From: a virus
Strand: one strand, 5' to 3'
Length of the DNA stretch: 55,256 nt
IMG/VR virus record: IMGVR_UViG_3300045988_123498
Translations under genes and position numbers: made by a program
Notes under the pieces: model-generated
The model's input: only the letters and a program-made list of their open reading frames with translations
Database searches by the model: none
Told to the model about the DNA's origin: nothing
Shown: positions 1-55,256 of the stretch, in pieces
How the letters are laid out: every line of letters starts with the position of its first letter
Numbering within the stretch: position 1 is the first letter of the stretch

Positions 1-87
1 ATTATACCAAGAATCATATCTTTCCTCCTACAATATTTATTAGGTATTTATCCCATAATATACGATGTTTTTATCGTCAAAAAAAAG
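1..87. repeat. Terminal direct repeat, left copy (identical to 55170..55256)
   Basis: The first 87 nt (attataccaagaatcat...tatcgtcaaaaaaaag) recur exactly as the last 87 nt. This is the signature of a circular or terminally redundant complete genome. Confidence 0.9.
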
Positions 88-113
88 AACACCCACTGTT
101 TTTCAAGTGGGCG
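46..113 (-). promoter_or_regulatory. Terminator-promoter cassette A (hairpin 90..113; promoter-like block 46..80); continues the copy at 55215..55256
   Basis: Minus strand reads CGCCCACT-tgaaaaac-AGTGGGTG TTCTTTTTTT TGACGATAAAAACATCGTATATTATGGGATAAATACC. GGAGG and the ORF 55121..55186 follow. Confidence 0.6.
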
Positions 114-136
114 CCCAATTATGGGTTTGTTCCTAT

Positions 137-502
137 TTAGTTTTTCTTCATCTCTTTCTTCATCTCTTTCTTACATTTTTTCAATACATCCCTAATGTAA
201 TTCCGTATTATCATACTTTTCCATACATCAAGTCCGTAGACGCTGAAATTGAGGTTTTTCACGCTCCCATTTTTTCCAACTTTCGCGAGTTCGAACATTA
301 CTTTATAGTAATCTCCATCGAAAGTGAATGTGTACCAAGTCGTACACGTTTCATAATCCGAGTGGTGGTCAACCATCTTATAATCTTCAAACGTTGCAAA
401 CGTTTTATCAAAAAAGAGCTTCCAATTCTCTTCAACCTCTTCGGCCTGAGCCCGAAATGCTGCCTTTACGGTTTCATCTTTTTTTGTCAGATAGAGTTTC
501 AT
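137..502 (-). CDS. Small early protein, family A (paralog of 1581..1895)
   Basis: 121-aa ORF with GGAGG upstream and its own cassette promoter and terminator. It shares the core F.(D/E)Y..(V/L)D.HS.Y(E/D)TC.T...F..GGDY..V.FEL.K with 1581..1895. Confidence 0.85.
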   Translation of the reverse strand: MKLYLTKKDETVKAAFRAQAEEVEENWKLFFDKTFATFEDYKMVDHHSDYETCTTWYTFTFDGDYYKVMFELAKVGKNGSVKNLNFSVYGLDVWKSMIIRNYIRDVLKKCKKEMKKEMKKN

Positions 503-530
503 AATAAAAAGTCCTCCAAAAATTCTATTA

Positions 531-598
531 GGATTTTATCCCATAATAGCATATGTTTTTATCGTCAAAAAGAACACTCACTGTTTTTCAAGTGAGTG
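531..598 (-). promoter_or_regulatory. Terminator-promoter cassette B (hairpin 575..598)
   Basis: Minus strand reads CACTCACT-tgaaaaac-AGTGAGTG TTCTTTT TGACGATAAAAACATATGCTATTATGGGATAAAATCC. The stem is a perfect 8 bp followed by a U-tract. Confidence 0.65.
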
Positions 599-620
599 CC
601 TTAGTTTGTTTCAATCCATG

Positions 621-770
621 TTACTTTATAAACCATTTGAATATTTCACAAACGACCAATATTACTGTTAGTGCTATCACCATCAACAGAAGATAGGGCG
701 CATAACTTATTATCATAATACTCCCTATTGCTGCTAATGATAAAAAAATCAACACCAGTATTGTAATCAT
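621..770 (-). CDS. 49-aa hydrophobic peptide (two predicted TM segments)
   Basis: Hand translation gives MITILVLIFLSLAAIGSIMIISYAPYLLLMVIALTVILVVCEIFKWFIK. GGAGGAACAAT precedes the ATG. It lies between cassettes C and B and is below the track length cut-off. Confidence 0.6.
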   Translation of the reverse strand: MITILVLIFLSLAAIGSIMIISYAPYLLLMVIALTVILVVCEIFKWFIK

Positions 771-800
771 ATTGTTCCTCCTAAATGTCAAAAATATTTC

Positions 801-838
801 GGATTTTACTCCATAATATACTATGTTTTTCTAGTCAA
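801..838 (-). promoter_or_regulatory. Cassette C, promoter-like block only
   Basis: Minus strand reads TTGACTAGAAAAACATAGTATATTATGGAGTAAAATCC. No canonical cassette hairpin lies upstream. Confidence 0.45.
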
Positions 839-844
839 AAATAA

Positions 845-1008
845 AAAAGAAAGTGTAAGTCAATATAGATGTGCACCCCCGTTTATATTAATTAGATATA
901 AACAACTCGTGCTGTCCTTACGGTCCCCAACCCTTACAAGTTGAGCATCTTCATTAGTTCATTCATACTTACAATTCTCAATTAGGTTCTTGTACTTACC
1001 TAATCTTT
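845..1008 (-). ncRNA. Candidate non-coding transcript (cassette-driven, no credible ORF)
   Basis: It lies downstream of cassette D. Only a 10-codon ORF without an SD is present. There is a local GC-rich core (911..940) and an 8-bp hairpin (881..903). Confidence 0.25.
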
Positions 1009-1070
1009 CTTTTCATAATATACTGTGTTTTCATCGTCAAAAAGAACACTCACTGTTTTTCAAGTGAGTG
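1009..1070 (-). promoter_or_regulatory. Terminator-promoter cassette D (hairpin 1047..1070), variant promoter
   Basis: The CACTCACT/AGTGAGTG hairpin is perfect. The promoter block is TTGACGATGAAAACACAGTATATTATGAAAAG, so the GGGATAAA element is replaced. Confidence 0.55.
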
Positions 1071-1114
1071 CCCTTTTTGGTTTTTAATCCTTATTCTTAT
1101 TCTTATTCTTATTC

Positions 1115-1447
1115 TTATTCTTCGTCTTCGTCCTCATCATCGTAGTTATCTTCGAACGTAGAAAATAAATCGAAAGGCCGAATCATACCTGTCCAATCAA
1201 GACGACCTTCATCTTCATCATAGTTCTTAAGCTGGAATACAGCTTCCATTCTGATACCTACAATCTTAAACTCAATAAACAATTCACATGTATTACGGTT
1301 AATGTAAGTTTCAAGAAGCTCGAATTCCGCGCAACAGAGCTGTTGAGTAAAAAGGTGTATCCAAGATTTCAGATATTCTTCTGATACCTCTTCAAATTTC
1401 TTCCTCATTTTCTCCAGTTCAATAACTTCCTTTGAATTTGTCTTCAT
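1115..1447 (-). CDS. Small acidic early protein, family B (paralog of 2030..2341)
   Basis: 110 aa with C-terminus DNYDDEDEDEE. About 50 percent identical by eye to 2030..2341 (VELEK.RKKFEEV...YLKSW...TCE...R.EA..QL..YDE..GR.DW). Confidence 0.85.
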   Translation of the reverse strand: MKTNSKEVIELEKMRKKFEEVSEEYLKSWIHLFTQQLCCAEFELLETYINRNTCELFIEFKIVGIRMEAVFQLKNYDEDEGRLDWTGMIRPFDLFSTFEDNYDDEDEDEE

Positions 1448-1474
1448 AACATGAATCCTCCAAATATAAATTAT

Positions 1475-1544
1475 GGGTATTTATCCCATAAAACTGCCTG
1501 TTTTTCTGGTTAAAAAGAACACCCACTGTTTTTTCAAGTGAGTG
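1475..1544 (-). promoter_or_regulatory. Terminator-promoter cassette E (hairpin 1520..1544)
   Basis: Minus strand reads CACTCACT-tgaaaaaac-AGTGGGTG TTCTTTTT AACCAGAAAAACAGGCAGTTTTATGGGATAAATACCC. Confidence 0.6.
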
Positions 1545-1580
1545 TCTTTGTTCGCTAAATCCCAACGTTGTTTCTTTTAG

Positions 1581-1895
1581 TTAATACTTTTCGCTAAAAT
1601 ATTTATACAGAGCTCTTACCATTAACGTATTTGTTCCATTAATCGTTATGAGTTGGTTTCCCGTTCCGTCGTCATCTATTTTCAATAATTCGAACACCAC
1701 CGAAAAATAGTCGCCTCCGAGTTCGAATATCACATAAGTTTCACATGTATCGTAAACTGAATGGACATCCAAAAGACGATATTCTTCAAATTTTTCGAAT
1801 ATCCTATCAAATAAATACTCCATTTTTTTCTCCACGTCTTTGGAATGTAATGCGTATTCCCTCTGTAATTCTTCCGTCTTTATAAGCGTTTTCAT
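1581..1895 (-). CDS. Small early protein, family A (paralog of 137..502)
   Basis: 104-aa ORF with a GGAGG RBS, flanked by cassettes F and E. Confidence 0.85.
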   Translation of the reverse strand: MKTLIKTEELQREYALHSKDVEKKMEYLFDRIFEKFEEYRLLDVHSVYDTCETYVIFELGGDYFSVVFELLKIDDDGTGNQLITINGTNTLMVRALYKYFSEKY

Positions 1896-1919
1896 AGCTT
1901 AAACCTCCAAAAATTATTA

Positions 1920-1989
1920 GGATTTTACTCCATAATACAACCTGTTTCCATCGTCAAAAAAAGAACACCCACTGTTTTTCAAGTGAGTG
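1920..1989 (-). promoter_or_regulatory. Terminator-promoter cassette F (hairpin 1966..1989)
   Basis: Same hairpin plus TTGACGATGGAAACAGGTTGTATTATGGAGTAAAATCC. Confidence 0.6.
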
Positions 1990-2029
1990 TTCTAGTCGGG
2001 TTTAAACCTTATTCTACTTCGTCCTCATC

Positions 2030-2341
2030 TTAGTCTTCATCATCGTCGAACGTAGTAATATAGTCGAGGGTTCGTGTTGCAGATATCCAATCCATCCGTC
2101 CAGACTCCTCATCGTATTGCTGAAGCTGTAATATAGCTTCTGTTCTGACACCCATCCACGTAAACTCAACACATGCCTCGCATGTATCAAATTTTACATA
2201 GGAGTCAAGAATCTTGAATTCTTCTCCAGAGTACATTTGAGTGTACAAGTCCGTCCAAGATTTCAGATATTTATCTGCAACCTCCTCGAATTTCTTCCTT
2301 ACTTTCTCCAATTCAACGATTTCACTGAATTCGTTTTTCAT
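2030..2341 (-). CDS. Small acidic early protein, family B (paralog of 1115..1447)
   Basis: I place the start at the internal ATG 2341 (MKNEFSEIVELEK...), preceded by GGAGGAATTTTT. The track start 2431 would read through cassette G. Confidence 0.8.
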   Translation of the reverse strand: MKNEFSEIVELEKVRKKFEEVADKYLKSWTDLYTQMYSGEEFKILDSYVKFDTCEACVEFTWMGVRTEAILQLQQYDEESGRMDWISATRTLDYITTFDDDED

Positions 2342-2369
2342 AAAAATTCCTCCGATAAAATATAGTTTT

Positions 2370-2438
2370 GGGTATTTATCCCATAATATACCATGTTTTC
2401 GTCGCAAAAAAGAACACCCACTGTTTTTCAAGTGAGTG
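2370..2438 (-). promoter_or_regulatory. Terminator-promoter cassette G (hairpin 2415..2438)
   Basis: Hairpin plus TTGCGACGAAAACATGGTATATTATGGGATAAATACCC. It terminates 2460..2648. Confidence 0.6.
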
Positions 2439-2459
2439 CCCTAGTTTGAGTTTTACTTT

Positions 2460-2648
2460 TTACTTTCTGTCTTTAATGACCTGAACTTTGCTATCAATGT
2501 CATCCAGTTTACACTGTATGTTTGCGATGTCGTTAATGTACGCATCTCTGTTTACGTCGTATACCTTTTTAGATATAAACAACCCTAACAATGCGCCGCC
2601 AATAACACACAAACCTTTTTCGATTATTTTATCAACGATGTTATTCAT
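2460..2648 (-). CDS. 62-aa single-TM protein
   Basis: ORF with a GGAGGATGCT RBS and hydrophobic segment GLCVIGGALLGLFI. It is the first gene served by a cassette promoter (H) after the holin. Confidence 0.75.
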   Translation of the reverse strand: MNNIVDKIIEKGLCVIGGALLGLFISKKVYDVNRDAYINDIANIQCKLDDIDSKVQVIKDRK

Positions 2649-2673
2649 AGCATCCTCCTAAAATATAAAGTAT

Positions 2674-2711
2674 GGATTTTACTCCATAATACACTATGTT
2701 TTTATCGTTTA
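2674..2711 (-). promoter_or_regulatory. Cassette H, promoter-like block only (overlaps holin stop)
   Basis: Minus strand reads TAAACGATAAAAACATAGTGTATTATGGAGTAAAATCC. Confidence 0.45.
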
Positions 2712-2959
2712 GGCTCCTCGTACGTCATCGCTAGGTCTGAATCTGATATACCGTTAGTAGTCGGGTCATTAACAATACCTAAAATTGTTAAAATTATAAA
2801 TACTGTAGAAACTATGTCGAGTAACGAAGACGATATACCGCTAAGGTCTAAATTGAGACCGAATAATTTACATACCTGCGTTACAAGTAAAATAACAGCG
2901 GGTATCATGGTCGTCCAAAATAACTTGTTCTTTAACCTAACTTTAAAATTTAATTTCAT
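2702..2959 (-). CDS. Holin, phage LL-H / phiLC3 family
   Basis: 85 aa. The sequence MKLNFKVRLKNKLFWTTMIPAVILLVTQV...LGIVNDPTTNGISDSDLAMTYEEP matches the characteristic phiLC3-type holin pattern (two TM segments, then IVNDPTT.G..DS..A..Y..P). Confidence 0.85.
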   Translation of the reverse strand: MKLNFKVRLKNKLFWTTMIPAVILLVTQVCKLFGLNLDLSGISSSLLDIVSTVFIILTILGIVNDPTTNGISDSDLAMTYEEPKR

Positions 2960-3222
2960 ATATCTTTCTCCTCAATGAGCTTTTCTATGTTGTTTAATCT
3001 TTTTTCTAAGTTACATATTTTAACAGAACAAACTTCATATGACGTGCGTAAGTTGTATAGTTCAGCAGCAATGTGTTCGTATGATAATGTATTCTGTTCT
3101 ATCTTTTTTTCTATCTGAGTTAATCTATAATTGGTGAGCTTGTTCGCCGTAAGTATACCGCCGAATGTTCCAATTATAGTGCCGATAAATGATAGAATAG
3201 CAACTAAAATTGTATTATCCAT
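2956..3222 (-). CDS. N-terminally membrane-anchored coiled-coil protein (lysis-cassette neighbour)
   Basis: 88 aa with TM segment ILVAILSFIGTIIGTFGGIL followed by a heptad-like region. Its stop overlaps the holin start. Confidence 0.75.
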   Translation of the reverse strand: MDNTILVAILSFIGTIIGTFGGILTANKLTNYRLTQIEKKIEQNTLSYEHIAAELYNLRTSYEVCSVKICNLEKRLNNIEKLIEEKDI

Positions 3223-3225
3223 ATG

Positions 3226-4128
3226 TTATCCTCTCCACACTGTATATGATGTATTTATATAAACACGATTTAATGGCTCAGTAGATTTTGTTCCATCTTG
3301 GTCGTATACACTTGTTATAGTTAATATACCTATTGTTGACAAAGTAGCATAGCACATTCTATCATTGTCACATGGAAATATAAATTCCATATCGTGTTTT
3401 GGTGAAACATTTCTCGGAATAATAGTTAAAATCTGACTGCTTGTTAAACCTTTTGCTCTTTTAACAACCCCATCTAAATAAATCATACTGTTATTTATTT
3501 CACGATAACTTAATTTAGAGGAGTCGTTGTAATTTTCGAAACTAGACTGTAATGTTAATTCAACAAAACCTGTATCTGGTATTTTAGAAATTATCTCTGT
3601 TGCTACGGACTCGGCAAGTTTATCGCTAGTTATACTATTGTTTAATATATTCGAACCTGATATAACTGCTCCGGACGATAAGTTGAACAAAACCACAGCA
3701 GATGATTCTTCTGTCTCGTCAGACATCTTAACGTATCTAGTTATAAAGCCTTTTTTTATCATATAGTCATAAAAAGACTCTAACTTAACATTATTCAAAT
3801 TTTTAAATGCGAACGCTGTTTTAGTAACGTCAGTTATATCAGATAATTCGCCTTTTAATTCTGCTACTGAATTACTTCTAGCCGCAGGAGAAGAAATATC
3901 ATTTACAATTATAGCTCTGTGGTTTGTTATGTTAACTATTACTCTATCACCATCAACAACATCTATGGTTGAAACCACTGGAGTGTATTCAGTTGAACCA
4001 TCTAACTTAACATAAATCTTTCCTTCGTTTATAACGGCGTATCCATAAACAGTAGATGATGTTTTTGGTTTTTCTTTTTTAAACGTAGACGCAAATGTCT
4101 TAACTATGTTCGGCGGCAGCTTATACAT
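3226..4128 (-). CDS. Distal tail / fibre-like structural protein
   Basis: 300-aa ORF at the end of the tail module, translationally coupled to the upstream gene. No specific motif recognised. Confidence 0.7.
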   Translation of the reverse strand: MYKLPPNIVKTFASTFKKEKPKTSSTVYGYAVINEGKIYVKLDGSTEYTPVVSTIDVVDGDRVIVNITNHRAIIVNDISSPAARSNSVAELKGELSDITDVTKTAFAFKNLNNVKLESFYDYMIKKGFITRYVKMSDETEESSAVVLFNLSSGAVISGSNILNNSITSDKLAESVATEIISKIPDTGFVELTLQSSFENYNDSSKLSYREINNSMIYLDGVVKRAKGLTSSQILTIIPRNVSPKHDMEFIFPCDNDRMCYATLSTIGILTITSVYDQDGTKSTEPLNRVYINTSYTVWRG

Positions 4129-5197
4129 GGTACATAGTTCCTTTCCACAAATTAACCGGAAATGCTGCTGTCTCAGAAACTGACATTGATTTACTACAAT
4201 TATAGGTCTGAGACATAACTTTAGCCTTAATGTTATATAATCCAGCCTTTTTGTAATTTAATCTTATAGAATCACCTATGGTTACTGGACAATAACCGTG
4301 AGAATAATTCAGTTTATAAGTTACAGTTGACATCTGTTCAAGCGTTCGTTGAGCATAGTCATCAACTTCGTCTTGAGTTGGATTACCTACTATAACAGGT
4401 TGTGTAACCCTAGCCAGAATTTCACGACCTCTAGACACAGTGGAAGTAGGTGAATCTGGGTCATCATTGACAGCTCTCGAAAAAATATAATTTTTATCAT
4501 CAGAATAAATTACTTCTACCGTGTTAGGTATATCACATAAATCGTATTCCATAGTTATACTAGGAAGAAGTATAGACGAGTTATCATCATTGAATTCCCA
4601 TATAGGTATTGTCTCAGAAAACTTTACATCTTTTTCTAAAAGAATTTCTCCAGAAGGTGAAAGTGCTATATGATGTTCTGCCTGACCTAACAAATCGCTT
4701 ATGAAAGTCAACCAGTCGTCTCCTGAATCAGCAACGAAATCAGTTAAAAGATTTTTGCTAAATGTTTTTCTAACAACTGGTGCTCGGCAATGTTCTGTAA
4801 TTAACGTTATAGCGCTTTCTAATATGTTGGAACCCATTTTTAAATAGTATCCAACAGGCGGTTTTCCATCTTTTAATTCATACAACGGAGAATATGCTTG
4901 AAGATTTTTAGAAAAAACTTTTCCGTCAAACGATAAAGATGGTGTCTGAACCAGACTAGTATTCAAACATATTCTTTCTCTGATTCCATTTTGAACTACA
5001 ATTAAATATGTTCGTATATACTTTTCTCCATCGAATTCATGAGTGTTGAACGTAGCAGAACCAAGAGTCTCTGAAGTCAAATCTCTTTGAAAATCTGAGC
5101 TTATTACACTACTTAAACGGGTTTTATCCTTCCAAGTATTTTCATCAACATAGTAATATTCAAACGATTGGGTCATGGATTTAGTCCAATCTACCAT
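4121..5197 (-). CDS. Tail tip / baseplate hub-like protein (Tal-position)
   Basis: 358-aa ORF, second gene after the tape measure. The call rests on position only. Confidence 0.7.
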   Translation of the reverse strand: MVDWTKSMTQSFEYYYVDENTWKDKTRLSSVISSDFQRDLTSETLGSATFNTHEFDGEKYIRTYLIVVQNGIRERICLNTSLVQTPSLSFDGKVFSKNLQAYSPLYELKDGKPPVGYYLKMGSNILESAITLITEHCRAPVVRKTFSKNLLTDFVADSGDDWLTFISDLLGQAEHHIALSPSGEILLEKDVKFSETIPIWEFNDDNSSILLPSITMEYDLCDIPNTVEVIYSDDKNYIFSRAVNDDPDSPTSTVSRGREILARVTQPVIVGNPTQDEVDDYAQRTLEQMSTVTYKLNYSHGYCPVTIGDSIRLNYKKAGLYNIKAKVMSQTYNCSKSMSVSETAAFPVNLWKGTMYHV

Positions 5198-5199
5198 AA

Positions 5200-7524
5200 T
5201 TACATTCCTCCCTCAACTCTGGTTATATCTAGTGTTACAGGAACTGTTACTGCGAGATGTGTTAAAGAGAACGTTACATTTATGTTAGCCCAATAACCTA
5301 CACCAGACGGTTCTCTAACATAAACATCCCCACAGTATAGATTAAGACGTTGTAATTGATACAATGTCTCTTTATCGTATTTAGGAACTTCTACTTTCCA
5401 TGAACCAGTTTGCTTTTTTAGCACACCGTAATACGACACTGGGTTTTCTCTACCTGCGTACTCCACTAATGTGACGTCTTTAGCTATTTTATTGTCTACA
5501 TCTATGTTATAGGGAAGTTTTAATAGAGAACCATTCCAACCATTACTTTCTTTAACTCTATCGTTACTATCTATATCATACGGGACATAATTTTCATCCC
5601 ACTGAATAATTATAGCCTTCTCACCGAATTCAATACCCGGAACGTCGTAATAATTCATTTCTCCGGTTGTAGAAGATTTAGCAACGATTCTATATCTAGC
5701 CGAATCCAATGCTGGATGAGGGTCTGTTGCATATATGTATCTATTACCGTCTGTCTCTTGCTCAATGTTTTCCATAATTGTTGTGAATCGTCCATCGTTC
5801 TCTCGTCTATAAACAGATAAATACATTTTTACCGGTTTAAACCCAGTATCAAATATACAATAAGGACGTATATACGCCTGATATGTGTCTCTGTTTATAG
5901 CGATTTCAGCATTAGGTTCTGGTACAGTTTGAGACCATGCGACAGTAAAGGTATATTGACCCCATCCTACTAGACCGCTGTCCATAGTGACATGTAAGTC
6001 TAACGTATATTCGCCATTATTATCTAATTTGACGTCTTTAGGAGTTAATGTTTTATTAAAATTCGTGTCAATGTCGAAATGCTCAGAATATAAAACAGTA
6101 CCTTTAGTAACTACTATGTCATTACCGTATGAATCTTGGCTATCAAAATTGTTGTTAGCCGTTATTTCTAATAAGTATGTAATAGGCTTTTGGTTGGCAG
6201 CAACGTATATACCAGTTACTGTTAATGGATATGAAACTACAGTGTCTACCACTTCGTTTCCAGTTCCATCGGTTAGGTGCATTTCTAACGATGGAGATAT
6301 ATACACGTTAATAGTCTTTTCTTCTGAGAATTCGCTGTAGTCATCTAACGCGCCTTTTGTCTTAACTCTCCAAGTTATAACAGCGCCGTCTTTGAAAAAC
6401 TCAGGTAAATCAGCACTTTTTAACGTATACGACGTCGTCTCTCCGGTTACATTTATTTCTTTTGGTCTCGCATTAGGTGAGGATAACAATATCGTTGCCG
6501 CAGTTTGTTTCGAATTATCTTCCGCATTATGTAACCAATATAGTACTACTGTATCAACAACTGAAGCGGTAGTTGTTGACGACCATGTGGTAGGAGGATT
6601 AGGTTTTTTTCCTAAAGATACTCGTCCGTACGATACCGACCAAGGCGAATTACCTGCCGAGTTAACAGCTCTTACTCGGAAGACGTATACTTTTCCTGTT
6701 TGTAACCCAGTTTTTTCAAAACTATTATACAATATACCGGTTATGCTAGTAGCGGTATCCTGATAAAAGAAATCAGAAACTTTTTCAGCATATTGAAGTT
6801 CGTATGAAGTAGCAGTTGGAGACTCACTCCAAGAAATATAAATTGATGTTAGAGAAGTAGCTCTACATTCAGTTATTTCTCCGGGAACTGGTGGAGGAGT
6901 TAAAGTCGCGGATGAATATGCACTCCATTCCGATATATTATCCGTTGTAGTTCTAGCTCTAGCCTTTACTCTATACGTTTTACCGGGTTGAAGAGTCACG
7001 ACATAGCTTACCGCGTTTGTTATTGGTATGTCAAGCCAGCTACTTCGCTGTAACGTATTACTTCCATCGACCGCCACCGCAAACTGGATTTGAGAACCTT
7101 TTGGATATGTCAATCCTTCCAAAGACATAGTTAAGTTATATAGTTCGTCGAGTTCTACTTGAGGAGTAGAAGGCGCTGAAGGTGGCGCCTCCTCTTCAAC
7201 AACAAAATAAACCCAACTACTATATTCAGATGTCCAATAACTATGTTCGTTATTATTAGAATCTTGATACGTTTCAGATATAGCTTTTACCTTAAAACGT
7301 ATCTTTTTTGCATTACTTGGAATACCCCAAGTCTCTTGTTTGGTAGACGGACTTCCTTCCTGACCGTCGAACCATCCCTGAGAGCCAGTTGTCAAGGTAT
7401 CTACTTTGTATTGCCATTTGGTTTTATAGTTTGCAGTATGGGTTTTATCCCATGTCCATTTGGCGAATAATGTATTTGTAGTACCTGTTTGGACTTCGAA
7501 TTTAGTTACAATTGGTGATGCCAT
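5200..7524 (-). CDS. Tail protein with fibronectin type III repeats and a Dit-like C-terminal region
   Basis: 774 aa directly after the tape measure. It has FN3-like units (e.g. PPPVPGEITECRATSLTSIYISWSESPTATSYELQY...FRVRAVNSAGNSPWS). The C-terminal ~250 aa resemble siphovirus distal tail proteins. Confidence 0.8.
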   Translation of the reverse strand: MASPIVTKFEVQTGTTNTLFAKWTWDKTHTANYKTKWQYKVDTLTTGSQGWFDGQEGSPSTKQETWGIPSNAKKIRFKVKAISETYQDSNNNEHSYWTSEYSSWVYFVVEEEAPPSAPSTPQVELDELYNLTMSLEGLTYPKGSQIQFAVAVDGSNTLQRSSWLDIPITNAVSYVVTLQPGKTYRVKARARTTTDNISEWSAYSSATLTPPPVPGEITECRATSLTSIYISWSESPTATSYELQYAEKVSDFFYQDTATSITGILYNSFEKTGLQTGKVYVFRVRAVNSAGNSPWSVSYGRVSLGKKPNPPTTWSSTTTASVVDTVVLYWLHNAEDNSKQTAATILLSSPNARPKEINVTGETTSYTLKSADLPEFFKDGAVITWRVKTKGALDDYSEFSEEKTINVYISPSLEMHLTDGTGNEVVDTVVSYPLTVTGIYVAANQKPITYLLEITANNNFDSQDSYGNDIVVTKGTVLYSEHFDIDTNFNKTLTPKDVKLDNNGEYTLDLHVTMDSGLVGWGQYTFTVAWSQTVPEPNAEIAINRDTYQAYIRPYCIFDTGFKPVKMYLSVYRRENDGRFTTIMENIEQETDGNRYIYATDPHPALDSARYRIVAKSSTTGEMNYYDVPGIEFGEKAIIIQWDENYVPYDIDSNDRVKESNGWNGSLLKLPYNIDVDNKIAKDVTLVEYAGRENPVSYYGVLKKQTGSWKVEVPKYDKETLYQLQRLNLYCGDVYVREPSGVGYWANINVTFSLTHLAVTVPVTLDITRVEGGM

Positions 7525-7526
7525 TT

Positions 7527-10500
7527 CTACATCCTTTCTTCTACTCGGACTGCGTTTATAAGCTGTAAGACTGCGTTCGCTATAGTTGAACCGTCGTCGT
7601 AGGAAATTCCATTTATTTCGTAATTGTTTACTGTTTTAGGTGTACCGGATACGTTCTTCAAAATATCAAGCGGAGATATAGTGTTCGAACGATTAGCGTT
7701 AAACATGCTATTGGACGTAGCCGCTAATCCGAACGAAGTACTAATACTAAATCCGTCAAATATAGAGTTAATCCGTTTACCGCCAGATGTAATATCTGAT
7801 AAATCAAGAATCGGTCTAATTGTAGGCTGAAACTCAGTCGATAAACTAATAGCGTTCGCTACGTCTTCTGCGGCGCTTTGTAATCCGTTTGCTTTAGTAC
7901 CAGCGTGACCACGTGTCTTTTTATCGATTGTAGAGTATATACCGTCGAGTATAATACCAGCCCTATCTTTTGCTCTATCAGCTTTATCAGACATACCGTC
8001 AATGATGGAAGATATTATTTTTACACCGATATTGTAGAAATCATTTGTAGCAGTCGGGCCTATTCCCAAACGATAATTGAATTCAGCAATTATAAGTGAC
8101 ACTACATTACCAGCGCCGATTCTTATGCTTTCTTTTTTATTATCATCATTTAAGGTATTGGCTATTGTTTCCATAACTGTAGTCATTATAGTTGCTATCG
8201 GTTTTTCGATAGGGTCTAACAATGCGTCACTGAAACCTCTTCTCGTTATTTCACCAGCAGAATAACCTGCGGAATATAAGTCCTTATATCCATCTTTATA
8301 TGCTAAAACATAATTGTCGATAGAGATATGAGCGAATTCTACTAATGCTTCAGCGAAATTTTCCAAACCAGAGAAATCGTAATCCGCCATTTTGGTACTA
8401 AAATCATACATAGCATCAGCTAACGCCGTTAACTTAGCACCAAATGAATTAGCACCGGTTGTAGTTACACTTTCCATACTTGCACCAGCCGCTGATAAAT
8501 CGTTTATCGCTTTCGCTGCGCTTGTTACAGCCGTTTCATCTATGTTCTTTACTTTATCGCTAAAACCTTTAATTTTTTCGCCTAAAGTTTTGAAATTATC
8601 ACCGAACTTACCGATTAGATTCTTATCCAAAATAGCTTTATTGCCATTTTCTTCGGACGGTAATACACCGAGAATGCTTGTAACAATATAACTTACATCA
8701 TCCACCATGCCTTTAGGGTCGTCGCCTAAATTACCGTCAACTGTGGATGAGAAATTTACTACTGACGTACCGAAACTTTCCAGCTGGACGCCGAAATCAC
8801 TCAAGTCTTTTTCAGACGTGAATAATGATGATATAACACCCTGTTGAGGAGCTAACGAGTTTGTTAAAGAAGCGAAAATATTACCTGCGTAATACGCTGC
8901 GTCTACTGCTCTAGGATTGATTTTAACAGTACCGTTTTCATCGACGACAGCATCACTAAATCTAATCATAGATTGTCCGTAAGCTTCTATACTAAGACCG
9001 AAGTCTTCTAAGCTTTTGGAGCCAGCTACTTTTTGCCAGAAACCGTTTCTCGTAGGAACTTTTCCGTTTAACTCAGCCATTATTCCGCCAGCATCTGCAG
9101 CGGCTTGAATCGATTCTGTATTTAATCTACTCTTACCTTCAGAATCAGTAACAGTATTACTAAACAAAACCATAGCGGCACCATATGCAGCACAACTTGC
9201 TCCAAATAAACCTAGGTCAGTTTCACCCATTATTTTACTAACCCAACCTTTACGTTTAGGAATTTTATCGGCCAATTCTGTCATTAATAATCCGGCTTTC
9301 TTTGCTGTATCTATCGCGCCTAAGTTTATTACGCTGTTACCTTCATCATCTGTTAACGCGTTGTTCATGGCCACTATTGCAATTCCAAAACCAGCTACTG
9401 ATGCGCTAAACGAATCGAAGTCAGCATCATTAAATGCCGCGACTGCCGGTATTGCTTCTTGTAATGAAGTAATCATTTCGCCTATAGATACAGCAGCAGT
9501 AACAGCTTCGACATCGATATTACCAGATACGACGTTGGAAAACTCTACCGCAGCATAACCGAATGATACCAATTTCGATAACATGATATCAAAAGTATCA
9601 CTTGAACCAGTAAAAAACTCTATGAAACCGGTTAAACTTTGGAGTAGTTCAGCCTTTGTTATCATCATTAATGCGTCGCATAATGCTTTAGCTCCCATTG
9701 CTCCATCTGGTCCCATTTGTTTACAAGCAATAATAAACGGTATAGATGCAACAGCAAATTTGCTTAATTGAACGCCAAGGTCGAACATACTAGGAACGAA
9801 CGGTAGTAAATTAGTTATTCCTTCAATTAATTGGGCTACACATAATGCTAATATAGAAGCTACTAAAATTCCGGCACCAGTAAGAACCTGCTCATCAGCG
9901 GCGAGTTTCATTACTTCTATGAAACCATTATTTAAATTGTTAGCGAAGTCGCTAAGTGCTTGACCAAACGCAGGTAAAATTTGCATTATTCCTTCGGCTA
10001 TACCGGCTATAAACGCGCCAATCATTTGTCCTACTGTGTTAGCAAGTTTAATCATGATAGGAGCGCCTGTATTAATATACTCTTCTATTTGAGGATATTT
10101 TGATGCTAAGGCGCCGATTGCAGTTATTAAACCTCCCAATACAACCAATACCGCCGATAATGCTCCTATAGCTACACTAGCTATTAAAGCTAATGGTGCT
10201 AACGGAGCGACTTTAATTAATACGTCTGATATTGCGTTTAGTAAGAATACTAATATTATTGCATTTGCAGTAGCGTTGTCTATGCCTTGCATTAACGCTA
10301 AAACACCGACTATAGCCAACATGGACACTATAACACCGGCTAATATAATCATAGCTGCTTTCCATCCAGCACCAAGAACATCTAACGATAACACTGCGGC
10401 AACTAAACCTAACGCGATTATTAATGGTACCATTGCCAACATAATTGCGGTTAAAGCTAGAGCGCTTGGAATAGCATTATTTACGTTCTTTAACATTAAT

Positions 10501-13500
10501 AACGATGCCGAAATTATTAACATAGCTCCACAAACCATTATTATTAAAGCTAACATTGATTTTATAACGCTCTCGTCTAGTGTAACATTAGCATAAGATA
10601 ATATTACGACAGCCGCAGCCAATGCATTTATTAAAATAGCTAAAGATAATGCTGTTTTGATACTTGTTTTAACCTTAAGTTTATCCATAGCTAATAATAT
10701 CGCGCCTAATATGCCCATTACTAGTGACATTATTACTAACGATTTTAATGCACCTTTTTTTATCTCTTTCGATTGACTTAATATCAATACTGCAGCTGCT
10801 AGTGCATTTATAAGGACAGCTAAACTTAAAACGGTAACTATGTTAGATTCAACATGTAACGTATCGAGTAAAAATAAGATACCACCTATAATAACTAAAA
10901 CGCCAGATATAATATAGAGCGCCGTAATTGTTTTACTATCTAAATCCTTAACTTTGGATATTATTGCTAGCGACGACGCTAACGCCAACATTAAAATACC
11001 CAACGCTATAGCTGTACCTAAAGCAGTCTTAGAATCAACACCCAATTCGCACATACCGTATATAACACCAGCTATTATTATAAGTAGTACTCCTACTGAA
11101 ATCATACCTTTAATAGCTTCTTTAGACCCATTAGCGTACTTAGATGCTATCATCATGCCAGATATAGCAGCTGCCAATATCGTCATAGCACCAACGGCGC
11201 TGTATAATCGTTCTGGCTTTATTAAAGAAAATAGTAATATAGCTACAGTCACTACTGATAGCATGGCAACTATTGCAAGTAAAGATTTTCTAGCATCGCT
11301 TTTAACTTCACCAGCTGCAACCATCAAACCGGATATTAAAATAGCGAATATTCCTATTACAGTTACACCTTTTTCCAAAAGACGTGTCGGTACAAAACCT
11401 ATCGCTACAGCCAAAGCACCCATTAAAACCATAGCGAATGTAACTAATAATATAGTACCACCTATTGATAAAGCACTACCTTTAACATCGCCCATGAAAT
11501 GACCGACTGCAATTAATGCAGATACTAAGCCTGCAAATATCCATAAAACACCTATTCCTCGTTTTAAGTTTTTGTCGCTTATTTTAGATATAGCCTTTAT
11601 AACTAAGGTCATTACTCCGAACGCAATAGCTATGTATAATATCATTTTACCGACATTGCTATAAGCTCGTTTAGAACCAGCGCTATTAGAATTGAGGAAG
11701 TCGATAACACCTTGAACAACCATTAATGCTATGACTAGACCAGTGAATTTCTTTAATGTATTTATTCCTCTATCGGCATCTTTTTCAGATATACTACCAG
11801 CGTACTTTACAACTTTCGCCATTACTAAAAATGATACGGATATGTATAGCATGTTCTTTCCGGCGTTGTTCATTGACTTACACAGTGCGTTAATGGCCAT
11901 CATCTGTATAACCATCCATTTAAAGGCGTTTAATGTGACTAAACCTTTAAATATCGTATCAGAATCCATTTTTCCTACGGATTTCATAACGTTAGCCATT
12001 ATTAAAAATGAAATTGCTATGTATACCATAGTTTTTCCAGCGCCATTGACTTTATTCGATATAGCCGATAACGGTATTAATGTTAAAGCAATAAGCCATA
12101 AAGCACCCATCATAACTATTGCTTGAGCTACGTTCTCTTGTTTTATACTAGCTAATATCGTAAACGCCAAAGCCATCAGGAAGAAACTGGCAGCTATACC
12201 TATAAGATTTAATACTGTGTCGTTTATAATCTTTTTATCTTTATCGATTTTATTAAACGATGACGATTTTTTGTCTAAAAAGTACATTAACGTCACAAGT
12301 GCTGCTAATATGATGGTTATAATTTCAATAACTGTAATTGCACGTTTCAAACCATCATCATCGATTTTAGATAAAAGAAATATAGATGCTGATATTAAAG
12401 CGATGCTAATTGCTATAGAATATATCATCTGAGTTACAGCTTTTATTTTTTTAGCTTTTCCTAACTCAGTCATTAAGTTGTTAATGCCGATTGTTAAATT
12501 GTTTGCAGCTTTTGTTAAAATAGTTAACGGATTGTTAGATACTATTTCAGATATTTTATCTAACGTTGAATCTAATTTTCCAACTCCTTTAGCTAACGAA
12601 ATCGCTAATCCTCCGAAAATAATAGTACCCCATGGAATTTTAGAAAAAAACTCCAGAATTTTAGGCATGTTAGTTATTAAATATTTAACGCCTGATACTG
12701 TTAAATCTTTCAGAGTAGTTATAGCCTTGCCTACGAACTTAGTAACGGCCTCTACAGTGGTCATAGTAGCATTGCCTATACCAACTGCGAATCCTTCACC
12801 AGTCAATTCACCGTATTCCATAGGAACTCTAGCAGGCGAATGTATTCCTAAAATCTCCCGTAAAGTCGATAATATAGTGTTTGCTAAAAGTCCTACAACT
12901 TCTTTAACTTTAACAATACCACTTTTTAATCCGTTTACCAAACCAGATATTATGTATTCTGGTATATTATCTGTGTTTTTTAATCCATCAATCCATTTTG
13001 AAGTTTTATCTATTAACTCGGATATTACACTTCCGACTTTAGTTAAAATACTTCTTAAAACACTGCTGTTTTTTATCCAATCAACGACCTTTGTAACTAC
13101 TTTTTCTATAAAGTATGCTACACCTTGTAAAATAGTACCTAAACCAGACGCGATTTTATTTAATAAATCGTTTTCTTTAGCCCAATTATAGATTGACTTA
13201 GCAGCGTCGACTATTAGTTTGATTATCGGTGTTAATATTCGTTTTATTCCGTTTAAAATTCCGGAGCTCTTTAAAGTATTTTTTATCCAATTCCTAACTG
13301 CTACTATTGCGTCGCCCAACGCAGCAGTTACATCTAAAATTTTTATACCAAACGTCTCAAAAATAAAACGAATGGCTTTCATCGCTAGTGAAACACCTCC
13401 ACCAACGACCATTCTAATTAAATCTAATACAGCGAATAATCCATTGAACGTTCGCGTTATCTTGTTGGATACTTCTTCTGTAATTTGTAGCTCAGAAGTT

Positions 13501-15074
13501 AACTTTCTAAACCCAGCAATAAGATTGAAAACAGGATTTACATTGTCTAAGCTACCGAATATATTATTCCACGATTTGGAAATCGATTTACCGAGACTTT
13601 TTATTATTTTAACTATATTAGATAGACTATCTAATAATAAACTCGACATAGACAGAAGACTATGGTCTTTGACTACATCGTCTACAGAATATCCAGCTTT
13701 ATTAGCGTATATACTTAATTGTGCCATTGCGTCAGATAAGCCAGAAACAGACGTTTTCGTAGCTGCGTAGTTTCTTTTTGTTAACGCTAATGTGTTATTG
13801 CTTAAATTTATTACTTGGTTGCTATCAGAAACGTTATTAGTTAAATCATCTATTGTATTAGATAACTGTTCCGCATGTCTATACGTAGAACCAAGGGTTT
13901 CGTTTACTCCATTTTGAACTTCTACCCAGTTATATCCCGCGTTAGTTAATTTGTCCCAACGTTTAGCACCAACATCCCATTTTCCGTTAATAACTTCGTT
14001 TATAACATCAGAAGCGTTAGTAATTATTTTAGATGTTGATTGTACCTTAGTCCCTATATCGTCAAACGTCTGCTTAACCGCTGTGAACGGTTTTAGGATT
14101 TTAGAAGCTATACTTGAAAAATCTATTTTATTAATTATAGACGTTGCCCAATTTATAGCTTTGATGGCTATATCGACTATTTTAGAGATTGTCGGAGCCA
14201 ACGTGTCTTTTAATTCGTTTGTTTTTACCCTAAGAGCATTAAATAATTGAACTAATGCACCGTTTTGTTCAATCAGCGGGGAATAGAATAAAGCACCTAT
14301 TCTTCCTAACGCAGATTTTACGTTTGATAAGGCACCAGTCATCGTTTCGTTAGCTTTCTTAGCATGTTCTCCGAATGCGGAATCCATAGCTTGAGAAAAC
14401 ATATCGAAACTGATTTGACCTTTTGATACCATATCTCTAACAGCGGCTTCTGTCAATCCAAATTCTTCAGCTAACGTAGCTGCCGCGTTCATACCCCTGC
14501 CTGACAATTGCAATAACTGGTCACCCATCAATCGACCTTGACCAGCAACCTGCGTAAATATCCTGCCGATATCTTCATACGAAGAATTTGTCATGGCTGC
14601 AACACCAGCTATACCTCGTAAAGCAGTAAACATCTGGTCTCCAGCTTTAACGTTTGATGCTGCTAACTGAGAAGCTACTTTAGCTGCTGCATCCAATCCA
14701 TATGCTGTTCCATCGACAGATTTACTAACGTCGTTCATTATTTCTGAAACTTTTTCTTCGTCTTTTAATAAACCTTGTAACTGGAAGTGTGCATTTTCAA
14801 GGTTTTCTGCTCGACGTTTACCACCTTCTGTCACACTTTTAAGTGCGGCGTCGATTCCTTTTATAGCGTATTTTATAGCTATAAAAGTCTTAACTTCAGT
14901 TCCAATTTTCGTTACATAAGAATATAAATTGGATATATCTTTGGACAATTTTGTTGTGTCCAAAGTCCGTTGTAATTTATCTAATGTGTTTATAGTTACC
15001 TTGGCATTCTTTTCAAACGACGCATTATCGAACTTCATCGATAATACTCTTTCGTCTACTCCTTTGCCGCTCAT
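7527..15074 (-). CDS. Tape measure protein (2515 aa)
   Basis: The N-terminal TMP core is ...AAKVASQLAASNVKAGDQMFTALRGIAGVAAMTNSSYEDIGRIFTQVAGQGRLMGDQLLQLSGRGMNAAATLAEEFG. There is a huge hydrophobic repeat region, and the gene sits between the chaperones and the distal tail genes. Confidence 0.9.
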   Translation of the reverse strand: MSGKGVDERVLSMKFDNASFEKNAKVTINTLDKLQRTLDTTKLSKDISNLYSYVTKIGTEVKTFIAIKYAIKGIDAALKSVTEGGKRRAENLENAHFQLQGLLKDEEKVSEIMNDVSKSVDGTAYGLDAAAKVASQLAASNVKAGDQMFTALRGIAGVAAMTNSSYEDIGRIFTQVAGQGRLMGDQLLQLSGRGMNAAATLAEEFGLTEAAVRDMVSKGQISFDMFSQAMDSAFGEHAKKANETMTGALSNVKSALGRIGALFYSPLIEQNGALVQLFNALRVKTNELKDTLAPTISKIVDIAIKAINWATSIINKIDFSSIASKILKPFTAVKQTFDDIGTKVQSTSKIITNASDVINEVINGKWDVGAKRWDKLTNAGYNWVEVQNGVNETLGSTYRHAEQLSNTIDDLTNNVSDSNQVINLSNNTLALTKRNYAATKTSVSGLSDAMAQLSIYANKAGYSVDDVVKDHSLLSMSSLLLDSLSNIVKIIKSLGKSISKSWNNIFGSLDNVNPVFNLIAGFRKLTSELQITEEVSNKITRTFNGLFAVLDLIRMVVGGGVSLAMKAIRFIFETFGIKILDVTAALGDAIVAVRNWIKNTLKSSGILNGIKRILTPIIKLIVDAAKSIYNWAKENDLLNKIASGLGTILQGVAYFIEKVVTKVVDWIKNSSVLRSILTKVGSVISELIDKTSKWIDGLKNTDNIPEYIISGLVNGLKSGIVKVKEVVGLLANTILSTLREILGIHSPARVPMEYGELTGEGFAVGIGNATMTTVEAVTKFVGKAITTLKDLTVSGVKYLITNMPKILEFFSKIPWGTIIFGGLAISLAKGVGKLDSTLDKISEIVSNNPLTILTKAANNLTIGINNLMTELGKAKKIKAVTQMIYSIAISIALISASIFLLSKIDDDGLKRAITVIEIITIILAALVTLMYFLDKKSSSFNKIDKDKKIINDTVLNLIGIAASFFLMALAFTILASIKQENVAQAIVMMGALWLIALTLIPLSAISNKVNGAGKTMVYIAISFLIMANVMKSVGKMDSDTIFKGLVTLNAFKWMVIQMMAINALCKSMNNAGKNMLYISVSFLVMAKVVKYAGSISEKDADRGINTLKKFTGLVIALMVVQGVIDFLNSNSAGSKRAYSNVGKMILYIAIAFGVMTLVIKAISKISDKNLKRGIGVLWIFAGLVSALIAVGHFMGDVKGSALSIGGTILLVTFAMVLMGALAVAIGFVPTRLLEKGVTVIGIFAILISGLMVAAGEVKSDARKSLLAIVAMLSVVTVAILLFSLIKPERLYSAVGAMTILAAAISGMMIASKYANGSKEAIKGMISVGVLLIIIAGVIYGMCELGVDSKTALGTAIALGILMLALASSLAIISKVKDLDSKTITALYIISGVLVIIGGILFLLDTLHVESNIVTVLSLAVLINALAAAVLILSQSKEIKKGALKSLVIMSLVMGILGAILLAMDKLKVKTSIKTALSLAILINALAAAVVILSYANVTLDESVIKSMLALIIMVCGAMLIISASLLMLKNVNNAIPSALALTAIMLAMVPLIIALGLVAAVLSLDVLGAGWKAAMIILAGVIVSMLAIVGVLALMQGIDNATANAIILVFLLNAISDVLIKVAPLAPLALIASVAIGALSAVLVVLGGLITAIGALASKYPQIEEYINTGAPIMIKLANTVGQMIGAFIAGIAEGIMQILPAFGQALSDFANNLNNGFIEVMKLAADEQVLTGAGILVASILALCVAQLIEGITNLLPFVPSMFDLGVQLSKFAVASIPFIIACKQMGPDGAMGAKALCDALMMITKAELLQSLTGFIEFFTGSSDTFDIMLSKLVSFGYAAVEFSNVVSGNIDVEAVTAAVSIGEMITSLQEAIPAVAAFNDADFDSFSASVAGFGIAIVAMNNALTDDEGNSVINLGAIDTAKKAGLLMTELADKIPKRKGWVSKIMGETDLGLFGASCAAYGAAMVLFSNTVTDSEGKSRLNTESIQAAADAGGIMAELNGKVPTRNGFWQKVAGSKSLEDFGLSIEAYGQSMIRFSDAVVDENGTVKINPRAVDAAYYAGNIFASLTNSLAPQQGVISSLFTSEKDLSDFGVQLESFGTSVVNFSSTVDGNLGDDPKGMVDDVSYIVTSILGVLPSEENGNKAILDKNLIGKFGDNFKTLGEKIKGFSDKVKNIDETAVTSAAKAINDLSAAGASMESVTTTGANSFGAKLTALADAMYDFSTKMADYDFSGLENFAEALVEFAHISIDNYVLAYKDGYKDLYSAGYSAGEITRRGFSDALLDPIEKPIATIMTTVMETIANTLNDDNKKESIRIGAGNVVSLIIAEFNYRLGIGPTATNDFYNIGVKIISSIIDGMSDKADRAKDRAGIILDGIYSTIDKKTRGHAGTKANGLQSAAEDVANAISLSTEFQPTIRPILDLSDITSGGKRINSIFDGFSISTSFGLAATSNSMFNANRSNTISPLDILKNVSGTPKTVNNYEINGISYDDGSTIANAVLQLINAVRVEERM

Positions 15075-15460
15075 AAATATTTCACCTCCGACCAGACAGC
15101 GTCTACCAGCTCTTCAAACACCGGCTTTAGGGCTGGATTAATATAATCTACTCCTTCAACCCATCCGCCGTTTCCAGTGGCATGTCCTGTTTGTAATATT
15201 ATCGCTATGTTAACGTAATTGTGTATATTAGAGTTATGAAATATCAAAGAATATTTACCTCTATTGTCGGTCTCTATTGTATAGTACCATGACTTAGACG
15301 TTAAACCGGTGTCTTTTGGTGTATACTTTTCTAAATTTTGTACACCAATTTTTCCGTATTTCTCCAGAACACTTATTTTTATAATATCTGACAACGAGTA
15401 TAATAATTTTTTAGACTTTTTAAAATTACCACGACTATCTATTTTGATTATTTGTGTCAT
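15071..15460 (-). CDS. HK97 gp10-like tail/neck component
   Basis: 129 aa with motif KYTPKDTGLTSKSWYY, resembling the P.DTG.L..S signature of the HK97 gp10 family. Confidence 0.75.
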   Translation of the reverse strand: MTQIIKIDSRGNFKKSKKLLYSLSDIIKISVLEKYGKIGVQNLEKYTPKDTGLTSKSWYYTIETDNRGKYSLIFHNSNIHNYVNIAIILQTGHATGNGGWVEGVDYINPALKPVFEELVDAVWSEVKYL

Positions 15461-15464
15461 ATGT

Positions 15465-16019
15465 TTAACCCGATGAATGTAATTTAGCTTTTCTAGCTTC
15501 GTTCAATCTAGCTCTATCTACTAACTGTGACCTAGTCAGATTTCTCTTACCTTTCGAGTTGTTATTCTTAATCTGAAATACTTTAAGTAAACTTAACAAT
15601 CTATTCAGATGCCATTTTTCACACTCTTTAGGTATACCACACGAGAACATCATATAGTATATTAATTCTGACGTCATAGGCTCGTTTGATGAAGAACCTC
15701 CTCGTCTTAATGAGTTTTCGTCAAAGTAACAGGCACTCATTGGGTCTTGGATGTACTCGTTTATCTCCTGTTGATTTTTCTCCGTCAATAATAAATAGGC
15801 GGAATCGTCGGTACACTTAATCGTCATACATTTTATATAGTAAAGCATCTCTTCACTAGTTTTCTTTTGCTTTGACAAAAAAGTTTTATGGTACCGACTT
15901 TCCCACCTTGAGACAGAGACAAGAGAATGTTCTAAGGTTAAACTGATTTCATTGTGATAAAGGAAAGTATTTGTTCGTTCGTCCCAATATTCCGCTGCGG
16001 GAATTTTTATTGTTAACAT
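15465..16019 (-). CDS. Tail-module protein (possible second assembly chaperone)
   Basis: 184-aa ORF with an AAGAGGTAAGAGA RBS, between the gpG-position gene and the TMP. No slippery-site overlap seen. Confidence 0.75.
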   Translation of the reverse strand: MLTIKIPAAEYWDERTNTFLYHNEISLTLEHSLVSVSRWESRYHKTFLSKQKKTSEEMLYYIKCMTIKCTDDSAYLLLTEKNQQEINEYIQDPMSACYFDENSLRRGGSSSNEPMTSELIYYMMFSCGIPKECEKWHLNRLLSLLKVFQIKNNNSKGKRNLTRSQLVDRARLNEARKAKLHSSG

Positions 16020-16040
16020 TCTCTTACCTCTTATGTTATA

Positions 16041-16445
16041 TTAGTTTTTAGCCATATCTTCCTTGGCTTTTCTTACAGCGTCTGCAATATTCCTAGGAAG
16101 AATCTGGTCTACAAAGCGTGCTGCTTCATCAGCGTCCGTAAGAAGCATCATGTAATATACAGAATAAGCTTCGGACTGTCTGAACTCTTCTCTAATCTTA
16201 TCAGTCTTCTCGAAACGCTTACCATCGTCAGATTTAACACCGTATGCCATCATGAGAAGTTCATCGAAAATATAAGCGATTTCCTCAATGTCGTTAGAAT
16301 CAACAATCCTTTTAAGGTATTCCTGATATCCACCACCACGCTTAAACTGCATCTTTGTAAGTTCAGCTTCGTTAAGATTAAAATAGAGCTTAGTCTTACA
16401 ATCCAATCCGTTATAATCTTTGTATTCGATTTCTTTAATATACAT
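16041..16445 (-). CDS. Tail assembly chaperone (gpG position)
   Basis: 134-aa acidic ORF immediately downstream of the major tail protein. Confidence 0.75.
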   Translation of the reverse strand: MYIKEIEYKDYNGLDCKTKLYFNLNEAELTKMQFKRGGGYQEYLKRIVDSNDIEEIAYIFDELLMMAYGVKSDDGKRFEKTDKIREEFRQSEAYSVYYMMLLTDADEAARFVDQILPRNIADAVRKAKEDMAKN

Positions 16446-16479
16446 ATTTGTGTACCTCCATTTTGATTTGTTTTAAATA

Positions 16480-17169
16480 TTATTCTCCGTCAGGAGTCAT
16501 AAGAGTCTTCACTTCGTCGGGAAGAGGAAGTCTGGGCGCTACGCCATCATCCCCGTTTGTCTGAGTGGGGTCTTTACCATAAAGAATAGTTTCAAGAGCA
16601 GCAAGTTTGGTCTTGTCGCACTTGGTAGAATCAATAGTGATACAAGATGTAGGCTTGAAACCACTCACTGATACAGGGGTCGTAGAAAGTTCCCAAGAAA
16701 ACGTATTCGCTTCAGGGGAATCACTGATAGTGGAATAAGCCCTCTCAGAGGGAGATGCCTTACATCCATAGATAAGATGCAGCTTATAACCATAATCGTT
16801 ACCATCAGTATCATTACCCAAAACAGTACGGTACGAAAGACCAAACGTCTCCCTCTTCTGCTGACCGATACTTACGCCAGAAACAAGGTCTGCAGTACCG
16901 TCACATTTTTCGAATTCAGCAGGATAAGTATATGCTTCAATTGTAGCACCGAATTCTTCATTACTAATAAGATTCAAATACTTAATATCGTCAGCATAAA
17001 GTGCAGTGCTCTCAGCACCAGAAGGTGATTCAGTGATTGCTGTTACACCATTCCAAGCGCATCCGTCGTTGTAAACGCCATTGGCCTGAGTATAGAGAAC
17101 TACGTTCTTAACACCAGTCTCATAGAAACGTTCCGAAGCCTTGTCCCATACAATCTTATTCTTACTCAT
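16480..17169 (-). CDS. Major tail protein (phi13-like)
   Basis: 229 aa. The N-terminus MSKNKIVWDKASERFYETGVKNVVLY... is typical of the phi13-family major tail protein. The local GC is higher, as in highly expressed genes. Confidence 0.8.
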   Translation of the reverse strand: MSKNKIVWDKASERFYETGVKNVVLYTQANGVYNDGCAWNGVTAITESPSGAESTALYADDIKYLNLISNEEFGATIEAYTYPAEFEKCDGTADLVSGVSIGQQKRETFGLSYRTVLGNDTDGNDYGYKLHLIYGCKASPSERAYSTISDSPEANTFSWELSTTPVSVSGFKPTSCITIDSTKCDKTKLAALETILYGKDPTQTNGDDGVAPRLPLPDEVKTLMTPDGE

Positions 17170-17184
17170 AATTTTATCTCCTTT

Positions 17185-17490
17185 TTACCAATAAATATAA
17201 AGTACCCAATGATTCAAATTGTCAGCCGGATAAAATCTGACAAAACTCGCGTATTCGAAACTGTCTAGTATTTTATCGCATATCTTAGAATCTGGGTTTC
17301 TGTCAATGATGATGACAGAATATCTTTTGAATTGTTTATAGTTTATTCCATCTGCGTGCGAAATATCAATATCGTCGATGGAGTAACGAATAGCAGGATA
17401 TTTCATTAATACATTAGGGGGAGATTGAAAGTAAACATTTTTAGATTGTAAAATTTCTTCAAATTTATTATGTAAACTAATCCTGTCCAT
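17185..17490 (-). CDS. Head-tail joining / tail completion protein
   Basis: 101-aa ORF in the neck module. The call rests on position only. Confidence 0.75.
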   Translation of the reverse strand: MDRISLHNKFEEILQSKNVYFQSPPNVLMKYPAIRYSIDDIDISHADGINYKQFKRYSVIIIDRNPDSKICDKILDSFEYASFVRFYPADNLNHWVLYIYW

Positions 17491-17866
17491 TATACAATCC
17501 CCCGCAAGTTATAGTTACTCTTGGAGATGTTGTAACATCTACACTAGTAACTTTCCATTTTGATTTTTTCCAGACTATATAGGAAATTCTGTGAAAATAC
17601 TCCCAGAAGTATTTGTCCGGGATGAAATTTATACTAAAAGATATGTCTAGCTCATCATTAAAATCGTTAGAGCTTTTCGAATTCAAGTATTTTTTAACAA
17701 AATTTCCAGTATAAGTCTTTTCGACTACTTCTTCGCCCCATACACCGGGAGAGGTTTCGACGTAATTGCCGAAACCTATTTTTCCACAAAATTTCATAAA
17801 TGTTTTTAGTCTGTTATAATTGTCAAATTTTTGATTATACTTTATGAGGCTTAGATACCCCGTCAT
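17477..17866 (-). CDS. Head-tail joining protein
   Basis: The track start 17869 is GTG, and ATG follows at 17866. It overlaps neighbours at both ends, which suggests translational coupling. Confidence 0.7.
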   Translation of the reverse strand: MTGYLSLIKYNQKFDNYNRLKTFMKFCGKIGFGNYVETSPGVWGEEVVEKTYTGNFVKKYLNSKSSNDFNDELDISFSINFIPDKYFWEYFHRISYIVWKKSKWKVTSVDVTTSPRVTITCGGLYNGQD

Positions 17867-18167
17867 CACTGACGCTATCTAAAAGTCTAAATGCGACAGT
17901 ACCTGAGGGTTCTCCTTCTCCAAGATAAGCCAAATGTCCAATATTAGGTGAATCTGTGGTTGCGAAACTAACTGGCATCATCATTTCATTAGAATCACCA
18001 TAAGTAAAGACAATTATACAACCCTTCATAAATGCGTTCTTAAGCTCAGAAGTTTTATACGGCACAGTGCACTCCTTATCGGAATAAGCTTTGGTATCGC
18101 TAGCCTTACTATATACGATAATGTTAGCGCAATTCTTATCTTCTGCTCGATTATAAATCCTATCCAT
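17835..18167 (-). CDS. Head-associated small protein
   Basis: 110-aa ORF directly after the capsid gene. Confidence 0.75.
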   Translation of the reverse strand: MDRIYNRAEDKNCANIIVYSKASDTKAYSDKECTVPYKTSELKNAFMKGCIIVFTYGDSNEMMMPVSFATTDSPNIGHLAYLGEGEPSGTVAFRLLDSVSDDGVSKPHKV

Positions 18168-18185
18168 GTTTGTTACCTCCTACGT

Positions 18186-19961
18186 TTAGTTCTCTGCTCG
18201 ATAGAGTTCAAGTGCGATGGCGCTATGCGGCTTCACAAGAGCACCACTGATACGTGTTTCAATCAGGTATTTATTCTGGTTGTAGTCGATGTCGAAGTCC
18301 TCGAACATGTTGATTGAACCACCCTTATCTGCACCTACCTTGTAGTCCTTAAGGTTTACAATAATACCCATGAGCGGCTTACCAGTAGCACCGTTCATAT
18401 TTTCCATGACAGGTACGGTAACAATCTTTGATACACGAAGAGCAGTAGCGAGCTTATCGACGCTATCGTAGATTACACGACCGTTCTTATCTTCCATGAG
18501 AAGACAGTCTGTGACATAGTCTTCGGTAGTGTAGAGAACCGGATTACCAGAACCTTTATAGTCTTTACGAGTCTTAATAATTGTTCGAATAAATTCTTTA
18601 GCAACTTCATCGGAAGTAGCGGCCTTTGCGACGTTTACCTTAGCCTTGATGGTATACAGGTCGTTGTCTTTATAAATGGCGCGAAGGTTCTGGTCATTGA
18701 TACGGTTGGGGTCATCAGGATTACGACCATCACCAACCAAAATCGCCCTAGCAATTTCTTCGTCAAGCATAGTACGCATTTCAGACTTAATAAATGACAC
18801 AACATCGAAATCGGTGATATCAATGATGTCATCCCTGTCGAGCTTCTGCTTCTTGTAAATAGTAACAGGAGTAGTTACCCTGCGAAGAGCAAGAATAACT
18901 TCATCCATTTTGACGTTACCCTTCATATAACCCTTAGCGCGAGCCTCATCTGCAGTGATGTCAGCAAAAATGCTCTTAATTCTAGAGAACGGACTGTGAC
19001 TTACTGAACTCATAACCTGATTAACCCAATCAGTATCACGCTTGATTAACTCAGGCGTGGGGGTAGCATTCTTTGCGTCAGGGAACAGATAGTCAATATT
19101 GCTGATGCCATATTCGTCTGCATGCTGAAGGTACGACTTCTTGAGAGAACCCATACTCTGTGCGTCGTTAATAATAGTATTTAACGCAGTATGAATAAGT
19201 TCGTCGTTCGTATTATTTGTTTCCGGATTACTGTTTTTTTCGAAAAGATTCTTCATCGATTCATTATCTCCTTCTGAATGATTAATTTTGTCTTCGTTAT
19301 CTTTTTTATTATTTTCTGTATCTGTTTTTTTATCGTTTTTATCGTCATTGAGTTCACCAGACATAGCAAGGCCAATCAATGCGTAAAACACTTTTAACTG
19401 CTCGTCATTAAAAGTTTTAATGACATCTTCTACGGTTCGATTGTCGGCGTCAGGATTATTCGAATTATTCTCCGGTTTGTTATTTTCATTGTCGTCGGCA
19501 TGAGATAACTCAATACCTTCGACACCAGAATAAATAATCGCTTCTGAATCCATACCATCACTGTGCATAATAACATCATCAATCTTAGCACCCGGATTAG
19601 CTCCGGCTAAGACCAAAGATACTTCTCTGATGTTTCCATGTCGTACACAACCGTCATTTTCCTGCAGCTGATTCGCATAAATCGACAGAGAAGTAATGTC
19701 ACCGTGCTGAACCAGTGCTTTTCCTCGCTGACCGTCATTAGTATCGTTAAAGCTACAATATGCATATACGCCCTCATTAGGAACGTTCTTAAGCATAGCA
19801 TGGCCTAAAACGCGACTAGGGTCTTGATGGTCATGATTCCATACGAGGGGCACTTTATCGTTGTCATTATCAGCAAACGCGTTGTTGAGAATGATTCTAC
19901 CATCAGTGCACCTTACGTTAGACTTAGACGCCCAACCACTAAAATCATATGTCATTGCCAT
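18186..19961 (-). CDS. Prohead protease - major capsid protein fusion (HK97-type)
   Basis: The N-terminal ~130 aa resemble the HK97-family prohead protease (VPLVWNHD...LGHA...SLSIYAN...IREVSLVLAGANPGAKI). An N/D/E/K-rich linker follows, then ~340 aa of HK97-like capsid. Confidence 0.85.
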   Translation of the reverse strand: MAMTYDFSGWASKSNVRCTDGRIILNNAFADNDNDKVPLVWNHDHQDPSRVLGHAMLKNVPNEGVYAYCSFNDTNDGQRGKALVQHGDITSLSIYANQLQENDGCVRHGNIREVSLVLAGANPGAKIDDVIMHSDGMDSEAIIYSGVEGIELSHADDNENNKPENNSNNPDADNRTVEDVIKTFNDEQLKVFYALIGLAMSGELNDDKNDKKTDTENNKKDNEDKINHSEGDNESMKNLFEKNSNPETNNTNDELIHTALNTIINDAQSMGSLKKSYLQHADEYGISNIDYLFPDAKNATPTPELIKRDTDWVNQVMSSVSHSPFSRIKSIFADITADEARAKGYMKGNVKMDEVILALRRVTTPVTIYKKQKLDRDDIIDITDFDVVSFIKSEMRTMLDEEIARAILVGDGRNPDDPNRINDQNLRAIYKDNDLYTIKAKVNVAKAATSDEVAKEFIRTIIKTRKDYKGSGNPVLYTTEDYVTDCLLMEDKNGRVIYDSVDKLATALRVSKIVTVPVMENMNGATGKPLMGIIVNLKDYKVGADKGGSINMFEDFDIDYNQNKYLIETRISGALVKPHSAIALELYRAEN

Positions 19962-21207
19962 TTATTTTATCTCCATTTTGATTTTGTTCTTTATTTAAAT
20001 TAATATTTTCGTTTACAGTTTCCGTTTCTTTAGGCTGAGAAATATTCGGATTAACAAGTTTATCATCCTTGCTATCACCGGTAGGTTTAAATCCTATTAT
20101 CTGTCGAATCTCGTTAGATGTCATTATCTCGTTTCGTTTCATAGTATCTGATATAGACGCTATCTTGTCTACAGTAACTAATTTAAACGGGTCTCTAAAG
20201 AATTCTATACTTTGATGTTGAGACCGAGCAGTTTTTGTCAAAAACTTACGCTTCATTTCGTTTGTGAACGCCGATATTATAGGTTCGACAACGCGAGTAT
20301 AATAATTCAACATCATTATTTCATCAGCTCTTCCGTTAAGTATATCTTCCGTTATACCTAATTGAGAGTAAAACGTGTCGGTTAGATACTTTATCTGTTC
20401 TGGTAAGTTATTCTCAAGTGACCGATTCAATTGTGTCACTTTTTCACTCGAATCTATGTAACCTATACCATATCTAGAACCAACAAGTTGCTTTTCTATA
20501 GACTCAAGACGCTCTTGCGCTCTCTGTTCCATAAGATTTGTTCTTGTACTAAACGGTAACTGTATAATCAAGTTCAGTTTTCCTCGACTCTGTTCTTCAT
20601 CGAACGCGTCAAGTAGACTTAACTTTCTATTTAATCTACTGATAGTAGAGTTAGGCTCATTCATTATTGAATAAAACGGATTCTCCACTATGCATGTCGA
20701 ATTCTTAGGTACAACAATGTCATACCTTTTACCGTCTTCTTCATTATACACGGACACTTTCACATGCATCGGATACCATTCTAAGATTTTACCAACTCTC
20801 ATATTGTATATATCGTACGATTCAGTATTAAAAATATCACCGTTAGTCAAGACAGGAACTAATGACACGCTACCATTATACAGCATAGTTTCTACAGCGT
20901 CTTGTATCAAATATCTACCGGTTTGGTCGATATTTGCGCTTAAATTAAGACATTCGTCAAGCGGACTGTGAATTATTTCTTTAAAACGACCCATCTCATC
21001 TAGCTTAACATGGTGAATGTTTACGTATGACACATCCATAGCTATCTTAGTGTAAATAGACGTTTGTAAATTCTTTATGCCATATTGGTACCCGTATAAT
21101 CTATCCGACCTAACGGATGAACTCATACCGATATCGCGGTATTCAATAGTGGGGTCTCTATTTTTAAAAACTGACCACACGTCTTTTAATTTACTTAGAA
21201 TTCCCAT
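19945..21207 (-). CDS. Portal protein
   Basis: 420-aa ORF between the TerL region and the capsid gene. Size and position fit a portal. It contains the 83-nt segment duplicated in the RNR gene. Confidence 0.75.
   Translation of the reverse strand: MGILSKLKDVWSVFKNRDPTIEYRDIGMSSSVRSDRLYGYQYGIKNLQTSIYTKIAMDVSYVNIHHVKLDEMGRFKEIIHSPLDECLNLSANIDQTGRYLIQDAVETMLYNGSVSLVPVLTNGDIFNTESYDIYNMRVGKILEWYPMHVKVSVYNEEDGKRYDIVVPKNSTCIVENPFYSIMNEPNSTISRLNRKLSLLDAFDEEQSRGKLNLIIQLPFSTRTNLMEQRAQERLESIEKQLVGSRYGIGYIDSSEKVTQLNRSLENNLPEQIKYLTDTFYSQLGITEDILNGRADEIMMLNYYTRVVEPIISAFTNEMKRKFLTKTARSQHQSIEFFRDPFKLVTVDKIASISDTMKRNEIMTSNEIRQIIGFKPTGDSKDDKLVNPNISQPKETETVNENINLNKEQNQNGDKINGNDI
20530..20612 (-). repeat. 83-nt segment about 94 percent identical to 35665..35747 (inside the RNR gene)
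   Basis: Portal copy: cataagatttgttcttgtactaaacggtaactgtataatcaagttcagttttcctcgactctgttcttcatcgaacgcgtcaa. RNR copy: cataagatttgttcttttattaaacggtaactgtataatcaagttcattttttctcgactctgttcttcatcgaacgtgtcaa. Confidence 0.85.
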
Positions 21208-21248
21208 ATAACTCCATTTTGATTTTTACAATTTTATCTTATTTGTCA

Positions 21249-21512
21249 TCAGAGAAATAAACGATATGTTCTTTCTTTGATAAGTTCATATCGTTCGTTA
21301 TCAGCAGTAGGAATCTCTACAGAATGCATTATAAGAATGTCTCTTAACCAACGTGCATGAGTAAACTCATCTTTAGACATCTCGAAAAACCCCTTCGCCT
21401 TTTTACTAAACGCAACGTCTGCTCTCATTTTCGAACCGAGTTCATAATATTTGTCAGAGTCATTAAGTTCTTCTTGAAAGTCCTTAAGTATAGATTTAGT
21501 GTCGATTTCCAT
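21249..21512 (-). CDS. Hypothetical 87-aa protein
   Basis: ORF with a GGAGATAATAAT RBS between TerL and portal. Confidence 0.75.
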   Translation of the reverse strand: MEIDTKSILKDFQEELNDSDKYYELGSKMRADVAFSKKAKGFFEMSKDEFTHARWLRDILIMHSVEIPTADNERYELIKERTYRLFL

Positions 21513-21619
21513 ATTATTATCTCCTATTCAATCATGTATTGATACTCAAGTTTCGGTTTTATAAAATATGCAATGGAATCGCCTCTTTTCAAAGAATTCG
21601 CCCCTAACCAAATAGTTTA

Positions 21620-23362
21620 TTAATCAAACATGTCTCTGTGAAGTTTAAAACTTACAAATGCGTCGAGCAAAGCTGCTACGGCGTCAATTTTTTCGTCGTT
21701 TCTCTTTTTAGTGAGTTTTCTGTTTTTATTAGTATCCTCCATAACGATACAATTACCCATACAAAATTGCATGATGTTTTGGTCGAAATGTAGTAACCGA
21801 CCTTCTGCTAATTTCTTTATTTCCCCTAACGGTACGGATTCTGTTTTAAAACCTTGTATAACTTTTTCTATACCGTATGGCCCAAAATCTCGTTCCCATT
21901 TTTCTACGAATGTTCCTGCGTTAAACGGGTCATATCCTAAGCATCGAACATCCAATTGTTGGTCAATTATGTATTGATATAATTCCTCGTACACATAACT
22001 TAAATCCAAAATAGTACCGTTTGTGACAATTAAACTACCTTCGTCAATAAAAGTCTCATAAGTACTTCTAAGTGCTAATGGTAATTTATACAAGGTTTGT
22101 TCTGTTATGTAATTACGTGTTTTTATGCCATAGTTCTCGTTTCCCATCGGGAACAGGAAAGTGAAAGAGCAGAAATCATCGCCTCTCGATAAGTCCGCTC
22201 CTAATGCACACGGAAGTTGTCTATAGTCGCTAACTATATTAGATTTCAACGTTTCTTCGTAAGTAAAGAAATAGGTATAACCTTCCATTGGTAAGCCAAA
22301 ACGTTTAGCAAGTATTTCGTTTCTTACTGATGGGTTATTTTCTGCGCGTTCAACGTCTAACTGATATGTTTCATAAGAAACAGTCAAACCTATATTAGGA
22401 TTAGCTTTCACCCACATTTCAGGATGAGAAACTTCTGCGACATCGTCCAGTTTATACCACCATATAGACACATGCGGATTGTAGTATTCGCCTTTTAAAA
22501 TTCGCATTAACTCCATTTTGATTGTATCGCCCGGGCCGTTCCTGACATTTCCTTCTGACGACGTAGCTACAATAACATAATCGTTATTTTTAGATGAACC
22601 TTGCTCTACAGCAGCAACTACATCTTCTCTTATATCGCACGACAGCCATTCATCGATTGTATTAACCGAACTTCTTAGACCTTGAAGTTTGTCTATAGAC
22701 ATAGGATACACTTCTAGTGTAGAACCGTTTAATCTGTTCTCTATTCCCTTTTTAGTAGACGCTAATTTTTGTCTTGTCTCTGGGTCTCCGGTTGTATTAT
22801 ACTTAGAACCAATTGTCAATACCTTGAAGACAGGCCCCCGTTTTCGCAAAATAGCTGTTTTTAAAGGACCTATTACTTCTTCTGCTTGGCGCATCGTGTA
22901 TGCTACAGTAACTTGTTTAGATGCTTTCTTATTTACAGTTAGAAAGTATGCCTGTATACATGAATCATACAATGTCTTAGCCGCTCCTCGACCTACTATA
23001 AGGTATTGTTTGCTGCGTAGTCGTTTTTTAATACGTTTGTTAACATATCGACCTCCGCCAGTCCCGTCTGGTACATAAACACTTTTTGTTATAAAGTAAT
23101 ACCATCCTAGTAAATCTTCAGCCCATAGTTTAAACGAATCTAATAAACGTAAATCGTCTCCGTCTGTTAAAGTCAATTCATTTTCACAAAAAAATATAAA
23201 TCCTTCCACAATACTATCATCATAGTAATAGTTAGGATTCTGTATTAATTCGTCTATGCGGTTCATCTGCATTTCGACTTGCTTGTTTACAAAAATTTCT
23301 CCGCGTATTACTTTTTGTCTAAACATAGAATAATACTTTGGAGCAGCAACATTTGATAACAT
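21620..23362 (-). CDS. terL: Terminase large subunit
   Basis: 580 aa with Walker A-like LIVGRGAAKT, TIDEW, a C-terminal nuclease region LGADLSRGDDF...LGYDP, and EKIDAVAALLDAF. This is the typical Terminase_1 architecture. Confidence 0.92.
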   Translation of the reverse strand: MLSNVAAPKYYSMFRQKVIRGEIFVNKQVEMQMNRIDELIQNPNYYYDDSIVEGFIFFCENELTLTDGDDLRLLDSFKLWAEDLLGWYYFITKSVYVPDGTGGGRYVNKRIKKRLRSKQYLIVGRGAAKTLYDSCIQAYFLTVNKKASKQVTVAYTMRQAEEVIGPLKTAILRKRGPVFKVLTIGSKYNTTGDPETRQKLASTKKGIENRLNGSTLEVYPMSIDKLQGLRSSVNTIDEWLSCDIREDVVAAVEQGSSKNNDYVIVATSSEGNVRNGPGDTIKMELMRILKGEYYNPHVSIWWYKLDDVAEVSHPEMWVKANPNIGLTVSYETYQLDVERAENNPSVRNEILAKRFGLPMEGYTYFFTYEETLKSNIVSDYRQLPCALGADLSRGDDFCSFTFLFPMGNENYGIKTRNYITEQTLYKLPLALRSTYETFIDEGSLIVTNGTILDLSYVYEELYQYIIDQQLDVRCLGYDPFNAGTFVEKWERDFGPYGIEKVIQGFKTESVPLGEIKKLAEGRLLHFDQNIMQFCMGNCIVMEDTNKNRKLTKKRNDEKIDAVAALLDAFVSFKLHRDMFD

Positions 23363-23380
23363 TCTTATAGTTCCTTTTTA

Positions 23381-24853
23381 TTACGTTTTAGCCGGTAGCA
23401 TTAACTGTCTAGAATCAATTTTATTAAAATAGTCGATTAAAATATCATTTATTTCATCGAACGATTTATCGAAGTCTAAATCGTTTATATTTTTGTCTTT
23501 CATATTATTAACAGTCTTCTTAGCTTTATCAGCTGCTTTTTTAATATCATTTTTAATCTCTTTATTAACTGATTTAGACCCTCCGGTTAACGTTTCAATA
23601 ATAGGTGATATTGCTTTTCCGATTATTTTCTGACCGCCAGCTTTAATCGGAGGAGCAACTATGTCTTTTAAGAACCATCCTCCAAGCTTAGACAGTGCGC
23701 TTTTTTTAGCAATCGGTGCATATCTCTGTATATCCCATATCTTCTTGTTCAGCAATAAATCTTCTTCTTCTTTTAAGTCTTTTAACTTTTTGTTCTCTAT
23801 TATTAATTTTATTGCTTTTCGATTACTATCCGGCTTCTTATTTATTTTATCTATTCGTTTTTTAACAGCTAACTGTTCTTTGTAATTTTGGCCTATCCTA
23901 CGTCTGCCAGCAGAGGTTAAAGACCCGTCATAATTCTGATATCGTCTAACACCCCATCTTTGTCCTTTTATGCCGTGATGTTGTAAAATATCATTTGTAA
24001 AATCTACGCTCCAAGCAACTGCCTTTTTCTTAGCTTTTTCACGCCATTCTATGGCCGCTTTAGCTGCTTTCCGTTCTTCACCTCTAGAAATACTATTAAT
24101 AGAATCAGTTTTCAAAAGGTTTCTATCAAATATTATCAATGGGTCGTATCCTTCTTTTACTTGTCCGTAACGCCCTCCGATAGACGCCTCGTCAGCCATA
24201 GCATTATATCCCATTTTAGATAATCTACTTATAACTTCATCTTTAAGCTTGGTATTTAATCCAAACGTTTGCGCGGCATAAAATGCCAATTGGTCAGCAT
24301 TCATACCTTTATAAACGTTATGTATTTGCTCATCTACAAATTTTTTGGCTTTGTTTTCATAATTATATTTAACAAGGTCGCTAAGCATACGACTTCCAAA
24401 GAGCATTAAACTTCTATTCCAAACTATATCATGCAGTGTTTTATTTTTATCTTCGTTTATTACATCTGAAATTACTTTCGATTGAGTCTGACGGCTTGGT
24501 ATTTTTAAGTCTTTCTTTAAAGTAAACTTATACTCGTAAGAATTATACGAATAAGCGGTATTTCTAACCCATCCGCCCTTATACAAATTCCGTTCTGGGT
24601 CTAAATATGTTACATAAACAGAACCATTTTGATTTTCGTTTGGATTCACAGACGTGCGATACATTTTTGTACCAGCCGGTATAGAACGTTCTTCCGTTAA
24701 GAATTCTCGACTTTCAATTTTGTTAGCCGATTTATTAACTTCTTTTCCATACCGTTCTCGTCCTTCAGCAGTCCACGACCCATCTGGATTCTGGTATCGT
24801 CTAACACCCCATCTTTGTCCAATTATACCATGATGTTGTAACTCATATCCCAT
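23381..24853 (-). CDS. Protein with two HHGI.GQRWGVRRYQN.DGS motifs (function unknown)
   Basis: 490 aa. The motif occurs at aa ~7-25 and again at aa ~290-310, and the C-terminus is K-rich. It sits in the packaging/head module. Confidence 0.85.
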   Translation of the reverse strand: MGYELQHHGIIGQRWGVRRYQNPDGSWTAEGRERYGKEVNKSANKIESREFLTEERSIPAGTKMYRTSVNPNENQNGSVYVTYLDPERNLYKGGWVRNTAYSYNSYEYKFTLKKDLKIPSRQTQSKVISDVINEDKNKTLHDIVWNRSLMLFGSRMLSDLVKYNYENKAKKFVDEQIHNVYKGMNADQLAFYAAQTFGLNTKLKDEVISRLSKMGYNAMADEASIGGRYGQVKEGYDPLIIFDRNLLKTDSINSISRGEERKAAKAAIEWREKAKKKAVAWSVDFTNDILQHHGIKGQRWGVRRYQNYDGSLTSAGRRRIGQNYKEQLAVKKRIDKINKKPDSNRKAIKLIIENKKLKDLKEEEDLLLNKKIWDIQRYAPIAKKSALSKLGGWFLKDIVAPPIKAGGQKIIGKAISPIIETLTGGSKSVNKEIKNDIKKAADKAKKTVNNMKDKNINDLDFDKSFDEINDILIDYFNKIDSRQLMLPAKT

Positions 24854-24856
24854 AAA

Positions 24857-25183
24857 TTAATTCTCCATTCCTAATCGGAATTCTAATTCCCGAATTAAAT
24901 TTTCATATGACGATAAGGTCGATGAAGACGGAGGGTCGAACAATATTTTAACACGAGCATATATGTATGTTTTTAAAGATTGGAACGATGACACTTTATC
25001 CTTTAATAAATCAGACCAACTTGTAGTTTTATCGGTGATATAGAAATCGTAATCTATGGCACCAACTTGTTTTAACGTTATAAAACAAGTATTTATGTAT
25101 GTTACCAATTCCTCGTCAAAGCAGTCATCGTCCAAGTCTATCTCTAACATGTTTTTTATAGTTGTTAATATACTTTCTTCCAT
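24857..25183 (-). CDS. Head-tail connector (gp6-like) candidate
   Basis: I place the start at ATG 25183 (MEESILTTIKNMLEIDLDDDCFDEELVTYINT...). This resembles the .IK..LRID.DD.D..L pattern of connector/adaptor proteins. The track start 25240 overlaps the HNH gene. Confidence 0.65.
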   Translation of the reverse strand: MEESILTTIKNMLEIDLDDDCFDEELVTYINTCFITLKQVGAIDYDFYITDKTTSWSDLLKDKVSSFQSLKTYIYARVKILFDPPSSSTLSSYENLIRELEFRLGMEN

Positions 25184-25187
25184 GTAA

Positions 25188-25598
25188 TCACCATAATTTA
25201 GTATCATTCTTAAATCTAGGCGTGTATTCAAAAGAACCATTGTCTCGGGAATAATGTATTAAATTATGCGTATTGTAGCGAACACAGACTAAATTGTTCA
25301 TGTCTATAAGTTTAGGACTATGATTGATTATATCGTCATAAGTAATCGGAACTATATGATGTATCATTATTCGGTCATGCTTGGTATTTATGTCATAACC
25401 TTCTAAAGCCATATCACATCCATTGTCACGTATGATAACATTTCTTCTAATCTTCTTCCATTCTTCTGACATATAAAATTTTTGATTAAAATATCTATTT
25501 CCGCCGAAAGTGTTTTCACAAACATTAGAAAATAAACGTAAATAATCAAGTCTTTCGTCAAACGTTTTTAATACTATTAATTCGTTATAGTTCTTCAT
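25188..25598 (-). CDS. HNH endonuclease
   Basis: Motif RDNGCDMALEGY...HHIVPITYDD...NLVCVRYNTHNLIH, near the terminase as usual. The track start 25628 is TTG and the first ATG is at 25598. Confidence 0.8.
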   Translation of the reverse strand: MKNYNELIVLKTFDERLDYLRLFSNVCENTFGGNRYFNQKFYMSEEWKKIRRNVIIRDNGCDMALEGYDINTKHDRIMIHHIVPITYDDIINHSPKLIDMNNLVCVRYNTHNLIHYSRDNGSFEYTPRFKNDTKLW

Positions 25599-25884
25599 CT
25601 TCGCCTGAATATTTCGTGAAAGCTTCAATAGCTTTTAAATATAATTCTTTGTCTTCCCTAGAATCGTTTATGGCGTTTGTCTTGGCTGCTTTGAGTGCAT
25701 TGTCTGCCTTCAGCGATTCCAACTCAAGCTGATACTTAACCGTAGCCAGTCTCAGATAATGAGTTATTATCTGAGAGGAGGCAGTTCCTTCTATAAGCTG
25801 TTTTTCAGCAGCATCCATCGCCAAAGATATCAAATGATTTTCTTTTCCTTCTTGGGTTAAAAAGCTAGCTTTTTTATTAGCCAA
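25585..25884 (-). CDS. 99-aa helical protein (small-terminase position, unproven)
   Basis: TTG start preceded by GGAGGAGGAGGTAACA. The protein is coiled-coil-like. No motif assigned. Confidence 0.7.
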   Translation of the reverse strand: MANKKASFLTQEGKENHLISLAMDAAEKQLIEGTASSQIITHYLRLATVKYQLELESLKADNALKAAKTNAINDSREDKELYLKAIEAFTKYSGEDEEL

Positions 25885-25941
25885 TGTTACCTCCTCCTCC
25901 CATTTTGATTTTTAATTTTTATTTAACATGAGTCGGTTATC

Positions 25942-26811
25942 TTAACCGATATGATAACCAACCCATTTGTCGAATTTACGAGCGCTCTCTTTGTTACGAC
26001 GTCTAACAGTCTTGTCTCTGGCTCCGTTCCTCCATATATCAGATAAATACTTTGCGTCTTTATCTGATATAGGCAAAGCTTTATGGAAAGATACATCGTT
26101 ATTATTAAAAAGTATCATCGACTCAACGAAATTTTGTCTTTTGTTATCGCTACCGAATTTTACATCAAAATCGTCGATGATAGCATTATAACCTTGGTCG
26201 CTTAAGTTTTTAAAGAAAGCGCGCTTAGCTTTCGAATCTTCCATGAAAGTTCCTACGAATGAAATGTATGCTCTATCTAAGGCGTCGTCTTTTTCAATGT
26301 TTTTAACTTCATTTAAAAACTCTTTAACTAATTTATTTCTATAGACTTTTTCGCCTTTATCGATACCGGGTTCATCAGCTTTATACATCTCTTTAGCAGC
26401 ATCCTTAACCTTTAAACCGTCAAACGATTTAATAAACGCATCCATTACTTTCTCATAAGATGGTATAATTACATTCTTATTTAATTTCATCGTTGCTATT
26501 TCACCGGTGTCATTATTTACCATTTCGACATGCAATCCAGCGCCGTCTAGTCCAGCACTAGCAGAAGCGTAATTAAAAGCGTCAATTTTGTCGAGAGTCA
26601 CATACATTCTGCGACCCGGTTCCTTGGTATGAAATTGTCCTTTTTGTTGAACTCGATATACTTCGGTACCTTTATCGATTTTTATATCATTGTCTCTATC
26701 TTGTCCGAGAAACTTTCCGTGTTTTCCTTTAGGATAAGGTTGATAACGTCTAATGCCCCACTTTTGTCCTTTTACGCCATGGTGATATATCTCATTATTT
26801 ACGCATATCAT
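25942..26811 (-). CDS. Protein with N-terminal YHHGVKGQKWGIRRYQ motif
   Basis: 289 aa with the same N-terminal motif as 23381..24853. Confidence 0.85.
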   Translation of the reverse strand: MICVNNEIYHHGVKGQKWGIRRYQPYPKGKHGKFLGQDRDNDIKIDKGTEVYRVQQKGQFHTKEPGRRMYVTLDKIDAFNYASASAGLDGAGLHVEMVNNDTGEIATMKLNKNVIIPSYEKVMDAFIKSFDGLKVKDAAKEMYKADEPGIDKGEKVYRNKLVKEFLNEVKNIEKDDALDRAYISFVGTFMEDSKAKRAFFKNLSDQGYNAIIDDFDVKFGSDNKRQNFVESMILFNNNDVSFHKALPISDKDAKYLSDIWRNGARDKTVRRRNKESARKFDKWVGYHIG

Positions 26812-26823
26812 TTCTCATATATT

Positions 26824-27684
26824 TCACTTCGTTTTATACAAAGTTCCGATTAAATTAGCTCCATTAATTGTGAGCTTAGTTTCAACTTTCGCAGGAACGA
26901 TATTAGTGAAGTTAGCATGGTTATTAACAAACATATTAAGAGCATAATCAGTTTTACGACCATACTTACCGTCTTCTAAGAGAGGTTTTCCGTTCATGTC
27001 ATGATAATGCATATCATTCAGAAACTTCTGAAGTTTCTTTACGTCTTCGCAACTAATAAGTCCTTCTTGTCCAAAAATAATAGGTTCCATATTGTTCTCC
27101 TTCCCGTAATCATAGTACCCTATATTCATATCTACATCTCCGATAATACCGGTTACTTTTCCGACACCATACTGCCAAATTTTGTAATCACCGGTGTATT
27201 TCGGTTTACCTGTAGTATATTCAGCCAGCCAAATATCATATTTCTTTACTACTTCAGCTGGAATCATATGCATAAGCCAATATCGAGAGCTGTACAGCAT
27301 TGGTATGTATTTACCATCGGATAAGATGGTTTGACAAAACGCGTCAATAATCTTACCTCTCATTGCGAGACTCATATCTTCGAAGTGTTTAGACTCAAAG
27401 TCAAACACAACAGGGTATGTTAACTTATACTGTGAACATTCTTTAATTACCCTTTTTGCCTCAGCCACAGCGTCATCTATTGTTTTCGCTTTACTATAGA
27501 CATACACACCAACCGGAATATCATTTTCTATAGCATTTCGCATGTTAGTGTGAAAACACTCGTCTACTCTACTTTTACCTTGTAAACACTTGATGAAGGC
27601 GAAATCTATTCCATATTCTTTTACCGCTTTCCAATTAATGTTACCTTGATAATGAGATACGTCAATACCTGATAATTTTGTCAT
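26824..27684 (-). CDS. Endolysin: GH25 muramidase + PG_binding_1-like domain
   Basis: The sequence GIDVSHYQGNINWKAVKEYGIDFAFIKC...VGVYVYS is the GH25 signature. A C-terminal peptidoglycan-binding repeat follows (VKKLQKFLN...LEDGKYGRKTDYALNMF). I place the start at ATG 27684 after GAGGA; the track start 27693 is TTG. Confidence 0.9.
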   Translation of the reverse strand: MTKLSGIDVSHYQGNINWKAVKEYGIDFAFIKCLQGKSRVDECFHTNMRNAIENDIPVGVYVYSKAKTIDDAVAEAKRVIKECSQYKLTYPVVFDFESKHFEDMSLAMRGKIIDAFCQTILSDGKYIPMLYSSRYWLMHMIPAEVVKKYDIWLAEYTTGKPKYTGDYKIWQYGVGKVTGIIGDVDMNIGYYDYGKENNMEPIIFGQEGLISCEDVKKLQKFLNDMHYHDMNGKPLLEDGKYGRKTDYALNMFVNNHANFTNIVPAKVETKLTINGANLIGTLYKTK

Positions 27685-27689
27685 AAATA

Positions 27690-28001
27690 TCAATCCTCAT
27701 AAATAATTGCTAAACCGTAAGCTTTCGCGATTTCGTGTTCAATTTTGCAGCCCCTAGCTGTTTCCCATCCTTTTACAAAATATACAGCGTCACACTTAGA
27801 CATTACATCTAATGATTTAGCTAAGTATGCTACTGGTGTATGTTTAGTATCATCTGTGATGAAACCGTCGTCAGTGAAAAAATTATCAATCACATCATAA
27901 CCAAATGTTTCTAACGTGTGAATGGCGTTTTCTCTAGTTTTGATGATTTTATCACTAGAGAGGTCTTTCATCGGTTGTGAAATCATTATTGTTAGTTTCA
28001 T
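27690..28001 (-). CDS. DUF4406 / nucleoside 2-deoxyribosyltransferase-like protein
   Basis: Start at ATG 28001 after AAGGAGA. The pattern MKLTIMISQPM......W..ARGCKIEHEIA matches the ISGPM...W..S.G...E pattern of this family. Confidence 0.6.
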   Translation of the reverse strand: MKLTIMISQPMKDLSSDKIIKTRENAIHTLETFGYDVIDNFFTDDGFITDDTKHTPVAYLAKSLDVMSKCDAVYFVKGWETARGCKIEHEIAKAYGLAIIYED

Positions 28002-28044
28002 GGGTTTAGTCTCCTTTGTCATATTTAATATTTTAATTCGGTCG

Positions 28045-28443
28045 TTATATCTTAACTAAAAACCTTTCATCGTCAAAAGTTGCAGGGATTCCATTCGCAA
28101 CGGCAAGCGCAACGTCAACGCCGTTGGTGTAATGATAGCCCTTAACAACACGGATTCCCGCAAACCACTCAAAAGGTTTTGCAACAGTCCCGACAGCATC
28201 GGGGTCGGGAACAAGCTCCCACGCAAACCCCGCAATGCCTCTGTATGTCAGCTTCCACTTAAAACCGATTTTTGGCGGTACGGTCGGAGTGTCCGCTGTT
28301 GGGATAGATTCGATATAAACACGCATTTTATCTTCAAGACCCGCTGTCGGTATTTGCTGTTGTGTCGTAATTGTCGCTTCCTGATATGCCGTTACCTCAT
28401 CGGGGGTCATATCGATTATTTGTCCGTTAACACAGTTTTTCAT
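28045..28443 (-). CDS. Hypothetical protein in a GC-rich island (possible fibre accessory/chaperone)
   Basis: Its start ATG 28443 overlaps the fibre stop (ATGA). Local GC is ~50-55 percent against ~33-37 percent for the genome. Confidence 0.7.
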   Translation of the reverse strand: MKNCVNGQIIDMTPDEVTAYQEATITTQQQIPTAGLEDKMRVYIESIPTADTPTVPPKIGFKWKLTYRGIAGFAWELVPDPDAVGTVAKPFEWFAGIRVVKGYHYTNGVDVALAVANGIPATFDDERFLVKI

Positions 28444-29594
28444 GCTTTCACCCCATAAACAACCATTTGTGCACCAGCTTTTATTTCTCCTGCGGAATGT
28501 GTCCAACAAAGACTTTTTACACCTTGTGCGATGGAGCCTTCCCCGATGCTGGAATAAAAGTCATTTACGTAATTATCGAAAAGGTTGTCTCCCCATCCGG
28601 CATGTAAGCATTGAGGTTTCCAATCTCTGGCAATGGAGCATCGTCCACGATACCAGTTATCAGAGCTGTCATGTGAAGGATATGGAGATGAGCTAAATTC
28701 ACCAACAATCGTATATTGCCCCGCATTAGCATATGGTGCGTTAAATATATACGCGATATCTCTGCCTGCCGGAGCGGTTTTCGTATTCGGATATATCCAC
28801 ACCTGACATGCGGCAGTGGATTCCCCCGCAAAAATCGCACGGATTTTTTTGTAATAACCACCAAAAGGTTGATAGATGAATGATACATTTTCGGTTGTCG
28901 TAACTTCACACACCTTTTCCCACACCTCTGTGTCCCCTGCCGCCATGTTCACGGCTTCCCATGCAGTCGGTTTTCCGTTAGCGTCTACGGCTTTAACCTT
29001 GATTGTTTGTCCAACAGTCGCTGTCACGCCGAGAGAGATGTCGGTGCCACTTGGAATATCAATGACCTGCAAAGCATTGTACACAGCTTTTGAAGTCGGT
29101 ACACTTTCATTTGTTGATTCTGCGTTTACCTCAGTGGTTAAACTTACGCTATTTATTTTCAACAAAATCGATTCTAAAATATCACTATACTCTTCTTCAA
29201 TATGCGAGTTAGTTTCGAGTCCTCTCTTTATCGAAGCCTTAGCAACTGTCGTGTTCCATTCTTTTTCTATTACACCGTTCTCGTTTACCTGTCTAGCACA
29301 AAATATAAATAGACAGATGCCTCTGCCAGCAGTTACTTTACTTTTCAATGCCCAAGTAAATGTTATGTTATCGCCATCCACTAAAATATCGTCTATCAAA
29401 TACGAATCTCGGAAACCTTTAGCATTCATATAGTTAATTCTGCATGTGCATTTTGTTAAATCGAGATTATCGCCAACTATTTTAGGGCACGAGAATTCTA
29501 TTCGTTGTGTATTTTTGTCAAATTCAACACCAAAACATTCAGAATTATCTAAAAATATAATTTCTCTGGTATTTGAATCAATAGAACATTTCAT
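28440..29594 (-). CDS. Receptor-binding / tail fibre protein, BppU_N-like N-terminus with a GC-rich C-terminal domain
   Basis: The N-terminal ~165 aa are AT-rich and resemble baseplate-upper-protein anchor domains. The rest is compositionally foreign. The likely start is ATG 29594 (after TGAGGT), with ATG 29606 as an alternative. Confidence 0.7.
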   Translation of the reverse strand: MKCSIDSNTREIIFLDNSECFGVEFDKNTQRIEFSCPKIVGDNLDLTKCTCRINYMNAKGFRDSYLIDDILVDGDNITFTWALKSKVTAGRGICLFIFCARQVNENGVIEKEWNTTVAKASIKRGLETNSHIEEEYSDILESILLKINSVSLTTEVNAESTNESVPTSKAVYNALQVIDIPSGTDISLGVTATVGQTIKVKAVDANGKPTAWEAVNMAAGDTEVWEKVCEVTTTENVSFIYQPFGGYYKKIRAIFAGESTAACQVWIYPNTKTAPAGRDIAYIFNAPYANAGQYTIVGEFSSSPYPSHDSSDNWYRGRCSIARDWKPQCLHAGWGDNLFDNYVNDFYSSIGEGSIAQGVKSLCWTHSAGEIKAGAQMVVYGVKA

Positions 29595-29606
29595 TTTTAA
29601 CCTCAT

Positions 29607-30230
29607 TTACATATTTCTTATAATATTTTACAACTACAGACAAGAATTTATACAAGGAGGAAGACTTTTATTATGCATTGGAGGAAGATACATAAGGTTT
29701 TTCTTGTCTGTATGTGTAAAATATCATAGAAACATGGTACTTTTTATACACTTTTTCAGTATTTTTTTAGAAAAATATCCCTCCGGAGATTTTTCTAGGA
29801 GCCGCCCGATGCAAGGAGGGGGGGTTGTTTTTCAGACCCCCCCGGGGTGCTACAAACGACGCTGCGGTGGGGTAAAGCTGCTTTTCAGTAGAAGAAAAAG
29901 TGTTTGAAAAAGAAAATAATGTATACGAACCGTTCTACCCCCGACGTTCGTCAACGAAACACTTTTGTTTGCGTAACACAGCGGTGTACCTATAAGATTA
30001 AGCTTTCTTCATACTAAATAAAATATTTTACCCCGTAACGGTATGCAGCGTCACAAAGAAATTGGCATTTAATTTTTTTAATTTTTTTAAAATTTTTTAA
30101 TTGTTTAAACGTTTTTCTTTTTAATTAATTCAAACAACAAACAATTCTTTTTGTTTTAATTAGATAAAACTATTTGTTAATTTGTTTTAGTTAATCATTA
30201 AACGTTTAGAAAACTATGGAATAAAAGACA
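29607..30230. other. Largest non-coding region (624 bp): putative late-operon control region, ori or pac candidate
   Basis: No credible ORF. It contains an 11-bp IR (29636..29646 / 29701..29711), a 30-nt AT hairpin (29768..29797), a G7/C7 hairpin (29818..29843), a GC-rich stretch to ~30050 and an A/T-tract block (30060..30230). Confidence 0.6.
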
Positions 30231-30518
30231 CTAGACTAAAGAACCGTTTTCATCAAATAGAATCTCTGGAAATTCTTTCTGAACTTTCACATAAAAGTTA
30301 AAAGGGTCAGCATTTATTATTTGGTCGATGACCGATTCATTTATTCTTTCTGCTATAAAGTCTGGTAAACCAGATAGATTAGCATTATTCATATCTAATA
30401 CCCTAGATACATACCCACATGTATTATAGTGATGGAGGTTATCGTATTGTAACCACTCATCGAAGTTATCGAATGGGTTCCATGGGTTATCGATAGTTGA
30501 TAACCGAGAGTATACCAT
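30231..30518 (-). CDS. Hypothetical 95-aa protein
   Basis: ORF coupled to the upstream 970-aa gene. It carries the motif DNPWNPFDNFDEW. Confidence 0.75.
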   Translation of the reverse strand: MVYSRLSTIDNPWNPFDNFDEWLQYDNLHHYNTCGYVSRVLDMNNANLSGLPDFIAERINESVIDQIINADPFNFYVKVQKEFPEILFDENGSLV

Positions 30519-30520
30519 AT

Positions 30521-33433
30521 TTAACCCCCCTTTATTATATTTGATACGGTAGATGTTGATATTCCAAAGCGTTTAGCAATTTCCTTTAGTGTATAATTGC
30601 TATTCGCCATGGCTCGGATGGCTGATTTACGGGCATCAGTGAGACCGTCATCGCCCTTGGGTCTAAGTTTTTCCCTTAGTACGTCAGGGTCAGAATTGTC
30701 TAATATTTTCTTGAGGTCGTTTTCCGATATAGCCCTATTTTTAATAGCTTCCCATTCCGGGTCTGATATTTTTATATTTCTATCGCTACGTTTTATAGAC
30801 CCTACAAGACCCCTATATTTAACCATAGTATTCTGGGAGAGCTTTTTAAGGTCTTTCGTAGGCATGTCGTTACCACCGTGCTTTTCCTTATACGCGGTAC
30901 GTATTCCTTCTATTTCTGAAGTGGCTAGACGGATAGCTGCACGCTCTCTAGGTCTATTCAGGAGTGCTGAATCCAATTTTCTCTTAAGAGATTGTACCTC
31001 CTCCGCATATTTAGATGTAGCTACGGGGTCTCTTTTTGCTTTCTCTGAGAATACGGCATTTAGACGTGCCTGATTTGCTAGTGATTTTAGAGTAGACGCA
31101 TAATCAGCGTATAGATTCTCCATTACAGTGTTAGATGTAGAGATTAAAGTCCTCGGGTCATCAGTAGCAGCCATTTTAGTAATTTTTGTTTTCTTCTCGA
31201 CCTTTTTAACCGAGATTAATTCACCAGTTTTAGGGTCGTACTTTTTAAATGTTGCAATTTGGTCAGGGTCTTCCTGCCATATTAGAGAACCTTCAGGTCT
31301 TGATGGGTCGTACCAAGGTTTTCCTTTAACATTAACTTTAGGGGAACCTTTTCTACGAGGAACATACTCGACGCTTTTAGCTCTTGTTAACAAAGTAGAA
31401 GCACCGCCTGTTTTTCCGTTATCTTTAATCTGATACTTATCTTTTAAATCTTGTATATTATACTCGTAATAAGCAGCTTTGTAGTCCAACCCGTGTTTTT
31501 CTGCATCAATAACTACCATAGAGTATTTAACAGCACGTTCCAGCTCATCATCAGATGCTCCGAGAATCGTCATGTCACTAATTAGATTAGTTGCTACACC
31601 CATTTGCTTTTGGGTATCAAGCATACCTTTAAACTTTACTCCATTACGCTCATAAATCTTGGTGTCTCCGACTGTTTTAACCAAATTACCTTGGAATTTG
31701 TCTTTAGGGTCGAATCCCTTTAAACCAGCTAACGGTGCAGTCGATAAGATGTTAATCTTTCCTTTAGGGTCGTTTGTCGGAATACACATTACAGTATCTC
31801 CGTCAAAGTCTGCACCTGACAATCGAGCTGCAACTTCTGATGTTATACCAACAGCATCGATAGATGAAGGTCCAATAACTTTTTCGCCTTCTTTATTACG
31901 GTTATTAACTGTTAGTATAGGTATTTCAAATGTTCCGCCGTGAGGATACCTTACCAAAGCTAATTTAGTTCCGTTTTCATACCTAGGTGCATAAATTTCG
32001 TTGTTCCTAAGTGAATTTATAGGAAGGATTACGTTATAGTGTTGGTCAGGAAACGCTGCCGCTTGAAGTGTTTCAGATTGCTTATCACACGATTCTGCAA
32101 ATTTATTTAAATAATATCGTTTTACTTCTGGTACATCATACGACATTATCTCAGCCAATTCATCTTTTTTATCAGCTATAGCTAAATCTATTTGTTTTTT
32201 AGCTAAATATTTTGGTTGTTTAGATAAAAACTGGCTAGGAACGGCTTTTTTCCATTCGTCCCAATCACCTTCTTCTCTAGTTTTATTAATAGGAGAAAGT
32301 TTCTTTTTACCGTCAGAATCTATGTATTCATACTGACCGTCAGCTTTAATCAAAGCTCCGAATGGATTGTTAGGGTCATCTTCTTTTATACTTTTCAATA
32401 CTTCATCAAACGATTTATTTGATGACTTATTGGTGTTAAATATTACATCAACACCGTCAGGCATATCTTTACCATCAGAATAAACCGCCATACCCTTAAG
32501 GTATTTATCTTTGCCAACAAGAATACGAACCTGCGAATACAATGAATTACCCAGAGATAAATCTTTGACCCCTCTTCGTATTTCTATTAAACCATCTTTT
32601 TGAATACCTTTAAATCCATCAGGACCAACATCGTCAGCGTATCGAATCATAACCCTCTTTCTATCAAGAGAAGCAGGATATTGGGTTTTTCTAAAAGTTT
32701 GACCACCGTCGTCAGATGTATATTCCATTAACGAGTTAACTTTTCCCCAGTCATCAAATATTTCTCGATGTTCAGTGCCCGGCGGACATGCAACTTTCAT
32801 CGTAGTAAATTTTTTTCTATTAGTAGGTTGCTCTACTCGTCCACCATAGATTTCATACCCTTTTGATTTAAGTATAGTCAAAGCTTGATTCATTTTTTCC
32901 TGACTTATTCCAAGCTCTCGACATACGTCTGTACCGACGTCAACCATACCAATTTCATCGATTCGATTCTTTATGAATTCAGCTGCATTTTTAGCCTGCA
33001 GCATCCTTCGTTTAGAATCAGCGTCGAACAGAGATTTAACTGTCGATAACGGTATTCCAGTCTTTCTTGAAATTTCAGAATCGTTAAGACCATCTTTTCT
33101 TAAAGACTCAACTCTATAGACATCGTAAAGACGTTTCTCGTCCTTAGCTATACCTATCTGACTCCTTAATTCAGTAGATTTAATACCAAGAACCTTTGCT
33201 ATAGCATTATCGCCAGTATACAGCTCTCCGTCTTCGTCCGTGTATGTATATTTTTCTTTTCTAGCCTGTTTAATAAAGTCTAGAAAGTCTCCTGGATGTT
33301 TATACCAACTTTCATGTTGAAAAGGATTTTCACCAGACCCCCAAGGATAACGTCCGGAACGTCGAGGCATACCTATATGTTCTATGTGACTTTCATTTTC
33401 ATAAATATCATTGAAATCATATGATATGTTCAT
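30521..33433 (-). CDS. Candidate single-polypeptide two-barrel RNA polymerase (YonO / crAss gp66-like) with HTH domains
   Basis: aa ~306-336, GKDKYLKGMAVYSDGKDMPDGVDVIFNTNK, is beta-like. aa ~494-552, VRYPHGG...AVGITSEVAARLSGADFDGDTVMCIP, is beta-prime-like. DFDGD is encoded at 31796..31810. Several HTH-like segments are present, including the C-terminal LKEIAKRFGISTSTVSNII. Confidence 0.55.
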   Translation of the reverse strand: MNISYDFNDIYENESHIEHIGMPRRSGRYPWGSGENPFQHESWYKHPGDFLDFIKQARKEKYTYTDEDGELYTGDNAIAKVLGIKSTELRSQIGIAKDEKRLYDVYRVESLRKDGLNDSEISRKTGIPLSTVKSLFDADSKRRMLQAKNAAEFIKNRIDEIGMVDVGTDVCRELGISQEKMNQALTILKSKGYEIYGGRVEQPTNRKKFTTMKVACPPGTEHREIFDDWGKVNSLMEYTSDDGGQTFRKTQYPASLDRKRVMIRYADDVGPDGFKGIQKDGLIEIRRGVKDLSLGNSLYSQVRILVGKDKYLKGMAVYSDGKDMPDGVDVIFNTNKSSNKSFDEVLKSIKEDDPNNPFGALIKADGQYEYIDSDGKKKLSPINKTREEGDWDEWKKAVPSQFLSKQPKYLAKKQIDLAIADKKDELAEIMSYDVPEVKRYYLNKFAESCDKQSETLQAAAFPDQHYNVILPINSLRNNEIYAPRYENGTKLALVRYPHGGTFEIPILTVNNRNKEGEKVIGPSSIDAVGITSEVAARLSGADFDGDTVMCIPTNDPKGKINILSTAPLAGLKGFDPKDKFQGNLVKTVGDTKIYERNGVKFKGMLDTQKQMGVATNLISDMTILGASDDELERAVKYSMVVIDAEKHGLDYKAAYYEYNIQDLKDKYQIKDNGKTGGASTLLTRAKSVEYVPRRKGSPKVNVKGKPWYDPSRPEGSLIWQEDPDQIATFKKYDPKTGELISVKKVEKKTKITKMAATDDPRTLISTSNTVMENLYADYASTLKSLANQARLNAVFSEKAKRDPVATSKYAEEVQSLKRKLDSALLNRPRERAAIRLATSEIEGIRTAYKEKHGGNDMPTKDLKKLSQNTMVKYRGLVGSIKRSDRNIKISDPEWEAIKNRAISENDLKKILDNSDPDVLREKLRPKGDDGLTDARKSAIRAMANSNYTLKEIAKRFGISTSTVSNIIKGG

Positions 33434-33435
33434 AA

Positions 33436-33996
33436 TTACATAAACTCCTCGTCATTTTTACGTAAGATATCGTTTAAATGAATTATCTTATCCATAATAG
33501 CCTTAATCTCGGCAGGATTAGGAATATCAATAATTACATTGTCTGCCTGATATATTCTAAGTTCCATTTTTATTAAAAACGGGTCTTGTCCGTACTCTAA
33601 ACAAAATAGAGCAGCATATATTCTAAGCTGGTCTATTTTGGCAGGAGTATCACCAGTTTTCAAATCGTGAATACGAAGGACATTTTTATAGAAACTAATT
33701 GCGTCAGCTGTTCCATAAAAATACGGACTAAAATATAACAGTACTTCTGGGTCCATTCTATAGTCGATTGCATCGTTTATGTACTTGTATATGATGTTAT
33801 TCTTCCTATTGGCCTGACGAAGTTTTAATTCAATGGTTTCCTTGGCCCATGCATGTAATCGCGTTCCAAGTTCAACTTTTTTTAAATTGTTATAAACTTC
33901 TAGGGCTTTATCATCCGAATAATTTAACCACGAATATTTTGACGGTGAAAACAAACAGTGGCTTGATTCAAGATTTAAATGCTTGTTCCAAATCAT
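33436..33996 (-). CDS. PD-(D/E)xK-type nuclease candidate (exonuclease/Cas4-like)
   Basis: 186 aa with GTADAISF...LRIHDLKTG, fitting the D...(D/E).K motif. RBS is GAGGAG. Confidence 0.5.
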   Translation of the reverse strand: MIWNKHLNLESSHCLFSPSKYSWLNYSDDKALEVYNNLKKVELGTRLHAWAKETIELKLRQANRKNNIIYKYINDAIDYRMDPEVLLYFSPYFYGTADAISFYKNVLRIHDLKTGDTPAKIDQLRIYAALFCLEYGQDPFLIKMELRIYQADNVIIDIPNPAEIKAIMDKIIHLNDILRKNDEEFM

Positions 33997-34258
33997 TTAG
34001 TATCTCCTCTTTATTGTTAGGGTTTATAAATGCAGCGTAACTCATATCGTTCATCTTTTTAACATAATATTCTTGATTAGGTTGTTTGTGAGATAGCTCA
34101 TTTTTCTTACATTCTAGAGCGAACCAAATATCATTGTACAAAACTAATAAATCCGGAATGCCCTGAATATAAGAGGCGTCGTTTTTTAAAACAATACACC
34201 CCTCGAATCGTTTCTTTAGTTCGGATATTAATTGGTTTTGAAATGCTGATTCTTTCAT
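33968..34258 (-). CDS. VRR-NUC / Hjc-like PD-(D/E)xK nuclease
   Basis: Start at ATG 34258 (MKESAFQNQL...). Motif GIPDLLVL...WFALECK. The track N-terminal extension runs through the tRNA. Confidence 0.65.
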   Translation of the reverse strand: MKESAFQNQLISELKKRFEGCIVLKNDASYIQGIPDLLVLYNDIWFALECKKNELSHKQPNQEYYVKKMNDMSYAAFINPNNKEEILNDLEQAFKS

Positions 34259-34285
34259 AAAATCTCCATAACTAAAAAATATAAA

Positions 34286-34371
34286 TGGTACTCGTGGTGG
34301 GACTTGAACCCACATGAATAAAATTCGACGGATTTTAAGTCCGTTGCGTATGCCAATTCCGCCACACGAGC
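34286..34371 (-). tRNA. tRNA-Leu(UAA): tRNA-Leu (anticodon UAA), type II with long variable arm, CCA encoded
   Basis: GCTCGTG-TG-GCG-GAATTGGCATA-CGC-A-ACGGA-CTTAAAA-TCCGT-CGAATTTTATTCAT-GTGGG-TTCAAGT-CCCAC-CACGAGT-ACCA. All four stems pair and the T-loop is TTCAAGT. Confidence 0.93.
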
Positions 34372-34404
34372 AAAAAATATAAAGGAATGCTTCTAAAGTC
34401 ATTC
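34372..34404 (-). terminator. Hairpin + U-tract immediately 5' of the tRNA
   Basis: Minus strand reads GGAATG-actttagaag-CATTCC TTTATATTTTTT, then the tRNA 5' end. Confidence 0.45.
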
Positions 34405-34468
34405 CTCATCTATTCCTATCATAAAAGGACTTGTTTTTCTCGTCACCCCCTTAACCGAAAAACTTCTC

Positions 34469-34560
34469 GTGGCCAAAAACCCACTTTTTTTCGATAAAAC
34501 TTTTTTATTAATAATATTAATAATAATAATCATAAAGAAAAAAAGTGGGTTTTTGGCCAC
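34469..34560. repeat. Perfect 23-bp inverted repeat around a 46-nt pure A/T spacer
   Basis: The arm gtggccaaaaacccacttttttt (34469..34491) is the exact reverse complement of aaaaaaagtgggtttttggccac (34538..34560). Confidence 0.85.
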
Positions 34561-34564
34561 AGAA

Positions 34565-34660
34565 GCATTTTTACCCCCAAATAATATATTATTTTGCCCA
34601 AAAACACCCATTTTTGGCCTATTTTTGGCATTTTTACCCCCAAATAATATATTATTTGCC
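34565..34660. repeat. Direct repeat x2 of ~33 nt
   Basis: gcatttttacccccaaataatatattatt(t)tgcc occurs at 34565..34598 and 34628..34660. Confidence 0.85.
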
Positions 34661-34670
34661 TATTTTTCGT

Positions 34671-34823
34671 GCCCACTTTTTTTTCCAAAAGTGGGCAGAA
34701 AATGGCAAAAGTGGGCAGAAAACCCAATAATTTTGAAATATAAATATTACATTTTATGAGTATTTACCACTTTTGCCCACTTTTGCCCACTTTTATGCCC
34801 ATTTTTTTCACAAAAAGTGGGCA
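34671..34823. repeat. Iteron cluster AAAAGTGGGCA(G/A), at least 7 copies in both orientations
   Basis: gtgggca at 34691, 34711 and 34817. tgcccac at 34671, 34774 and 34784. Variant atgccca at 34795. The IR arms carry the related AAAGTGGGTT. Confidence 0.8.
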
Positions 34824-34841
34824 GAGATTTTTGCTAATTTA

Positions 34842-35189
34842 TCATCGTCTACACCAAGTATCGTCATGTTTATTGAAGTAATCTTCAAGCCACATGATAC
34901 TAGATTCCACGACATCTGCTGGGTTATACTTACTACCTTCACTACTCTTTGGCATTACGTCATACAAAATTTTCAGATACTTAATTACAGTATTTTGATG
35001 ATAAACAAGCCTGTCTTCAGGAAGTCTACCGGTCATAGCTATTTTCAAATAATTAGCTGCTTCCCTGAGTAAATCTGTATAAGCGATAAAGTTATCTGGA
35101 ATATCATCAGGTTTAAAATTATCTATCATATGTTCACTGACGAATTTAATAAAAACGTAGCATTCTTCGATGCTAATTCTCTTCTTCAT
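34842..35189 (-). CDS. Hypothetical 115-aa protein
   Basis: Track ORF. Its ATG lies inside the end of the 43-aa ORF upstream. Confidence 0.75.
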   Translation of the reverse strand: MKKRISIEECYVFIKFVSEHMIDNFKPDDIPDNFIAYTDLLREAANYLKIAMTGRLPEDRLVYHQNTVIKYLKILYDVMPKSSEGSKYNPADVVESSIMWLEDYFNKHDDTWCRR

Positions 35190-35304
35190 TTTTCTCTAAC
35201 TCCTCATAACATTCTTTGGGTGTATCTCCAGAACAAAAAAACCTATCGTTTACATATAATTCATAATGTCCGTTTACTAGAATGAGTTTTGTGTTATACT
35301 TCAT
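35173..35304 (-). CDS. Hypothetical 43-aa protein
   Basis: Hand translation gives MKYNTKLILVNGHYELYVNDRFFCSGDTPKECYEELEKNEEEN. It overlaps both neighbours, which suggests coupling. Below the track cut-off. Confidence 0.4.
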   Translation of the reverse strand: MKYNTKLILVNGHYELYVNDRFFCSGDTPKECYEELEKNEEEN

Positions 35305-35501
35305 ACGTTTATTTCGAAAATAACCTCCCAATTCCATGCATACGGATACACACGTTTTATCACATTATTAAGTTTGTCTTCATGCATCATTATTACCTGA
35401 TGCTTAGATAATATCATATTATGGTTATCGTTTACATTATTTATGATTACAAAACCACATTCATCATCTGAAAATAAGTTTAAAAAATCATTTAAGGTCA
35501 C
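35301..35501 (-). CDS. Hypothetical 66-aa protein
   Basis: After the RNR stop (TAG 35518..35520) come AAAGGAGGG, then 7 nt, then GTG at 35501. The track's longer ORF (to 35609) overlaps the RNR 3' end out of frame. Confidence 0.55.
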   Translation of the reverse strand: MTLNDFLNLFSDDECGFVIINNVNDNHNMILSKHQVIMMHEDKLNNVIKRVYPYAWNWEVIFEINV

Positions 35502-35517
35502 AATACGACCCTCCTTT

Positions 35518-38091
35518 CTAATCACATTTTGTATACCCGCAACTAGAGCACGTAATACAACCGTTCGTACGAAATACTGCATGTTCTCCGCATTTCGGGC
35601 ATTCTTCAAATATAGTTGGGCCGAAATTCGACCACAGTTTTTCTTTTGCCTCGTTAACCATTTTCATAAGATTTGTTCTTTTATTAAACGGTAACTGTAT
35701 AATCAAGTTCATTTTTTCTCGACTCTGTTCTTCATCGAACGTGTCAATTAGTTTGGAACCTATGTCCGAAATTTCAATATTTTCGTTAATAGGTTCGTCA
35801 TCCTCACAAATATCATTGTTTTTAGGAATCATTTTCTCAAGTTCTTCCAATGCGTATCCAACTGCGCACGGACACGATGAACCAATAGACACGTCGTTCG
35901 TAGTAGCTTTCCTTACTGCATAAGAAGGACAGGTACCAGCTGATTTAAGTTGGTCGATTATTTTATACGACGGAACACCAGCACGTGCTGCTAAACTTAT
36001 AAGTCTAGATACAGCTACCATAAACGAGTTACATCCTCCTGTAGAACCCTTCGAAAGGAAACATTCCCGTAATTCCCCAGTGTCACGGTCATAAAAAGAT
36101 TCCAAATGAAGCGTACCACAACCGGTGGTCAATGTCTTTTTAAGACCGTAACTGTTATCACTAATTGGGATTACCTCGCCTCTCTTAAGAGTTGTCTTTG
36201 TGTCATCGACTTGTTCTTCAACGACATCAGTATTCTCTTCTTTTTCTTCCTTGTCATTTGTCGTAAGTATTGCTGTTCTATAACAATTGTCCCTGAATAC
36301 TGTTACACCTTTAAGACCGAGTTCCCACGCTGTAATGTACAAATCATAAATATCATCAGGAGTAGCGTCCTCATTTAGATTTACTGTTGAACTAATCGCA
36401 GCATCAATAAATTTCTGCCACACTGATTGTACTTTAAGCCTATGGTAATACGGAATCTCATGTGCTGTAATGATTGATTCTTCTGATGATATATTCGTAT
36501 CATTAACTTCAATACACTTTCCATACTTACTAGCGATGACGTCTTTTATTACTTTAGGATACACCGTATATGTCGTATCTTCACCGTTAAGGCTTTTTGT
36601 TACACGATTGTAATGTGTAGCAAACAAAGGTTCAATACCACCAGATACGTCAATCATGGTGGATATACTACCAGTAGGAGCAACAGTTAGGAGTTGTGAA
36701 TTCGCTAATCCGTATTTGTATATACTTTGGCAAAAATCTTCCGAAGGTTTTGTACCATATCGATTGGTTCTAATAAAATTAAAAATACTATTATCTTCTG
36801 AAATACTTTTGAGTAAATTACGAATATAAGTCGTATTTAACAATCCCTCATAATCCAAGTCTACTTTTTTACTTGGACTTTCTATGGCTAGTTTATTACT
36901 TGTTAGGAGAGAGTAATATGCCATTATACTACCTATATCTCGTATAAATATAAAAGATTCAGGACTGCCATAAGTTATCCCAAGCTTAATAAGAGCATCG
37001 GCGAATCCCATAATGCCAAGGCCTATTTGCCTCCAACGCGTTACTGATTCTGTTTGTTCACGCAAAGGATGCAAATCGACCCCTTCGTCTAAAACATTAT
37101 TCAATGCACGTACAGAAATATCAATAGCATCGATAAAATCGAGGTAGTCGAAAATATAACGATTATAGTCATTATTCCATTTACAGAATGCGGACAGATT
37201 AAGAGCACCAAGCAAACAGCTTCCACCAGAAGGAAGAGGTTCTTCTGCGCATGGATTAACACCACCGTATTTAAATCCGGGTTCATTACTAAGAAGTCCT
37301 CCTCGACGTATGTTATCCCAGAATAAAATACCCGGCTCACCGGTTTCCCAACAGTATTCACTTAACTTCATCAGCAACTTGCCTGCGTTTATCTTTTTGC
37401 CAGACATGTCTTTTTCGGTCTTAGTCTCGGAATCGTACATACTACGATTAAATATCAATTCGTAGTTTTCTTCATCTGTATCTTCTTGAGCCTTACGCAT
37501 AAACTCATCATCGACTCGTACAGACAAATTTGCATTATTTATTTTACTAAGGTCTCGCTTTACGTCAATGAATTCCAAAATATCAGGATGATTAGATGAT
37601 AATGACATCATCAATGCTCCTCGACGTCCGTTCTGTCCGATTATCTCAGTTGTCTTATCATACAACTCCATGAAAGACACTACACCACTACTTGATTTAG
37701 CAGCGTTGTGAATAGCAGCACCTTTGAATGACAGCTTACTAAGGTCTATACCACAGCCACCTCCGTACGAGAACGTACGTGCAAGTTTCTTAGCTGTGTT
37801 AAAGATAGATTCAAGATTATCTTCAGGTGGTGCAATTACGTAACAATTGCTGTATGTCTTTTTTGAAGTCACTGACGCGTTATTACGATTAGCGAGTATA
37901 CGACCTCCGAACAGGAATTTCTTGGATTCGATGAGTTTAGATAATTGCTCATCTCCGCCAGATACGTCGTACAACCATTCTTTGTATGTTCTACCATCGG
38001 CGTATTTCTTTTTCCAAATATCAAATCCAAGAGTGTTGTCTTCACCGAGCCACTCTTTTTCGTTTTTGTAAATGGTTTCAAAATTTTCCAT
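35518..38091 (-). CDS. nrdJ: Class II (adenosylcobalamin-dependent) ribonucleotide reductase
   Basis: GVNPCAEEPLPSGGSCLLGALNLS is the active-site Cys loop. TGCGTLHLESF...GSTGGCNSFMVAVSRLISLAARAGV follows. The C-terminal zinc ribbon is CPKCGEH...CITCSSCGYTKCD. Confidence 0.85.
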   Translation of the reverse strand: MENFETIYKNEKEWLGEDNTLGFDIWKKKYADGRTYKEWLYDVSGGDEQLSKLIESKKFLFGGRILANRNNASVTSKKTYSNCYVIAPPEDNLESIFNTAKKLARTFSYGGGCGIDLSKLSFKGAAIHNAAKSSSGVVSFMELYDKTTEIIGQNGRRGALMMSLSSNHPDILEFIDVKRDLSKINNANLSVRVDDEFMRKAQEDTDEENYELIFNRSMYDSETKTEKDMSGKKINAGKLLMKLSEYCWETGEPGILFWDNIRRGGLLSNEPGFKYGGVNPCAEEPLPSGGSCLLGALNLSAFCKWNNDYNRYIFDYLDFIDAIDISVRALNNVLDEGVDLHPLREQTESVTRWRQIGLGIMGFADALIKLGITYGSPESFIFIRDIGSIMAYYSLLTSNKLAIESPSKKVDLDYEGLLNTTYIRNLLKSISEDNSIFNFIRTNRYGTKPSEDFCQSIYKYGLANSQLLTVAPTGSISTMIDVSGGIEPLFATHYNRVTKSLNGEDTTYTVYPKVIKDVIASKYGKCIEVNDTNISSEESIITAHEIPYYHRLKVQSVWQKFIDAAISSTVNLNEDATPDDIYDLYITAWELGLKGVTVFRDNCYRTAILTTNDKEEKEENTDVVEEQVDDTKTTLKRGEVIPISDNSYGLKKTLTTGCGTLHLESFYDRDTGELRECFLSKGSTGGCNSFMVAVSRLISLAARAGVPSYKIIDQLKSAGTCPSYAVRKATTNDVSIGSSCPCAVGYALEELEKMIPKNNDICEDDEPINENIEISDIGSKLIDTFDEEQSREKMNLIIQLPFNKRTNLMKMVNEAKEKLWSNFGPTIFEECPKCGEHAVFRTNGCITCSSCGYTKCD
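35665..35747 (-). repeat. Portal-derived 83-nt segment inside the nrdJ linker
   Basis: It encodes DTFDEEQSREKMNLIIQLPFNKRTNLM, against the portal sequence DAFDEEQSRGKLNLIIQLPFSTRTNLM. It is in frame in both genes. Confidence 0.85.
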
Positions 38092-38101
38092 AATTACCTC
38101 C
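37995..38101 (-). repeat. nrdJ RBS plus first ~33 codons, duplicated at 38368..38474 (~90 percent identity)
   Basis: Both copies end in cataattacctcc (RBS plus ATG) and encode M(E/K)NFET(I/V)Y(K/Q)N(E/K)KEWLGEDNTLG(F/L)DIWKKKYAD. Confidence 0.85.
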
Positions 38102-38464
38102 TTATATATTAAATAAACAATATTGTTTTTTATTTTTTAAATCAGAATCGCGAACAGCGTCGCAAAATGCATTAACATCATCGAGAGTCATATTAACAGC
38201 TGTCAAACCTCTTGTTTTACAATCCATGAAAATCTTCGGATTAATATAGATACCCTTTTCACTAATTGAAAGTTCATACGTTCCGTTAGTACGCTCACGA
38301 ATATATACCGTATATACACCGTTAAGAGTACAGAAATGATATTTGAAACACATAATATTACCTCCTTCATCGGCGTATTTCTTCTTCCAAATATCAAGTC
38401 CAAGAGTGTTGTCTTCACCAAGCCACTCTTTTTTGTTTTGGTAGACGGTTTCAAAGTTTTTCAT
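38102..38464 (-). CDS. Chimeric ORF: duplicated nrdJ N-terminus fused to a member of the ~75-aa paralog family
   Basis: Start at ATG 38464 after GGAGGTAATT. An internal GAAGGAGGTAATATT-ATG at ~38353 marks the original family-gene start (MCFKYHFCTLNGVYTVY...). Confidence 0.7.
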   Translation of the reverse strand: MKNFETVYQNKKEWLGEDNTLGLDIWKKKYADEGGNIMCFKYHFCTLNGVYTVYIRERTNGTYELSISEKGIYINPKIFMDCKTRGLTAVNMTLDDVNAFCDAVRDSDLKNKKQYCLFNI

Positions 38465-38474
38465 AATTACCTCC
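38368..38474 (-). repeat. Second copy of the nrdJ 5' end
   Basis: See 37995..38101. Confidence 0.85.
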
Positions 38475-38699
38475 TTTAATCGCACTATCGCAGTAATTTT
38501 TTACAGTAGTGATGAACTCTTTGATATCGTCACGAGTTAGATTAATGGCTATAGAATCTTTTACATCATAATTCTTGAAAAAACGCGGGTCTTGAACATG
38601 TCCTTCGTTATCGTAAATCGCGAATTTATACAGACCATTATCACATTCGAAATATTCCATTCTGTACCAACGTCGATACGTGCTAATTACTTTTTCCAT
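38451..38699 (-). CDS. Paralog family protein (82 aa)
   Basis: MEKVISTYRRWYRMEYFECDNGLYKFAIYDNEGH...AINLTRDDIKEF. It is very similar to 38976..39194. Confidence 0.85.
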   Translation of the reverse strand: MEKVISTYRRWYRMEYFECDNGLYKFAIYDNEGHVQDPRFFKNYDVKDSIAINLTRDDIKEFITTVKNYCDSAIKGGNYEKL

Positions 38700-38715
38700 A
38701 ATAATTACCTCCTTT

Positions 38716-38934
38716 TTAATTATCGTCGTGTTCCTTTATAGCAGTGAGGAATTCTTGAACATCGTCCAACGTCAGGTTAATGGCCGTAATACCTTCTACG
38801 TCACAATCAATGAAATACTTAGGATAGTGATATGTTCCATTATCGTCGTGAATTTCAAGTTTATACATACCGTCATCGCATTCGATAACATCTACTATGT
38901 ATGTACGATGTGAAGTATAAATATAATTTTCCAT
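38716..38934 (-). CDS. Paralog family protein (72 aa)
   Basis: MENYIYTSHRTYIVDVIECDDGMYKLEIHDDNG...AINLTLDDVQEF. An alternative ATG lies at 38949. Confidence 0.8.
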   Translation of the reverse strand: MENYIYTSHRTYIVDVIECDDGMYKLEIHDDNGTYHYPKYFIDCDVEGITAINLTLDDVQEFLTAIKEHDDN

Positions 38935-38975
38935 AATTATCTCAATCATTTTAAATATGAAAAATAAGTAGTATA

Positions 38976-39194
38976 CTACTTTTTATCGTGATTTTTTATT
39001 GCTCTGAAGAACTCTTGGACGTCGTCCCACGTCAGGTTAATGGCCATAGAGCCTTTTACATCGCATTCTTTAAACCATTTTGGATGAATGCAAATTCCTG
39101 CGTTATCGTATATCGCGAGTTTATAGAGACCATCATCACATTCGAAATATTCTATTCTGTACCAACGGCGAGGTGTGCTAATTACTTTTTCCAT
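38976..39194 (-). CDS. Paralog family protein (72 aa)
   Basis: MEKVISTPRRWYRIEYFECDDGLYKLAIYDNAG...AINLTWDDVQEF. Confidence 0.85.
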   Translation of the reverse strand: MEKVISTPRRWYRIEYFECDDGLYKLAIYDNAGICIHPKWFKECDVKGSMAINLTWDDVQEFFRAIKNHDKK

Positions 39195-39212
39195 AATAAT
39201 TTTCTCCTTATT

Positions 39213-39485
39213 TTAAAACTTTTTTCCAAACAATATTAAAATCAAGTAGTATACTACAATGATAATAATAGACGCGAGAAGAGAGAAGAATTCGAATATA
39301 TATCCAGTAACTGCCAATATGAATGGTGACATCAAAAGTAAGAACGCCAATAAGCTTGACAGACAGTCAAAGATTTTCCTACTAGTAGAATTGTTCGGAC
39401 ACGACAACTCTATCCTATGAAAGATACCGATAAAGATAAACGTTGTGAAACACGCAGCAACAAAGAATATTAAAAATTTTTCCAT
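39213..39485 (-). CDS. Membrane protein (90 aa), paralog of 39683..39961
   Basis: MEKFLIFFVAACFTTFIFIGIFHRIELSCPNNSTSRKIF... against MEKFILGFMAAWAFTFIFTGIFYKIELSCADGSTSRKIF... Confidence 0.85.
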   Translation of the reverse strand: MEKFLIFFVAACFTTFIFIGIFHRIELSCPNNSTSRKIFDCLSSLLAFLLLMSPFILAVTGYIFEFFSLLASIIIIVVYYLILILFGKKF

Positions 39486-39494
39486 GATAACCTC

Positions 39495-39671
39495 CTAACC
39501 AATAATGTTTTTTCTCATGAGTATCATCCCAATGAGAGTAATACTATGTACGATGAACCATGCAATAAACCATGGGATAGAATACTTAAATCCAGCATAT
39601 GTAAATCTGTTAGCACCGATTCCTAATAATACGAAACCTAGCAATTTTCCAGTGATTAGCAATGTTTCCAT
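39495..39671 (-). CDS. Membrane peptide (58 aa), paralog of 39981..40160
   Basis: Hand translation gives METLLITGKLLGFVLLGIGANRFTYAGFKYSIPWFIAWFIVHSITLIGMILMRKNIIG. RBS is GGAGGAAATAAG. Confidence 0.65.
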   Translation of the reverse strand: METLLITGKLLGFVLLGIGANRFTYAGFKYSIPWFIAWFIVHSITLIGMILMRKNIIG

Positions 39672-39682
39672 CTTATTTCCTC

Positions 39683-39961
39683 CTATTTAGAAAGAAATTG
39701 ACCGATGACCGCTGTTATAATTATATACACGACTATAATTATTAACGCCGCTATCACAGTTATGAAATTAAATAGACAACCGGCTATAGCAAATATAAAA
39801 GGAGACAACCAAACAATATTAGCCATCACGGTTGTAATGACATTGAATATTTTTCTTGATGTTGAACCATCAGCACAAGACAGTTCTATTTTATAAAAAA
39901 TTCCAGTGAAGATAAATGTAAACGCCCATGCAGCCATAAAACCTAGAATGAATTTTTCCAT
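39683..39961 (-). CDS. Membrane protein (92 aa), paralog of 39213..39485
   Basis: Start at ATG 39961 after GAGGAGGAAATTATC. The track start 40030 overlaps the upstream peptide gene. Confidence 0.8.
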   Translation of the reverse strand: MEKFILGFMAAWAFTFIFTGIFYKIELSCADGSTSRKIFNVITTVMANIVWLSPFIFAIAGCLFNFITVIAALIIIVVYIIITAVIGQFLSK

Positions 39962-39980
39962 GATAATTTCCTCCTCAATT

Positions 39981-40160
39981 TTAACCAATAATTCCTTTTG
40001 CCATAAGGAACATTCCAACAAAAGTACCACTATGTATTATAAACCACGCGACATACCAAGGGATTGCGTACCTAAATCCATCATATATCCAACTGTGAGT
40101 GCCAATGGCCAAAAAACCAAAACCGAACAACATTCCTGCTAAAAGCAAAATTTCTATCAT
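39981..40160 (-). CDS. Membrane peptide (59 aa), paralog of 39495..39671
   Basis: MIEILLLAGMLFGFGFLAIGTHSWIYDGFRYAIPWYVAWFIIHSGTFVGMFLMAKGIIG. RBS is GGAGGAAGAAAT. Confidence 0.65.
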   Translation of the reverse strand: MIEILLLAGMLFGFGFLAIGTHSWIYDGFRYAIPWYVAWFIIHSGTFVGMFLMAKGIIG

Positions 40161-40178
40161 ATTTCTTCCTCCATTTTA

Positions 40179-40388
40179 TTAGATGTACTTAATGTTCAAT
40201 ATCAGTATCAATGCCAAACAAAGTGTTCCAATACCCATAAGAATTCCAATGATTATAAAATATAAAAAACTCTTATGGTTTTCTGTAGAAAAGATACCAG
40301 AGCGCCAACAGTAACCGTGCATCCATACTAAACAGCTTACGAAAAAGGAGACCAAAACTGTCCCAATTATTAAATATAAATAGTTCAT
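40179..40388 (-). CDS. Membrane protein (69 aa), MNYLY family
   Basis: Track ORF with two TM segments. Its start overlaps the stop of the upstream micro-ORF (ATGA). Confidence 0.8.
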   Translation of the reverse strand: MNYLYLIIGTVLVSFFVSCLVWMHGYCWRSGIFSTENHKSFLYFIIIGILMGIGTLCLALILILNIKYI

Positions 40389-40477
40389 ACAGATGACACC
40401 ACTGTATCGATTGCAAAAAGAATGATAAAAGTTACAACTGCGGCGATAATCCCTACTACAAAATATAAATATTTCAT
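40385..40477 (-). CDS. 30-aa single-TM peptide (M(K/N)YLYF family)
   Basis: MKYLYFVVGIIAAVVTFIILFAIDTVVSSV. RBS is GGAGGAAATT. Confidence 0.5.
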   Translation of the reverse strand: MKYLYFVVGIIAAVVTFIILFAIDTVVSSV

Positions 40478-40502
40478 AATTTCCTCCATTTTAATAAGCA
40501 TA

Positions 40503-40598
40503 TCATATAGAAGACACAACCGCACCGATTATGCAAATAGCGGTAAAGATTATAAAAGCGACAATAAATCCTATAGTTAAAAAATATAAATAATTCAT
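40503..40598 (-). CDS. 31-aa single-TM peptide (M(K/N)YLYF family)
   Basis: MNYLYFLTIGFIVAFIIFTAICIIGAVVSSI. RBS is GGAGGAAATT. Confidence 0.5.
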   Translation of the reverse strand: MNYLYFLTIGFIVAFIIFTAICIIGAVVSSI

Positions 40599-40619
40599 AA
40601 TTTCCTCCATACTATTGTT

Positions 40620-40703
40620 TTATCTCATAGACAAGATAATCCCGACTAGAGTGCCAAAGCCGATTGCAAAAAACACACCGATTAAAATAATTGGCCAGTT
40701 CAT
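40620..40703 (-). CDS. 27-aa single-TM peptide
   Basis: MNWPIILIGVFFAIGFGTLVGIILSMR. RBS is AAGGAGAAAAAT. It overlaps the helicase stop. Confidence 0.45.
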   Translation of the reverse strand: MNWPIILIGVFFAIGFGTLVGIILSMR

Positions 40704-41851
40704 ATTTTTCTCCTTTTAATTAGACTCTTTTCATTGAAGTTCTTTTTCTTAGATAAAGCTGAATTTATTGCTATATCTATAATCGATTTAGTTTTTATAT
40801 GATAAAAATATAAATCGACAAAACTGGTATTTAACCGGTCTATTCTACCAGCTGATTGCACCATAACCTTATAAGAGTAATTTGGACTGAAAAACACAAT
40901 CGTATCTGTATCTGTACAGTTCCACCCTTCAGCTCCAGCTGTGTATTGAACTAAATAGACCCATTTTTTGGATGTGGGTATACTATCATGTTTGTGTCCG
41001 TTCCATTCGGCTATAACCGTATCTTTTAAGTACGATATTTTTTTAAGCCGTTCTAGTTCATAATCGAAATTGTAAAATATAATCAATCGATTATGTAACT
41101 TCTGAATCTTTTCAACTTCACGAGATTTGTTATCGTTATCGTTTACTATTCGTCTAAGAGTGTAACATAATGAGCTAATCTGTTCAATCGGCTTATTATT
41201 GAAAATATCCCACCGATTTCGCATTACGTATCTGTACTTAGTTACATCGTAGTCACAGAAAACGTTTATATGATGTTGAGTTGTTTTTCGATTAAAGTTC
41301 ATCGGAACAAGAATTTTGTCTTTGTAAAATATCAATAACCCTTCGTCAATGTATTTTTCTATCTTAGGATATTTCGAAAATTTACTAAAAACAGCATGTT
41401 GATGCAAGAATTCCGTTCTGTTTTTATAGAACCCGTTTGCAATAAACACAGGAATGTAGTCTTCCCAAGAATCTCCCGGTGTAGCAGAGAGGAGAATCCA
41501 TTTGTTTTTCTTAGTTATTTGTATGAAGCATTTCACCCACTCTCCATGTCCAATAACCCTCTGTTCGTCAAATATAAAGAATGCATCTTTAACATCAACA
41601 TATTTTTTGATGTTGTTCCATGAATCTACTTTAAACGTGTATTCTTCTAATCCGCCATGTTTTTGTATGTCGGATTCCCACTCATTCGTGTCGCGTTTTC
41701 GTGCTGTAGTAATTATGTATACATCTAAATATCCATGTAGTTTAGCGTAGGCAAGAGCAGTTAGTGACTTTCCTGAACCAACGCCACCGCACAAAATACA
41801 TCCATTATGCATTTTAGACAATGCATCTTTTTGGTATTCTCTAAGTTCCAT
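40700..41851 (-). CDS. SF2 (SNF2/DEAD-like) DNA helicase
   Basis: LREYQ, Walker A CGGVGSGKSLTA, Walker B FFIFDEQ, motif III LLSATPG and motif VI QSAGRIDRL. Confidence 0.85.
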   Translation of the reverse strand: MELREYQKDALSKMHNGCILCGGVGSGKSLTALAYAKLHGYLDVYIITTARKRDTNEWESDIQKHGGLEEYTFKVDSWNNIKKYVDVKDAFFIFDEQRVIGHGEWVKCFIQITKKNKWILLSATPGDSWEDYIPVFIANGFYKNRTEFLHQHAVFSKFSKYPKIEKYIDEGLLIFYKDKILVPMNFNRKTTQHHINVFCDYDVTKYRYVMRNRWDIFNNKPIEQISSLCYTLRRIVNDNDNKSREVEKIQKLHNRLIIFYNFDYELERLKKISYLKDTVIAEWNGHKHDSIPTSKKWVYLVQYTAGAEGWNCTDTDTIVFFSPNYSYKVMVQSAGRIDRLNTSFVDLYFYHIKTKSIIDIAINSALSKKKNFNEKSLIKRRKI

Positions 41852-42043
41852 ATACCCTCTCTAAAATATAAAGAATCTAGTTCTATTTTACGCATCGGAA
41901 CTAGAAAGCGACGGTCAGCTCGCATAGTGGGCATTGTTAAGAGGCATACGAGAGTAAATGACTAGCGCTACTTGTCACCGGCGTTGGCTACGCTGACCCC
42001 AACGTCTAATAGTTATCGAATTGATATTACCCTTTAATCTTGA

Positions 42044-42556
42044 TTAAAAAGGTAAATCACTATCATCAGAATTATCAGAAGAACCATTTTCGTTAGTCTC
42101 CATCATCATTTGTTCAAATCGGTCGATTTGCTGGTAAACTGTCATACCGCTGAGATACGCAGTCTGACCACTTTCGCCGTTAGGACGCTCCCAATGATAC
42201 GGCCTAATATCCATGTCAACCGACTCAATCCTAATAGAATCCAATGCAGAAACAAGATTCTCATCGACTCTTGTCTTCTTATCACCGGATTTAAGAATTA
42301 TAGTAGGCCCCCATTGATTAAATTTCAACTTAACCTTAATGTATCTAAAGAATTCTCCTTCCTCTGAAGTCGAAGGTTTTACTGTGGGAGAATATCCGTT
42401 TCGTCTAAAGAAGTCGACCGCAGCATCGTCAGGAAGCAATAGACAGAAATTTCTATCTCCTTCCTTGTTGTAAACACCCGGTTTTCCACTAAAATTCTTA
42501 AATATAATTTTAGCGTTGTTAATCTCTATAGTTTGTCCGTTAGTTTTGCATTCCAT
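42044..42556 (-). CDS. ssb: Single-stranded DNA-binding protein (non-canonical, phage type)
   Basis: Start at ATG 42556 after GGAGGAAAAATAAT. The C-terminal acidic tip ...SDNSDDSDLPF is like the SSB D-D-D-(I/L)-P-F tail. It sits in the replication module. Confidence 0.6.
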   Translation of the reverse strand: MECKTNGQTIEINNAKIIFKNFSGKPGVYNKEGDRNFCLLLPDDAAVDFFRRNGYSPTVKPSTSEEGEFFRYIKVKLKFNQWGPTIILKSGDKKTRVDENLVSALDSIRIESVDMDIRPYHWERPNGESGQTAYLSGMTVYQQIDRFEQMMMETNENGSSDNSDDSDLPF

Positions 42557-42595
42557 ATTATTTTTCCTCCTTTTATTCAAAAAGTACGATTATGT

Positions 42596-43498
42596 TTAAA
42601 GCCATAAATCCTTATTTGTTCTCGTTTCTTCTTCACACGGTTTCTTACTATCTTTTTTACCAAAAAGCAAATTAATAAAATCGCTAAAGCGACGTGCATT
42701 GTAATATGAATTGAGCATATCTTCTATATTTAATTCCTTTTCACTTTGTTTCTTAGTATCTTCTTTCTTTTCTTCATCCTCCTTCGATTGACGGGAACAA
42801 TATTCTTCTTGAGCCGCCACATCATTTTCACAATAATTGAGCAATTTACGCCATTCTTCATCGGTAATAGTAGTTTCAAACTCGAAATCACAATCATTCG
42901 TACAATTTATTCTCATTTTATCAAGTTCATAGTCATCGTGTTTACAGAACGTTCTGAAACCGTTATTGCAATCGTTTTTCTTTTCTTCACAACTATTATC
43001 GGAATCTTCTTTACGATTAACACTCTTTTCGGTGGAGAATTCTCCATGATAACGTTTCTCTAACTTTTCAATATTCTTGTTAAGAACATCTTCGAACTTG
43101 GTTTTATCGATAGCCCATGCCATAAGTGCTACATACCAGCACACGTCACCAAGCTCAAGGATAATCTTCTCCTTCGTGTCATCGTCGAGCTTATGTCCAT
43201 GATACATATATTTCTTTATAATATCATTGACCTCACCAACCTCCCCGGACAAACCAAGAGACGCATTAAGAATCAAATCTTTTTGTTCAAATACATCTTT
43301 GTTCAAAGTTTTGAGAGCCAAATCAGTGTAGCTCTCTGTTTGATTTATCCATTCTTCAAAGAAATCTCCAAATTCCATTATTGCGTTTGACAATTCATTC
43401 ATTGCGTTCTTCAATTCGTTAATGTTATCACGGTTAGCAATGAGTATTTCCAAAATATCCTCGTCTTCTTTACCTTTTTTCATGGTGTTTTCATTCAT
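42596..43498 (-). CDS. MazG-like nucleotide pyrophosphohydrolase with an acidic/Cys-rich C-terminal extension
   Basis: GLSGEVGEVNDIIKK...ILELGDVCWYVALMA...NIEKLEKRY fits the MazG EExGE...ELGD..WY...N..KL..R pattern. Confidence 0.75.
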   Translation of the reverse strand: MNENTMKKGKEDEDILEILIANRDNINELKNAMNELSNAIMEFGDFFEEWINQTESYTDLALKTLNKDVFEQKDLILNASLGLSGEVGEVNDIIKKYMYHGHKLDDDTKEKIILELGDVCWYVALMAWAIDKTKFEDVLNKNIEKLEKRYHGEFSTEKSVNRKEDSDNSCEEKKNDCNNGFRTFCKHDDYELDKMRINCTNDCDFEFETTITDEEWRKLLNYCENDVAAQEEYCSRQSKEDEEKKEDTKKQSEKELNIEDMLNSYYNARRFSDFINLLFGKKDSKKPCEEETRTNKDLWL

Positions 43499-43503
43499 AA
43501 TAA

Positions 43504-43680
43504 TTACTTCCTTTCTTTTGTCTTTTTGACAGTCTTTTTATTTTCTTCATAATTTATAGGCCGTCTAGAATTTTCTCTAGCTGGAACACTCAAACAGTAA
43601 TCGCATGGGTCATCTGCGTCACTTGAGTCATAATGTTTACATTTTGGACAATAAAGTTCAAACTCCACTATCTTCTCCAT
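43504..43680 (-). CDS. Small zinc-ribbon protein
   Basis: CPKC...(12)...CDYC. The first ATG is at 43680 and the track start 43698 is TTG. It overlaps the polymerase 3' end. Confidence 0.65.
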   Translation of the reverse strand: MEKIVEFELYCPKCKHYDSSDADDPCDYCLSVPARENSRRPINYEENKKTVKKTKERK

Positions 43681-46600
43681 CGTTTTCGACTTCGACAAAT
43701 TTATTGAAATTTACATATTTACTTATAGTTTTTACAGCATCATCAACTAAGCTTTCGTAATATGAAATATCAATATCGTCTTCCTTTCCTAGATTTTTTA
43801 CGTCTTCTGATTCGAGCCACATATAGTCTTTTGTACCTGTGACTGAATCGTATTTAGATGAACCGTCTTTGTTTTTTCTTCTACTAACTAAAACACCTCC
43901 GCCATGTCCGGACTTTATAGGACAAAACGCTCCAACTTTTCCTACGTACTGGTAATTGTGTTCACCGTCAGGAAGAGTTTCATTCATGTCCAAAAGCATT
44001 TCTGTGGAAACTGTCTTAGTCTCACACAAATCCGAAAATATAATTGGTTCATGAGAGAACAATGTTTTGAACACGTATGGAACCGCGAATTGAGTACCTG
44101 TTGCAGTCCAATGACCATCTTTGGCATCTTTAGCTATATACACTGCTTTATTTACGAGACACATTTTCTCGTACGTAGCTTCGTGTTCAAAATTATAACC
44201 ATACTTCTTACCGAACTCTTTAACCTGTTCAATTATTTCAGGTGTAGCATTTGGTATCTTTATCGAGTCCGTCTTTATATGAGCGACCGTGAATCCTTTA
44301 GATTCTACGAATTCCTTTAGGTCGACCATAAATAATGCGCCTCGTTTCGCAATTATGTTATCGATGTTTCGAATATCACGAAAACGATTGTCAAACGAAG
44401 CAAATGTCTGACCGTAAACTGCATTTATAGGAGTTTTAAGACCGTTCGACAGATATTTAGAACTGAGTTCTCCTGATTCAATACGACCTACATATTTCGA
44501 CAGTTTACCATCCAACATTGTTCTTAATACATTCATATTTTGATGCTTGACTTCAACTCTTGTCTCTACGAGGTCCATAAACTTTTGTGTATACTTAGGT
44601 CCGAAGTAACACTCAGACAATGCAGAATGCGGATGCTGAGATGTTATGTCTAACAACGCGACATTAAAATATACTCCGGGTTCAGAATATACAAATCCTC
44701 CTTCACCAACCTCGATACCTTTGTAAGTAGATACACCGTTATCGAACTTGTATCCGTCAAAATAAGGCAAAAGACTATTCGCTTCACCATGACGAATCGC
44801 CATCATATCCGGGAAATACTTTTTCAAAAATATCAATACATCTTCGTCTAGTTCGAAGACCGGTTTTGACAAATCCCTATATCGGAATTCTTTCTGCGGA
44901 TTCTTCTCTGCACCAAATATAATTCGAGCTGTATGCTCGTTCGTACTTGTGTTTAGAGACAATCCTGACAAATCGGCAAGTATCTGTCTAGCGAACCAAT
45001 CGCCTTTTAAGAAATCGAATACCGCTTCAGTAGCTATAACATCGTTGTCACAGTATTCTGCTACTTTTGGAATGTCTTCATCTTTAACTGGCTCATCCCA
45101 CGGTAACCCGAGTTCTTTGTGATGTATACCCAATTTTATTTCAAATTTCTTCAACGACATTTTGTTTCCAGCTGAAGCAAAATCGTATACATCTGCGTAT
45201 GACAAACTATATGCCTGACCAAAGAATCCTGTTCCTTCGTTTATTATCTTTTGACTTAAGTTATACAGTTCTTCATTTGAATAACCGATTAACCGTGCGT
45301 ACAACATATGATTGTCATATCTTTTGCAATTGAACCCGATTAAATTGTGTTTGCAAAGATTGTCGACATCATTTGGTGTTGGGTTTATTAAGCGTATAAC
45401 TGGGTTAACTGCGCCTCTGAATTTCCAATTTATTAAAAATAGATTTGGAAACACCTCTACGTCGAAAAACACGATGTCATCAGTGTTATCCTCATTTAAA
45501 TCTTTTACAGTTTCATGCTCTGAAAAGAATTTCATGTCTGCTACTTTTTTTACGCAATATGCTGCTTGATTTGTACTGTTCATTGCAAAGGCATATATTA
45601 CGTTTTTCAAATCGGATACGTCGTAGTTAATACCACTATTATACGCTTCTTCCAAAGTTTTGTATATCATGTCTATAGACGATTTTGTCGACGGCATTAT
45701 TTCTTTTTTCAAATGCCTCGATATAACCGTTCTGATAGCTTTTTCATTTTTTAAACCATTAAAGTCTATCACTTTGTTTTCTTTTTTTATTGGAAGTCCT
45801 GAATTTATTACGGCTATTTGCTCGTTGTTACATTTCGTTAAAAGGCGTCTTAATGACGAATTGCCATTGAACACTTTTACTTCTATGTTCTCTGAGTAAA
45901 TACCTGCTAGCTTAGAGACATCTCCTTCATAAATATAATGTAAGTGAACACCTTTACCGCTCTTACTCAACTCCGCATACGTCTTCGGAAATTTTGATGC
46001 AGCTTCGATATTTTTAGCTAAAGACTTTTCACCATTGTCTTTCAAGTCGAAGTCTATAACTATATGATTAAGCGGCACCTTGACATAGTGCAATATTGAT
46101 GTATCAATAGATGATAATGTGGTTTTAACCGAATCCCATTTTTTATACGGAAGTCCATCGTTATTTGCGTACTGCGCTGGTTGGTCTTTTAAAATATCAT
46201 CCAGAATAGATGATTGAGATTTCATAGAAAGCCATCCATTGTCCGTATGATTGTCACTTTCGCATTGAGATTCTTCAGATAAATTCAAGTCCTTAAAACC
46301 ATGATAATAACTCCTAGCTCGTGTCCCATCCTCCAAAATATAACGTTCGTGATACTCTTCGAAGTAATTTCTCAATTCTTCTCTGAATATTCGCATAGAA
46401 AACGGATACTGAACTTTTGCTTCATCACAGTAGTTCTTATACATTTCCCATGCTACTTTAAGCGGAACGCCATTGTTTTCCATAAATTTGTTATACGAAT
46501 CTAATACAAAATTATAAAAGTCATTACTAGCGTTCAACATTATAACTGGAACGTATTTATCATATTTTGTCGGATTACTCAGATAGACATTTTTACACTT

Positions 46601-47575
46601 ATTTGCAATCGCTCCGAGTTCAAAGTCTATCTTTTTAGTAAGAGTATTGTATTTCTGCTGACTTACCTTCTTACCTGTCGGTGAAACATCTATCAATCGT
46701 CTGATTATACCTGAACGTGAGTCAGTTATCTTAACTGGCTTGTTGGTTCCCATGAATAAGAAACACCGGTACCGATTACTGTACAACGACTTATACTTCT
46801 CGTTCACGGTCATCATCTCGTGTGATACAAGACTGTTTAATCTAGTGTTATCTTCGATTCTAGACAAATCACCGTCATGTTGTATGCCAACCAACGGATT
46901 GCACTTAAACGGTTCAAGAGCAAAAGAGTTGTTAGATGAACCTAAGGCTTTTGCATCGAATACAGAATAATATCCTTCGAATAGTTTCTGAATAATATTA
47001 AGGACTGTAGACTTACCAGTACCAGCAGAACCGTAAAACACGAGAAATTTCTGTATGTTTACTGAATCTCCTGTTACGATTGAACCTATGGCCCATTCTA
47101 TCTTTTCCTTTTCTGTCGAAGAATATAAAGTACCGACAAGTTCATCCCATGCATCCGTAGGACCATCATTTAACGTATATGATAGCTTTTTGGATACATA
47201 GTCTTCTTTTTTAGGATGCTGGTCTGCGAAAGTTATTCTATCATCTAATTGTACGTAGTTGTCTCTAAGATGCTTCTGGCAATATTTATGCCATTTATCT
47301 ATGAGACCTGATTCTGAATCCCAAAGAAATTTTGGAATGACCGTAACGTCAGGTTTCTCCTCTTGCAATTTATTTGCGTACTGTTTTACGTCATTGTCAA
47401 TCAGGTTCAATAGAACGTTTTCGTCCGTAGACCATAATTGTTCTTGTTCGTTCCAAACGGCATAAAAATCGCCACCTCTTATCATCAAATCGTTAGTACG
47501 ATTAACGATAAATTTAGGATAGACTTCAATTGTCATATCCTTACTTCTTTTAGTTGCTATTAAATAGAAGTCCAT
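43658..47575 (-). CDS. Fusion replicase: SF3/D5-like helicase + AEP primase-polymerase + family B DNA polymerase
   Basis: P-loop FYGSAGTGKST. AEP motifs VIDFDLKD and SGKGVHLHYIY. Exo I FFDVEVFPN, Exo II NCKRYDNHML and Exo III YCDNDVIA. PolB motif A LLDITSQHPHS, motif B KTPINAVYGQT and motif C HIKTDSI. Confidence 0.8.
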   Translation of the reverse strand: MDFYLIATKRSKDMTIEVYPKFIVNRTNDLMIRGGDFYAVWNEQEQLWSTDENVLLNLIDNDVKQYANKLQEEKPDVTVIPKFLWDSESGLIDKWHKYCQKHLRDNYVQLDDRITFADQHPKKEDYVSKKLSYTLNDGPTDAWDELVGTLYSSTEKEKIEWAIGSIVTGDSVNIQKFLVFYGSAGTGKSTVLNIIQKLFEGYYSVFDAKALGSSNNSFALEPFKCNPLVGIQHDGDLSRIEDNTRLNSLVSHEMMTVNEKYKSLYSNRYRCFLFMGTNKPVKITDSRSGIIRRLIDVSPTGKKVSQQKYNTLTKKIDFELGAIANKCKNVYLSNPTKYDKYVPVIMLNASNDFYNFVLDSYNKFMENNGVPLKVAWEMYKNYCDEAKVQYPFSMRIFREELRNYFEEYHERYILEDGTRARSYYHGFKDLNLSEESQCESDNHTDNGWLSMKSQSSILDDILKDQPAQYANNDGLPYKKWDSVKTTLSSIDTSILHYVKVPLNHIVIDFDLKDNGEKSLAKNIEAASKFPKTYAELSKSGKGVHLHYIYEGDVSKLAGIYSENIEVKVFNGNSSLRRLLTKCNNEQIAVINSGLPIKKENKVIDFNGLKNEKAIRTVISRHLKKEIMPSTKSSIDMIYKTLEEAYNSGINYDVSDLKNVIYAFAMNSTNQAAYCVKKVADMKFFSEHETVKDLNEDNTDDIVFFDVEVFPNLFLINWKFRGAVNPVIRLINPTPNDVDNLCKHNLIGFNCKRYDNHMLYARLIGYSNEELYNLSQKIINEGTGFFGQAYSLSYADVYDFASAGNKMSLKKFEIKLGIHHKELGLPWDEPVKDEDIPKVAEYCDNDVIATEAVFDFLKGDWFARQILADLSGLSLNTSTNEHTARIIFGAEKNPQKEFRYRDLSKPVFELDEDVLIFLKKYFPDMMAIRHGEANSLLPYFDGYKFDNGVSTYKGIEVGEGGFVYSEPGVYFNVALLDITSQHPHSALSECYFGPKYTQKFMDLVETRVEVKHQNMNVLRTMLDGKLSKYVGRIESGELSSKYLSNGLKTPINAVYGQTFASFDNRFRDIRNIDNIIAKRGALFMVDLKEFVESKGFTVAHIKTDSIKIPNATPEIIEQVKEFGKKYGYNFEHEATYEKMCLVNKAVYIAKDAKDGHWTATGTQFAVPYVFKTLFSHEPIIFSDLCETKTVSTEMLLDMNETLPDGEHNYQYVGKVGAFCPIKSGHGGGVLVSRRKNKDGSSKYDSVTGTKDYMWLESEDVKNLGKEDDIDISYYESLVDDAVKTISKYVNFNKFVEVENDGEDSGV

Positions 47576-47605
47576 CCGTTCTCCTTTCTAAATGTTTTTG
47601 ATATA

Positions 47606-48109
47606 TCAATGACATAGTTCTGTCATGAAGACCTGCATCTGGTCCCAGATAGACAACGTTCGCATGTCTATTTTTTTATTACGTGTCACAAATGGAGACC
47701 CGCTACCGTTTTTCTTGTATGTTTTAGTACAGAATTTGTCAATGATATCCTTAACCCTTTTTTCATCGAAATTTGAATCTGTCATATCTATGAGACCCAT
47801 ATTTACTATGAATTCCCAAAACCATTGAGAACCTCGATAACCGTATTTCGGGTCATACAAAGTGTTCTCGATTTCCATTGCCAATTCAACGAGAAGTTCA
47901 AATACAGACGATTCCTGAAACGGAGGAGCATATTCATTGAAATTGCTTAACCTCCGTTTAGACAACGCGTTGTTAATTCTAGAATCGTCCTCGTCGAACT
48001 TATTAATGTATGGTGTTGAGAAAAGACATTTCAATAAAAGTGAATATTCACTCCTATAAAATATCTTCCTCACCAGATATGAGAAATATGCATTCTCATC
48101 GTTCATCAT
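47606..48109 (-). CDS. Hypothetical 167-aa protein
   Basis: Track ORF, with an ATG start confirmed in the sequence. Confidence 0.8.
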   Translation of the reverse strand: MMNDENAYFSYLVRKIFYRSEYSLLLKCLFSTPYINKFDEDDSRINNALSKRRLSNFNEYAPPFQESSVFELLVELAMEIENTLYDPKYGYRGSQWFWEFIVNMGLIDMTDSNFDEKRVKDIIDKFCTKTYKKNGSGSPFVTRNKKIDMRTLSIWDQMQVFMTELCH

Positions 48110-48115
48110 TCATCC

Positions 48116-48736
48116 TCAGCTCAAATCTTCTGCGATTTCATAATATCTCTTGAGAGTGTTGTTTTGGATATAGACTGCGTCTTCATCTGTCTCCCTAAAA
48201 ATACGCTTAAACGAGTCTCCTACGTAATCTACGTAATCAGTTATCTCTCGTCCTTTCAAATCATACATCTTATCTCTCTCAGTATTATATTCCCACTGAA
48301 TCATCTGATAAGTTGCGATTTCTCCGTATTCAGATGAATCAATAATCATGACGTCAGTAGATGCATCAACGTAACAATCTTCCGGTTCTCCATCGTAATT
48401 GTCATCTTTTTCATAACAAATAACATCATCGTCAGTCAATTCATCGTCTTCGTATGAGAACATTTCAAACTCGTCATCAGGATACTCATCGTCATCGAAC
48501 ATGTCATCCGACTCACTAGAGCCAGAATAAATATCAATTACCTCTTTAGCAGTTTTCACCGCATCATCCATATCCTTTTTAAAGTCGTCATCATCGTGAC
48601 GAAAAAACTCATTTACCATATCGGTATATTTCCTTTCCATTTCGTCCTTCTTTTTCTTAAATATAAAGAACGACGTAACACCTGTGATAATGCCTCCGGC
48701 GATAACACCGCTTACAAACCACATCCAATTAGTCAT
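48116..48736 (-). CDS. N-terminally membrane-anchored, highly acidic protein
   Basis: 206 aa with TM WMWFVSGVIAGGIITGVTSFFIF followed by D/E-rich sequence. Confidence 0.8.
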   Translation of the reverse strand: MTNWMWFVSGVIAGGIITGVTSFFIFKKKKDEMERKYTDMVNEFFRHDDDDFKKDMDDAVKTAKEVIDIYSGSSESDDMFDDDEYPDDEFEMFSYEDDELTDDDVICYEKDDNYDGEPEDCYVDASTDVMIIDSSEYGEIATYQMIQWEYNTERDKMYDLKGREITDYVDYVGDSFKRIFRETDEDAVYIQNNTLKRYYEIAEDLS

Positions 48737-48759
48737 AATATTTTACCTCCTTAGATATC

Positions 48760-49629
48760 TTAGATATACTGCAATACATCGCCTTGGACATTAAAGTCAA
48801 GCCAAATGCCGGGTTCGTAACCATTGATAAACAAACGTTTTGATTCATCTGAAATATCATAGATACCAAAATCAATCTTTGCGTTTTTGTCTATCTTCTT
48901 GCTCCAGCCTACGAGTTGTCCCTGCGGTGTCCTCGGGAATCCGAGCATTTCATACACCTCGTTAAGTGTCATAGTCTTATTTACGCTGAATTTTTCATTC
49001 GCGAACCGTTGCATCTTCAACAGGTAGAATAACCTATCTTCTGCGTCATCAGTCCAACCCGGACTCCCTTTACAGAAGCACCTTGTATAGGCGCTGTGTT
49101 CAGGTTCGATGGTCCTTTCAGTCTGCTTTTTCTTCTTAGACGTAGACCCATCTTCAGGCTGTTTAACATCTTTTACATTGAATCTGAACTGTCTATCGGC
49201 ATCCTCACCGTACTTTTCTTTCACGTTTTCTCGGTACTTATTAAAAGCACTCGAAACTCCGATAAATGCACTACCAAGCGTGAGGTAGCGTTTGTTCAAG
49301 ATACAGTGTGCTCCGACAAACGCAGCAGTTGTAAGACCACCAACGAGTACAGAAGGGATATATGCCTTAACGCATTCGCGAGCGTAAGTTATGTCATTTA
49401 CCTTAGTATCGTTCGCAATATCTTCTTCCGTATATTCGAATGTTTCATCGTTTTTTGCTTCTTCAATGACAGCAGCGATTTCTTCATGCTTCTTCTTAGC
49501 CACAATCTGCTTTTCAGCGCCTTTTTTCACAGAATATCCAAACACACCAAGGCCAATTACGCCCATAGTGGTTAGTGCAGTAGGCAGACACGCCTTCACG
49601 AAAGTTTTTACTGTATTAAATGATATCAT
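48760..49629 (-). CDS. Two-TM protein, paralog family with 51987..52727 and 52915..53637
   Basis: Shared layout: TM1, basic linker, (A/S)Y(I/A)P-TM2, ..(F/Y)(N/S)KY(R/K).. and C-terminal LNE(V/F)Y..L....G..VGW(S/T)K. Confidence 0.85.
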   Translation of the reverse strand: MISFNTVKTFVKACLPTALTTMGVIGLGVFGYSVKKGAEKQIVAKKKHEEIAAVIEEAKNDETFEYTEEDIANDTKVNDITYARECVKAYIPSVLVGGLTTAAFVGAHCILNKRYLTLGSAFIGVSSAFNKYRENVKEKYGEDADRQFRFNVKDVKQPEDGSTSKKKKQTERTIEPEHSAYTRCFCKGSPGWTDDAEDRLFYLLKMQRFANEKFSVNKTMTLNEVYEMLGFPRTPQGQLVGWSKKIDKNAKIDFGIYDISDESKRLFINGYEPGIWLDFNVQGDVLQYI

Positions 49630-49874
49630 TACTTTTCCTCCTTTGTGTCCTTCGCGTATGTTTTATTCTTAATCTTTATAAGACGGTTCAAATACCATCT
49701 TGCTTTCTCCAAATCTTCAATTTCGTTCTTTTGGTCAAACCGCCAAATATACTTAATAATCTGACCTACATAAAATCCTTCAATACCATTCTTATTAGAA
49801 ATTGCTGATTCAATAGCGTCGATGCATTCAACTTTCGTTCCAGAATAATGCCTAGGATGATTCACAGTACTCAT
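49629..49874 (-). CDS. DUF3310-family protein
   Basis: VNHPRHYSG..VECIDAIE....GFYVGQIIKYIWRFDQKN.IEDLEKARWYLNRLI matches the DUF3310 signature (HP.HY...IE.ID......KY..R...K...EDL.KA..YL). Confidence 0.7.
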   Translation of the reverse strand: MSTVNHPRHYSGTKVECIDAIESAISNKNGIEGFYVGQIIKYIWRFDQKNEIEDLEKARWYLNRLIKIKNKTYAKDTKEEK

Positions 49875-49886
49875 TTTCTTTGCTCC

Positions 49887-50462
49887 TTAAATAGATTTAA
49901 ATGATATGGGTTTGGGAAATTTTATATACCATTTCCCGTTTGAAAGATAAACAGAGGCTGTCCGTAATGAAGTCCAGCCGTAATCGTTCGTTACATAATC
50001 GAACGGAATATCCAGAGCATCGTACATCTCCGCTACAGAAACCATACCTGTAGCTTCTATTTTAGATGTCAATGCTTGTAGTAAATTCTTTGCTTCTGTA
50101 GGATTATTAAAATTTACATTGTTATAATCCGACACTGTTGCTTTCTTCCAATTAATTGAGTTAATTTGCTGGCTGTTACCAGAAATGTTGTAGTTAGTGT
50201 AACCGTTATTATTCGAGTAGTTTTGAAAACTATAATTTGTATAATTGCTTCCGTTTGAAAAACGACCTTGATTGTTAGACTTTATGTCCTTTCTATAAAT
50301 TAGATAGTCACTGCCGTTTTTAATCAAATTTGACAACAAATTTTTTAAACTTGGACTGATTAACTCAACCCAAAGGTCTTTCGCCATTTTTAAAAAGACT
50401 GAATCTGGTTTAGACAGACTGGCCTTAGGTGTATTAGGCGTATTTTGTTCCTTATTTTCCAT
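49887..50462 (-). CDS. Hypothetical N/S/Y-rich 191-aa protein
   Basis: Track ORF. No SD lies before the ATG, which directly follows a terminator-like hairpin. Confidence 0.7.
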   Translation of the reverse strand: MENKEQNTPNTPKASLSKPDSVFLKMAKDLWVELISPSLKNLLSNLIKNGSDYLIYRKDIKSNNQGRFSNGSNYTNYSFQNYSNNNGYTNYNISGNSQQINSINWKKATVSDYNNVNFNNPTEAKNLLQALTSKIEATGMVSVAEMYDALDIPFDYVTNDYGWTSLRTASVYLSNGKWYIKFPKPISFKSI

Positions 50463-50503
50463 GAAAAAATATAAAGGAGACTGTGTTTTTAATCACAATC
50501 CCC
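50463..50503 (-). terminator. Intrinsic terminator candidate
   Basis: Minus RNA reads GGGGAUUGUG-auuaaaaa-CACAGUCUCC (10 bp including two G.U pairs) followed by UUUAUAUUUUUU. Confidence 0.55.
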
Positions 50504-50537
50504 TTTACATACCTCCTTTTTTTAATCGTATTGAGTT

Positions 50538-50834
50538 TTATTTAACTTCTTCTCCGTCACAATCAATCACATCACAGTCGTTGATGTCAACAACCTTTTT
50601 TCTGTTTTTGTGCTCCTTGATTTTTCTGTCCAGCAGCTTATACAGCTTAATTCCGCCGTAAATAAGACCGCCGATTGCTGCAGATGCACCAATTCCTATT
50701 CCTATTCCTCCAAGCGTTAAGTTTTTCGCTGATGATACTACTGTTTCAGTAATATCAGTTGCACCAACGGTGTTGGTTACCGCATTTTCAACCGCGTTAG
50801 TTACGTGAGTTACGTTTTCGTTGAGTTCGTTCAT
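50538..50834 (-). CDS. 98-aa membrane protein
   Basis: Track ORF with a Gly-rich TM segment, LGGIGIGIGASAAIGGLIYGGI. Confidence 0.8.
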   Translation of the reverse strand: MNELNENVTHVTNAVENAVTNTVGATDITETVVSSAKNLTLGGIGIGIGASAAIGGLIYGGIKLYKLLDRKIKEHKNRKKVVDINDCDVIDCDGEEVK

Positions 50835-50863
50835 AATAAAAATCTCCTTTAAATTTAAAAATT

Positions 50864-50938
50864 GGGAAGTATCCCATAATAGTATTTGTTTTTCTCGTCA
50901 AAAAATAAAACAAAAAGGCCATCGTTTTATTGATGACC
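50864..50938 (-). promoter_or_regulatory. Cassette I: promoter block with a different terminator hairpin (50917..50938)
   Basis: Minus strand reads GGTCATC-aataaaac-GATGGCC TTTTTGTTTTATTTTT TGACGAGAAAAACAAATACTATTATGGGATACTTCCC. Confidence 0.55.
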
Positions 50939-50961
50939 CTCTTGCTTTCTACTTACCTATT

Positions 50962-51114
50962 TTACCTATCATGTATATTATGATGTATACTTCTATGGAT
51001 AGGATGTGTATACGTGTGTCTCAATGCTTCCGCTTCGTCTTTATCTTTCTGCTTGCGTACAGCATTCTTAATTGATATAACACAAATTATTCCAATAATA
51101 AGCCCTACTATCAT
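50962..51114 (-). CDS. 50-aa TM peptide with a His-rich tail
   Basis: MIVGLIIGIICVISIKNAVRKQKDKDEAEALRHTYTHPIHRSIHHNIHDR. RBS is GGAGGATACT. Confidence 0.5.
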   Translation of the reverse strand: MIVGLIIGIICVISIKNAVRKQKDKDEAEALRHTYTHPIHRSIHHNIHDR

Positions 51115-51139
51115 AGTATCCTCCAAGTTTTAATTTTTT

Positions 51140-51176
51140 GGTAGTATCCCATAATAGCGTTTGTTTTTCTCGTCAG
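51140..51176 (-). promoter_or_regulatory. Cassette J, promoter-like block only
   Basis: Minus strand reads CTGACGAGAAAAACAAACGCTATTATGGGATACTACC. Confidence 0.45.
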
Positions 51177-51304
51177 TTTGTGCTTGTCTCGTACTTTTTT
51201 ATTTCTGCCGATATTTCTTTTTTCATATCGTTTTCCAAATATCTTGCGATAAGAAATCCGCCTATCATATCACAGATTGTTCCTAAAGCGTTAAACACGT
51301 TCAT
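51173..51304 (-). CDS. 43-aa peptide
   Basis: MNVFNALGTICDMIGGFLIARYLENDMKKEISAEIKKYETSTN. RBS is AGGAGGAAGATTTGAAA. It overlaps the end of the ThyX-like gene. Confidence 0.45.
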   Translation of the reverse strand: MNVFNALGTICDMIGGFLIARYLENDMKKEISAEIKKYETSTN

Positions 51305-51974
51305 TTTCAAATCTTCCTCCTGTTATAAGCCAACTGTTAGGTAGCTCACGTATTTTTTTACAAAAACTAATCCATTCGTACAATTTATGAGACTTTCGCT
51401 CATTATACATCTTGTGTAATGCCTCGTAACTAAGCATCACGGTTCGTTTTTGATTATACGAACTAGGTAGTGTCTGTATAATCTGCCACCAATATTTTTT
51501 ATCCATTGTTTTTAAATATAAATCGCGATTCTTGTTTAAATAATCGATTATATTGTCTAGACAATTGAAATCAGTTAACATATCAGCGCTAAAATCTTCT
51601 CGCACGAATTTTTTAGCTGTTATCTTATGCATAGTTGAGCACGAATTACTTACAGTTCCAACTTTATATGTGTCGAACTCTTTCCACCAATATAGTGGTG
51701 CGCAAATATCCATATAAACAACTATCATTCTCATAAATTTTCTGTGCGACGGTCCAGCCTTGACAAGTTGATTCATCAAAGTTGTGTCATTGTACCCTAG
51801 AAAATATACATGGTCTGCAGGTTCAACATGGAGCTCAGTTTCGTCTATCATAGCGTCAATACGAGGGATATTATTATACCCACTATCTGATTTGTCCCAA
51901 GAATTCATTGGGTTACGCATCCCTCGTATCGACTCTTCGAAACCGTAAACGCTCACTTTATCTATAGTCAGCAT
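51291..51974 (-). CDS. ThyX-like (flavin-dependent thymidylate synthase fold) protein, divergent
   Basis: SHRKFMRMIVVYMDICAPLYWWKEFDTYKVGTVSNSCSTMH aligns by eye with the ThyX H..LEH....F.I.G.SR.....L.RHR..S..Q.S.RY. The RHR triad reads TYK. Confidence 0.35.
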   Translation of the reverse strand: MLTIDKVSVYGFEESIRGMRNPMNSWDKSDSGYNNIPRIDAMIDETELHVEPADHVYFLGYNDTTLMNQLVKAGPSHRKFMRMIVVYMDICAPLYWWKEFDTYKVGTVSNSCSTMHKITAKKFVREDFSADMLTDFNCLDNIIDYLNKNRDLYLKTMDKKYWWQIIQTLPSSYNQKRTVMLSYEALHKMYNERKSHKLYEWISFCKKIRELPNSWLITGGRFENERV

Positions 51975-51986
51975 TATCGATTCTCC

Positions 51987-52727
51987 TTACAGCAATTGCG
52001 GTTCTTCAAACGACAACATCAAGACGTAAAAATTCTCGTCTATACAAGCTCTACGATGCCAAAAATGCACTTCTTCGTCAATCCACCACAAAGATTGCAT
52101 ACTTATAGGATATTCGTCGTCATAATAGTTCTTAAGTACAATGTCCATGTCCAATTGTCTATAAAAATCTATAACTGAACACCTTCCACGTTTTCGTACA
52201 ACTTCATTTACATAATGCTCAGCTGTCAGGAGTTCATCCATCGTAGTCTCCATGTATGATAAAGTAAACATGTCATAGACAAGTATAGTATCAGGGTTAT
52301 CATCAGATATAGTTAAACCCATATCTTTTACATCTTGTCTAGCGATGTCTTCCTCAATTTTATCCTTAAGTCCTGCCTTTTCCAACGCAGAATTGATTTT
52401 GTCTTTGTATTTACTGTAGGATGCATTCGCAAACGTGTACAATCCAATCAAAGACGCCTGTTGTCTGTTGGACAGAATTGTATTTCCAATGATGCTAGCT
52501 ACTGTACCTATTCCAGTAGCTATTACAGGAGCATACGATTTGACGTCACTAATAACAGCATCTTTTTTTGTGAAATCGTCTCCCTTCTGTTTTTTCAACT
52601 CTTCTTTTCGTTGTACAGCTTTTGGAGTTATTTTAGCCGTAAGTACGATAGACGCTACCGTTCCTACAACGCTCAAAGCACTAAGAATATAATTCCCATT
52701 TTTTTTAAAAAATTCGCTGAAACTCAT
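51987..52727 (-). CDS. Two-TM protein, paralog family (see 48760..49629)
   Basis: 246-aa track ORF with motifs KSYAPVIATGIG...SYSKYKDKI. Confidence 0.85.
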   Translation of the reverse strand: MSFSEFFKKNGNYILSALSVVGTVASIVLTAKITPKAVQRKEELKKQKGDDFTKKDAVISDVKSYAPVIATGIGTVASIIGNTILSNRQQASLIGLYTFANASYSKYKDKINSALEKAGLKDKIEEDIARQDVKDMGLTISDDNPDTILVYDMFTLSYMETTMDELLTAEHYVNEVVRKRGRCSVIDFYRQLDMDIVLKNYYDDEYPISMQSLWWIDEEVHFWHRRACIDENFYVLMLSFEEPQLL

Positions 52728-52897
52728 TTTGACACCTCATCTTTAACTTTTTTAAATTTGTTCTTTACAGAATTTTTAAACGACGTCCACTTTGCAGGAT
52801 TCCGTTTTATGATGATAAACGCTGCGATACCGACCGGGATAATTATGTTGGTTGTCCACAGTCGTATTTCCCTCATCAGTTCCACATTCCTACTCAT
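52724..52897 (-). CDS. 57-aa single-TM protein
   Basis: MSRNVELMREIRLWTTNIIIPVGIAAFIIIKRNPAKWTSFKNSVKNKFKKVKDEVSK. RBS is GGAGGCATAATCAT. Its stop overlaps the next start (ATGA). Confidence 0.55.
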   Translation of the reverse strand: MSRNVELMREIRLWTTNIIIPVGIAAFIIIKRNPAKWTSFKNSVKNKFKKVKDEVSK

Positions 52898-52914
52898 ATG
52901 ATTATGCCTCCAGA

Positions 52915-53637
52915 TTAATAAGAATTGTTAAAATTGTATACAGGGTCGCTACTATATGAAAATACCAGCACCGGATACCCGTGCTTTGACTTTTCGTAAT
53001 GATACACAATATCAAGACCATCACCAGAACGTCCATACTCCTTGGACGTCCAGCCGACTATATCTCCAATATCTGAACCATCTTTATCTAGATACGCATA
53101 GAACTCATTTAATGAACACGCATCATAATTCATTATGTCTCTATTTACACTATTAATAGCTCGTTCGAGACTTAAGATATTCGAATAAAAATATCTTCCA
53201 GAATACGAGTCATAGCACATCATCTCATCCATCTGGCGTATGTCATTAGGCGAAGGCGTTGAATCATTGGAATCCATAGATTTCTTATTAGCTTTCTCTT
53301 GTATCGTGTCCTTAACTTCGTTAGAAACCGTGTCTGCAACCGCAGATTTATAACTAGAGAGCGCATTCTGTGTCACTCCAACCAGCGTAGACGTAGCTAC
53401 GATTGAATTATTTAATCCAATAGCACCTGCGATTATCGCTCCTGACGACGTAACAACATTAATCGCGACAGGAATATAGCTCTTCCATGTGCTCTTTATT
53501 TTTTCTTTTCTGGAAATCAACTTATCAGAATACAAATTAGCGTGCTTTTTGCCAATGTTGAAAAGCTGGATTCCAGAAAATATCAATCCACCGATTCCAG
53601 CTCCAATTAAAATGTTAGATTTTAACCTGTTATTCAC
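52915..53637 (-). CDS. Two-TM protein, paralog family (see 48760..49629)
   Basis: 240 aa with a GTG start at 53637. Motifs KSYIPVAINV...SSYKSAV...LNEFYAYL...IVGWTSK. Confidence 0.8.
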   Translation of the reverse strand: MNNRLKSNILIGAGIGGLIFSGIQLFNIGKKHANLYSDKLISRKEKIKSTWKSYIPVAINVVTSSGAIIAGAIGLNNSIVATSTLVGVTQNALSSYKSAVADTVSNEVKDTIQEKANKKSMDSNDSTPSPNDIRQMDEMMCYDSYSGRYFYSNILSLERAINSVNRDIMNYDACSLNEFYAYLDKDGSDIGDIVGWTSKEYGRSGDGLDIVYHYEKSKHGYPVLVFSYSSDPVYNFNNSY

Positions 53638-53705
53638 TTTTGAAACAATAGAACAGACTGTTTAATCTGTTCTATTTTACCTCCAATCTTATTTTTCTTT
53701 GAATG

Positions 53706-54008
53706 TTACTTCGTCAACTTCTTAAACAAACTCTTTGCTGCTTCCGAAGTGAACATACTATCACCGCTGTATTCGACGAACAGCGACAGCAAAAATACAA
53801 ACGTACTCACCCCTATAGGGACGAGTGACGAAACAATCTCTCTACGCTTTGTATAAGCGTCGGTCGATTTAATTATTGCCTCTCTAATCCTTATTAGTCT
53901 AGTTAGTATTTTGTCATATTTGTCGTCGTTTACGTCAAGCTTATTAAGCTCGGTCAATAGTCTTCGCTCCTCCGCTTTGAGAGCCTGAAAATTCGTTTTT
54001 TTCTTCAT
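53706..54008 (-). CDS. 100-aa C-terminally TM-anchored protein
   Basis: Start at ATG 54008 after GGAGGAGTTT. The track start 54080 runs through cassette K. Confidence 0.8.
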   Translation of the reverse strand: MKKKTNFQALKAEERRLLTELNKLDVNDDKYDKILTRLIRIREAIIKSTDAYTKRREIVSSLVPIGVSTFVFLLSLFVEYSGDSMFTSEAAKSLFKKLTK

Positions 54009-54032
54009 AAACTCCTCCAAAAATATAATTTT

Positions 54033-54101
54033 GGTATTTATCCCATAAAACAACATGTTTTTCTGGTAAAACAAGAACACCCACTGTATTTCAAGTGAGT
54101 G
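54033..54101 (-). promoter_or_regulatory. Terminator-promoter cassette K (hairpin 54078..54101)
   Basis: Minus strand reads CACTCACT-tgaaatac-AGTGGGTG TTCTTGTTT TACCAGAAAAACATGTTGTTTTATGGGATAAATACC. Confidence 0.6.
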
Positions 54102-54124
54102 CCCCGTTTTGGGTTTTAAACTTC

Positions 54125-54316
54125 TTAGTTGATATTCGTCTGGTTTGTAATTATTTCACTCAGACCATACGAAACGTCAGTTAATAGACTGAGGATGTCC
54201 CTATATTGATTATCTAGAATCTGCGCGGAGTTTCTCATACTCCACAGATTCTGAATCACCAATATATTTGCGGTGATGCATTCCTCATATTGTTTCTTCG
54301 TCTTTTCGTCGTTCAT
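54125..54316 (-). CDS. 63-aa hypothetical protein
   Basis: Start at ATG 54316 after GGAGGATTTATGTT. The track start 54391 runs through cassette L. Confidence 0.75.
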   Translation of the reverse strand: MNDEKTKKQYEECITANILVIQNLWSMRNSAQILDNQYRDILSLLTDVSYGLSEIITNQTNIN

Positions 54317-54342
54317 AACATAAATCCTCCAAATATAAATTA

Positions 54343-54412
54343 GGAAATAATTCCCATAACAGTACATGTTTTTCACGTTAAAATGAAACACCCACTGTAT
54401 TTCAAGTGAGTG
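54343..54412 (-). promoter_or_regulatory. Terminator-promoter cassette L (hairpin 54389..54412)
   Basis: Hairpin plus TTTAACGTGAAAAACATGTACTGTTATGGGAATTATTTCC. Confidence 0.55.
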
Positions 54413-54429
54413 CGCTCATGGTTAACACC

Positions 54430-54600
54430 TTATCTTTTTCTTTTTCTTGTTCTTATTTTTTCAGCGATATGCATAATTATAACGCTTAATGAAAATATCT
54501 CCATCAATGTTAGTAACGCGTACAGATATACGCCTACAAACAAACTTCCTGTGTTATTATAAATAATTTCCACAAGCGCTTTCCATGCTCCGGTGAACAT
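54430..54600 (-). CDS. 56-aa membrane peptide with a basic tail
   Basis: MFTGAWKALVEIIYNNTGSLFVGVYLYALLTLMEIFSLSVIIMHIAEKIRTRKRKR. RBS is GGAGGATTATT. Confidence 0.55.
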   Translation of the reverse strand: MFTGAWKALVEIIYNNTGSLFVGVYLYALLTLMEIFSLSVIIMHIAEKIRTRKRKR

Positions 54601-54626
54601 AATAATCCTCCAATAAAAATATAATT

Positions 54627-54695
54627 TTGGTATTTATCCCATAAAACGACCTGTTTTTCTTGTCAAACAAGAACACCCACTGTATTTCAAGTGAG
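54627..54695 (-). promoter_or_regulatory. Terminator-promoter cassette M (hairpin 54672..54695)
   Basis: Hairpin plus TTGACAAGAAAAACAGGTCGTTTTATGGGATAAATACC. Confidence 0.6.
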
Positions 54696-54716
54696 TGCCT
54701 TTGGTTTTGATAATCC

Positions 54717-54857
54717 TTATTTTTTCTTTACACCATGAATGTAAATTCGTCTAACTTCCTCTTTTATCATCTTACGTTGTTGTTTTTTGTTTCCTATTGC
54801 GCTTAGCACGCCTCCAGCAAAAGAACATACAAGTCCGATAATAATTAAAGTTGCCAT
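54717..54857 (-). CDS. ~46-aa single-TM peptide (3' end approximate)
   Basis: ATG 54857 follows GGAGGAAACAGTT. It reads MATLIIIGLVCSFAGGVLSAIGNKKQQRKMIKEEVRRIYIHGVKKK. The stop lies in a long A/T run that I could not place exactly by eye. Confidence 0.35.
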   Translation of the reverse strand: MATLIIIGLVCSFAGGVLSAIGNKKQQRKMIKEEVRRIYIHGVKKK

Positions 54858-54890
54858 AACTGTTTCCTCCAAGTTATAAAAATATTATTA

Positions 54891-54959
54891 GGATTTTATC
54901 CCATAATAGTACATGTTTTTTTCGTCAAAAAGGAACACCCACTGTATTTCAAGTGAGTG
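54891..54959 (-). promoter_or_regulatory. Terminator-promoter cassette N (hairpin 54936..54959)
   Basis: Hairpin plus TTGACGAAAAAAACATGTACTATTATGGGATAAAATCC. Confidence 0.6.
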
Positions 54960-54960
54960 C

Positions 54961-55032
54961 CCAAAGGAAAATTAAAATATGAAACTTTATTTTATTACAT
55001 AAGTTTCCTCCTTTCATAATAAAACTATATCA
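54961..55032 (-). ncRNA. Candidate small RNA: a complete promoter-to-terminator unit without a credible ORF
   Basis: Only ~72 nt lie between cassette O and the hairpin of cassette N. They contain the stem GAAACTT-atgtaataaaata-AAGTTTC, and SD-ATG-TAA sits in its loop. Confidence 0.3.
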
Positions 55033-55101
55033 TATATTTACTCCATAATATACTATGTTTTTTTCGTCAAAAAGGAACACCCACTGTATTTCAAGTGAGT
55101 G
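55033..55101 (-). promoter_or_regulatory. Terminator-promoter cassette O (hairpin 55078..55101)
   Basis: Hairpin plus TTGACGAAAAAAACATAGTATATTATGGAGTAAATATA. Confidence 0.6.
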
Positions 55102-55120
55102 CCTTTTCGGTTTACCTTTT

Positions 55121-55186
55121 TTATTTTTGTCCGTTAGATACTATCAAATATACTCCCATGACTAAGAGTATTATACCAAGAATCAT
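55121..55186 (-). CDS. 21-aa hydrophobic peptide
   Basis: MILGIILLVMGVYLIVSNGQK. RBS is GGAGGAAAGAT. It is driven by cassette A across the genome junction and terminated by cassette O. Confidence 0.4.
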   Translation of the reverse strand: MILGIILLVMGVYLIVSNGQK

Positions 55187-55256
55187 ATCTTTCCTCCTAC
55201 AATATTTATTAGGTATTTATCCCATAATATACGATGTTTTTATCGTCAAAAAAAAG
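55170..55256. repeat. Terminal direct repeat, right copy (identical to 1..87)
   Basis: Exact 87-nt match to the window start. Confidence 0.9.

Follow-up and report, generated by a model that had tools for sequence, protein, structure and literature searches.

Composite terminator–promoter cassettes as putative transcriptional punctuation and gene-shuffling sites in a siphovirus genome

The window, that is, the whole 55,256-nucleotide stretch of DNA analysed, comprises the full genome of a siphovirus (55 kb), assembled as a circle, with all genes on the minus strand. Bases 1-87 are identical to bases 55170-55256 and, thus, cassette A truly crosses the assembly junction, as the first-pass annotation had stated, and is counted once. 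The fifteen cassettes placed by that annotation in two intervals were recovered as 15 distinct promoter blocks, all on the minus strand, in 1..2712 and 50864..55103, and a 16th copy at 34446..34415 lies outside both of the intervals it had given. The resulting array spans ~7 kb (2710 -> 1/55169 -> 50868) and is flanked by lysis genes and replication genes. All cassettes are intergenic and co-oriented with the genes, the hairpin being located directly 3' of a stop codon and followed, in order, by the conserved block, RBS and start codon. The features are listed below.

47..116, minus strand: cassette A; hairpin 116..87 (5' arm GCCCACTT), U-tract, promoter block 79..47; payload a 21-aa hydrophobic peptide gene, start 17 (=55186), across the assembly junction; duplicate image at 55216..55248
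535..600, minus strand: cassette 2; hairpin 600..572 (perfect U-A variant), promoter 567..535; gene 502..137 (121 aa)
805..837, minus strand: cassette 3; promoter block alone, after the T-rich end of an ORF-less module; gene 770..621 (49 aa)
1009..1072, minus strand: cassette 4; hairpin 1072..1044, degenerate promoter 1040..1009 (TATTATGAAAAG); payload an ORF-less 134-nt module, about 1008..845
1480..1546, minus strand: cassette 5; hairpin 1546..1517 (9-nt loop), promoter 1512..1480 (TTTTATGG variant); gene 1447..1115
1924..1992, minus strand: cassette 6; hairpin 1992..1963, promoter 1956..1924; gene 1895..1581
2375..2441, minus strand: cassette 7; hairpin 2441..2412, promoter 2407..2375 (box with 1-nt deletion); gene 2341..2030
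2678..2710, minus strand: cassette 8; first promoter of the array, without hairpin, immediately following the last late/lysis gene, which stops at 2702; gene 2648..2460
30521..33433, minus strand: RNA polymerase gene; 970 aa, two-barrel (QDE-1/YonO-like), DFDGD motif
34415..34446, minus strand: 16th promoter copy, GTGACGAGAAAAACA-AGTCC-TTTTAT-GATAGG; upstream of tRNA-Leu (34371..34286) and an operon ending in the RNA polymerase gene
50868..50948, minus strand: cassette 9, the final one ahead of the replication genes; distinct 17-bp hairpin 50948..50907 (-22 kcal/mol), promoter 50900..50868; gene 50834..50538
51143..51175, minus strand: cassette 10; promoter block alone; gene 51114..50962
54037..54104, minus strand: cassette 11; hairpin 54104..54075, promoter 54069..54037; sole multi-gene module (54008..51173)
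54348..54414, minus strand: cassette 12; hairpin 54414..54386, degenerate promoter 54380..54348 (CTGTTATGGGAAT); gene about 54316..54125
54633..54699, minus strand: cassette 13; hairpin 54699..54671, promoter 54665..54633; gene 54600..54430
54895..54962, minus strand: cassette 14; hairpin 54962..54933, promoter 54927..54895; gene 54857..54717
55037..55103, minus strand: cassette 15; hairpin 55103..55075, promoter 55069..55037; payload merely GGAGG-N7-ATG-TAA (55011..54995)

Nearly all modules between cassettes consist of one small gene, in agreement with the earlier proposal that almost every early gene forms its own transcription unit, and their products are ORFan proteins, mostly tiny or membrane. 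The common 'house' hairpin is absent from four promoter copies (837, 2710, 50900 and 51175). An array of cassettes in this position, between lysis and replication genes, would thus probably be a string of single-gene transcription units, a judgement that covers the terminator, promoter and shuffling readings jointly. That these genes are early is inferred from gene order.

A degenerate 24-mer for the hairpin (CACYCACTGTWTTTCAAGTGRGYG, plus strand) yields 10 matches with 0 mismatches (0 expected from shuffles) and an 11th hairpin (1546..1517) carries a 9-nt loop, which accounts for the eleven near-identical copies first reported. The fourth stem pair, already described as mostly U.G in minus-sense RNA, is U.G in nine of the 11 window hairpins and U-A in two, while 86 hairpins from nine related genomes include 68 U.G, 17 U-A and no C/A. 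The stem is lengthened by two more G.U pairs, giving up to three G·U pairs, in minus-sense RNA only, and the folding energy is -14.2 kcal/mol in the minus sense versus -8.9 in the plus sense. Both wobble pairs and energies fit the gene sense alone, as expected from the claim that the hairpin is kept as a minus-strand RNA structure. Moreover, a U-tract always lies downstream, and these hairpins are matched by a terminator-pattern scan (9 versus 1.1 expected; 10 versus 2.1 expected). Hairpins followed by a U-tract are the classic termination signal for the multisubunit bacterial polymerase. In the RNA of the upstream mini-gene, an 8-11-bp hairpin GGGCACUCACU-UGAAAWAC-AGUGGGUGUUC followed by UUCUUUUU would form and end the transcript as an intrinsic terminator, probably also shielding its 3' end.

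The promoter block reads xACGAnAAAAACA-N5-T(A/T)TTATGG(G/A)(A/G)TAAA, and the gap between AAAAACA and TATTATGG is always 5 nt, rather than the 6-8 nt initially described. From the upstream consensus first proposed, TTGACGA(T/A)AAAAACA, the AAAAACA part is retained, whereas only 60% of the 85 copies have the G of 'TTGACG'. Invariant among these copies are AAAAACA, T.TTATGG and, within the box, its A and C, although the filter used to select promoters asked for TATGG and AAACA, allowing no more than one mismatch, and the invariance of those two elements is therefore partly built in. Degenerate copies are found in cassettes 4 and 12. The resemblance of TTGACG...TATTAT to a sigma-70 promoter is deceptive: the two elements are separated by 14 nt and not by 16-18 nt, the cassette promoters were not called in a sigma-70 promoter scan, and the distance from TTGAC to the hexamer varies by phage (14, 16 or 20 nt). 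Judged from its geometry, the promoter half departs from the standard sigma-70 type. This half (~35 nt), which abuts the terminator, would start the next transcript with a ~25-nt A/U-rich leader (often TTTATATTTT) followed by GGAGG and ATG. All sequence-level predictions of the original terminator-plus-promoter reading were borne out, and the cassette is likely a composite terminator–promoter punctuation for minus-strand genes that also serves as a shuffling site.

The same cassettes are present in eight close relatives (nine genomes, 85 cassettes). Compared with the window, these relatives have gained, lost, replaced or rearranged cassette-bounded single-gene modules. Examples of payload order include I-B-J versus I-J-B, the K/O/r* alternatives and four unique modules, and shared modules are mostly 85-100% identical, with some alleles at just 68-74%. 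Breakpoints of indels and replacements among close relatives fall at cassettes. Because they are nearly identical, the cassettes would serve as portable recombination sites, and the same recombination would keep hairpins uniform within a lineage; alternatively, the hairpins could be this alike through common descent and not ongoing homogenisation.

The same two-part design is found in Faecalibacterium phage FP_oengus, Lactococcus phage 1706, Arthrobacter phage Circum and Streptomyces phage Popy, each with a 'house' hairpin family of its own. In FP_oengus, seven hairpins are 100% paired with compensatory changes at four of ten pairs, and the covariation score is 0.486 versus 0.19 in shuffles, none of 500 shuffles reaching 0.486. 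All these distant relatives share a common promoter core, CG-box / A+T run / ACA-N5-TAWWRT / purines, in the following forms.

Window: ACGAnAAAAACA-N5-TATTAT-GG
FP_oengus: CGCGAAAAATACA-N5-CTTTAT-GG, about 12 copies
Circum: CGCGTAAATTACA-N5-TATAAT, 9 copies
1706: CGCATGTTTTACA-N5-TATAGT, 11 copies
Popy: TCGCATATTTTACA-N5-TATAGT-GAGACCCCTA, 12 copies on the plus strand and 0 on the minus strand of a 59% GC genome
MT835495: promoter core in two copies

The 24-nt AT-rich core is almost identical between a Lactococcus phage and a Streptomyces phage, and retention of the promoter core in phages of both Firmicutes and Actinobacteria argues for sequence-specific recognition. Modular mosaicism and conservation across lineages are thus evident from the genomes compared. 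The two explanations initially offered for the near identity of the copies divide between the two halves of the cassette: recent modular duplication and recombination fit the hairpin half, whose house sequences are lineage-specific and whose cassettes coincide with indel and replacement breakpoints, whereas sequence-specific recognition fits the promoter half.

The 970-aa RNA polymerase of the window contains HTH domains at both its N- and C-terminus, and its AlphaFold model matches QDE-1 (E=4e-9), so that its assignment as a QDE-1/YonO-like two-barrel enzyme is confirmed by the predicted fold. FP_oengus, 1706, Circum and Popy all encode such a polymerase, and the polymerase operon has a promoter copy upstream of it in four genomes, those of the window, FP_oengus, Circum and MT835495. 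Since the core is present in every examined relative encoding a QDE-1/YonO-like polymerase, the phage enzyme is judged the likeliest reader of the promoter block, and we lean towards this reading, in which initiation would occur at the hexamer or beside it, possibly after delivery of the polymerase with the virion (the 1706 homologue is labelled 'structural protein' in GenBank, as annotation only). However, YonO of SPbeta, the only characterised relative from a bacterial virus, transcribes late and not early genes (PMC5467207), which counts against this role. Transcript 5' or 3' ends, timing data and polymerase assays for any member of the group were not found in the searchable literature.

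A possible, if doubtful, alternative is that host sigma-A RNA polymerase reads the promoter half as a normal strong early promoter, either -35-less or extended, with TATTAT as the -10 element, GGGA as a favourable discriminator and the A-tract/ACA box as an UP-like element or spacer; the two-barrel polymerase made from such a promoter would then transcribe the late operon. TATTAT-GGGA resembles a -10 element with an optimal discriminator in E. coli promoters, and TATAAT (Circum), TATAGT (1706 and Popy) and TATTAT (window) are all good sigma-A -10 elements, so that host RNA polymerase could read them as -35-less promoters. Further points in the same direction are the terminators, canonical for the bacterial polymerase, and the polymerase operon, which in four phages is itself preceded by such a promoter, as expected if the class were host-read and early. 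Moreover, YonO transcribes late genes as a single operon (PMC5467207), and the late genes of the window lie together in a compact, co-oriented block that follows directly on the polymerase gene and cos. The interval from cos to the first of these late genes contains another conserved motif (TTCTCCTTTAYA-like), which could be the late promoter of the phage polymerase. However, the -35 element at 16-18 nt is absent, the equivalent of A-11 is T in 25% of the window-family copies (21/85) and essentially all FP_oengus copies, and 10-12 nt past the hexamer are kept within each phage. In 1706 the full SD AGAAAGAAGG starts right at the end of TATAGT in seven of 11 copies, as it also adjoins the hexamer in one FP_oengus and one MT835495 copy, so that a transcript starting 7 nt downstream would lose it. 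In addition, promoters of the Lactococcus and Streptomyces hosts share just TANNNT and, thus, host sigma-A alone hardly explains a near-identical 24-nt core in their phages.

As for the hairpin, it is improbable that the palindrome acts mainly as a protein or RNase recognition element instead of a terminator, either as a dsDNA operator for a dimeric phage regulator upstream of promoters or as an RNA processing/stability hairpin at which a long polycistronic transcript would be cut into stable monocistronic mRNAs. Its identity is far above what termination needs (only four arm variants among 86 hairpins), the loop sequence is kept both across the window family and in Circum (CTAACAC, with varying stems), and arm-related boxes (AAGTGGGCA / GCCCACTT) occur at 34.67-34.82 kb as direct and inverted repeats, which an RNA hairpin cannot explain. 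Nevertheless, the arms are systematically asymmetric (CACTCACT versus CACCCACT), giving G.U pairs in RNA and a non-palindromic DNA site, the U-tract always follows, and distant relatives retain the shape of the hairpin and not its sequence. The two halves are also separable, since four promoter copies lack the hairpin in all relatives and one relative (contig 091881, position 4037) has a hairpin without the promoter block. It is far less probable still that the cassette is a selfish MITE-like or mobile element spread intergenically without any role in gene expression. Such an element would fit with short, almost identical copies that are numerous and restricted to intergenic DNA; however, the orientation matches that of the genes in every one of the 16 copies and of the 85 in relatives, the distance to the RBS and start codon is fixed, and the two-part design is kept with different sequences in five distant phage lineages. 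Terminal inverted repeats around the cassettes are absent besides the internal hairpin, target-site duplications were not seen around modules that one genome has and another lacks, and no transposase family was matched among the screened window proteins (some genes were searched against protein-family libraries). The MITE alternative raised by the first-pass annotation is thus disfavoured by copies that sit at gene boundaries, are co-oriented with genes and lack terminal inverted repeats.

The PeSL (promoter-early stem-loop) elements of T4-like myoviruses are likewise small composite terminator/promoter motifs of conserved sequence, repeated in a hyperplastic region of small ORFans, and in both systems the points at which close relatives differ by indels or replacements fall on the motifs (PMC2839356; PMC4122927), so that a module brings along the signals for its own expression. 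However, the window phage is an unrelated siphovirus of Gram-positive hosts (1706 / Oengusvirus / Mudcatvirus supercluster) with unrelated sequence, T4 early promoters use host sigma-70 whereas the window promoter half lacks sigma-70 geometry, and its core is kept across host phyla. In Thermus phage P23-45, a virion RNA polymerase fused to the tape measure protein reads the pre-early promoter and the terminator motifs are conserved over 26 nt (bioRxiv 10.1101/2022.12.01.518664). The likeness comprises a two-barrel polymerase, a conserved AT-rich promoter repeated before many small first-expressed genes and unusually sequence-conserved terminators in the same region. In contrast, a polymerase domain was not found in the 2515-aa tape measure protein of the window, the candidate enzyme belongs to the QDE-1/YonO branch and is a protein of its own (970 aa), its possible delivery with the virion is suggested by the GenBank annotation of the 1706 homologue, and the terminators look like an ordinary hairpin and U-tract. 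The T7-type promoter (-17 TAATACGACTCACTATA|GGGAGA) has a similar layout, in which A/T-rich recognition bases lie upstream, another part confers specificity, a TATA-like segment for melting adjoins the start and the initial transcribed bases are conserved purines for the most part, and the 1706 block reads CTATAGTAGA; however, the window polymerase is two-barrel and unrelated to T7 RNA polymerase, and the likeness is one of architecture only. SPbeta YonO belongs to the same broad class (single-subunit two-barrel, phage-encoded, promoter undefined) but transcribes one long late operon (PMC5467207) and is without the HTH-rich ends described for the window polymerase family (bioRxiv 10.1101/842583). 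Ruprich-Robert and Thuriaux list the YonO family apart from the 1706 family.

In this genome, the 'stop-then-start' cassettes between small early genes would thus double as points at which genes are swapped. Their 'start' half, an unusual promoter that recurs in related phages infecting widely different bacteria, may be the promoter of these phages' own polymerase.

The cassettes, in which a predicted terminator hairpin and its U-tract abut a conserved block, probably a promoter, lie in a complete phage genome (circular assembly, 55,256 nt, GC 35%), with a negative GC skew along the whole window and every convincing gene on the minus strand. Bases 1-87 are exactly repeated as 55170-55256 and, since the physical end is predicted near 29,800, where a cos-like site rich in G/C shares homology with the end mapped for Arthrobacter phage Circum, this 87-nt overlap is an artefact of the assembly circle and no terminal repeat. 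Therefore, the assembly junction, which falls within the array, is no genome end.

Main features of the window
29.6 kb down to 2.7 kb, minus strand: late genes (terminase, portal, protease-capsid fusion, tail genes, tape measure, then lysis genes)
7527..15074, minus strand: tape measure protein, 2515 aa, with TMP_3 and CW_7 domains
From 2.7 kb down to 1 and on from 55.17 kb to 50.9 kb, minus strand: array of very small genes, ~7 kb
After the array, minus strand: replication genes (1305-aa primase-polymerase, helicase, ribonucleotide reductase)
34446..34415, minus strand: 16th promoter copy, ahead of the tRNA and polymerase operon and beyond the intervals noted in the first-pass annotation
34286..34371, minus strand: tRNA-Leu, anticodon UAA, with TTTATATTTTTT on both flanks
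30521..33433, minus strand: gene of the 970-aa protein, which follows the tRNA-Leu as the last in transcription order and matches PHROG 4291 'RNA-dependent RNA polymerase'

Downstream of the cos-like site, the motif CTTCCTCCTTGTATAAA at 29647..29663, a candidate late promoter or terminase site, resembles GTTCTCCTTTACATAG in Lactococcus phage 1706 and GTTCTCCTTTATACGG in Faecalibacterium phage FP_oengus. Between the 16th promoter and the tRNA-Leu, a small hairpin with a T-tract follows the promoter after only ~20 nt.

In minus-strand order, a full cassette leads from the stop codon of gene n through the hairpin, the U-tract/box, N5, the hexamer region, a leader and GGAGG to the ATG of gene n+1. 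The hairpin reads GGGCACUCACU-UGAAAWAC-AGUGGGUGUUC and is followed by UUCUUUUU, which overlaps xACGAnAAAAACA; after N5 come T(A/T)TTAT-GG(G/A)(A/G)TAAA and a ~20-nt A/U-rich leader, frequently TTTATATTTT, that precedes GGAGG. The window holds 16 promoter copies and 11 copies of this near-identical, lineage-typical stem-loop (the house hairpin), and 85 cassettes are found across nine genomes. The eleven hairpins reported in the first-pass annotation were all recovered, ten by a degenerate 24-mer with 0 mismatches (0 expected by chance) and the eleventh with a 9-nt loop, as were 15 copies of the block, all on the minus strand, within both 1-2712 and 50864..55101 and each followed by GGAGG and a start codon. 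Moreover, the claim that almost every gene forms its own unit agrees with 12 of the 15 modules (the DNA between two cassettes) being single small genes, the exceptions being one module of ~5 genes, one ORF-less module of 134 nt and one composed only of RBS-ATG-TAA. The proposed selection of the hairpin as a minus-strand RNA structure, based on a U.G at the fourth stem pair, is borne out by 9 of the 11 window hairpins and, among 86 hairpins in nine related genomes, by 68 U.G and 17 U-A pairs with no C/A; for the common variant, the folding energy is -14.2 kcal/mol in minus-sense RNA vs -8.9 in plus sense. The stem reaches 11 pairs through a second and a third G.U pair, and the strand asymmetry stems from the three G.U pairs together. 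Three details of the block required correction. The gap between AAAAACA and the hexamer, previously given as 6-8 nt, is a fixed 5 nt, TTGACG lies 14 nt from TATTAT, and the G of TTGACG is kept in only 60% of copies. The invariant positions are AC, A, AAAAACA and T.TTATGG, although copies were admitted by a filter for TATGG and AAACA that tolerated no more than one mismatch, by which the invariance of both is partly built in.

We infer all functions of the cassettes from sequence. The hairpins have the make-up of intrinsic terminators, namely a G+C-containing stem-loop followed by a sense-strand U-tract past the stop codon, and consensus scans placed 9 terminator-like calls on them against 1.1 expected, and 10 against 2.1. 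The hairpin and promoter halves of the cassette are separable. The house hairpin is missing from four promoter copies (that which opens the array and three preceded by other structures) and, conversely, near position 4037 of IMG/VR contig 3300045988_091881 (joined, oriented), a house hairpin is followed directly by a TTTATATTTTGGAGG leader without promoter block, a natural 'terminator-only' junction. Since the hairpin arms are systematically asymmetric and promoters appear to function without a hairpin, it is unlikely that the hairpin is an operator recognized as duplex DNA; nevertheless, boxes related to the hairpin arm (AAGTGGGCA / GCCCACTT) are repeated at 34.67-34.82 kb, by which it may have a secondary role at the DNA level. 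The surrounding region, 34471..34840 on the minus strand, has the look of a replication origin or of an array of regulator-binding sites, with dense direct and inverted GCCCACTTTT / AAAAGTGGGCA boxes resembling the terminator hairpin arms, two copies of AATATATTATTTGGGGGTAAAAATGC, and a 21-nt inverted repeat (34558..34538 / 34491..34471, minus strand) around a pure A+T stretch.

Exact copies of the 10-mer TTTATATTTT number 11 on the minus strand against a single one on the plus strand (e.g., at 2660, 34276, 34374, 40257, 41863 and 50466), usually right after a hairpin and 5-15 nt ahead of an RBS or the start of a gene. Candidate roles for it are those of a leader or enhancer, of a processing site or of a U-tract, and a ATTTATATTTTGGAGG leader identical to that of the window is present in the 50%-GC phage FP_oengus. 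As the true -10 element of the cassettes it was rejected, because a start downstream of TTTATATTTT would remove the RBS.

A search with the hairpin pattern, in line with the suggestion that the cassette be sought in related genomes and metagenomes, recovered eight IMG/VR contigs of 30-56 kb from one metagenome and, as the only match in genome collections, a 6.7-kb contig binned in an uncultured Clostridia MAG, a single binned contig being insufficient to establish Clostridia as host. The 24-nt hairpin pattern was specific, while a scan of viral contigs with the 14-mer TATTATGGGATAAA gave single chance matches only. The genomes were cut at their cassettes (85 with the window included) and the payloads were clustered, each cluster being denoted by a letter. 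The payloads of the window run G A L A I B J K C D E F H M N, and the relatives differ by entire modules, as some carry I-J-B instead of I-B-J, some are deprived of A-L-A, K is swapped for O or for a unique module, and four modules are restricted to single genomes. Most shared modules reach 85-100% identity, some being allelic (68-74%), and the hairpins are virtually unchanged even beside modules of only ~70% identity. The motifs bound small, variable ORFan genes, whose proteins matched no known family, and the breakpoints of indels and replacements among close relatives fall at the motifs. Judged by this comparison, the cassettes are best read as recombination joints. The paralogous pairs within the array, namely two ~105-aa proteins with 68% DNA identity (2030..2341 / 1115..1447) and two phrog_2152 proteins (51987..52727 / 52915..53586), indicate module duplication; phrog_2152 is probably the family labelled 'DUF6353' three times in the equivalent array of FP_oengus. 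A mobile MITE-like element, the alternative raised in the first-pass annotation, finds no favour in copies that have one orientation only and a constant spacing to RBS and start codon, and in which no TIR or TSD was seen.

In T4-like phages, the composite terminator/early-promoter motifs known as PeSL (promoter-early stem-loops) are sites of homologous exchange and, therefore, genes travel with their own expression signals (PMC2839356, PMC4122927). The window family shows the same pattern of constant hairpins and variable modules, and likewise stem-loop and promoter adjoin in one short intergenic motif that is repeated and conserved in sequence. However, PeSL belong to T4-like myoviruses and carry a host sigma-70 early promoter, whereas the window represents another phage lineage without sigma-70 geometry; thus, the cassettes are an analogue of PeSL and no member by descent.

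Some payloads contain little or no coding sequence. The module at 845..1008 (minus strand), behind the degenerate cassette 4, lacks any ORF of more than 10 codons, yet it is 98-100% identical in six of eight related genomes, exceeding the coding modules. Its folding energy is -41 kcal/mol (z = -3.1), and a small RNA, one without a match in Rfam, is a candidate product. Moreover, two 'start-stop' mini-ORFs of the form GGAGG-N-ATG-TAA are found on the minus strand. That at 54995..55011, conserved in relatives, makes up the whole payload of cassette 15, while that at 50505..50516 extends into the 5' arm of a strong terminator (50510..50469) dividing the cassette array from the replication genes, and could act as a translation-coupled read-through switch.

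A blastn search of 1-2712 against GenBank phages gave no match and, therefore, distant relatives were reached via the polymerase protein. Among GenBank phages, 250 homologues of the 970-aa protein were retrieved (34-51% identity), from Faecalibacterium phage FP_oengus, the Lactococcus 1706 group and phages of Arthrobacter, Gordonia, Streptomyces, Microbacterium, Curtobacterium and Rhodococcus, and metagenomes hold more than 8000. Koert et al. (bioRxiv 10.1101/842583) defined this cross-phylum supercluster, whose signature is an HTH-bearing RdRP/YonO-like protein of function inferred from sequence only, in a text with no mention of promoters. The literature searched on the supercluster yielded no transcriptome, promoter or virion proteome, and the papers searched do not mention promoters or terminators. 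Five members were examined, and all have a syntenic array of small genes that is punctuated alike.

Promoter blocks and hairpins in distant relatives of the window
FP_oengus: about 12 blocks GACGCGAAAAATACA-N5-CTTTATGGA(A/G)G; 7 hairpins GAGCTTACGA-GAAA-TCGTAGGCTC-U
Circum: 9 blocks TCGCGTAAATTACA-N5-TATAAT; hairpins with constant CTAACAC loop and variable stems
1706: 11 blocks CGCATGTTTTACA-N5-TATAGT-AGAAAG; after GAGG...CCTC-U8-10 hairpins
Streptomyces phage Popy (59% GC): 12 blocks TCGCATATTTTACA-N5-TATAGT-GAGACCCCTA, all on the coding strand; 10 hairpins GACCCC-GCAA-GGGGTTTGGGTTTCG
MT835495: two blocks, ahead of the polymerase gene

Since the hairpin sequences differ between phages, they are the 'house style' of each lineage. 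In FP_oengus, every cell of the aligned hairpins pairs, with 4 of 10 pairs changed on both sides, and the covariation score of 0.486 (vs 0.19 in shuffles) was reached in 0 of 500 shuffles. What is kept from the 34%-GC Lactococcus phage to the 59%-GC Streptomyces phage is the core of the promoter, which comprises a CG box, an A/T run, the ACA, a gap of exactly 5 nt, TAWWRT and purines. Together with its CG box, WWWW-ACA-N5-TAWWRT is common to six phages that encode the polymerase (the window, FP_oengus, MT835495, 1706, Circum and Popy) and infect hosts whose own promoters differ, in a comparison set composed of polymerase-encoding phages only.

The 970-aa protein contains an ADFDGDT loop that is invariant across 32 homologues, and HTH domains at both ends. 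As searches of the PDB by sequence (with the polymerase alone or a 4-sequence profile) returned HTH domains only, a fold search was needed. The AlphaFold model (pLDDT 74) matched QDE-1 (E=4e-9, probability 1.0), followed by RDR2 and then by the large subunits of multisubunit polymerases; on this model, the protein is a predicted two-barrel QDE-1/YonO-like RNA polymerase with a DxDGD loop and double-psi beta-barrel. A C-terminal 'Sigma70_r4' match was rejected as sigma region 4, being one of about 30 generic HTH matches among which HTH_23 scores higher. The 1706 homologue, orf75, is labelled 'structural protein' in GenBank, like two other genes of the same arm, and ReqiPoco6 gp106 bears the same label by similarity; the label of orf75, taken as a label only, would allow delivery with the virion. 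Virion-delivered polymerases are found in N4, crAss-like phages and P23-45, and P23-45 also resembles the window in its conserved AT-rich pre-early promoter and sequence-conserved terminators. A polymerase fused to the tape measure protein, in the style of P23-45, was discarded, as the 2515-aa protein, with only TMP_3 and CW_7 domains and membrane helices, had no polymerase match in the PDB. This protein carries the CW_7 cell-wall-binding repeat near residue 356-394 and ~900 residues of successive predicted membrane helices.

Regarding the enzyme that reads the block, we lean slightly towards the phage polymerase, while recognition by host sigma-A retains a substantial minority of the probability, the remainder falling to a phage factor working with the host enzyme or to something else. 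In four lineages the hexamer makes a good -10 element, TATTAT-GGGA resembles a -10 element with a favourable discriminator, and the terminators are of classic bacterial type, all of which would suit sigma-A. Nevertheless, no -35 element is found 16-18 nt away and a sigma-70 scan calls none of the blocks; TTGAC-like letters lie 14 nt (window), 16 nt (FP_oengus) or 20 nt (Circum) from the hexamer and are absent in 1706. T-7 is invariant, but in the window family the equivalent of A-11 is A in 60 of 85 copies and T in 21 (25%); it is A in Circum, 1706 and Popy and T in nearly all copies of FP_oengus, a substitution that may speak against sigma-A. Conservation spans about 35 nt, with 8-12 nt after the hexamer included, and extends past the hexamer in Popy (GAGACCCCTA) and 1706 (AGAAAG) as well; within each phage, 10-12 nt after the hexamer are constant. 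With promoters of the phage-polymerase type (T7, N4, phiKZ, P23-45) the block shares a long motif of at least 20 nt, conserved also past the melting element and repeated before one temporal class of genes. Readings of the block as a sigma-B (GGGTAT), sigma-D, ECF (AAC/CGT) or T4 late (TATAAATA) promoter were also tried, and none fits the invariant positions.

The position of the Shine-Dalgarno sequence adds to the arguments against sigma-A. In 7 of the 11 copies of 1706, the full Shine-Dalgarno AGAAAGAAGG begins at the first base past TATAGT, and it abuts the hexamer likewise in one FP_oengus and one MT835495 copy; with a sigma-70-type start ~7 nt further on, most of the Shine-Dalgarno would not be transcribed. 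A T7-like layout, in which initiation takes place at or beside the hexamer, is thereby suggested. On the other hand, a promoter of this class precedes the polymerase operon itself in four phages, which would fit an early gene read by the host, YonO transcribes late genes (PMC5467207), and a different conserved motif is located between cos and the first late gene, which together keep the host enzyme in consideration. Which promoters YonO/QDE-1-like phage polymerases recognize is acknowledged to be an open point (PMC5467207). In SPbeta, the stretch upstream of yonK (9153-10833), read for a similar motif, contains TATAATGGG near 9870. Returning to the phage polymerase, our fuller proposal is tentative, falling just short of an even balance: the 35-nt block may be the hitherto undescribed promoter of a virion-carried, injected, HTH-bearing QDE-1/YonO-like polymerase that would act independently of host sigma factors and stop at the house hairpins. 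This enzyme, the single-subunit signature polymerase of the supercluster (phages of Lactococcus, Clostridia and many Actinobacteria), would transcribe the mini-gene array and its own operon from CG-box/A+T/ACA-N5-TAWWRT|purine promoters, and the cassettes would be complete host-independent expression units.

Composite terminator-promoter shuffling cassettes, as well as phage-specific sets of early promoters and terminators, are already known. Nonetheless, the shuffling cassettes and their role in this supercluster appear to be new, as does a cross-phylum promoter consensus, unlike that of sigma-70, that co-occurs with an uncharacterised polymerase family. The PeSL principle, by which expression signals double as recombination joints for the trading of single genes between phages, is thereby widened from T4-like myoviruses of Gram-negatives to an unrelated and very widespread supercluster of siphoviruses that infect Gram-positive hosts. 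The consensus promoter also provides a concrete target that is testable with the purified 970-aa polymerase and, if the promoter is host-independent, the cassettes would be compact terminator-promoter parts for synthetic biology in Gram-positive bacteria. Finally, if the cassettes are host-independent expression units, this could explain how this phage backbone has moved between bacterial phyla.

Follow-up and report, generated by a model that had tools for sequence, protein, structure and literature searches.

A 970-residue protein encoded in a 55,256-nucleotide stretch of viral DNA (IMG/VR record IMGVR_UViG_3300045988_123498, hereafter the window) is, as judged from its sequence and predicted fold, a genuine and already catalogued kind of phage single-chain RNA polymerase. 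We consider it probable that this two-barrel enzyme is a DNA-dependent phage transcriptase that would employ its fused helix-turn-helix (HTH) modules at a repeated compact promoter; our inferences concern catalysis, the use of a DNA template, the promoters with which the polymerase pairs, and the stage at which it acts. The family is very large and uniform and has been flagged in silico before, and the kind is not new. New here are the predicted cos site downstream of the gene, the repeated compact promoter, the failure of its strong copies to fit sigma-70 spacing, and the recurrence of related forms in five relatives. The features are listed in Table 1.

Table 1. Positions of the polymerase gene, its encoded regions, and the surrounding elements in the window
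Feature	Position	Strand	Basis or remarks
Polymerase ORF (single-chain two-barrel RNA polymerase, terminal HTH modules)	30521..33433	(-)	ATG start, 970 aa; ORF listing
N-terminal peptide, aa 19-39, H-G----SGRYPWGSG--P-Q	33317..33379	(-)	Conserved, within predicted disordered N-terminus
N-terminal DNA-binding region, aa 47-236	32726..33295	(-)	HTH-like aa 76-92 and 118-136; winged-helix-like aa 169-216
Beta-like double-psi barrel, aa ~282-387	32273..32590	(-)	Model strand pattern, invariant columns
Beta-prime-like double-psi barrel, aa ~465-553	31775..32041	(-)	R-PHgG-FEiP and SGADFDGD; model, invariant columns
D542-F-D-G-D546 codons, presumed catalytic metal-binding loop	31796..31810	(-)	Computed coordinates
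Two long conserved helices after second barrel, aa 607-647	31493..31615	(-)	MG--SNLI-DMT, AV-HSM-VIDaEKH-L
C-terminal HTH, aa 930-968, sigma-70 region 4-like	30530..30646	(-)	Pfam
95-aa ORF	30231..30518	(-)	PHROG 4303 (2.6e-19); conserved, always 3' of polymerase gene
Cas4-like exonuclease	33436..33996	(-)	PHROG 3953 exonuclease, 5.9e-67; upstream, same operon
Small endonuclease	33968..34402	(-)	PHROG 93 endonuclease, 7.3e-18; upstream, same operon
Leader hairpin after operon promoter	34384..34405	(-)	Computed coordinates
Nuclease-polymerase operon promoter, GTGACGAGAAAAACA-N5-TTTTATGATAGGAATAG	34410..34446	(-)	PWM 16.4 vs shuffle maximum 12.7
Predicted cohesive-end (cos) region	29771..29847	(-)	Junction between 29800 and 29799
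Array part 1, promoter-terminator cassettes	50866..55254	(-)	Repeat families D1-D8; 26-52 bits; upstream of small genes
Array part 1 copies	50866-50906, 51141-51181, 54035-54075, 54346-54386, 54631-54671, 54893-54933, 55035-55075, 55214-55254	(-)	
Array part 2, contiguous with part 1 on circular map	45..2716	(-)	Repeat families, PWM
Array part 2 copies	45-85 (duplicate of 55214-55254), 533-573, 803-843, 1005-1045, 1478-1518, 1922-1962, 2373-2413, 2676-2716	(-)	

Family assignment

The ORF listing gives the gene the extent, strand, and length reported in an earlier note on this DNA. The protein matches PHROG 4291, named "RNA-dependent RNA polymerase," over nearly its full length (HMM match, E=0, 1018 bits, aa 12-968 versus profile positions 7-906 of 909). 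Homologues were located by tblastn in 250 deposited phage records, 249 of them at a query coverage of at least 80%, and the architecture is shared by no fewer than 1,149 clusters defined at 50% identity (matches at E<=1e-30, the top 150 being nearly all full length). In 2021, the PHROG 4291-type family was already described as having an RdRP-like core, a DxDGD motif, and HTH domains at the termini (bioRxiv 10.1101/842583), together with an HHpred match of the family to Pfam RdRP (P=95.7%, 286 columns). Given this published in silico description and the size and uniformity of the family in the deposited genomes, the system cannot be termed "unusual," as the earlier note had it. The central reading of that note, namely one polypeptide in which a beta-like barrel precedes a beta-prime-like one, with DFDGD and fused HTH domains, is borne out by PHROG 4291, the invariant motifs, the fold matches, and the published HHpred result. 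The literature searched yielded no enzymatic, transcriptomic, or structural data for any family member, and the family profile matched no polymerase among PDB sequences.

Conservation of the catalytic core

The two segments quoted earlier as barrel signatures are in place, with aa 306-336 reading VGKDKYLKGMAVYSDGKDMPDGVDVIFNTNK and aa 494-552 reading VRYPHGGTFEIP...SGADFDGDTVMCIP; at the sequence level, their resemblance to the signatures is far beyond chance. Conservation was examined in an alignment of 14 sequences from phages of Actinobacteria and Firmicutes that share 37-57% identity. On the beta-like side, where the motifs are YsQVRI, Y-KGmA, and P-GvD--FNTNK, the invariant residues are Y299, Q301-I304, Y311, K313, G314, A316, P325, G327, D329, and F332-K336. 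The invariant basic residues of this barrel are R303, K313, and K336. Of the lysines K308, K310, and K313 that had been proposed to face the metal loop, K313 is invariant and the other two are not. On the beta-prime-like side, R495, P497, H498, G500, F502, E503, P505, and S539-D546 are invariant. The DFDGD loop, whose recomputed coordinates again correspond to aa 542-546, is invariant in both homologue alignments (A1 and A2), and no other D-DGD turns up when the window is translated in all six frames. In the AF2 model, it is bracketed by a helix (532-539), a loop, and a strand (547-553). Both barrel signatures, DFDGD included, are kept in homologues down to 37% identity.

A wider survey employed 147 full-length representatives of 50%-identity clusters. 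The D[FY]DGD motif is found in 144 of these, Y-KG-A in 138, and ID-EKH in 143, and in 135 the beta-like motif comes first and the beta-prime-like motif second. Retention of D[FY]DGD, K-G, and the other core motifs across clusters of at most 50% identity and across host phyla is, in terms of sequence, the mark of a constrained active site and not of a relic scaffold. It therefore argues against an inactive DNA-binding protein (for instance a transcription factor, or a protein for packaging or for binding the genome ends) built upon a degenerate polymerase scaffold. Such a protein would agree with the labeling of the homologue in most actinophage records merely as a "helix-turn-helix DNA-binding domain protein," with the HTH domains alone reaching Pfam thresholds, with the position of the gene adjoining the predicted cos, and with the "structural protein" label of the homologue in Lactococcus phage 1706, yet we regard it as very improbable.

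Predicted fold

The full-length AF2 model has a pLDDT of 78.8 and a pTM of 0.70. A Foldseek comparison of the model, as the earlier note had proposed, placed the two-barrel polymerases QDE-1 and RDR2 on top. The best PDB matches are QDE-1 (7y7t_A, E=9.3e-7) and maize RDR2 (7w82, E=8e-5), followed by maize RDR2 (7w84) and Arabidopsis RDR2 (7eu1_M), all with a probability of 1.00 and E values from 9.3e-7 to 2e-3. The global TM-scores to these matches are low, 0.24-0.30, with that to QDE-1 being 0.30. Next in order are Pol II Rpb1 and the largest subunits of poxvirus RNAPs, which are non-significant at E~0.2. In a viral structure library, phage "RNA dependent RNA polymerase" models were matched. 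By these Foldseek matches, two double-psi beta-barrels would form the catalytic core of the protein. With hmmscan on the single protein, only HTH families were returned, and neither Pfam RdRP (PF05183) nor the RNAP models matched at E<=1. Of the class previously suggested (YonO, crAss gp66, and QDE-1), the QDE-1/RDR fold thus stands, YonO displays no detectable similarity, and crAss gp66, like the P23-45 RNAPs, is absent from the 50 best-ranked PDB fold matches.

That the top fold matches are cellular RNA-dependent RNA polymerases raises the question of a true RdRP, which would produce dsRNA or antisense RNA from phage or host transcripts (for regulation or counter-defence) or RNA primers, in the manner of QDE-1 and the RDR enzymes. 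The published HHpred match to Pfam RdRP, and the location of the gene in the replication/recombination module beside nucleases, are in keeping with such an activity, as is the reported activity of QDE-1 on both DNA and RNA templates (PMC9508822). The database name, however, derives from Pfam similarity rather than from an assay, and YonO, the one such relative from a bacterial virus for which the literature consulted gives an assay, is a DNA-dependent and not an RNA-dependent RNAP (PMC5467207). Also opposed are the several dsDNA-type HTH modules at both protein ends and the setting, a dsDNA phage whose polymerase-primase fusion (PHROG 4210 and primase matches) already covers priming. We therefore think a true RdRP improbable, and favor a polymerase that would act on DNA as a phage transcriptase despite its name.

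HTH modules and other regions

The first 48 residues have pLDDT values below 50 in the AF2 model. Within them lies a peptide whose residues H19, G21, S26-Y29, and G32-G34 do not vary between phyla in the 14-sequence alignment. Of the 147 representatives, 119 have the peptide (median start residue 26), and no second peptide of the SGRYPWGSG type occurs elsewhere in the window.

The domain model of the N-terminal DNA-binding region has a pLDDT of 89.9 and a pTM of 0.80. Residues 103-141 match PHROG 3855, "HTH DNA binding protein" (2.1e-7), and approximately the same stretch gives weak profile matches to the Psq, resolvase, and cI HTH domains. At aa ~169-216, the domain model displays a helix-turn-helix followed by a beta-hairpin, and local Foldseek matches are to the winged helices of TFIIE-alpha, Stf76, and MarR (probability <=0.99, best E=0.12 for TFIIE-alpha). 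The C-terminal HTH lies over the Pfam gathering scores for HTH_23 (3.8e-9), Sigma70_r4 (8.3e-9), and Sigma70_r4_2 (3.2e-6). The Sigma70_r4 match covers 39 residues at 35.3 bits (cutoff, 24.1), in a stretch to which numerous other HTH families align as well; by sequence, this module is sigma region 4-like in form, a likeness that does not establish homology to sigma. The Pfam scan revealed no sigma region 2 or 3 in the 970-residue protein. The segments ESTVRSL and STSTVS of the recognition helices are conserved across the family in the 14-sequence alignment. Four HTH segments had been put forward originally: those at the C-terminus and at aa ~103-141 are upheld by Pfam and PHROG 3855, respectively, that at aa ~169-216 has weak fold support, and that at aa 76-95 is a helix-turn-helix pattern in the model only.

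Following the second barrel are two helices, spanning residues 607-624 and 628-647 in the AF2 model, which on this basis are a candidate bridge-helix region. Invariant here are M611, G612, N616-I618, D620-T622, A634, V635, S638, M639, V641-D643, K646, H647, and L649. After these helices comes a predicted helical C-terminal region, which ends in the sigma region 4-like HTH.

Genomic context

The order endonuclease, Cas4-like exonuclease, polymerase is the same in all relatives examined. The true start of the endonuclease ORF is probably later than listed. A small ORF equivalent to the 95-residue one follows the polymerase gene in Mudcat, FP_oengus, 1706, P092, Rima, BluerMoon, Damascus, D_HF5_2C, L016, and L017; 1706 orf76 matches it at 4e-10 (tblastn). 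Its product is possibly an accessory factor. Scans of 39 other ORFs with PHROGs and of 16 with Pfam detected neither a sigma factor nor any further RNAP subunit, in agreement with the earlier note.

On the circular map, where bases 1-87 of the window are identical to 55170-55256, no further large gene lies between the polymerase gene and the lysis/structural block. The predicted cos region can be aligned to the right and the left physical terminus in the records of Mudcat, Rima, 1706, and BluerMoon, as well as to the corresponding gaps in L016 and L017; in Mudcat, the cohesive ends are 3' overhangs of 9 bases (PMC5513430). Since the 624-bp gap downstream holds the predicted cos, the polymerase gene would be second-to-last at the right end of the virion DNA. 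The region 29607..30230, which had been suggested as a promoter template, contains this predicted cohesive-end site.

Promoter cassettes

A compact promoter, composed of a W-rich element, ACA, N5, and TATNNT, is present 16 times in the window, usually with a terminator ahead. Its consensus form is [GACGAnAAAAACA]-N5-[TATTAT]GGGATAAA. All 16 copies are on the gene strand, with PWM scores of 16-52 bits versus a shuffle maximum of 12.7. Fifteen of them head genes of a small-gene array of ~7 kb, most directly 3' of an intrinsic-terminator hairpin (10 terminator-like hairpins in array part 1 versus 2.1 expected). The remaining copy is divergent and heads the nuclease-polymerase operon; the element upstream of this operon is also present in L016, L017, and FP_oengus. 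Duplication accounts in part for how similar the cassettes of a single genome are.

Related forms occur in five relatives, the hosts of which are Arthrobacter, Streptomyces, Gordonia, Lactococcus, and Faecalibacterium. Counts of the core pattern [AT]ACA-N5-[TC][AT]T[AT][AG]T[AG][AG] on the gene strand, on the other strand, and as expected per strand are 16, 5, and 1.7 for the window, 5, 0, and 0.56 for FP_oengus, 8, 0, and 0.65 for Mudcat, 12, 0, and 2.0 for 1706, 11, 0, and 0.11 for Rima, and 7, 0, and 0.10 for BluerMoon. Rima, a Streptomyces phage, and BluerMoon, a Gordonia phage, share the form TCGCA-N4-TACA-N5-TATAAT-GAGACCCCTA, with no -35-like hexamer 17 bp upstream. This recurrence suggests a polymerase that reads its own promoters and falls short of proof.

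Hexamers of the TATAAT, TATAGT, and TATTAT type are also recognized as -10 elements by any primary bacterial sigma factor. The cassettes combine such a hexamer with TTGACG, and therefore the promoters could belong to the host RNAP, the conserved spacer element being a regulator site. Host RNAP would then transcribe the small genes of the array as well as the replication module with its polymerase operon, using the cassettes as host-type promoters of an unusual kind. The phage polymerase would come into play later, at one or a few other promoters (situated, for instance, downstream of cos) from which the lysis/structural block would be expressed. A division of this sort, which has a precedent in the single late operon transcribed by YonO (PMC5467207), is less likely in our view, but it deserves consideration. 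It accords with the place of the polymerase gene as the last large one before the lysis/structural block and with the PWM scan of the window, in which no cassette promoter was found ahead of structural genes. Furthermore, among the cassettes, the sigma-70 scanner accepts the operon promoter alone (GTGACG-17-TATGAT, 9/12). Matches of that quality, however, arise by chance ~28 times per 7.6 kb, and the overall counts from the scanner are at chance level. The strong cassettes, with TTGACG 14 nt from TATTAT, all fail the scanner in both spacing and -10 criteria. In addition, the element beside the -10-like box recurs across host phyla, the actinophage versions are without a -35, and a candidate late promoter was not found.

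We thus favor a polymerase that pairs with the cassettes. Its fused HTH modules would recognize the compact promoter without a separate sigma factor, the small-gene array would be transcribed from the 15 cassette copies, and the divergent copy would drive the nuclease-polymerase operon itself. Single-chain two-barrel phage RNAPs are known to have DNA motifs of their own (10.1101/2022.12.01.518664).

Comparison with known systems

The nearest systems are the deposited relatives FP_oengus (AUV56548, "putative RNA polymerase"), Mudcat gp94 (Arthrobacter), Rima gp86 (Streptomyces), and 1706 orf75 (Lactococcus). Over their full length, these homologues are 37-51% identical to the window protein, and they have its N-terminal peptide, its barrel motifs, and its HTH modules, the C-terminal one included. 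They also share the synteny (endonuclease, Cas4-like exonuclease, polymerase, small ORF, then cos) and have analogous promoter-terminator cassettes. The window phage differs in its low GC content of about 36%, in a polymerase only 44.5% identical to that of its nearest isolated relative, and in its promoter variant, TATTATGGGATAAA with an upstream TTGACG versus TATA(A/G)TGAGACC in the actinophages. It is probably from the gut, because among deposited phages its closest relatives come from human faeces or infect Faecalibacterium.

Virion-packaged phage RNA polymerases include N4 vRNAP, crAss gp66, and P23-45 gp96. The record for 1706 gives orf75 as a "structural protein" and marks bioinformatic calls as "putative"; the label is an indirect hint at virion packaging in this polymerase family.

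YonO of the Bacillus prophage SPbeta is likewise a single-chain, DNA-dependent phage RNAP of ~100 kDa and a distant relative of the multisubunit RNAPs (PMC5467207), and it offers a functional parallel to a two-barrel transcriptase encoded by a phage. It differs in that terminal HTH modules are not reported and one late operon is transcribed. Comparison of alignment A2 with YonO by hhalign gave a probability of 0.2%, BLASTP gave E values of at least 5, and SPbeta (NC_001884.1, Bacillus phage SPBc2) was not evident among the 250 tblastn matches, the organism tally of which contains no Bacillus. Judged by sequence, YonO and the window polymerase belong to different families.

The phi14:2 gp66 (crAss-like) and the Thermus phage P23-45 gp96 and gp64 are also single-polypeptide two-barrel RNAPs with phage-specific DNA motifs; gp66 and gp96 are virion RNAPs delivered with the virion, and gp64 is non-virion (10.1101/2022.12.01.518664). 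Unlike the window protein, gp66 and gp96 each make up a domain within a giant virion protein, and none of the three is described with sigma-4-like or winged-helix modules in cis. Finally, QDE-1 of Neurospora and plant RDR2 (PF05183) share with the window protein a single chain, a beta-like barrel ahead of a beta-prime-like barrel, and a DbDGD metal loop, at 10-13% identity. Whereas they are without fused HTH modules and act in RNA silencing on ssRNA or ssDNA, the window protein is found in a dsDNA phage with promoter-like arrays.

The polymerase gene and its surroundings

The open reading frame proposed in the earlier note to encode a single-chain two-barrel RNA polymerase begins with an ATG codon, lies on the minus strand, and specifies 970 amino acid residues, as claimed. 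The β-like and β′-like barrel segments quoted there were located at their reported positions, and the computed coordinates of the DFDGD motif, residues 542-546, agree as well. Indeed, this is the only D-DGD sequence in the six-frame translation of the window. The minus strand, hereafter the gene strand, carries all of the long ORFs. The first 87 nt of the window are repeated exactly at its other end, and thus it represents a complete genome, assembled as a circle, with a unit length of 55,169 bp.

In the direction of transcription, genes for a DNA polymerase-primase, MazG, an annealing protein, a helicase, and ribonucleotide reductase are followed by those for a small endonuclease and a Cas4-like exonuclease (33436..33996) and then by the polymerase, a conserved 95-residue ORF (PHROG 4303), and a gap of 624 bp. 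Past the gap are genes encoding an unknown 388-residue protein, an endolysin, an HNH endonuclease, and a virion structural protein (PHROG 4247), followed by those for TerL, the portal, a fused protease-capsid protein, the tail proteins, and a tape measure protein. The block of endonuclease, exonuclease, polymerase, and small ORF is kept in every relative examined and forms the extreme right end of their linear records. In keeping with the earlier note, no sigma factor or other RNA polymerase subunit was found among 39 other ORFs (PHROGs) or 16 (Pfam). Features of the window and its relatives are listed in the table below.

Coordinates of features in the window and in related phages
Feature	Genome	Position	Remarks
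Identical ends	Window	1-87; 55170-55256	87 nt
Polymerase ORF	Window	30521..33433 (-)	970 aa
DFDGD codons	Window	31796..31810	
DNA polymerase-primase	Window	43658..47575	
Predicted cos site	Window	29771-29847	G-run / A-rich loop / C-run hairpin, then TTGCATCGGGCGGCT/CCTAGAAAAATCTCCGGAGGGATATTT
Predicted cos junction	Window	between 29800 and 29799	
Gaps aligning with the cos region	L016, L017 (metagenomic relatives)	L016:5001-5080; L017:11440-11520	
Divergent cassette	Window	34410..34446	Directly upstream of the nuclease-polymerase operon
Hairpin, then T-rich run	Window	34384-34405	Between operon promoter and endonuclease gene
Same promoter-hairpin-endonuclease arrangement	L016, L017	~960-1000; ~7460-7500	~55% identity
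Actinophage promoter core CCCTATAGTGAG	Rima, BluerMoon	25899-34092; 7688-14462	
Tape measure gene	Window	7527-15074	2,515 aa
Protease-capsid fusion gene	Window	18186-19961	PHROG 3270, 2e-206
90-nt repeat	Window	20527-20616; 35662-35751	92% identical; portal aa 198-227, ribonucleotide reductase aa 781-810
Nucleotide match to FP_oengus	Window	21421-21630	75.8%
Tandem-like repeats	Window	38482-39212; 39451-40170	~235-260 nt; ~480 nt
DUF6353 / PHROG 2152 genes	Window	48760-49629; 51987-52727; 52915-53637	Three paralogues, early/middle region

Family membership

The profile of PHROG 4291, named "RNA-dependent RNA polymerase", covers residues 12-968 of the polymerase (E=0). A tblastn search identified homologues in 250 phage records, with identities of 34-51% and a query coverage of at least 80% in 249 of them. 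Phages of Arthrobacter (95), Gordonia (55), Streptomyces (54), and Lactococcus (13) are represented, along with those of Curtobacterium, Microbacterium, and Rhodococcus, the Faecalibacterium phage FP_oengus, and human oral and faecal assemblies. At least 8,000 scored matches were found in a large protein collection, and an exhaustive profile search of clusters at 50% identity yielded 3,415 at a threshold of E<=1e-3, of which 1,149 remained at E<=1e-30. In almost all of the 150 top-ranking clusters the protein is 890-1,090 residues long, with the profile aligned end to end. The homologues are variously labeled "RNA-dependent RNA polymerase", "putative RNA polymerase", "helix-turn-helix DNA-binding domain protein", "putative transcription factor D5", "tail fiber protein", and "structural protein".

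The same protein was described in 2021 as the signature gene of a phage supercluster comprising actinophage clusters AM, AU, AW, DJ, CC, EL, and BI, the Lactococcus 1706-like phages, and FP_oengus (bioRxiv 10.1101/842583). That study reported an HHpred match to the Pfam RdRP family (P=95.7%, 286 columns), helix-turn-helix (HTH) domains at both ends of the protein, and a DxDGD loop common to the family and to the crAss-like and YonO-like polymerases. The reading of the gene in the earlier note was therefore a correct rediscovery from raw sequence. The term "RNA-dependent" in the database name is probably a misnomer inherited from the Pfam similarity. A literature search revealed no study of the family by biochemical, structural, or transcriptomic methods; recent phage papers only list the gene, and those on Arthrobacter, Microbacterium, Rhodococcus, and Streptomyces phages contain nothing about its function or promoters.

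Putative catalytic motifs and predicted fold

An alignment of 14 sequences from both host phyla (37-57% identity) revealed clusters of invariant residues. In the β-like segment these are Tyr 299, Gln 301 to Ile 304, Tyr 311, Lys 313, Gly 314, Ala 316, Pro 325, Gly 327, Asp 329, and Phe 332 to Lys 336, and in the β′-like segment Arg 495, Pro 497, His 498, Gly 500, Phe 502, Glu 503, Pro 505, Asp 526, Ser 539 to Asp 546, Ile 551, and Pro 552. Two helices past the second barrel contribute Met 611, Gly 612, Asn 616 to Ile 618, Asp 620 to Thr 622, Ala 634, Val 635, Ser 638, Met 639, Val 641 to Asp 643, Lys 646, His 647, and Leu 649. An N-terminal peptide is likewise conserved (His 19, Gly 21, Ser 26 to Tyr 29, and Gly 32 to Gly 34). 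Lys 308 and Lys 310, which had been singled out in the earlier note, are not invariant. The putative catalytic motifs persist in a second set of 147 full-length representatives with mutual identities of <=50%: D[FY]DGD is found in 144, Y-KG-A in 138, and ID-EKH in 143, and the β-like motif is N-terminal to the β′-like motif in 135.

The protein was modeled with AlphaFold2 from 76 sequences (mean pLDDT 78.8, pTM 0.70), and residues 1-48 are disordered in the model. A Foldseek search of the PDB with this model placed QDE-1 first (7y7t_A, E=9.3e-7, probability 1.00), followed by maize RDR2 (7w82, 7w84) and Arabidopsis RDR2 (7eu1_M), all with probabilities of 1.00. The largest subunits of Pol II, Pol III, and the poxvirus and ASFV RNA polymerases ranked lower with non-significant E-values, and the matches in a viral structure library were phage proteins named "RNA dependent RNA polymerase". 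The global TM-scores, 0.24-0.31, are low, as would be expected for multidomain proteins with differing peripheries.

Sequence searches of the PDB did not reach QDE-1: one with the single polymerase sequence returned only a spurious L24 match (E=0.28), and one with the family profile gave only weak HTH matches. A Pfam scan of the single sequence hit no RdRP or RNAP model at E<=1. The YonO sequence from the SPbeta record displayed no similarity when aligned to the family profile with hhalign (probability 0.2%) or compared with the query by BLASTP (E>=5), and filing under the YonO family was thus rejected. Of the assignment to a "YonO / crAss-gp66 / QDE-1 class", the two-barrel architecture is supported and the YonO portion falls. 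On the basis of its motifs and predicted fold, the protein appears to belong to the two-barrel superfamily, most like the QDE-1/RDR branch and outside the YonO sequence family, and in this form the earlier interpretation is supported.

Helix-turn-helix modules

The polymerase was also proposed to carry several HTH-like segments. The C-terminal unit (residues 930-968) is strongly supported and is the only HTH recognized by Pfam (HTH_23, 3.8e-9; Sigma70_r4, 8.3e-9). Residues ~103-141 match PHROG 3855, "HTH DNA binding protein" (2.1e-7), and when the family profile is used they also align weakly with the HTH domains of Psq, resolvase, and cI. The segment at residues 76-95 is a pattern only. A separate model of residues 47-236 (pLDDT 89.9, pTM 0.80) consists of eight helices followed by a β-hairpin. 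Its best local fold matches are to the winged-helix domains of TFIIE-α/Tfa1 (probability 0.99), human TFIIE, Stf76, and MarR-type regulators, none with an E-value below 0.12, and the modeled likeness to TFIIE is best regarded as a weak lead. The recognition-helix segments ESTVRSL (second unit) and STSTVS (C-terminal unit) are kept across the family, which would fit a conserved DNA target.

The predicted cohesive-end region

The 624-bp gap had been suggested as a promoter region for the polymerase. No cassette promoter of the kind described below lies within it. Rather, its sequence (...CCCCGGGGGGGTCTGAAAAACAACCCCCCCTCCTTGCATCGGGCGGCT/CCTAGAAAAATCTCCGGAGGGATATTTTT...) can be aligned with both physical termini, right and left, of the Arthrobacter phage Mudcat, the Streptomyces phage Rima, the Lactococcus phage 1706, and the Gordonia phage BluerMoon, which span both host phyla, and with the corresponding gaps in two metagenomic relatives. 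The ends of Mudcat are 9-base 3′ cohesive (PMC5513430). Given these matches, the gap is predicted to be the cos region and not primarily a promoter region. An Rfam scan of 29500..30300 returned nothing, and the notion that the G+C-rich segment of the gap is a known RNA was rejected in favor of its assignment to the cos region. The loop of the cos hairpin (TCtCGCAAAA..AC) resembles the promoter upstream element in several phages, not in all, and this inconsistent likeness was given no weight as evidence.

Candidate promoter cassettes

In gene orientation, most copies of a cassette repeated in the window begin with an intrinsic-terminator hairpin, GGCACTCACTTGAAAnACAGTGGGTG, and a T-run. These are followed by TTGACGAnAAAAACA, five variable bases, and TATTATGG(G/A)(A/G)TAAA, with GGAGG and a start codon ~20-25 nt further on. 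Copies were called by an anchored listing and a PWM. The latter identified 16 unique copies, all on the gene strand, scoring 16-52 bits versus a shuffle maximum of 12.7. Fifteen are located in an array of small genes, ~7 kb in length, that runs uninterrupted through the joined ends of the window and is enriched in terminator-like hairpins (10 versus 2.1 +/- 1.3 expected); the other is the divergent copy that precedes the nuclease-polymerase operon. The hairpin that separates this operon promoter from the endonuclease gene may act as an attenuator of operon transcription.

Relatives contain comparable cassettes, as indicated in the table below. Promoter variants in the family include TATTATGGGA, TATAGTGAGA, and TATAGTAGAA. 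In Rima, 11 copies of a terminator-like repeat, GACCCCGCAAGGGGTTTGGGTTT, are interleaved with the cassettes, and in FP_oengus and two metagenomic relatives a cassette and leader hairpin lie directly upstream of the nuclease-polymerase operon.

Cassettes in related phages and counts of the degenerate core [AT]ACA-N5-[TC][AT]T[AT][AG]T[AG][AG]
Genome	Cassette	Copies	Core, gene strand	Core, other strand	Expected per strand
Window			16	5	1.7
FP_oengus	GACGCGAAAAAtACA-N5-cTTTATGGA	12	5	0	0.56
Mudcat	CGCGtAAAttACA-N5-TATAATG	6	8	0	0.65
1706	CAcatGTTTTACA-N5-TATAGTAGAAAG	9	12	0	2.0
Rima	TCGCA-N4-TTACA-N5-TATA(G/A)TGAGACCCCTAC	12-13	11	0	0.11
BluerMoon (18 kb)			7	0	0.10

The cassettes could be host promoters in which the conserved element abutting the -10-like box is the site of a regulator, and primary sigma factors also recognize a TATAAT-like box. 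In the window, the distance from TTGACG to TATTAT is 14 nt, and a 17-nt spacing would give TATGGG. A sigma-70 consensus scanner called none of the strong cassette copies, its totals were at chance (31 versus 27.8 +/- 5.8; 26 versus 20.2 +/- 4.5), and it accepted only the divergent copy before the polymerase operon (GTGACG-17-TATGAT, 9/12). A 30-nt element almost identical in BluerMoon and Rima is without a -35-like hexamer 17 bp upstream. Because the element abutting the -10-like box is kept across phages of different host phyla and co-occurs with the polymerase, we infer that this enzyme, and not host sigma factors, reads the cassettes. The actinophage core CCCTATAGTGAG is identical to a 12-nt stretch of the T7 class III promoter in reverse complement; the identity is probably a coincidence around the CTATAG palindrome.

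Timing and possible virion delivery

The GenBank entry for phage 1706 uses "putative" for predicted functions and plainly labels eleven ORFs "structural protein". One of the eleven is orf75, the homologue of the polymerase, located outside the morphogenesis block, and the plain label suggests its detection in virions. No homologues of orf62 and orf71, the other such out-of-module proteins of 1706, were found in the window, nor was a second copy of the invariant N-terminal peptide, a possible shared packaging signal, in its other proteins. The position of the gene beside the late block and cos fits a virion-delivered early polymerase, as do the invariant, disordered N-terminal peptide and the cassette-type promoter on its own operon.

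A bolder scheme would have a self-contained polymerase packaged in the virion and entering with the right genome end, its sigma-4-like and TFE/TFIIE-like modules reading a 25-30-bp promoter and its N-terminal peptide serving as the packaging or ejection signal. We consider this full scheme unlikely. If true, early transcription would be independent of the host RNA polymerase and the promoter would be conserved together with the enzyme in phages of Actinobacteria and Firmicutes, which would help to explain how the lineage has crossed phyla and why its G+C content stays so different from that of the bacteria it infects. A PWM scan of the window revealed no cassette in front of the structural genes. 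By analogy with YonO, the enzyme might be made in the host and act later, on late promoters beyond the cassettes, a model that we likewise hold to be doubtful.

Other genes of the window

The 90-nt repeat has sharp edges and unrelated flanks, and it is in frame in both genes, each encoding ...FDEEQSR-K-NLIIQLPF--RTNLM.... At ~1.5 Å per residue, the tape measure protein predicts a tail of ~375 nm, which is more than is usual for a siphovirus-type genome of 55 kb. In L017, a DUF6353 gene is also found near the polymerase. The tandem-like repeats, each with a small ORF and its own ribosome-binding site, constitute a family of small genes, duplicated locally, that lies between the genes for the helicase and ribonucleotide reductase. 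The segment matching FP_oengus is the only part of 20000-44000 with a nucleotide-level match to a deposited phage. It lies between the portal and terminase genes, overlapping the terminase 3′ end, and the matching gene is annotated as a helicase (RefSeq: DEAD/DEAH box helicase family protein). The single gene encoding both head maturation protease and major capsid protein corresponds to an unusual fusion that has been described in Arthrobacter clusters AM and AU, and it supports common ancestry with those phages.

Significance

The enzyme family is abundant: it spans at least 1,149 clusters at 50% identity, occurs in 250 phages known from isolates or assemblies, and is present on many contigs from the human gut. 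Its naming in databases is inconsistent. If the proposal is true, a compact two-barrel polymerase and its promoter-recognition modules would be joined in one chain and served by a short, well-defined promoter/terminator set, which would help to correct annotation and provide insight into initiation by minimal two-barrel polymerases and possibly an orthogonal expression tool for Gram-positive bacteria. The promoter architecture common to phages of different host phyla, of which the published family description (10.1101/842583) makes no mention, offers a concrete handle. The abundance, the fused DNA-binding modules, and the cross-phylum promoters make the polymerase an attractive and tractable target; the gene itself, which will not surprise a specialist, is one more member of a known, computationally described family and not a new kind of system.

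Follow-up and report, generated by a model that had tools for sequence, protein, structure and literature searches.

A recurring phage promoter block with a 5' stem in a 55-kb virus genome and its probable reading by a phage RNA-polymerase-like protein

The window, that is, the whole 55,256-nt stretch of virus record IMGVR_UViG_3300045988_123498, derives from a gut phage. All of its genes lie on the minus strand, and its ends share an 87-bp overlap, through which the first ACA base at 55237 is repeated at 68. Reading of the whole window yielded 16 unique copies of a block with the consensus (TT)GACG-N-AAAACA-N5-(T/A/G)nTTATGG, all of them on the minus strand (Table 1). The block described preliminarily was thus confirmed, but its range was wider than reported, because a 16th copy (copy 9) heads the operon of the polymerase candidate itself, which contains tRNA-Leu, endonuclease, exonuclease and polymerase genes. 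Relatives have kept an orthologue of this copy, which lies upstream of their polymerase gene at a distance of about 950 nt. Copies 5 and 14 were missed by model R1 at E ≤ 0.01, and the approximately 200 nt following copy 14 contained no ORF.

Table 1. Positions of the promoter copies, terminator-like hairpins and selected genes in the window.
Feature	Position	Strand	Elements and remarks
Copy 1	55210..55249	-	TTGACG 55249-55244, ACA 55237-55235, TTATG 55227-55223, stem TGGG/CCTA 55224-55210; sequence again at 41..80 via the terminal overlap
Copy 2	55043..55070	-	TTGACGAAAAAAACATAGTATATTATGGAG; ACA first A 55058; no 5' stem predicted
Copy 3	54889..54928	-	ACA first A 54916; 6-bp stem TGGGAT/ATCCTA (54903-54889)
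Copy 4	54628..54666	-	TTGACA, TTTTATGG; ACA first A 54654; stem TGG/CCA
Copy 5	54341..54381	-	TTAACG, TGTTATGG; ACA first A 54369; stem TGGGAA/TTCCTA
Copy 6	54032..54070	-	TTTACC, TTTTATGG; ACA first A 54058; stem TGG/CCA
Copy 7	51139..51176	-	CTGACG; ACA first A 51164; stem TGG/CCA; no upstream terminator hairpin
Copy 8	50863..50901	-	ACA first A 50889; 5-bp stem TGGGA/TCCCA, -7.0 kcal/mol
Copy 9	34419..34446	-	GTGACGAGAAAAACAAGTCCTTTTATGA; ACA first A 34434; no 5' stem
Copy 10	2672..2711	-	TAAACG; ACA first A 2699; stem ATGGA/TCCAT; first past lysis genes
Copy 11	2369..2408	-	TTTGCGACG; ACA first A 2396; stem TGGG/CCCA
Copy 12	1920..1957	-	GGAAACA; ACA first A 1945; stem GGA/TCC
Copy 13	1473..1513	-	TTAACC, TTTTATGG; ACA first A 1501; stem ATGGG/CCCAT
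Copy 14	1013..1040	-	TATTATGAAAAG, degenerate downstream; ACA first A 1028; no stem
Copy 15	801..838	-	TTGACT; ACA first A 826; stem (T)GGA/TCC(G)
Copy 16	529..568	-	ACA first A 556; 6-bp stem TGGGAT/ATCCTA
Terminator-like hairpin CACTCACTTGAAATACAGTGGGTG + T-run, 5 copies	span 54078..55101	-	55101-55078, 54959-54936, 54697-54674, 54412-54389, 54101-54078
Same hairpin, loop variant AAAAACA, 6 further copies	span 90..2438	-	2438-2415, 1989-1966, 1544-1520, 1070-1047, 598-575, 113-90
tRNA-Leu (anticodon UAA)	34286..34371	-	first gene 3' of copy 9
970-aa RNA-polymerase-like protein gene	30521..33433	-	PHROG 4291, 1018 bits, full length
DFDGD codons, aa 542-546	31796..31810	-	inside invariant SGADFDGDT; putative metal-binding catalytic loop
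Codons of the HTH (helix-turn-helix) at the C-terminus, aa 930-968	30530..30646	-	Sigma70_r4 E=8.3e-9, HTH_23 E=3.8e-9 (Pfam)

Three DUF6353 genes and paralogous small ORFs were situated between the blocks. Each cassette consists of a promoter, a 5' stem, an RBS, a small ORF and a conserved intrinsic-type terminator, in this order. The T-run of each terminator between 54078 and 55101 enters the following promoter and gives the TT of "TTGACG", and this TT would be largely the U-tract of the terminator ahead of it. Copy 8 is the final copy ahead of the replication genes. No terminator lies downstream of this last cassette promoter, which probably feeds those genes, and the hairpin-less copy 9 would drive the operon of the polymerase itself.

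The spacing of the block was recounted in the window. The TATTAT hexamer was 14 nt from TTGACG, TTATGG was at 16 nt and TATGGG at 17 nt, in agreement with the 14-nt and 17-nt spacings claimed before. The part containing TATTAT had been regarded as the most invariant, which was not the case: AAACA and TTATG were each present in 16 of 16 copies, but the first two bases of the TATTAT hexamer were TT or TG in five copies and exact TTGACG occurred in just eight. The motif TTATGGRRWW was found 24 times (3.7 ± 1.9 expected), every time on the minus strand. A sigma-70 scan of 50500..55256 gave 26 sites, versus 19.5 ± 4.6 in shuffles, and zero sites at the cassette promoters; the scan of the whole window found no strong canonical promoters in intergenic regions. 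At the second hexamer position, which corresponds to -11, the A was missing in 5/16 window copies and in nearly all FP_oengus-type copies (CTTTAT). In relatives the sigma-like hexamers were not kept, but the ACA-N5-TTATG core was. The view that the block is not a sigma-70 promoter was borne out by the spacing, the scan and the unconserved hexamers. In actinobacteriophages a good TATAAT or TATAGT stands nearest the start, and since actinobacterial sigma-A promoters often require little beyond a -10 box, the host may use these promoters there.

The start site was examined with the G of TTATGG numbered as position 0. Among 23 unique junctions of oengus-like phages, a tRNA-like gene started at G(0) in 16 and at G(+1) in seven, and the start of the FP_oengus gene was confirmed by ARAGORN and Rfam (47.9 bits). 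These starts point to initiation within or directly after "TATTAT", a position that a -10 role does not allow: were a sigma-70 -10 box to end at T(-1), the start would fall about 6 nt inside the tRNA-like acceptor stem. That transcription would start at the G run or next to it, as predicted earlier, agrees with genes that begin exactly at that G. In this numbering the proposed promoter has CG at -23/-22, six A/T-rich bases at -21..-16, ACA without variation at -15..-13, a spacer of five unconstrained nucleotides, YWTWAT at -6..-1 and purines from position 0 on. One or more HTH domains may contact the upstream element as duplex (CG, A-tract, ACA), the strands would separate in the AT-rich TTAT segment, and RNA synthesis would begin within A(-2)..G(+1), inside or just after the -10-like "TATTAT".

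Next to this predicted 5' end, 13 of the 16 copies fold into a hairpin starting at the T of TTATGG. The five inverted repeats given in the preliminary description were all found (GGGATAAATACCC at 2396 and 1501, GGATAAAATCC at 54916 and 556, GGAGTAAAATCC at 2699, 1945 and 826, GGGATACTTCCC at 50889, and GGAATTATTTCC at 54369), but the stem begins one base earlier than quoted, at that T, and often has a G·T pair, as in TGGGAT/ATCCTA. The mean folding energy of each window copy's own 24 nt was -3.67 kcal/mol, in comparison with -2.50 kcal/mol for chimeras with swapped 5' arms (p=0.0145) and -1.02 kcal/mol for shuffled 3' parts (p=2.7e-6). Covariation was weak in the window alone, because the 5' arm barely varies there, and strong once relatives were added. 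Of the 251 promoters of relatives, 91 had a stem of 4 bp or more beginning at -1 and 60 had one beginning at 0, with about 3 expected. Of 104 sequences with a hairpin, 87 had their outermost pair at T(-1), with a large variety of arm sequences, and own sequences folded better than chimeras (p=4.5e-7). In a covariance-model alignment, which is model-fitted and leans towards structure and in which many relatives' sequences are phylogenetically redundant, 93.3% of cells were paired versus 84.6% in shuffles (0/500) and 37 cells showed double changes versus 12.4 (0/500), while slid controls gave 20-57%. Pair 1 was UA in 53, UG in 24 and CG in five of 83 distinct sequences, and the U·G wobble there points to RNA. 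By this comparison the stem is dispensable for promoter identity, since it is missing from the polymerase-operon variant and from the 1706 and Scarif promoters.

Conservation was analyzed using the degenerate pattern C(G/A)-[A/T-rich 6]-ACA-N5-YWTWRT-R, counted per strand and in shuffles. The window had 10 matches on the coding strand and 0 on the other (shuffle mean 0.37), Faecalibacterium phage FP_oengus 5 and 0 (0.03), Lactococcus phage 1706 9 and 0 (0.37), Arthrobacter phage Mudcat 6 and 1 (0.03), and Streptomyces phage Scarif 9 and 0 (0.00). The ACA-N5-TAT spacing was the same in all five, so this fixed-spacing architecture spans five phage lineages, five host genera and 34-59% GC. All five encode the 970-aa protein; its family is missing from Lactococcus phage TP901-1 and from a 50-kb segment of SPbeta, and these had 0 coding-strand matches. 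By tblastn the protein was found in 250 phage records, exactly from the pattern-bearing clusters. In 80 IMG/VR loci with a homologue (849 kb in total), the pattern occurred 81 times on the coding strand versus 4 on the other, with at least one match in 59 loci. As compared here, the promoter architecture tracks phage lineage, not host, and the block most likely represents a class of promoters confined to one siphophage supercluster. The 970-aa protein was independently named a signature gene of this supercluster in a preprint that does not mention promoters and that lists about ten other gene families common to the whole supercluster (10.1101/842583); co-occurrence therefore does not single it out.

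The 970-aa protein combines, in one polypeptide, a GADFDGD loop with HTH domains at either end; the C-terminal Sigma70_r4/HTH was present in 25/25 homologues. PHROG 4291 is annotated as "RNA-dependent RNA polymerase", and activity of the family was called only potential (10.1101/842583). None of the other window ORFs tested had a DxDGD loop or sigma or polymerase domains. The AlphaFold model was poor (pLDDT 65.6, pTM 0.47; residues 240-407 below 50), and Foldseek against PDB returned nothing significant (best E-value 0.47), with RNA polymerase large subunits only at probability below 0.1. The profile of the protein matched only HTH regions among PDB sequences, and hhalign against SPbeta YonO gave nothing. 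Its operon bears the same promoter class as the cassettes; thus, if the phage enzyme were the sole reader, its first molecules would come from elsewhere, and the sigma-70 scans of the window found no host-type promoter to supply them.

Taken together, we consider it likely that this 970-aa protein, and not the sigma-A holoenzyme of the host, reads the block. If the block were instead a sigma-A promoter with unusual geometry, perhaps with a phage activator on the CG/A-tract/ACA element replacing -35 recognition, it would resemble the sigma appropriation of T4 middle promoters (MotA/AsiA, MotA box plus -10 box). The 970-aa protein could then be a DNA-binding activator instead of a polymerase, as its sigma-region-4-like and other HTH domains and its unconfirmed polymerase fold would allow. 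In its favour, the block has a TTGAC-like hexamer together with TATTAT, TATAAT or TATAGT, the polymerase operon itself requires some initial transcription, and the early genes of most phages rely on host polymerase. However, we regard this reading as unlikely: the 14-nt spacing lies outside the 16-18 nt range, the -11 A equivalent is often absent, ACA and TTATG are conserved and the TTGAC hexamer is not, and a start about 7 nt downstream would truncate tRNA-like genes that begin 0-1 nt past the hexamer. One fixed architecture for hosts from Lactococcus to Streptomyces also speaks against it, and it is difficult to see why a protein that only bound DNA would have an invariant GADFDGD loop.

The inverted repeat had been proposed to be either a 5' RNA stem or a DNA hairpin. 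In the latter case the repeat would be a promoter element at the DNA level: one strand would extrude a hairpin that the polymerase recognises, a mode known from the hairpin promoters of phage N4 virion RNA polymerase. The repeat does adjoin the conserved block at a fixed position, and in oengus-like phages weaker pairings of the N5 spacer (CCTCC) with a downstream GGAGG were found (55-64 versus 14-32 expected), which span the start and are possible only in DNA or read-through RNA. However, the stem is located at the inferred start or past it, whereas the N4 stem is upstream, centred near -12; the U·G first pair (24/83) favours RNA; the loop varies from 3 to 9 nt and the arm sequence freely; the stem is missing from polymerase-operon promoters, 3/16 window copies and the 1706 and Scarif promoters; and tRNA-like genes can replace it. 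A DNA hairpin is thus very improbable, and the repeat probably forms a 5' RNA stem. Slighter still is the chance that the terminator and promoter blocks serve mainly as substrates of recombination, through which small-gene cassettes are shuffled, and are conserved by gene conversion; the promoter-early stem-loop (PeSL) cassettes of T4-type phages would be a parallel. Among 11 copies the terminator hairpin hardly differs in sequence, even in the loop, the blocks are kept while cassette content differs among close relatives, and paralogous genes lie between them. However, gene conversion within a genome cannot yield ACA-N5-TAT conservation across otherwise differing blocks, and it leaves unexplained why the blocks keep strictly to one strand and to a set place with respect to RBS and start codon; recombination fits alongside reading by the phage protein and is no true alternative to it.

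If the 970-aa protein reads the block, an uncharacterised polymerase family would gain a testable target sequence, through a promoter design that recurs in phages of five host genera. In transcripts of the cassette promoters, the initial 4-7 bases, counted from U(-1), would pair with a segment 3-9 nt downstream, giving a 5'-terminal RNA stem-loop outside promoter recognition that most plausibly stabilises the transcript against 5'-end-dependent decay (RNase J/Y type), much as the stem that opens T7 gene-10 mRNA. The suggested pairing of a phage polymerase with its promoter is backed by the comparative evidence, but not the T7-like type of that polymerase: unlike T7 polymerase, the 970-aa protein carries a GADFDGD loop, as in two-barrel RNA polymerases.

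The sequence was found to be a circular phage genome of 55,169 bp (36% GC) followed by an 87-bp assembly overlap. Because the window ends are an exact direct repeat, the sequence is a circularly closed assembly, and copy 1 of the promoter is seen twice. Every gene lies on the minus strand. The cassettes form a single run in which the order is a hairpin, CACTCACTTGAAAWACAGTGRGTG, with a T-run; the block (TT)GACG-N-AAAACA-N5-TATTATGG; a short inverted repeat; an AT-rich leader of 15-25 nt; a GGAGG ribosome-binding site; and a small ORF. There were 15 unique copies of the block in this run, and a sixteenth preceded a tRNA-Leu gene, an endonuclease, an exonuclease and the 970-aa ORF, which is the polymerase candidate. 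The conserved hairpin, which has the GC-containing stem and T-run at the 3' end of genes that define an intrinsic terminator, was present in 11 copies in the window, and between 50500 and 55256 there were nine terminator-like sites against 1.9 expected, six of them this hairpin. The "TT" of TTGAC is the tail of the preceding terminator.

Coordinates of the features discussed (in the window unless another genome is named)
Feature	Position	Remark
Direct repeat at the window ends	1..87 and 55170..55256	exact, 87 bp
Cassette run	2711..1 joined to 55256..50863	read on the minus strand
Sixteenth copy of the block	34446..34419	
970-aa ORF, polymerase candidate	30521..33433 (-)	
N-terminal peptide of the candidate	33433..33300	HYGxxRxSGRYPWGSG / HxGMPRRSGRYPWGSG
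Look-alike peptide LQHHGIKGQRWGVRRYQN, two sites	24853..24790 and ~23980	ORF 23381..24853
Look-alike peptide LQHHGIKGQRWGVRRYQN, third site	26811..26740	ORF 25942..26811
Stretch with degenerate promoter copy	792..1040	TATTATGAAAAG, no stem
DUF6353 paralogues	48760..49629, 51987..52727, 52915..53637	early region
Two-codon mini-ORF, examples	55225..55217 and 2687..2679	cassette promoters
Palindrome GTAGTATACTAC	38968..38979 and 39246..39257	small-ORF set 38716..39485
GC-richer intergenic stretch	41852..42043	192 nt
AT-rich non-coding stretch	29607..30230	624 nt
AAGTGGGCA repeats	34670..34823	wider array ~34470..34850
GTGGCCAAA/GCCCACTTTT repeats, Mudcat (L124)	~35170-35270	place equivalent to the AAGTGGGCA array
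tRNA-like gene, FP_oengus (L121)	2935..3006	6-nt anticodon loop

The early region holds three DUF6353 paralogues, Faecalibacterium phage FP_oengus also has three, and the family appears to be a hallmark of the cassette region of this phage group; its alignment had no conserved stretch and was unusable as a query for fetching cassette regions. One degenerate promoter copy is followed by about 200 nt before the next promoter, in which neither an ORF nor an Rfam match was found, and this stretch might encode a small non-coding RNA or be what is left of a cassette. Elsewhere, two exact copies of a palindrome each stand upstream of a paralogous small ORF and may represent an operator or a second type of promoter; the count of this 12-mer with mismatches allowed was not above chance. 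An intergenic stretch noticeably GC-richer than its surroundings, with no ORF and no Rfam family at the gathering threshold, may be a structured RNA.

In a sigma-70 reading of the block, TTGACG and TATTAT would serve as the -35 and -10 hexamers. The preliminary description had counted 14 nt between them and had named TATGGG as the hexamer at 17 nt, and both counts were correct. The gap was 14 nt in all copies, whereas TTGACA and TATAAT of a sigma-70 promoter stand 16-18 bp apart, and TATGGG has no T at -7. What did not hold was the choice of invariant bases, which are AAACA and TTATG (16 of 16 copies), not TATTAT or TTGAC: the exact TTGAC hexamer was present in only 8 of the 16 copies, and the first two bases of TATTAT were variable. 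At the second hexamer base, where a -10 element has the A of -11, five of the 16 window copies had T or G, and the FP_oengus-type consensus, cTTTAT, has T. A sigma-70 start lies about 5-9 nt past the -10 hexamer; at 23 unique junctions, which are an indirect indication, tRNA-like genes began 1-2 nt after it, and the last T of the hexamer is where the RNA stem begins. A scan of 50500..55256 for sigma-70 sites showed no enrichment (26 sites versus 19.5 +/- 4.6), with none at a cassette promoter, and a whole-genome scan found no strong canonical promoter in any intergenic region. The string TTATGGRRWW occurred 24 times against 3.7 expected, on the coding strand every time. Other placements of host elements were also considered. 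A -35 placed instead at TTTTTG, an extended -10 (TGn), a -10 at GATAAA or at TAAAAT, and the A-rich 6-mer taken as the -10 were all inconsistent across copies or lineages, and the sigma-B-like (GGGWAW) and ECF-type readings had no matching upstream element at the right distance.

A promoter-pattern scan of IMG/VR yielded 304 unique promoter-like sequences from at least 120 loci of oengus-like gut phages. With the G of TTATGG numbered 0, a tRNA-like gene directly followed the promoter in 23 unique cases, and its first base was G(0) in 16 and the next G in seven. The gene at the FP_oengus promoter was confirmed by ARAGORN and by the Rfam tRNA model (47.9 bits), and it is a stand-alone unit because a terminator precedes it and a T-run follows it. 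If a -10 hexamer ended at the T before G, transcription would begin some six bases into the acceptor stem; the expected site of initiation is therefore within or right after the hexamer, which is the behaviour of phage-polymerase promoters and not of sigma-70 promoters. The contiguous conserved block reaches TTATG|G, and the start is taken from the tRNA junctions. The first pair of the 5' stem, which includes U·G, suggests that the start is at T(-1) or earlier, the A of TTATGG being the simplest choice; by analogy with phage phiKZ, the G of TTATGG would be +1.

The tRNA-like genes of oengus-like phages have a 6-nt anticodon loop (FP_oengus and the IMG/VR loci L129, L134, L135, L136 and L138), and ARAGORN reported them as "tRNA-???" with the two-letter anticodons ga, tc, ca, aa and ta. 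They are stand-alone units that start exactly at the promoter's G and end in a T-run. If transcription started at the A of TTATGG, most window transcripts would open with a mini-ORF of two codons, AUG GGA UAA or AUG GAG UAA. This mini-ORF is probably incidental, because an ATG at that place is not conserved in the promoters of Lactococcus phage 1706, Arthrobacter phage Mudcat and Streptomyces phage Scarif.

The main interpretation of the preliminary description, a phage polymerase paired with its own promoter rather than a sigma-70 promoter, drew strong support from the comparison of genomes. Matches to the degenerate pattern C(G/A)-[6 nt, at least 5 A/T]-A(C/T)A-N5-YWTWRT-R were tallied on both strands of five genomes and in shuffled sequences. 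The window had 10 matches on the coding strand and none on the other (shuffle mean 0.37), FP_oengus five and none (0.03), 1706 nine and none (0.37), Mudcat six and one (0.03), and Scarif nine and none (0.00). There were no matches on the coding strand of Lactococcus phage TP901-1 or of a 50-kb SPbeta segment containing yonO. In FP_oengus (50% GC), a syntenic array of small ORFs was found, each after (T)GACGCGAAAAAWNCAG-N4-CTTTATGGAG and a variable inverted repeat; the sigma-like hexamers are lost from these blocks (GACGCG, CTTTAT), but ACA-N7-TTATG is retained. The promoters read GCA-N3-TTTTACA-N5-TATAGTAGAA in 1706 (34% GC), CGCG-WAAATT-ACA-N5-TATAATGA in Mudcat (45% GC) and TCGCA-WATTTT-ACA-N5-TATAGTGAGACCCC in Scarif (59% GC). 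In a set of 80 IMG/VR loci, each built around a polymerase homologue, limited to about 15 kb and together 849 kb long, the pattern occurred 81 times on the coding strand and four times on the other; most of these loci had a conserved variant, CG-AAAAAA-ACA-TGCCC-TTTTATG-AAGAGAG, some 950 nt upstream of the polymerase gene. Given the pattern counts in the five genomes and in IMG/VR, the architecture goes with the phage lineage and with the polymerase gene that it carries, rather than with the host sigma factor.

MT835495 encodes the closest GenBank polymerase (51% identity), yet it has only one or two copies of the motif, beside the polymerase gene, and no cassette array was found in the deposited scaffold, an unverified record. 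Megablast against GenBank phages returned no close relative of the cassette region. An earlier IMG/VR pattern, AAAACA-N7-TTATGGRRTA, was too loose and its matches were mostly chance, but four near-identical relatives came from that scan. When the host was sought in a genome collection, the homologues found were all distant ones, in MAGs of Eubacteriales and Ruminiclostridium. A phage-specific polymerase with its promoter is a well-known idea, and the gene family has been noticed before; no description of this promoter, its conservation across phyla, the inferred start or the 5' stem was found in the searchable literature.

The inverted repeat noted in the preliminary description is present and covaries, but it begins one base earlier than had been proposed, at the T of TTATGG, and often with a G·T pair. 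Examples in the window are TGGGAT/ATCCTA, TGGGAA/TTCCTA and TGGGA/TCCCA. Among 251 promoters of relatives without a tRNA-like gene, 91 had a stem of at least 4 bp with at least two G-C pairs that started at T(-1), and 60 had one that started at G(0), whereas shuffling gave about three, and T(-1) formed the outermost pair in 87 of 104 hairpin-bearing sequences. The arms themselves take many unrelated forms (TGGAG/CTCCA, TGGAC/GTTCA, TGAGAT/GTCTCA, TGGAAGG/TCTTCCG, GAACC/GGTTC and TGAAGAAC/GTTTTTCG). A fixed-column covariation matrix was uninformative owing to variable loop lengths, and anchored-stem profiles, a chimera test and a covariance model were used instead. Swapping the 5' arm among the copies destroyed the fold (own -2.34 versus chimera -1.14 kcal/mol, p=4.5e-7), and the swap within the window alone gave -3.67 versus -2.50 kcal/mol (p=0.0145). 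The covariance model of promoter plus stem produced 275 matches in 530 kb. Its 15 matches in the window corresponded to 14 of the 16 unique copies, with nothing elsewhere; the copies missed were those with the first A of ACA at 54369 and 1028. In the covariance alignment 93.3% of the cells were paired, against 84.6% after shuffling (0/500), and 37 cells were changed on both sides, against 12.4 (0/500); slid controls were 20-57% paired.

At the first stem pair, 53 sequences had U-A, 24 had U·G and five had C-G, and the presence of U·G points to a stem that acts in RNA. No stem was present in the polymerase-operon promoters, in the promoters of 1706 and Scarif, or in three of the 16 window copies, so the stem is a feature of the transcripts and not of promoter recognition. 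A DNA hairpin of the kind used by the N4 virion polymerase had also been put forward. The N4 promoter has a hairpin upstream of +1 with a fixed 3-nt loop, which is a recognition element, and the likeness to the window is that a small inverted repeat accompanies a phage-polymerase promoter. However, the window stem runs downstream from T(-1), that is from about +1, is variable, contains U·G pairs and is dispensable for the promoter class, and these points favour an RNA stem over a DNA hairpin. The RNA stem is best read, by analogy, as a 5'-terminal stabilising stem, and its position would fit the design of a 5' stabiliser if transcription starts between A(-2) and G(0). Together with the tRNA-like units, it suggests that the phages of this group shape the 5' ends of their RNAs as well.

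The 5-nt promoter spacer in the oengus-like loci L129-L202 was often CCTCC or CTTCC, which is anti-Shine-Dalgarno-like. Complementarity of the spacer to a GGAGG or AAGGAG just downstream of the start was seen in 55-64 stems versus 14-32 expected, and in read-through transcripts such pairing could mask the downstream ribosome-binding site.

The 970-aa ORF matched PHROG 4291, labelled "RNA-dependent RNA polymerase", over nearly its full length (1018 bits, residues 12-968 of 970), and has at its C-terminus the helix-turn-helix (HTH) of this family, which scored as Pfam sigma-70 region 4 (E=8e-9). A Sigma70_r4 or HTH domain was present at the C-terminus of 25 of 25 homologues. The sequence contains the DxDGD metal-binding loop of two-barrel RNA polymerases; SGADFDGDT was invariant in 25 close homologues and was kept in the 1706 and Mudcat proteins, while the FP_oengus sequence in this alignment ended before the loop. 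More than 8,000 homologues were found by protein search, and at least 596 IMG/VR stretches encode a relative. Homologues were detected by tblastn in 250 phage records (E<=1e-5), with Arthrobacter (95), Gordonia (55), Streptomyces (54) and Lactococcus (13) as hosts, together with Faecalibacterium phage FP_oengus and others; there was no Bacillus record among them. Koert et al., in a preprint (10.1101/842583), had already picked out the same protein family as a signature of a supercluster whose phages infect Actinobacteria and Firmicutes; identity of the 970-aa ORF was 44.5% to the FP_oengus protein and about 42% to that of Mudcat. In that work it is an HTH plus RdRP-like "putative RNA polymerase" of predicted activity only, with the DxDGD loop and the terminal HTH domains already noted and an HHpred probability of 95.7% to Pfam RdRP PF05183; the text describes no promoter, start sites or 5' stem (10.1101/842583).

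The AlphaFold model of the 970-aa protein was poor (pLDDT 65.6, falling under 50 across residues 240-407, the stretch expected to hold the barrels). A Foldseek search of the PDB with this poor model gave no significant match, with a best E-value of 0.47, and several RNA polymerase largest subunits were at the top of the list at E of about 0.5-3. Profile comparison with all PDB sequences gave HTH matches only, with no detectable homology to a characterised two-barrel polymerase, and hhalign against YonO detected no relation (probability 0.3-0.4%). Pfam and PHROG scans of the large ORFs revealed no T7/Pol-I-type single-subunit RNA polymerase domain, and the ORFs tested yielded no further sigma or polymerase domain. 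A polymerase fused to the tape measure was also considered, but the 2515-aa tape-measure protein lacks DxDGD and matched only tape-measure and lysin profiles. It is possible, though somewhat doubtful, that the 970-aa protein is a self-sufficient, promoter-specific, single-polypeptide two-barrel RNA polymerase, whose sigma-region-4-like and N-terminal HTHs read a promoter of about 25 bp (CG, A/T-6, ACA, N5, TATNAT, purine) conserved across phages of Actinobacteria and Firmicutes, so that early and middle transcription is independent of host sigma factors and the first molecules are perhaps delivered by the virion.

An invariant peptide, predicted to be disordered, occupies the N-terminus of the candidate. 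The look-alike LQHHGIKGQRWGVRRYQN occurs three times in two structural-module proteins, and orf7 of Lactococcus phage 1706, annotated as a structural protein, carries LQHRGVIGMRWG. This peptide may be a shared virion-targeting or processing signal, which is only a hint; BLASTP support for its homology with the structural-module proteins was not significant.

In the transcription scheme we propose, the cassette promoters would fire one by one and the conserved terminator would end each unit. The last two promoters (51176 and 50901), with no terminator after them, would probably feed the replication genes, and the stem-less variant at 34446 would drive the tRNA-Leu gene, the nucleases and the polymerase. 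In many metagenomic contigs, as in 1706, Mudcat and Scarif, 300-400 nt separate the polymerase gene from the right end of the genome. In the window, an AT-rich non-coding stretch separates the polymerase operon from the structural genes, and it is probably the end-joining (cos) region, since the polymerase is near the right end in linear relatives; once the genome circularises, the polymerase operon would read into the structural and late genes. The polymerase operon is headed by a promoter of this class, and the scans revealed none of host type; the first polymerase molecules may therefore come from virion delivery, from weak recognition by the host, or from an unrecognised promoter in the AAGTGGGCA array. 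Virion delivery has precedents in N4, crAss-like phages and P23-45 (10.1101/2022.12.01.518664). The AAGTGGGCA repeats, which run in both orientations and number six exact and one near copy, stand immediately upstream of the polymerase-operon promoter, and the exact copies occur only here in the genome; Mudcat has its own repeats at the equivalent place. The array may act as an origin or an operator, or it may be the host-dependent start region that is otherwise missing.

A very large family so far known only as a "potential" RNA polymerase, and without a target sequence, now has a concrete, cross-validated candidate promoter with defined elements, spacing and predicted start, and its enzymology can be tested in the cultivable systems of Lactococcus phage 1706, the Arthrobacter and Streptomyces phages and FP_oengus. 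If the pairing is true, a minimal two-barrel polymerase gets its promoter specificity from fused HTHs with no sigma factor, the low-GC "islands" and many small membrane-protein genes in mid-genome are accounted for, and operons and start sites could be better annotated in thousands of gut and soil phage genomes. A self-sufficient enzyme would have no known smaller counterpart among the promoter-specific relatives of cellular RNA polymerases, and would offer an orthogonal transcription system that is ready for use in Gram-positive bacteria.

The promoter resembles those of T7 in several respects. About 25 contiguous conserved bp abut the predicted start, an AT-rich, TATA-like segment precedes what would be a purine or G start (the Streptomyces relative reads CTATAGTGAGACC), many copies lie on a single strand of the phage genome, and the transcripts would open with a stem-loop, as T7 gene-10 mRNA does (GGGAGACCACAACGGUUUCCC). 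In contrast, the promoter sequence is unrelated, the polymerase gene is itself under the same promoter, and the polymerase is not T7/Pol-I-like but has the GADFDGD loop of two-barrel polymerases together with HTH domains. Single-chain two-barrel forms in phages include YonO, crAss gp66 and P23-45 gp64. The repeated modules of terminator hairpin and promoter flanking small early ORFs are like the promoter-early stem-loop (PeSL) cassettes of T4-type phages, whose promoters are ordinary sigma-70 early promoters. The stem would share its position with the 5' stabilisers of Firmicutes, in which a 5'-terminal stem lies within a few nucleotides of the 5' end; its role as a stabiliser is one that we infer.

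Among phage two-barrel promoters independent of sigma-70, the late promoters of non-virion multisubunit polymerases in jumbo phages are T(-3) A T G(+1) in phiKZ and A(-11)ACA-N6-U-A/G(+1) in AR9 (PMC7598289). The words AACA upstream and TATG over the start are shared with the window; the likeness is closer to TATG(+1) of phiKZ, and the AACA element of AR9 matches loosely. However, AACA is 4 nt further upstream in the window (AACA-N8-TATG), and its promoters also conserve CG and A/T-rich elements; its enzyme consists of a single polypeptide with HTHs and not of four or five subunits, and there is no uracil DNA. YonO of the Bacillus prophage SPbeta is a single chain of about 100 kDa, a distant relative of the multisubunit enzymes, which transcribes a phage gene block from a promoter that is undefined; a C-terminal HTH was not reported for it (PMC5467207). 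It is like the window protein in being single-chain and in its DxDGD loop (FDNDGD at aa 535). Thermus phage P23-45 has two two-barrel polymerases with their own motifs, virion gp96, fused to the tape measure, and non-virion gp64, and no HTH is reported for either (10.1101/2022.12.01.518664). Its motifs differ from the promoter described here, and the window's tape measure is without DxDGD; but it too is a siphophage, its two-barrel polymerases are likewise single chains, their cognate promoters can be seen by bioinformatics upstream of early genes, and it is a precedent for starting transcription without the host polymerase.
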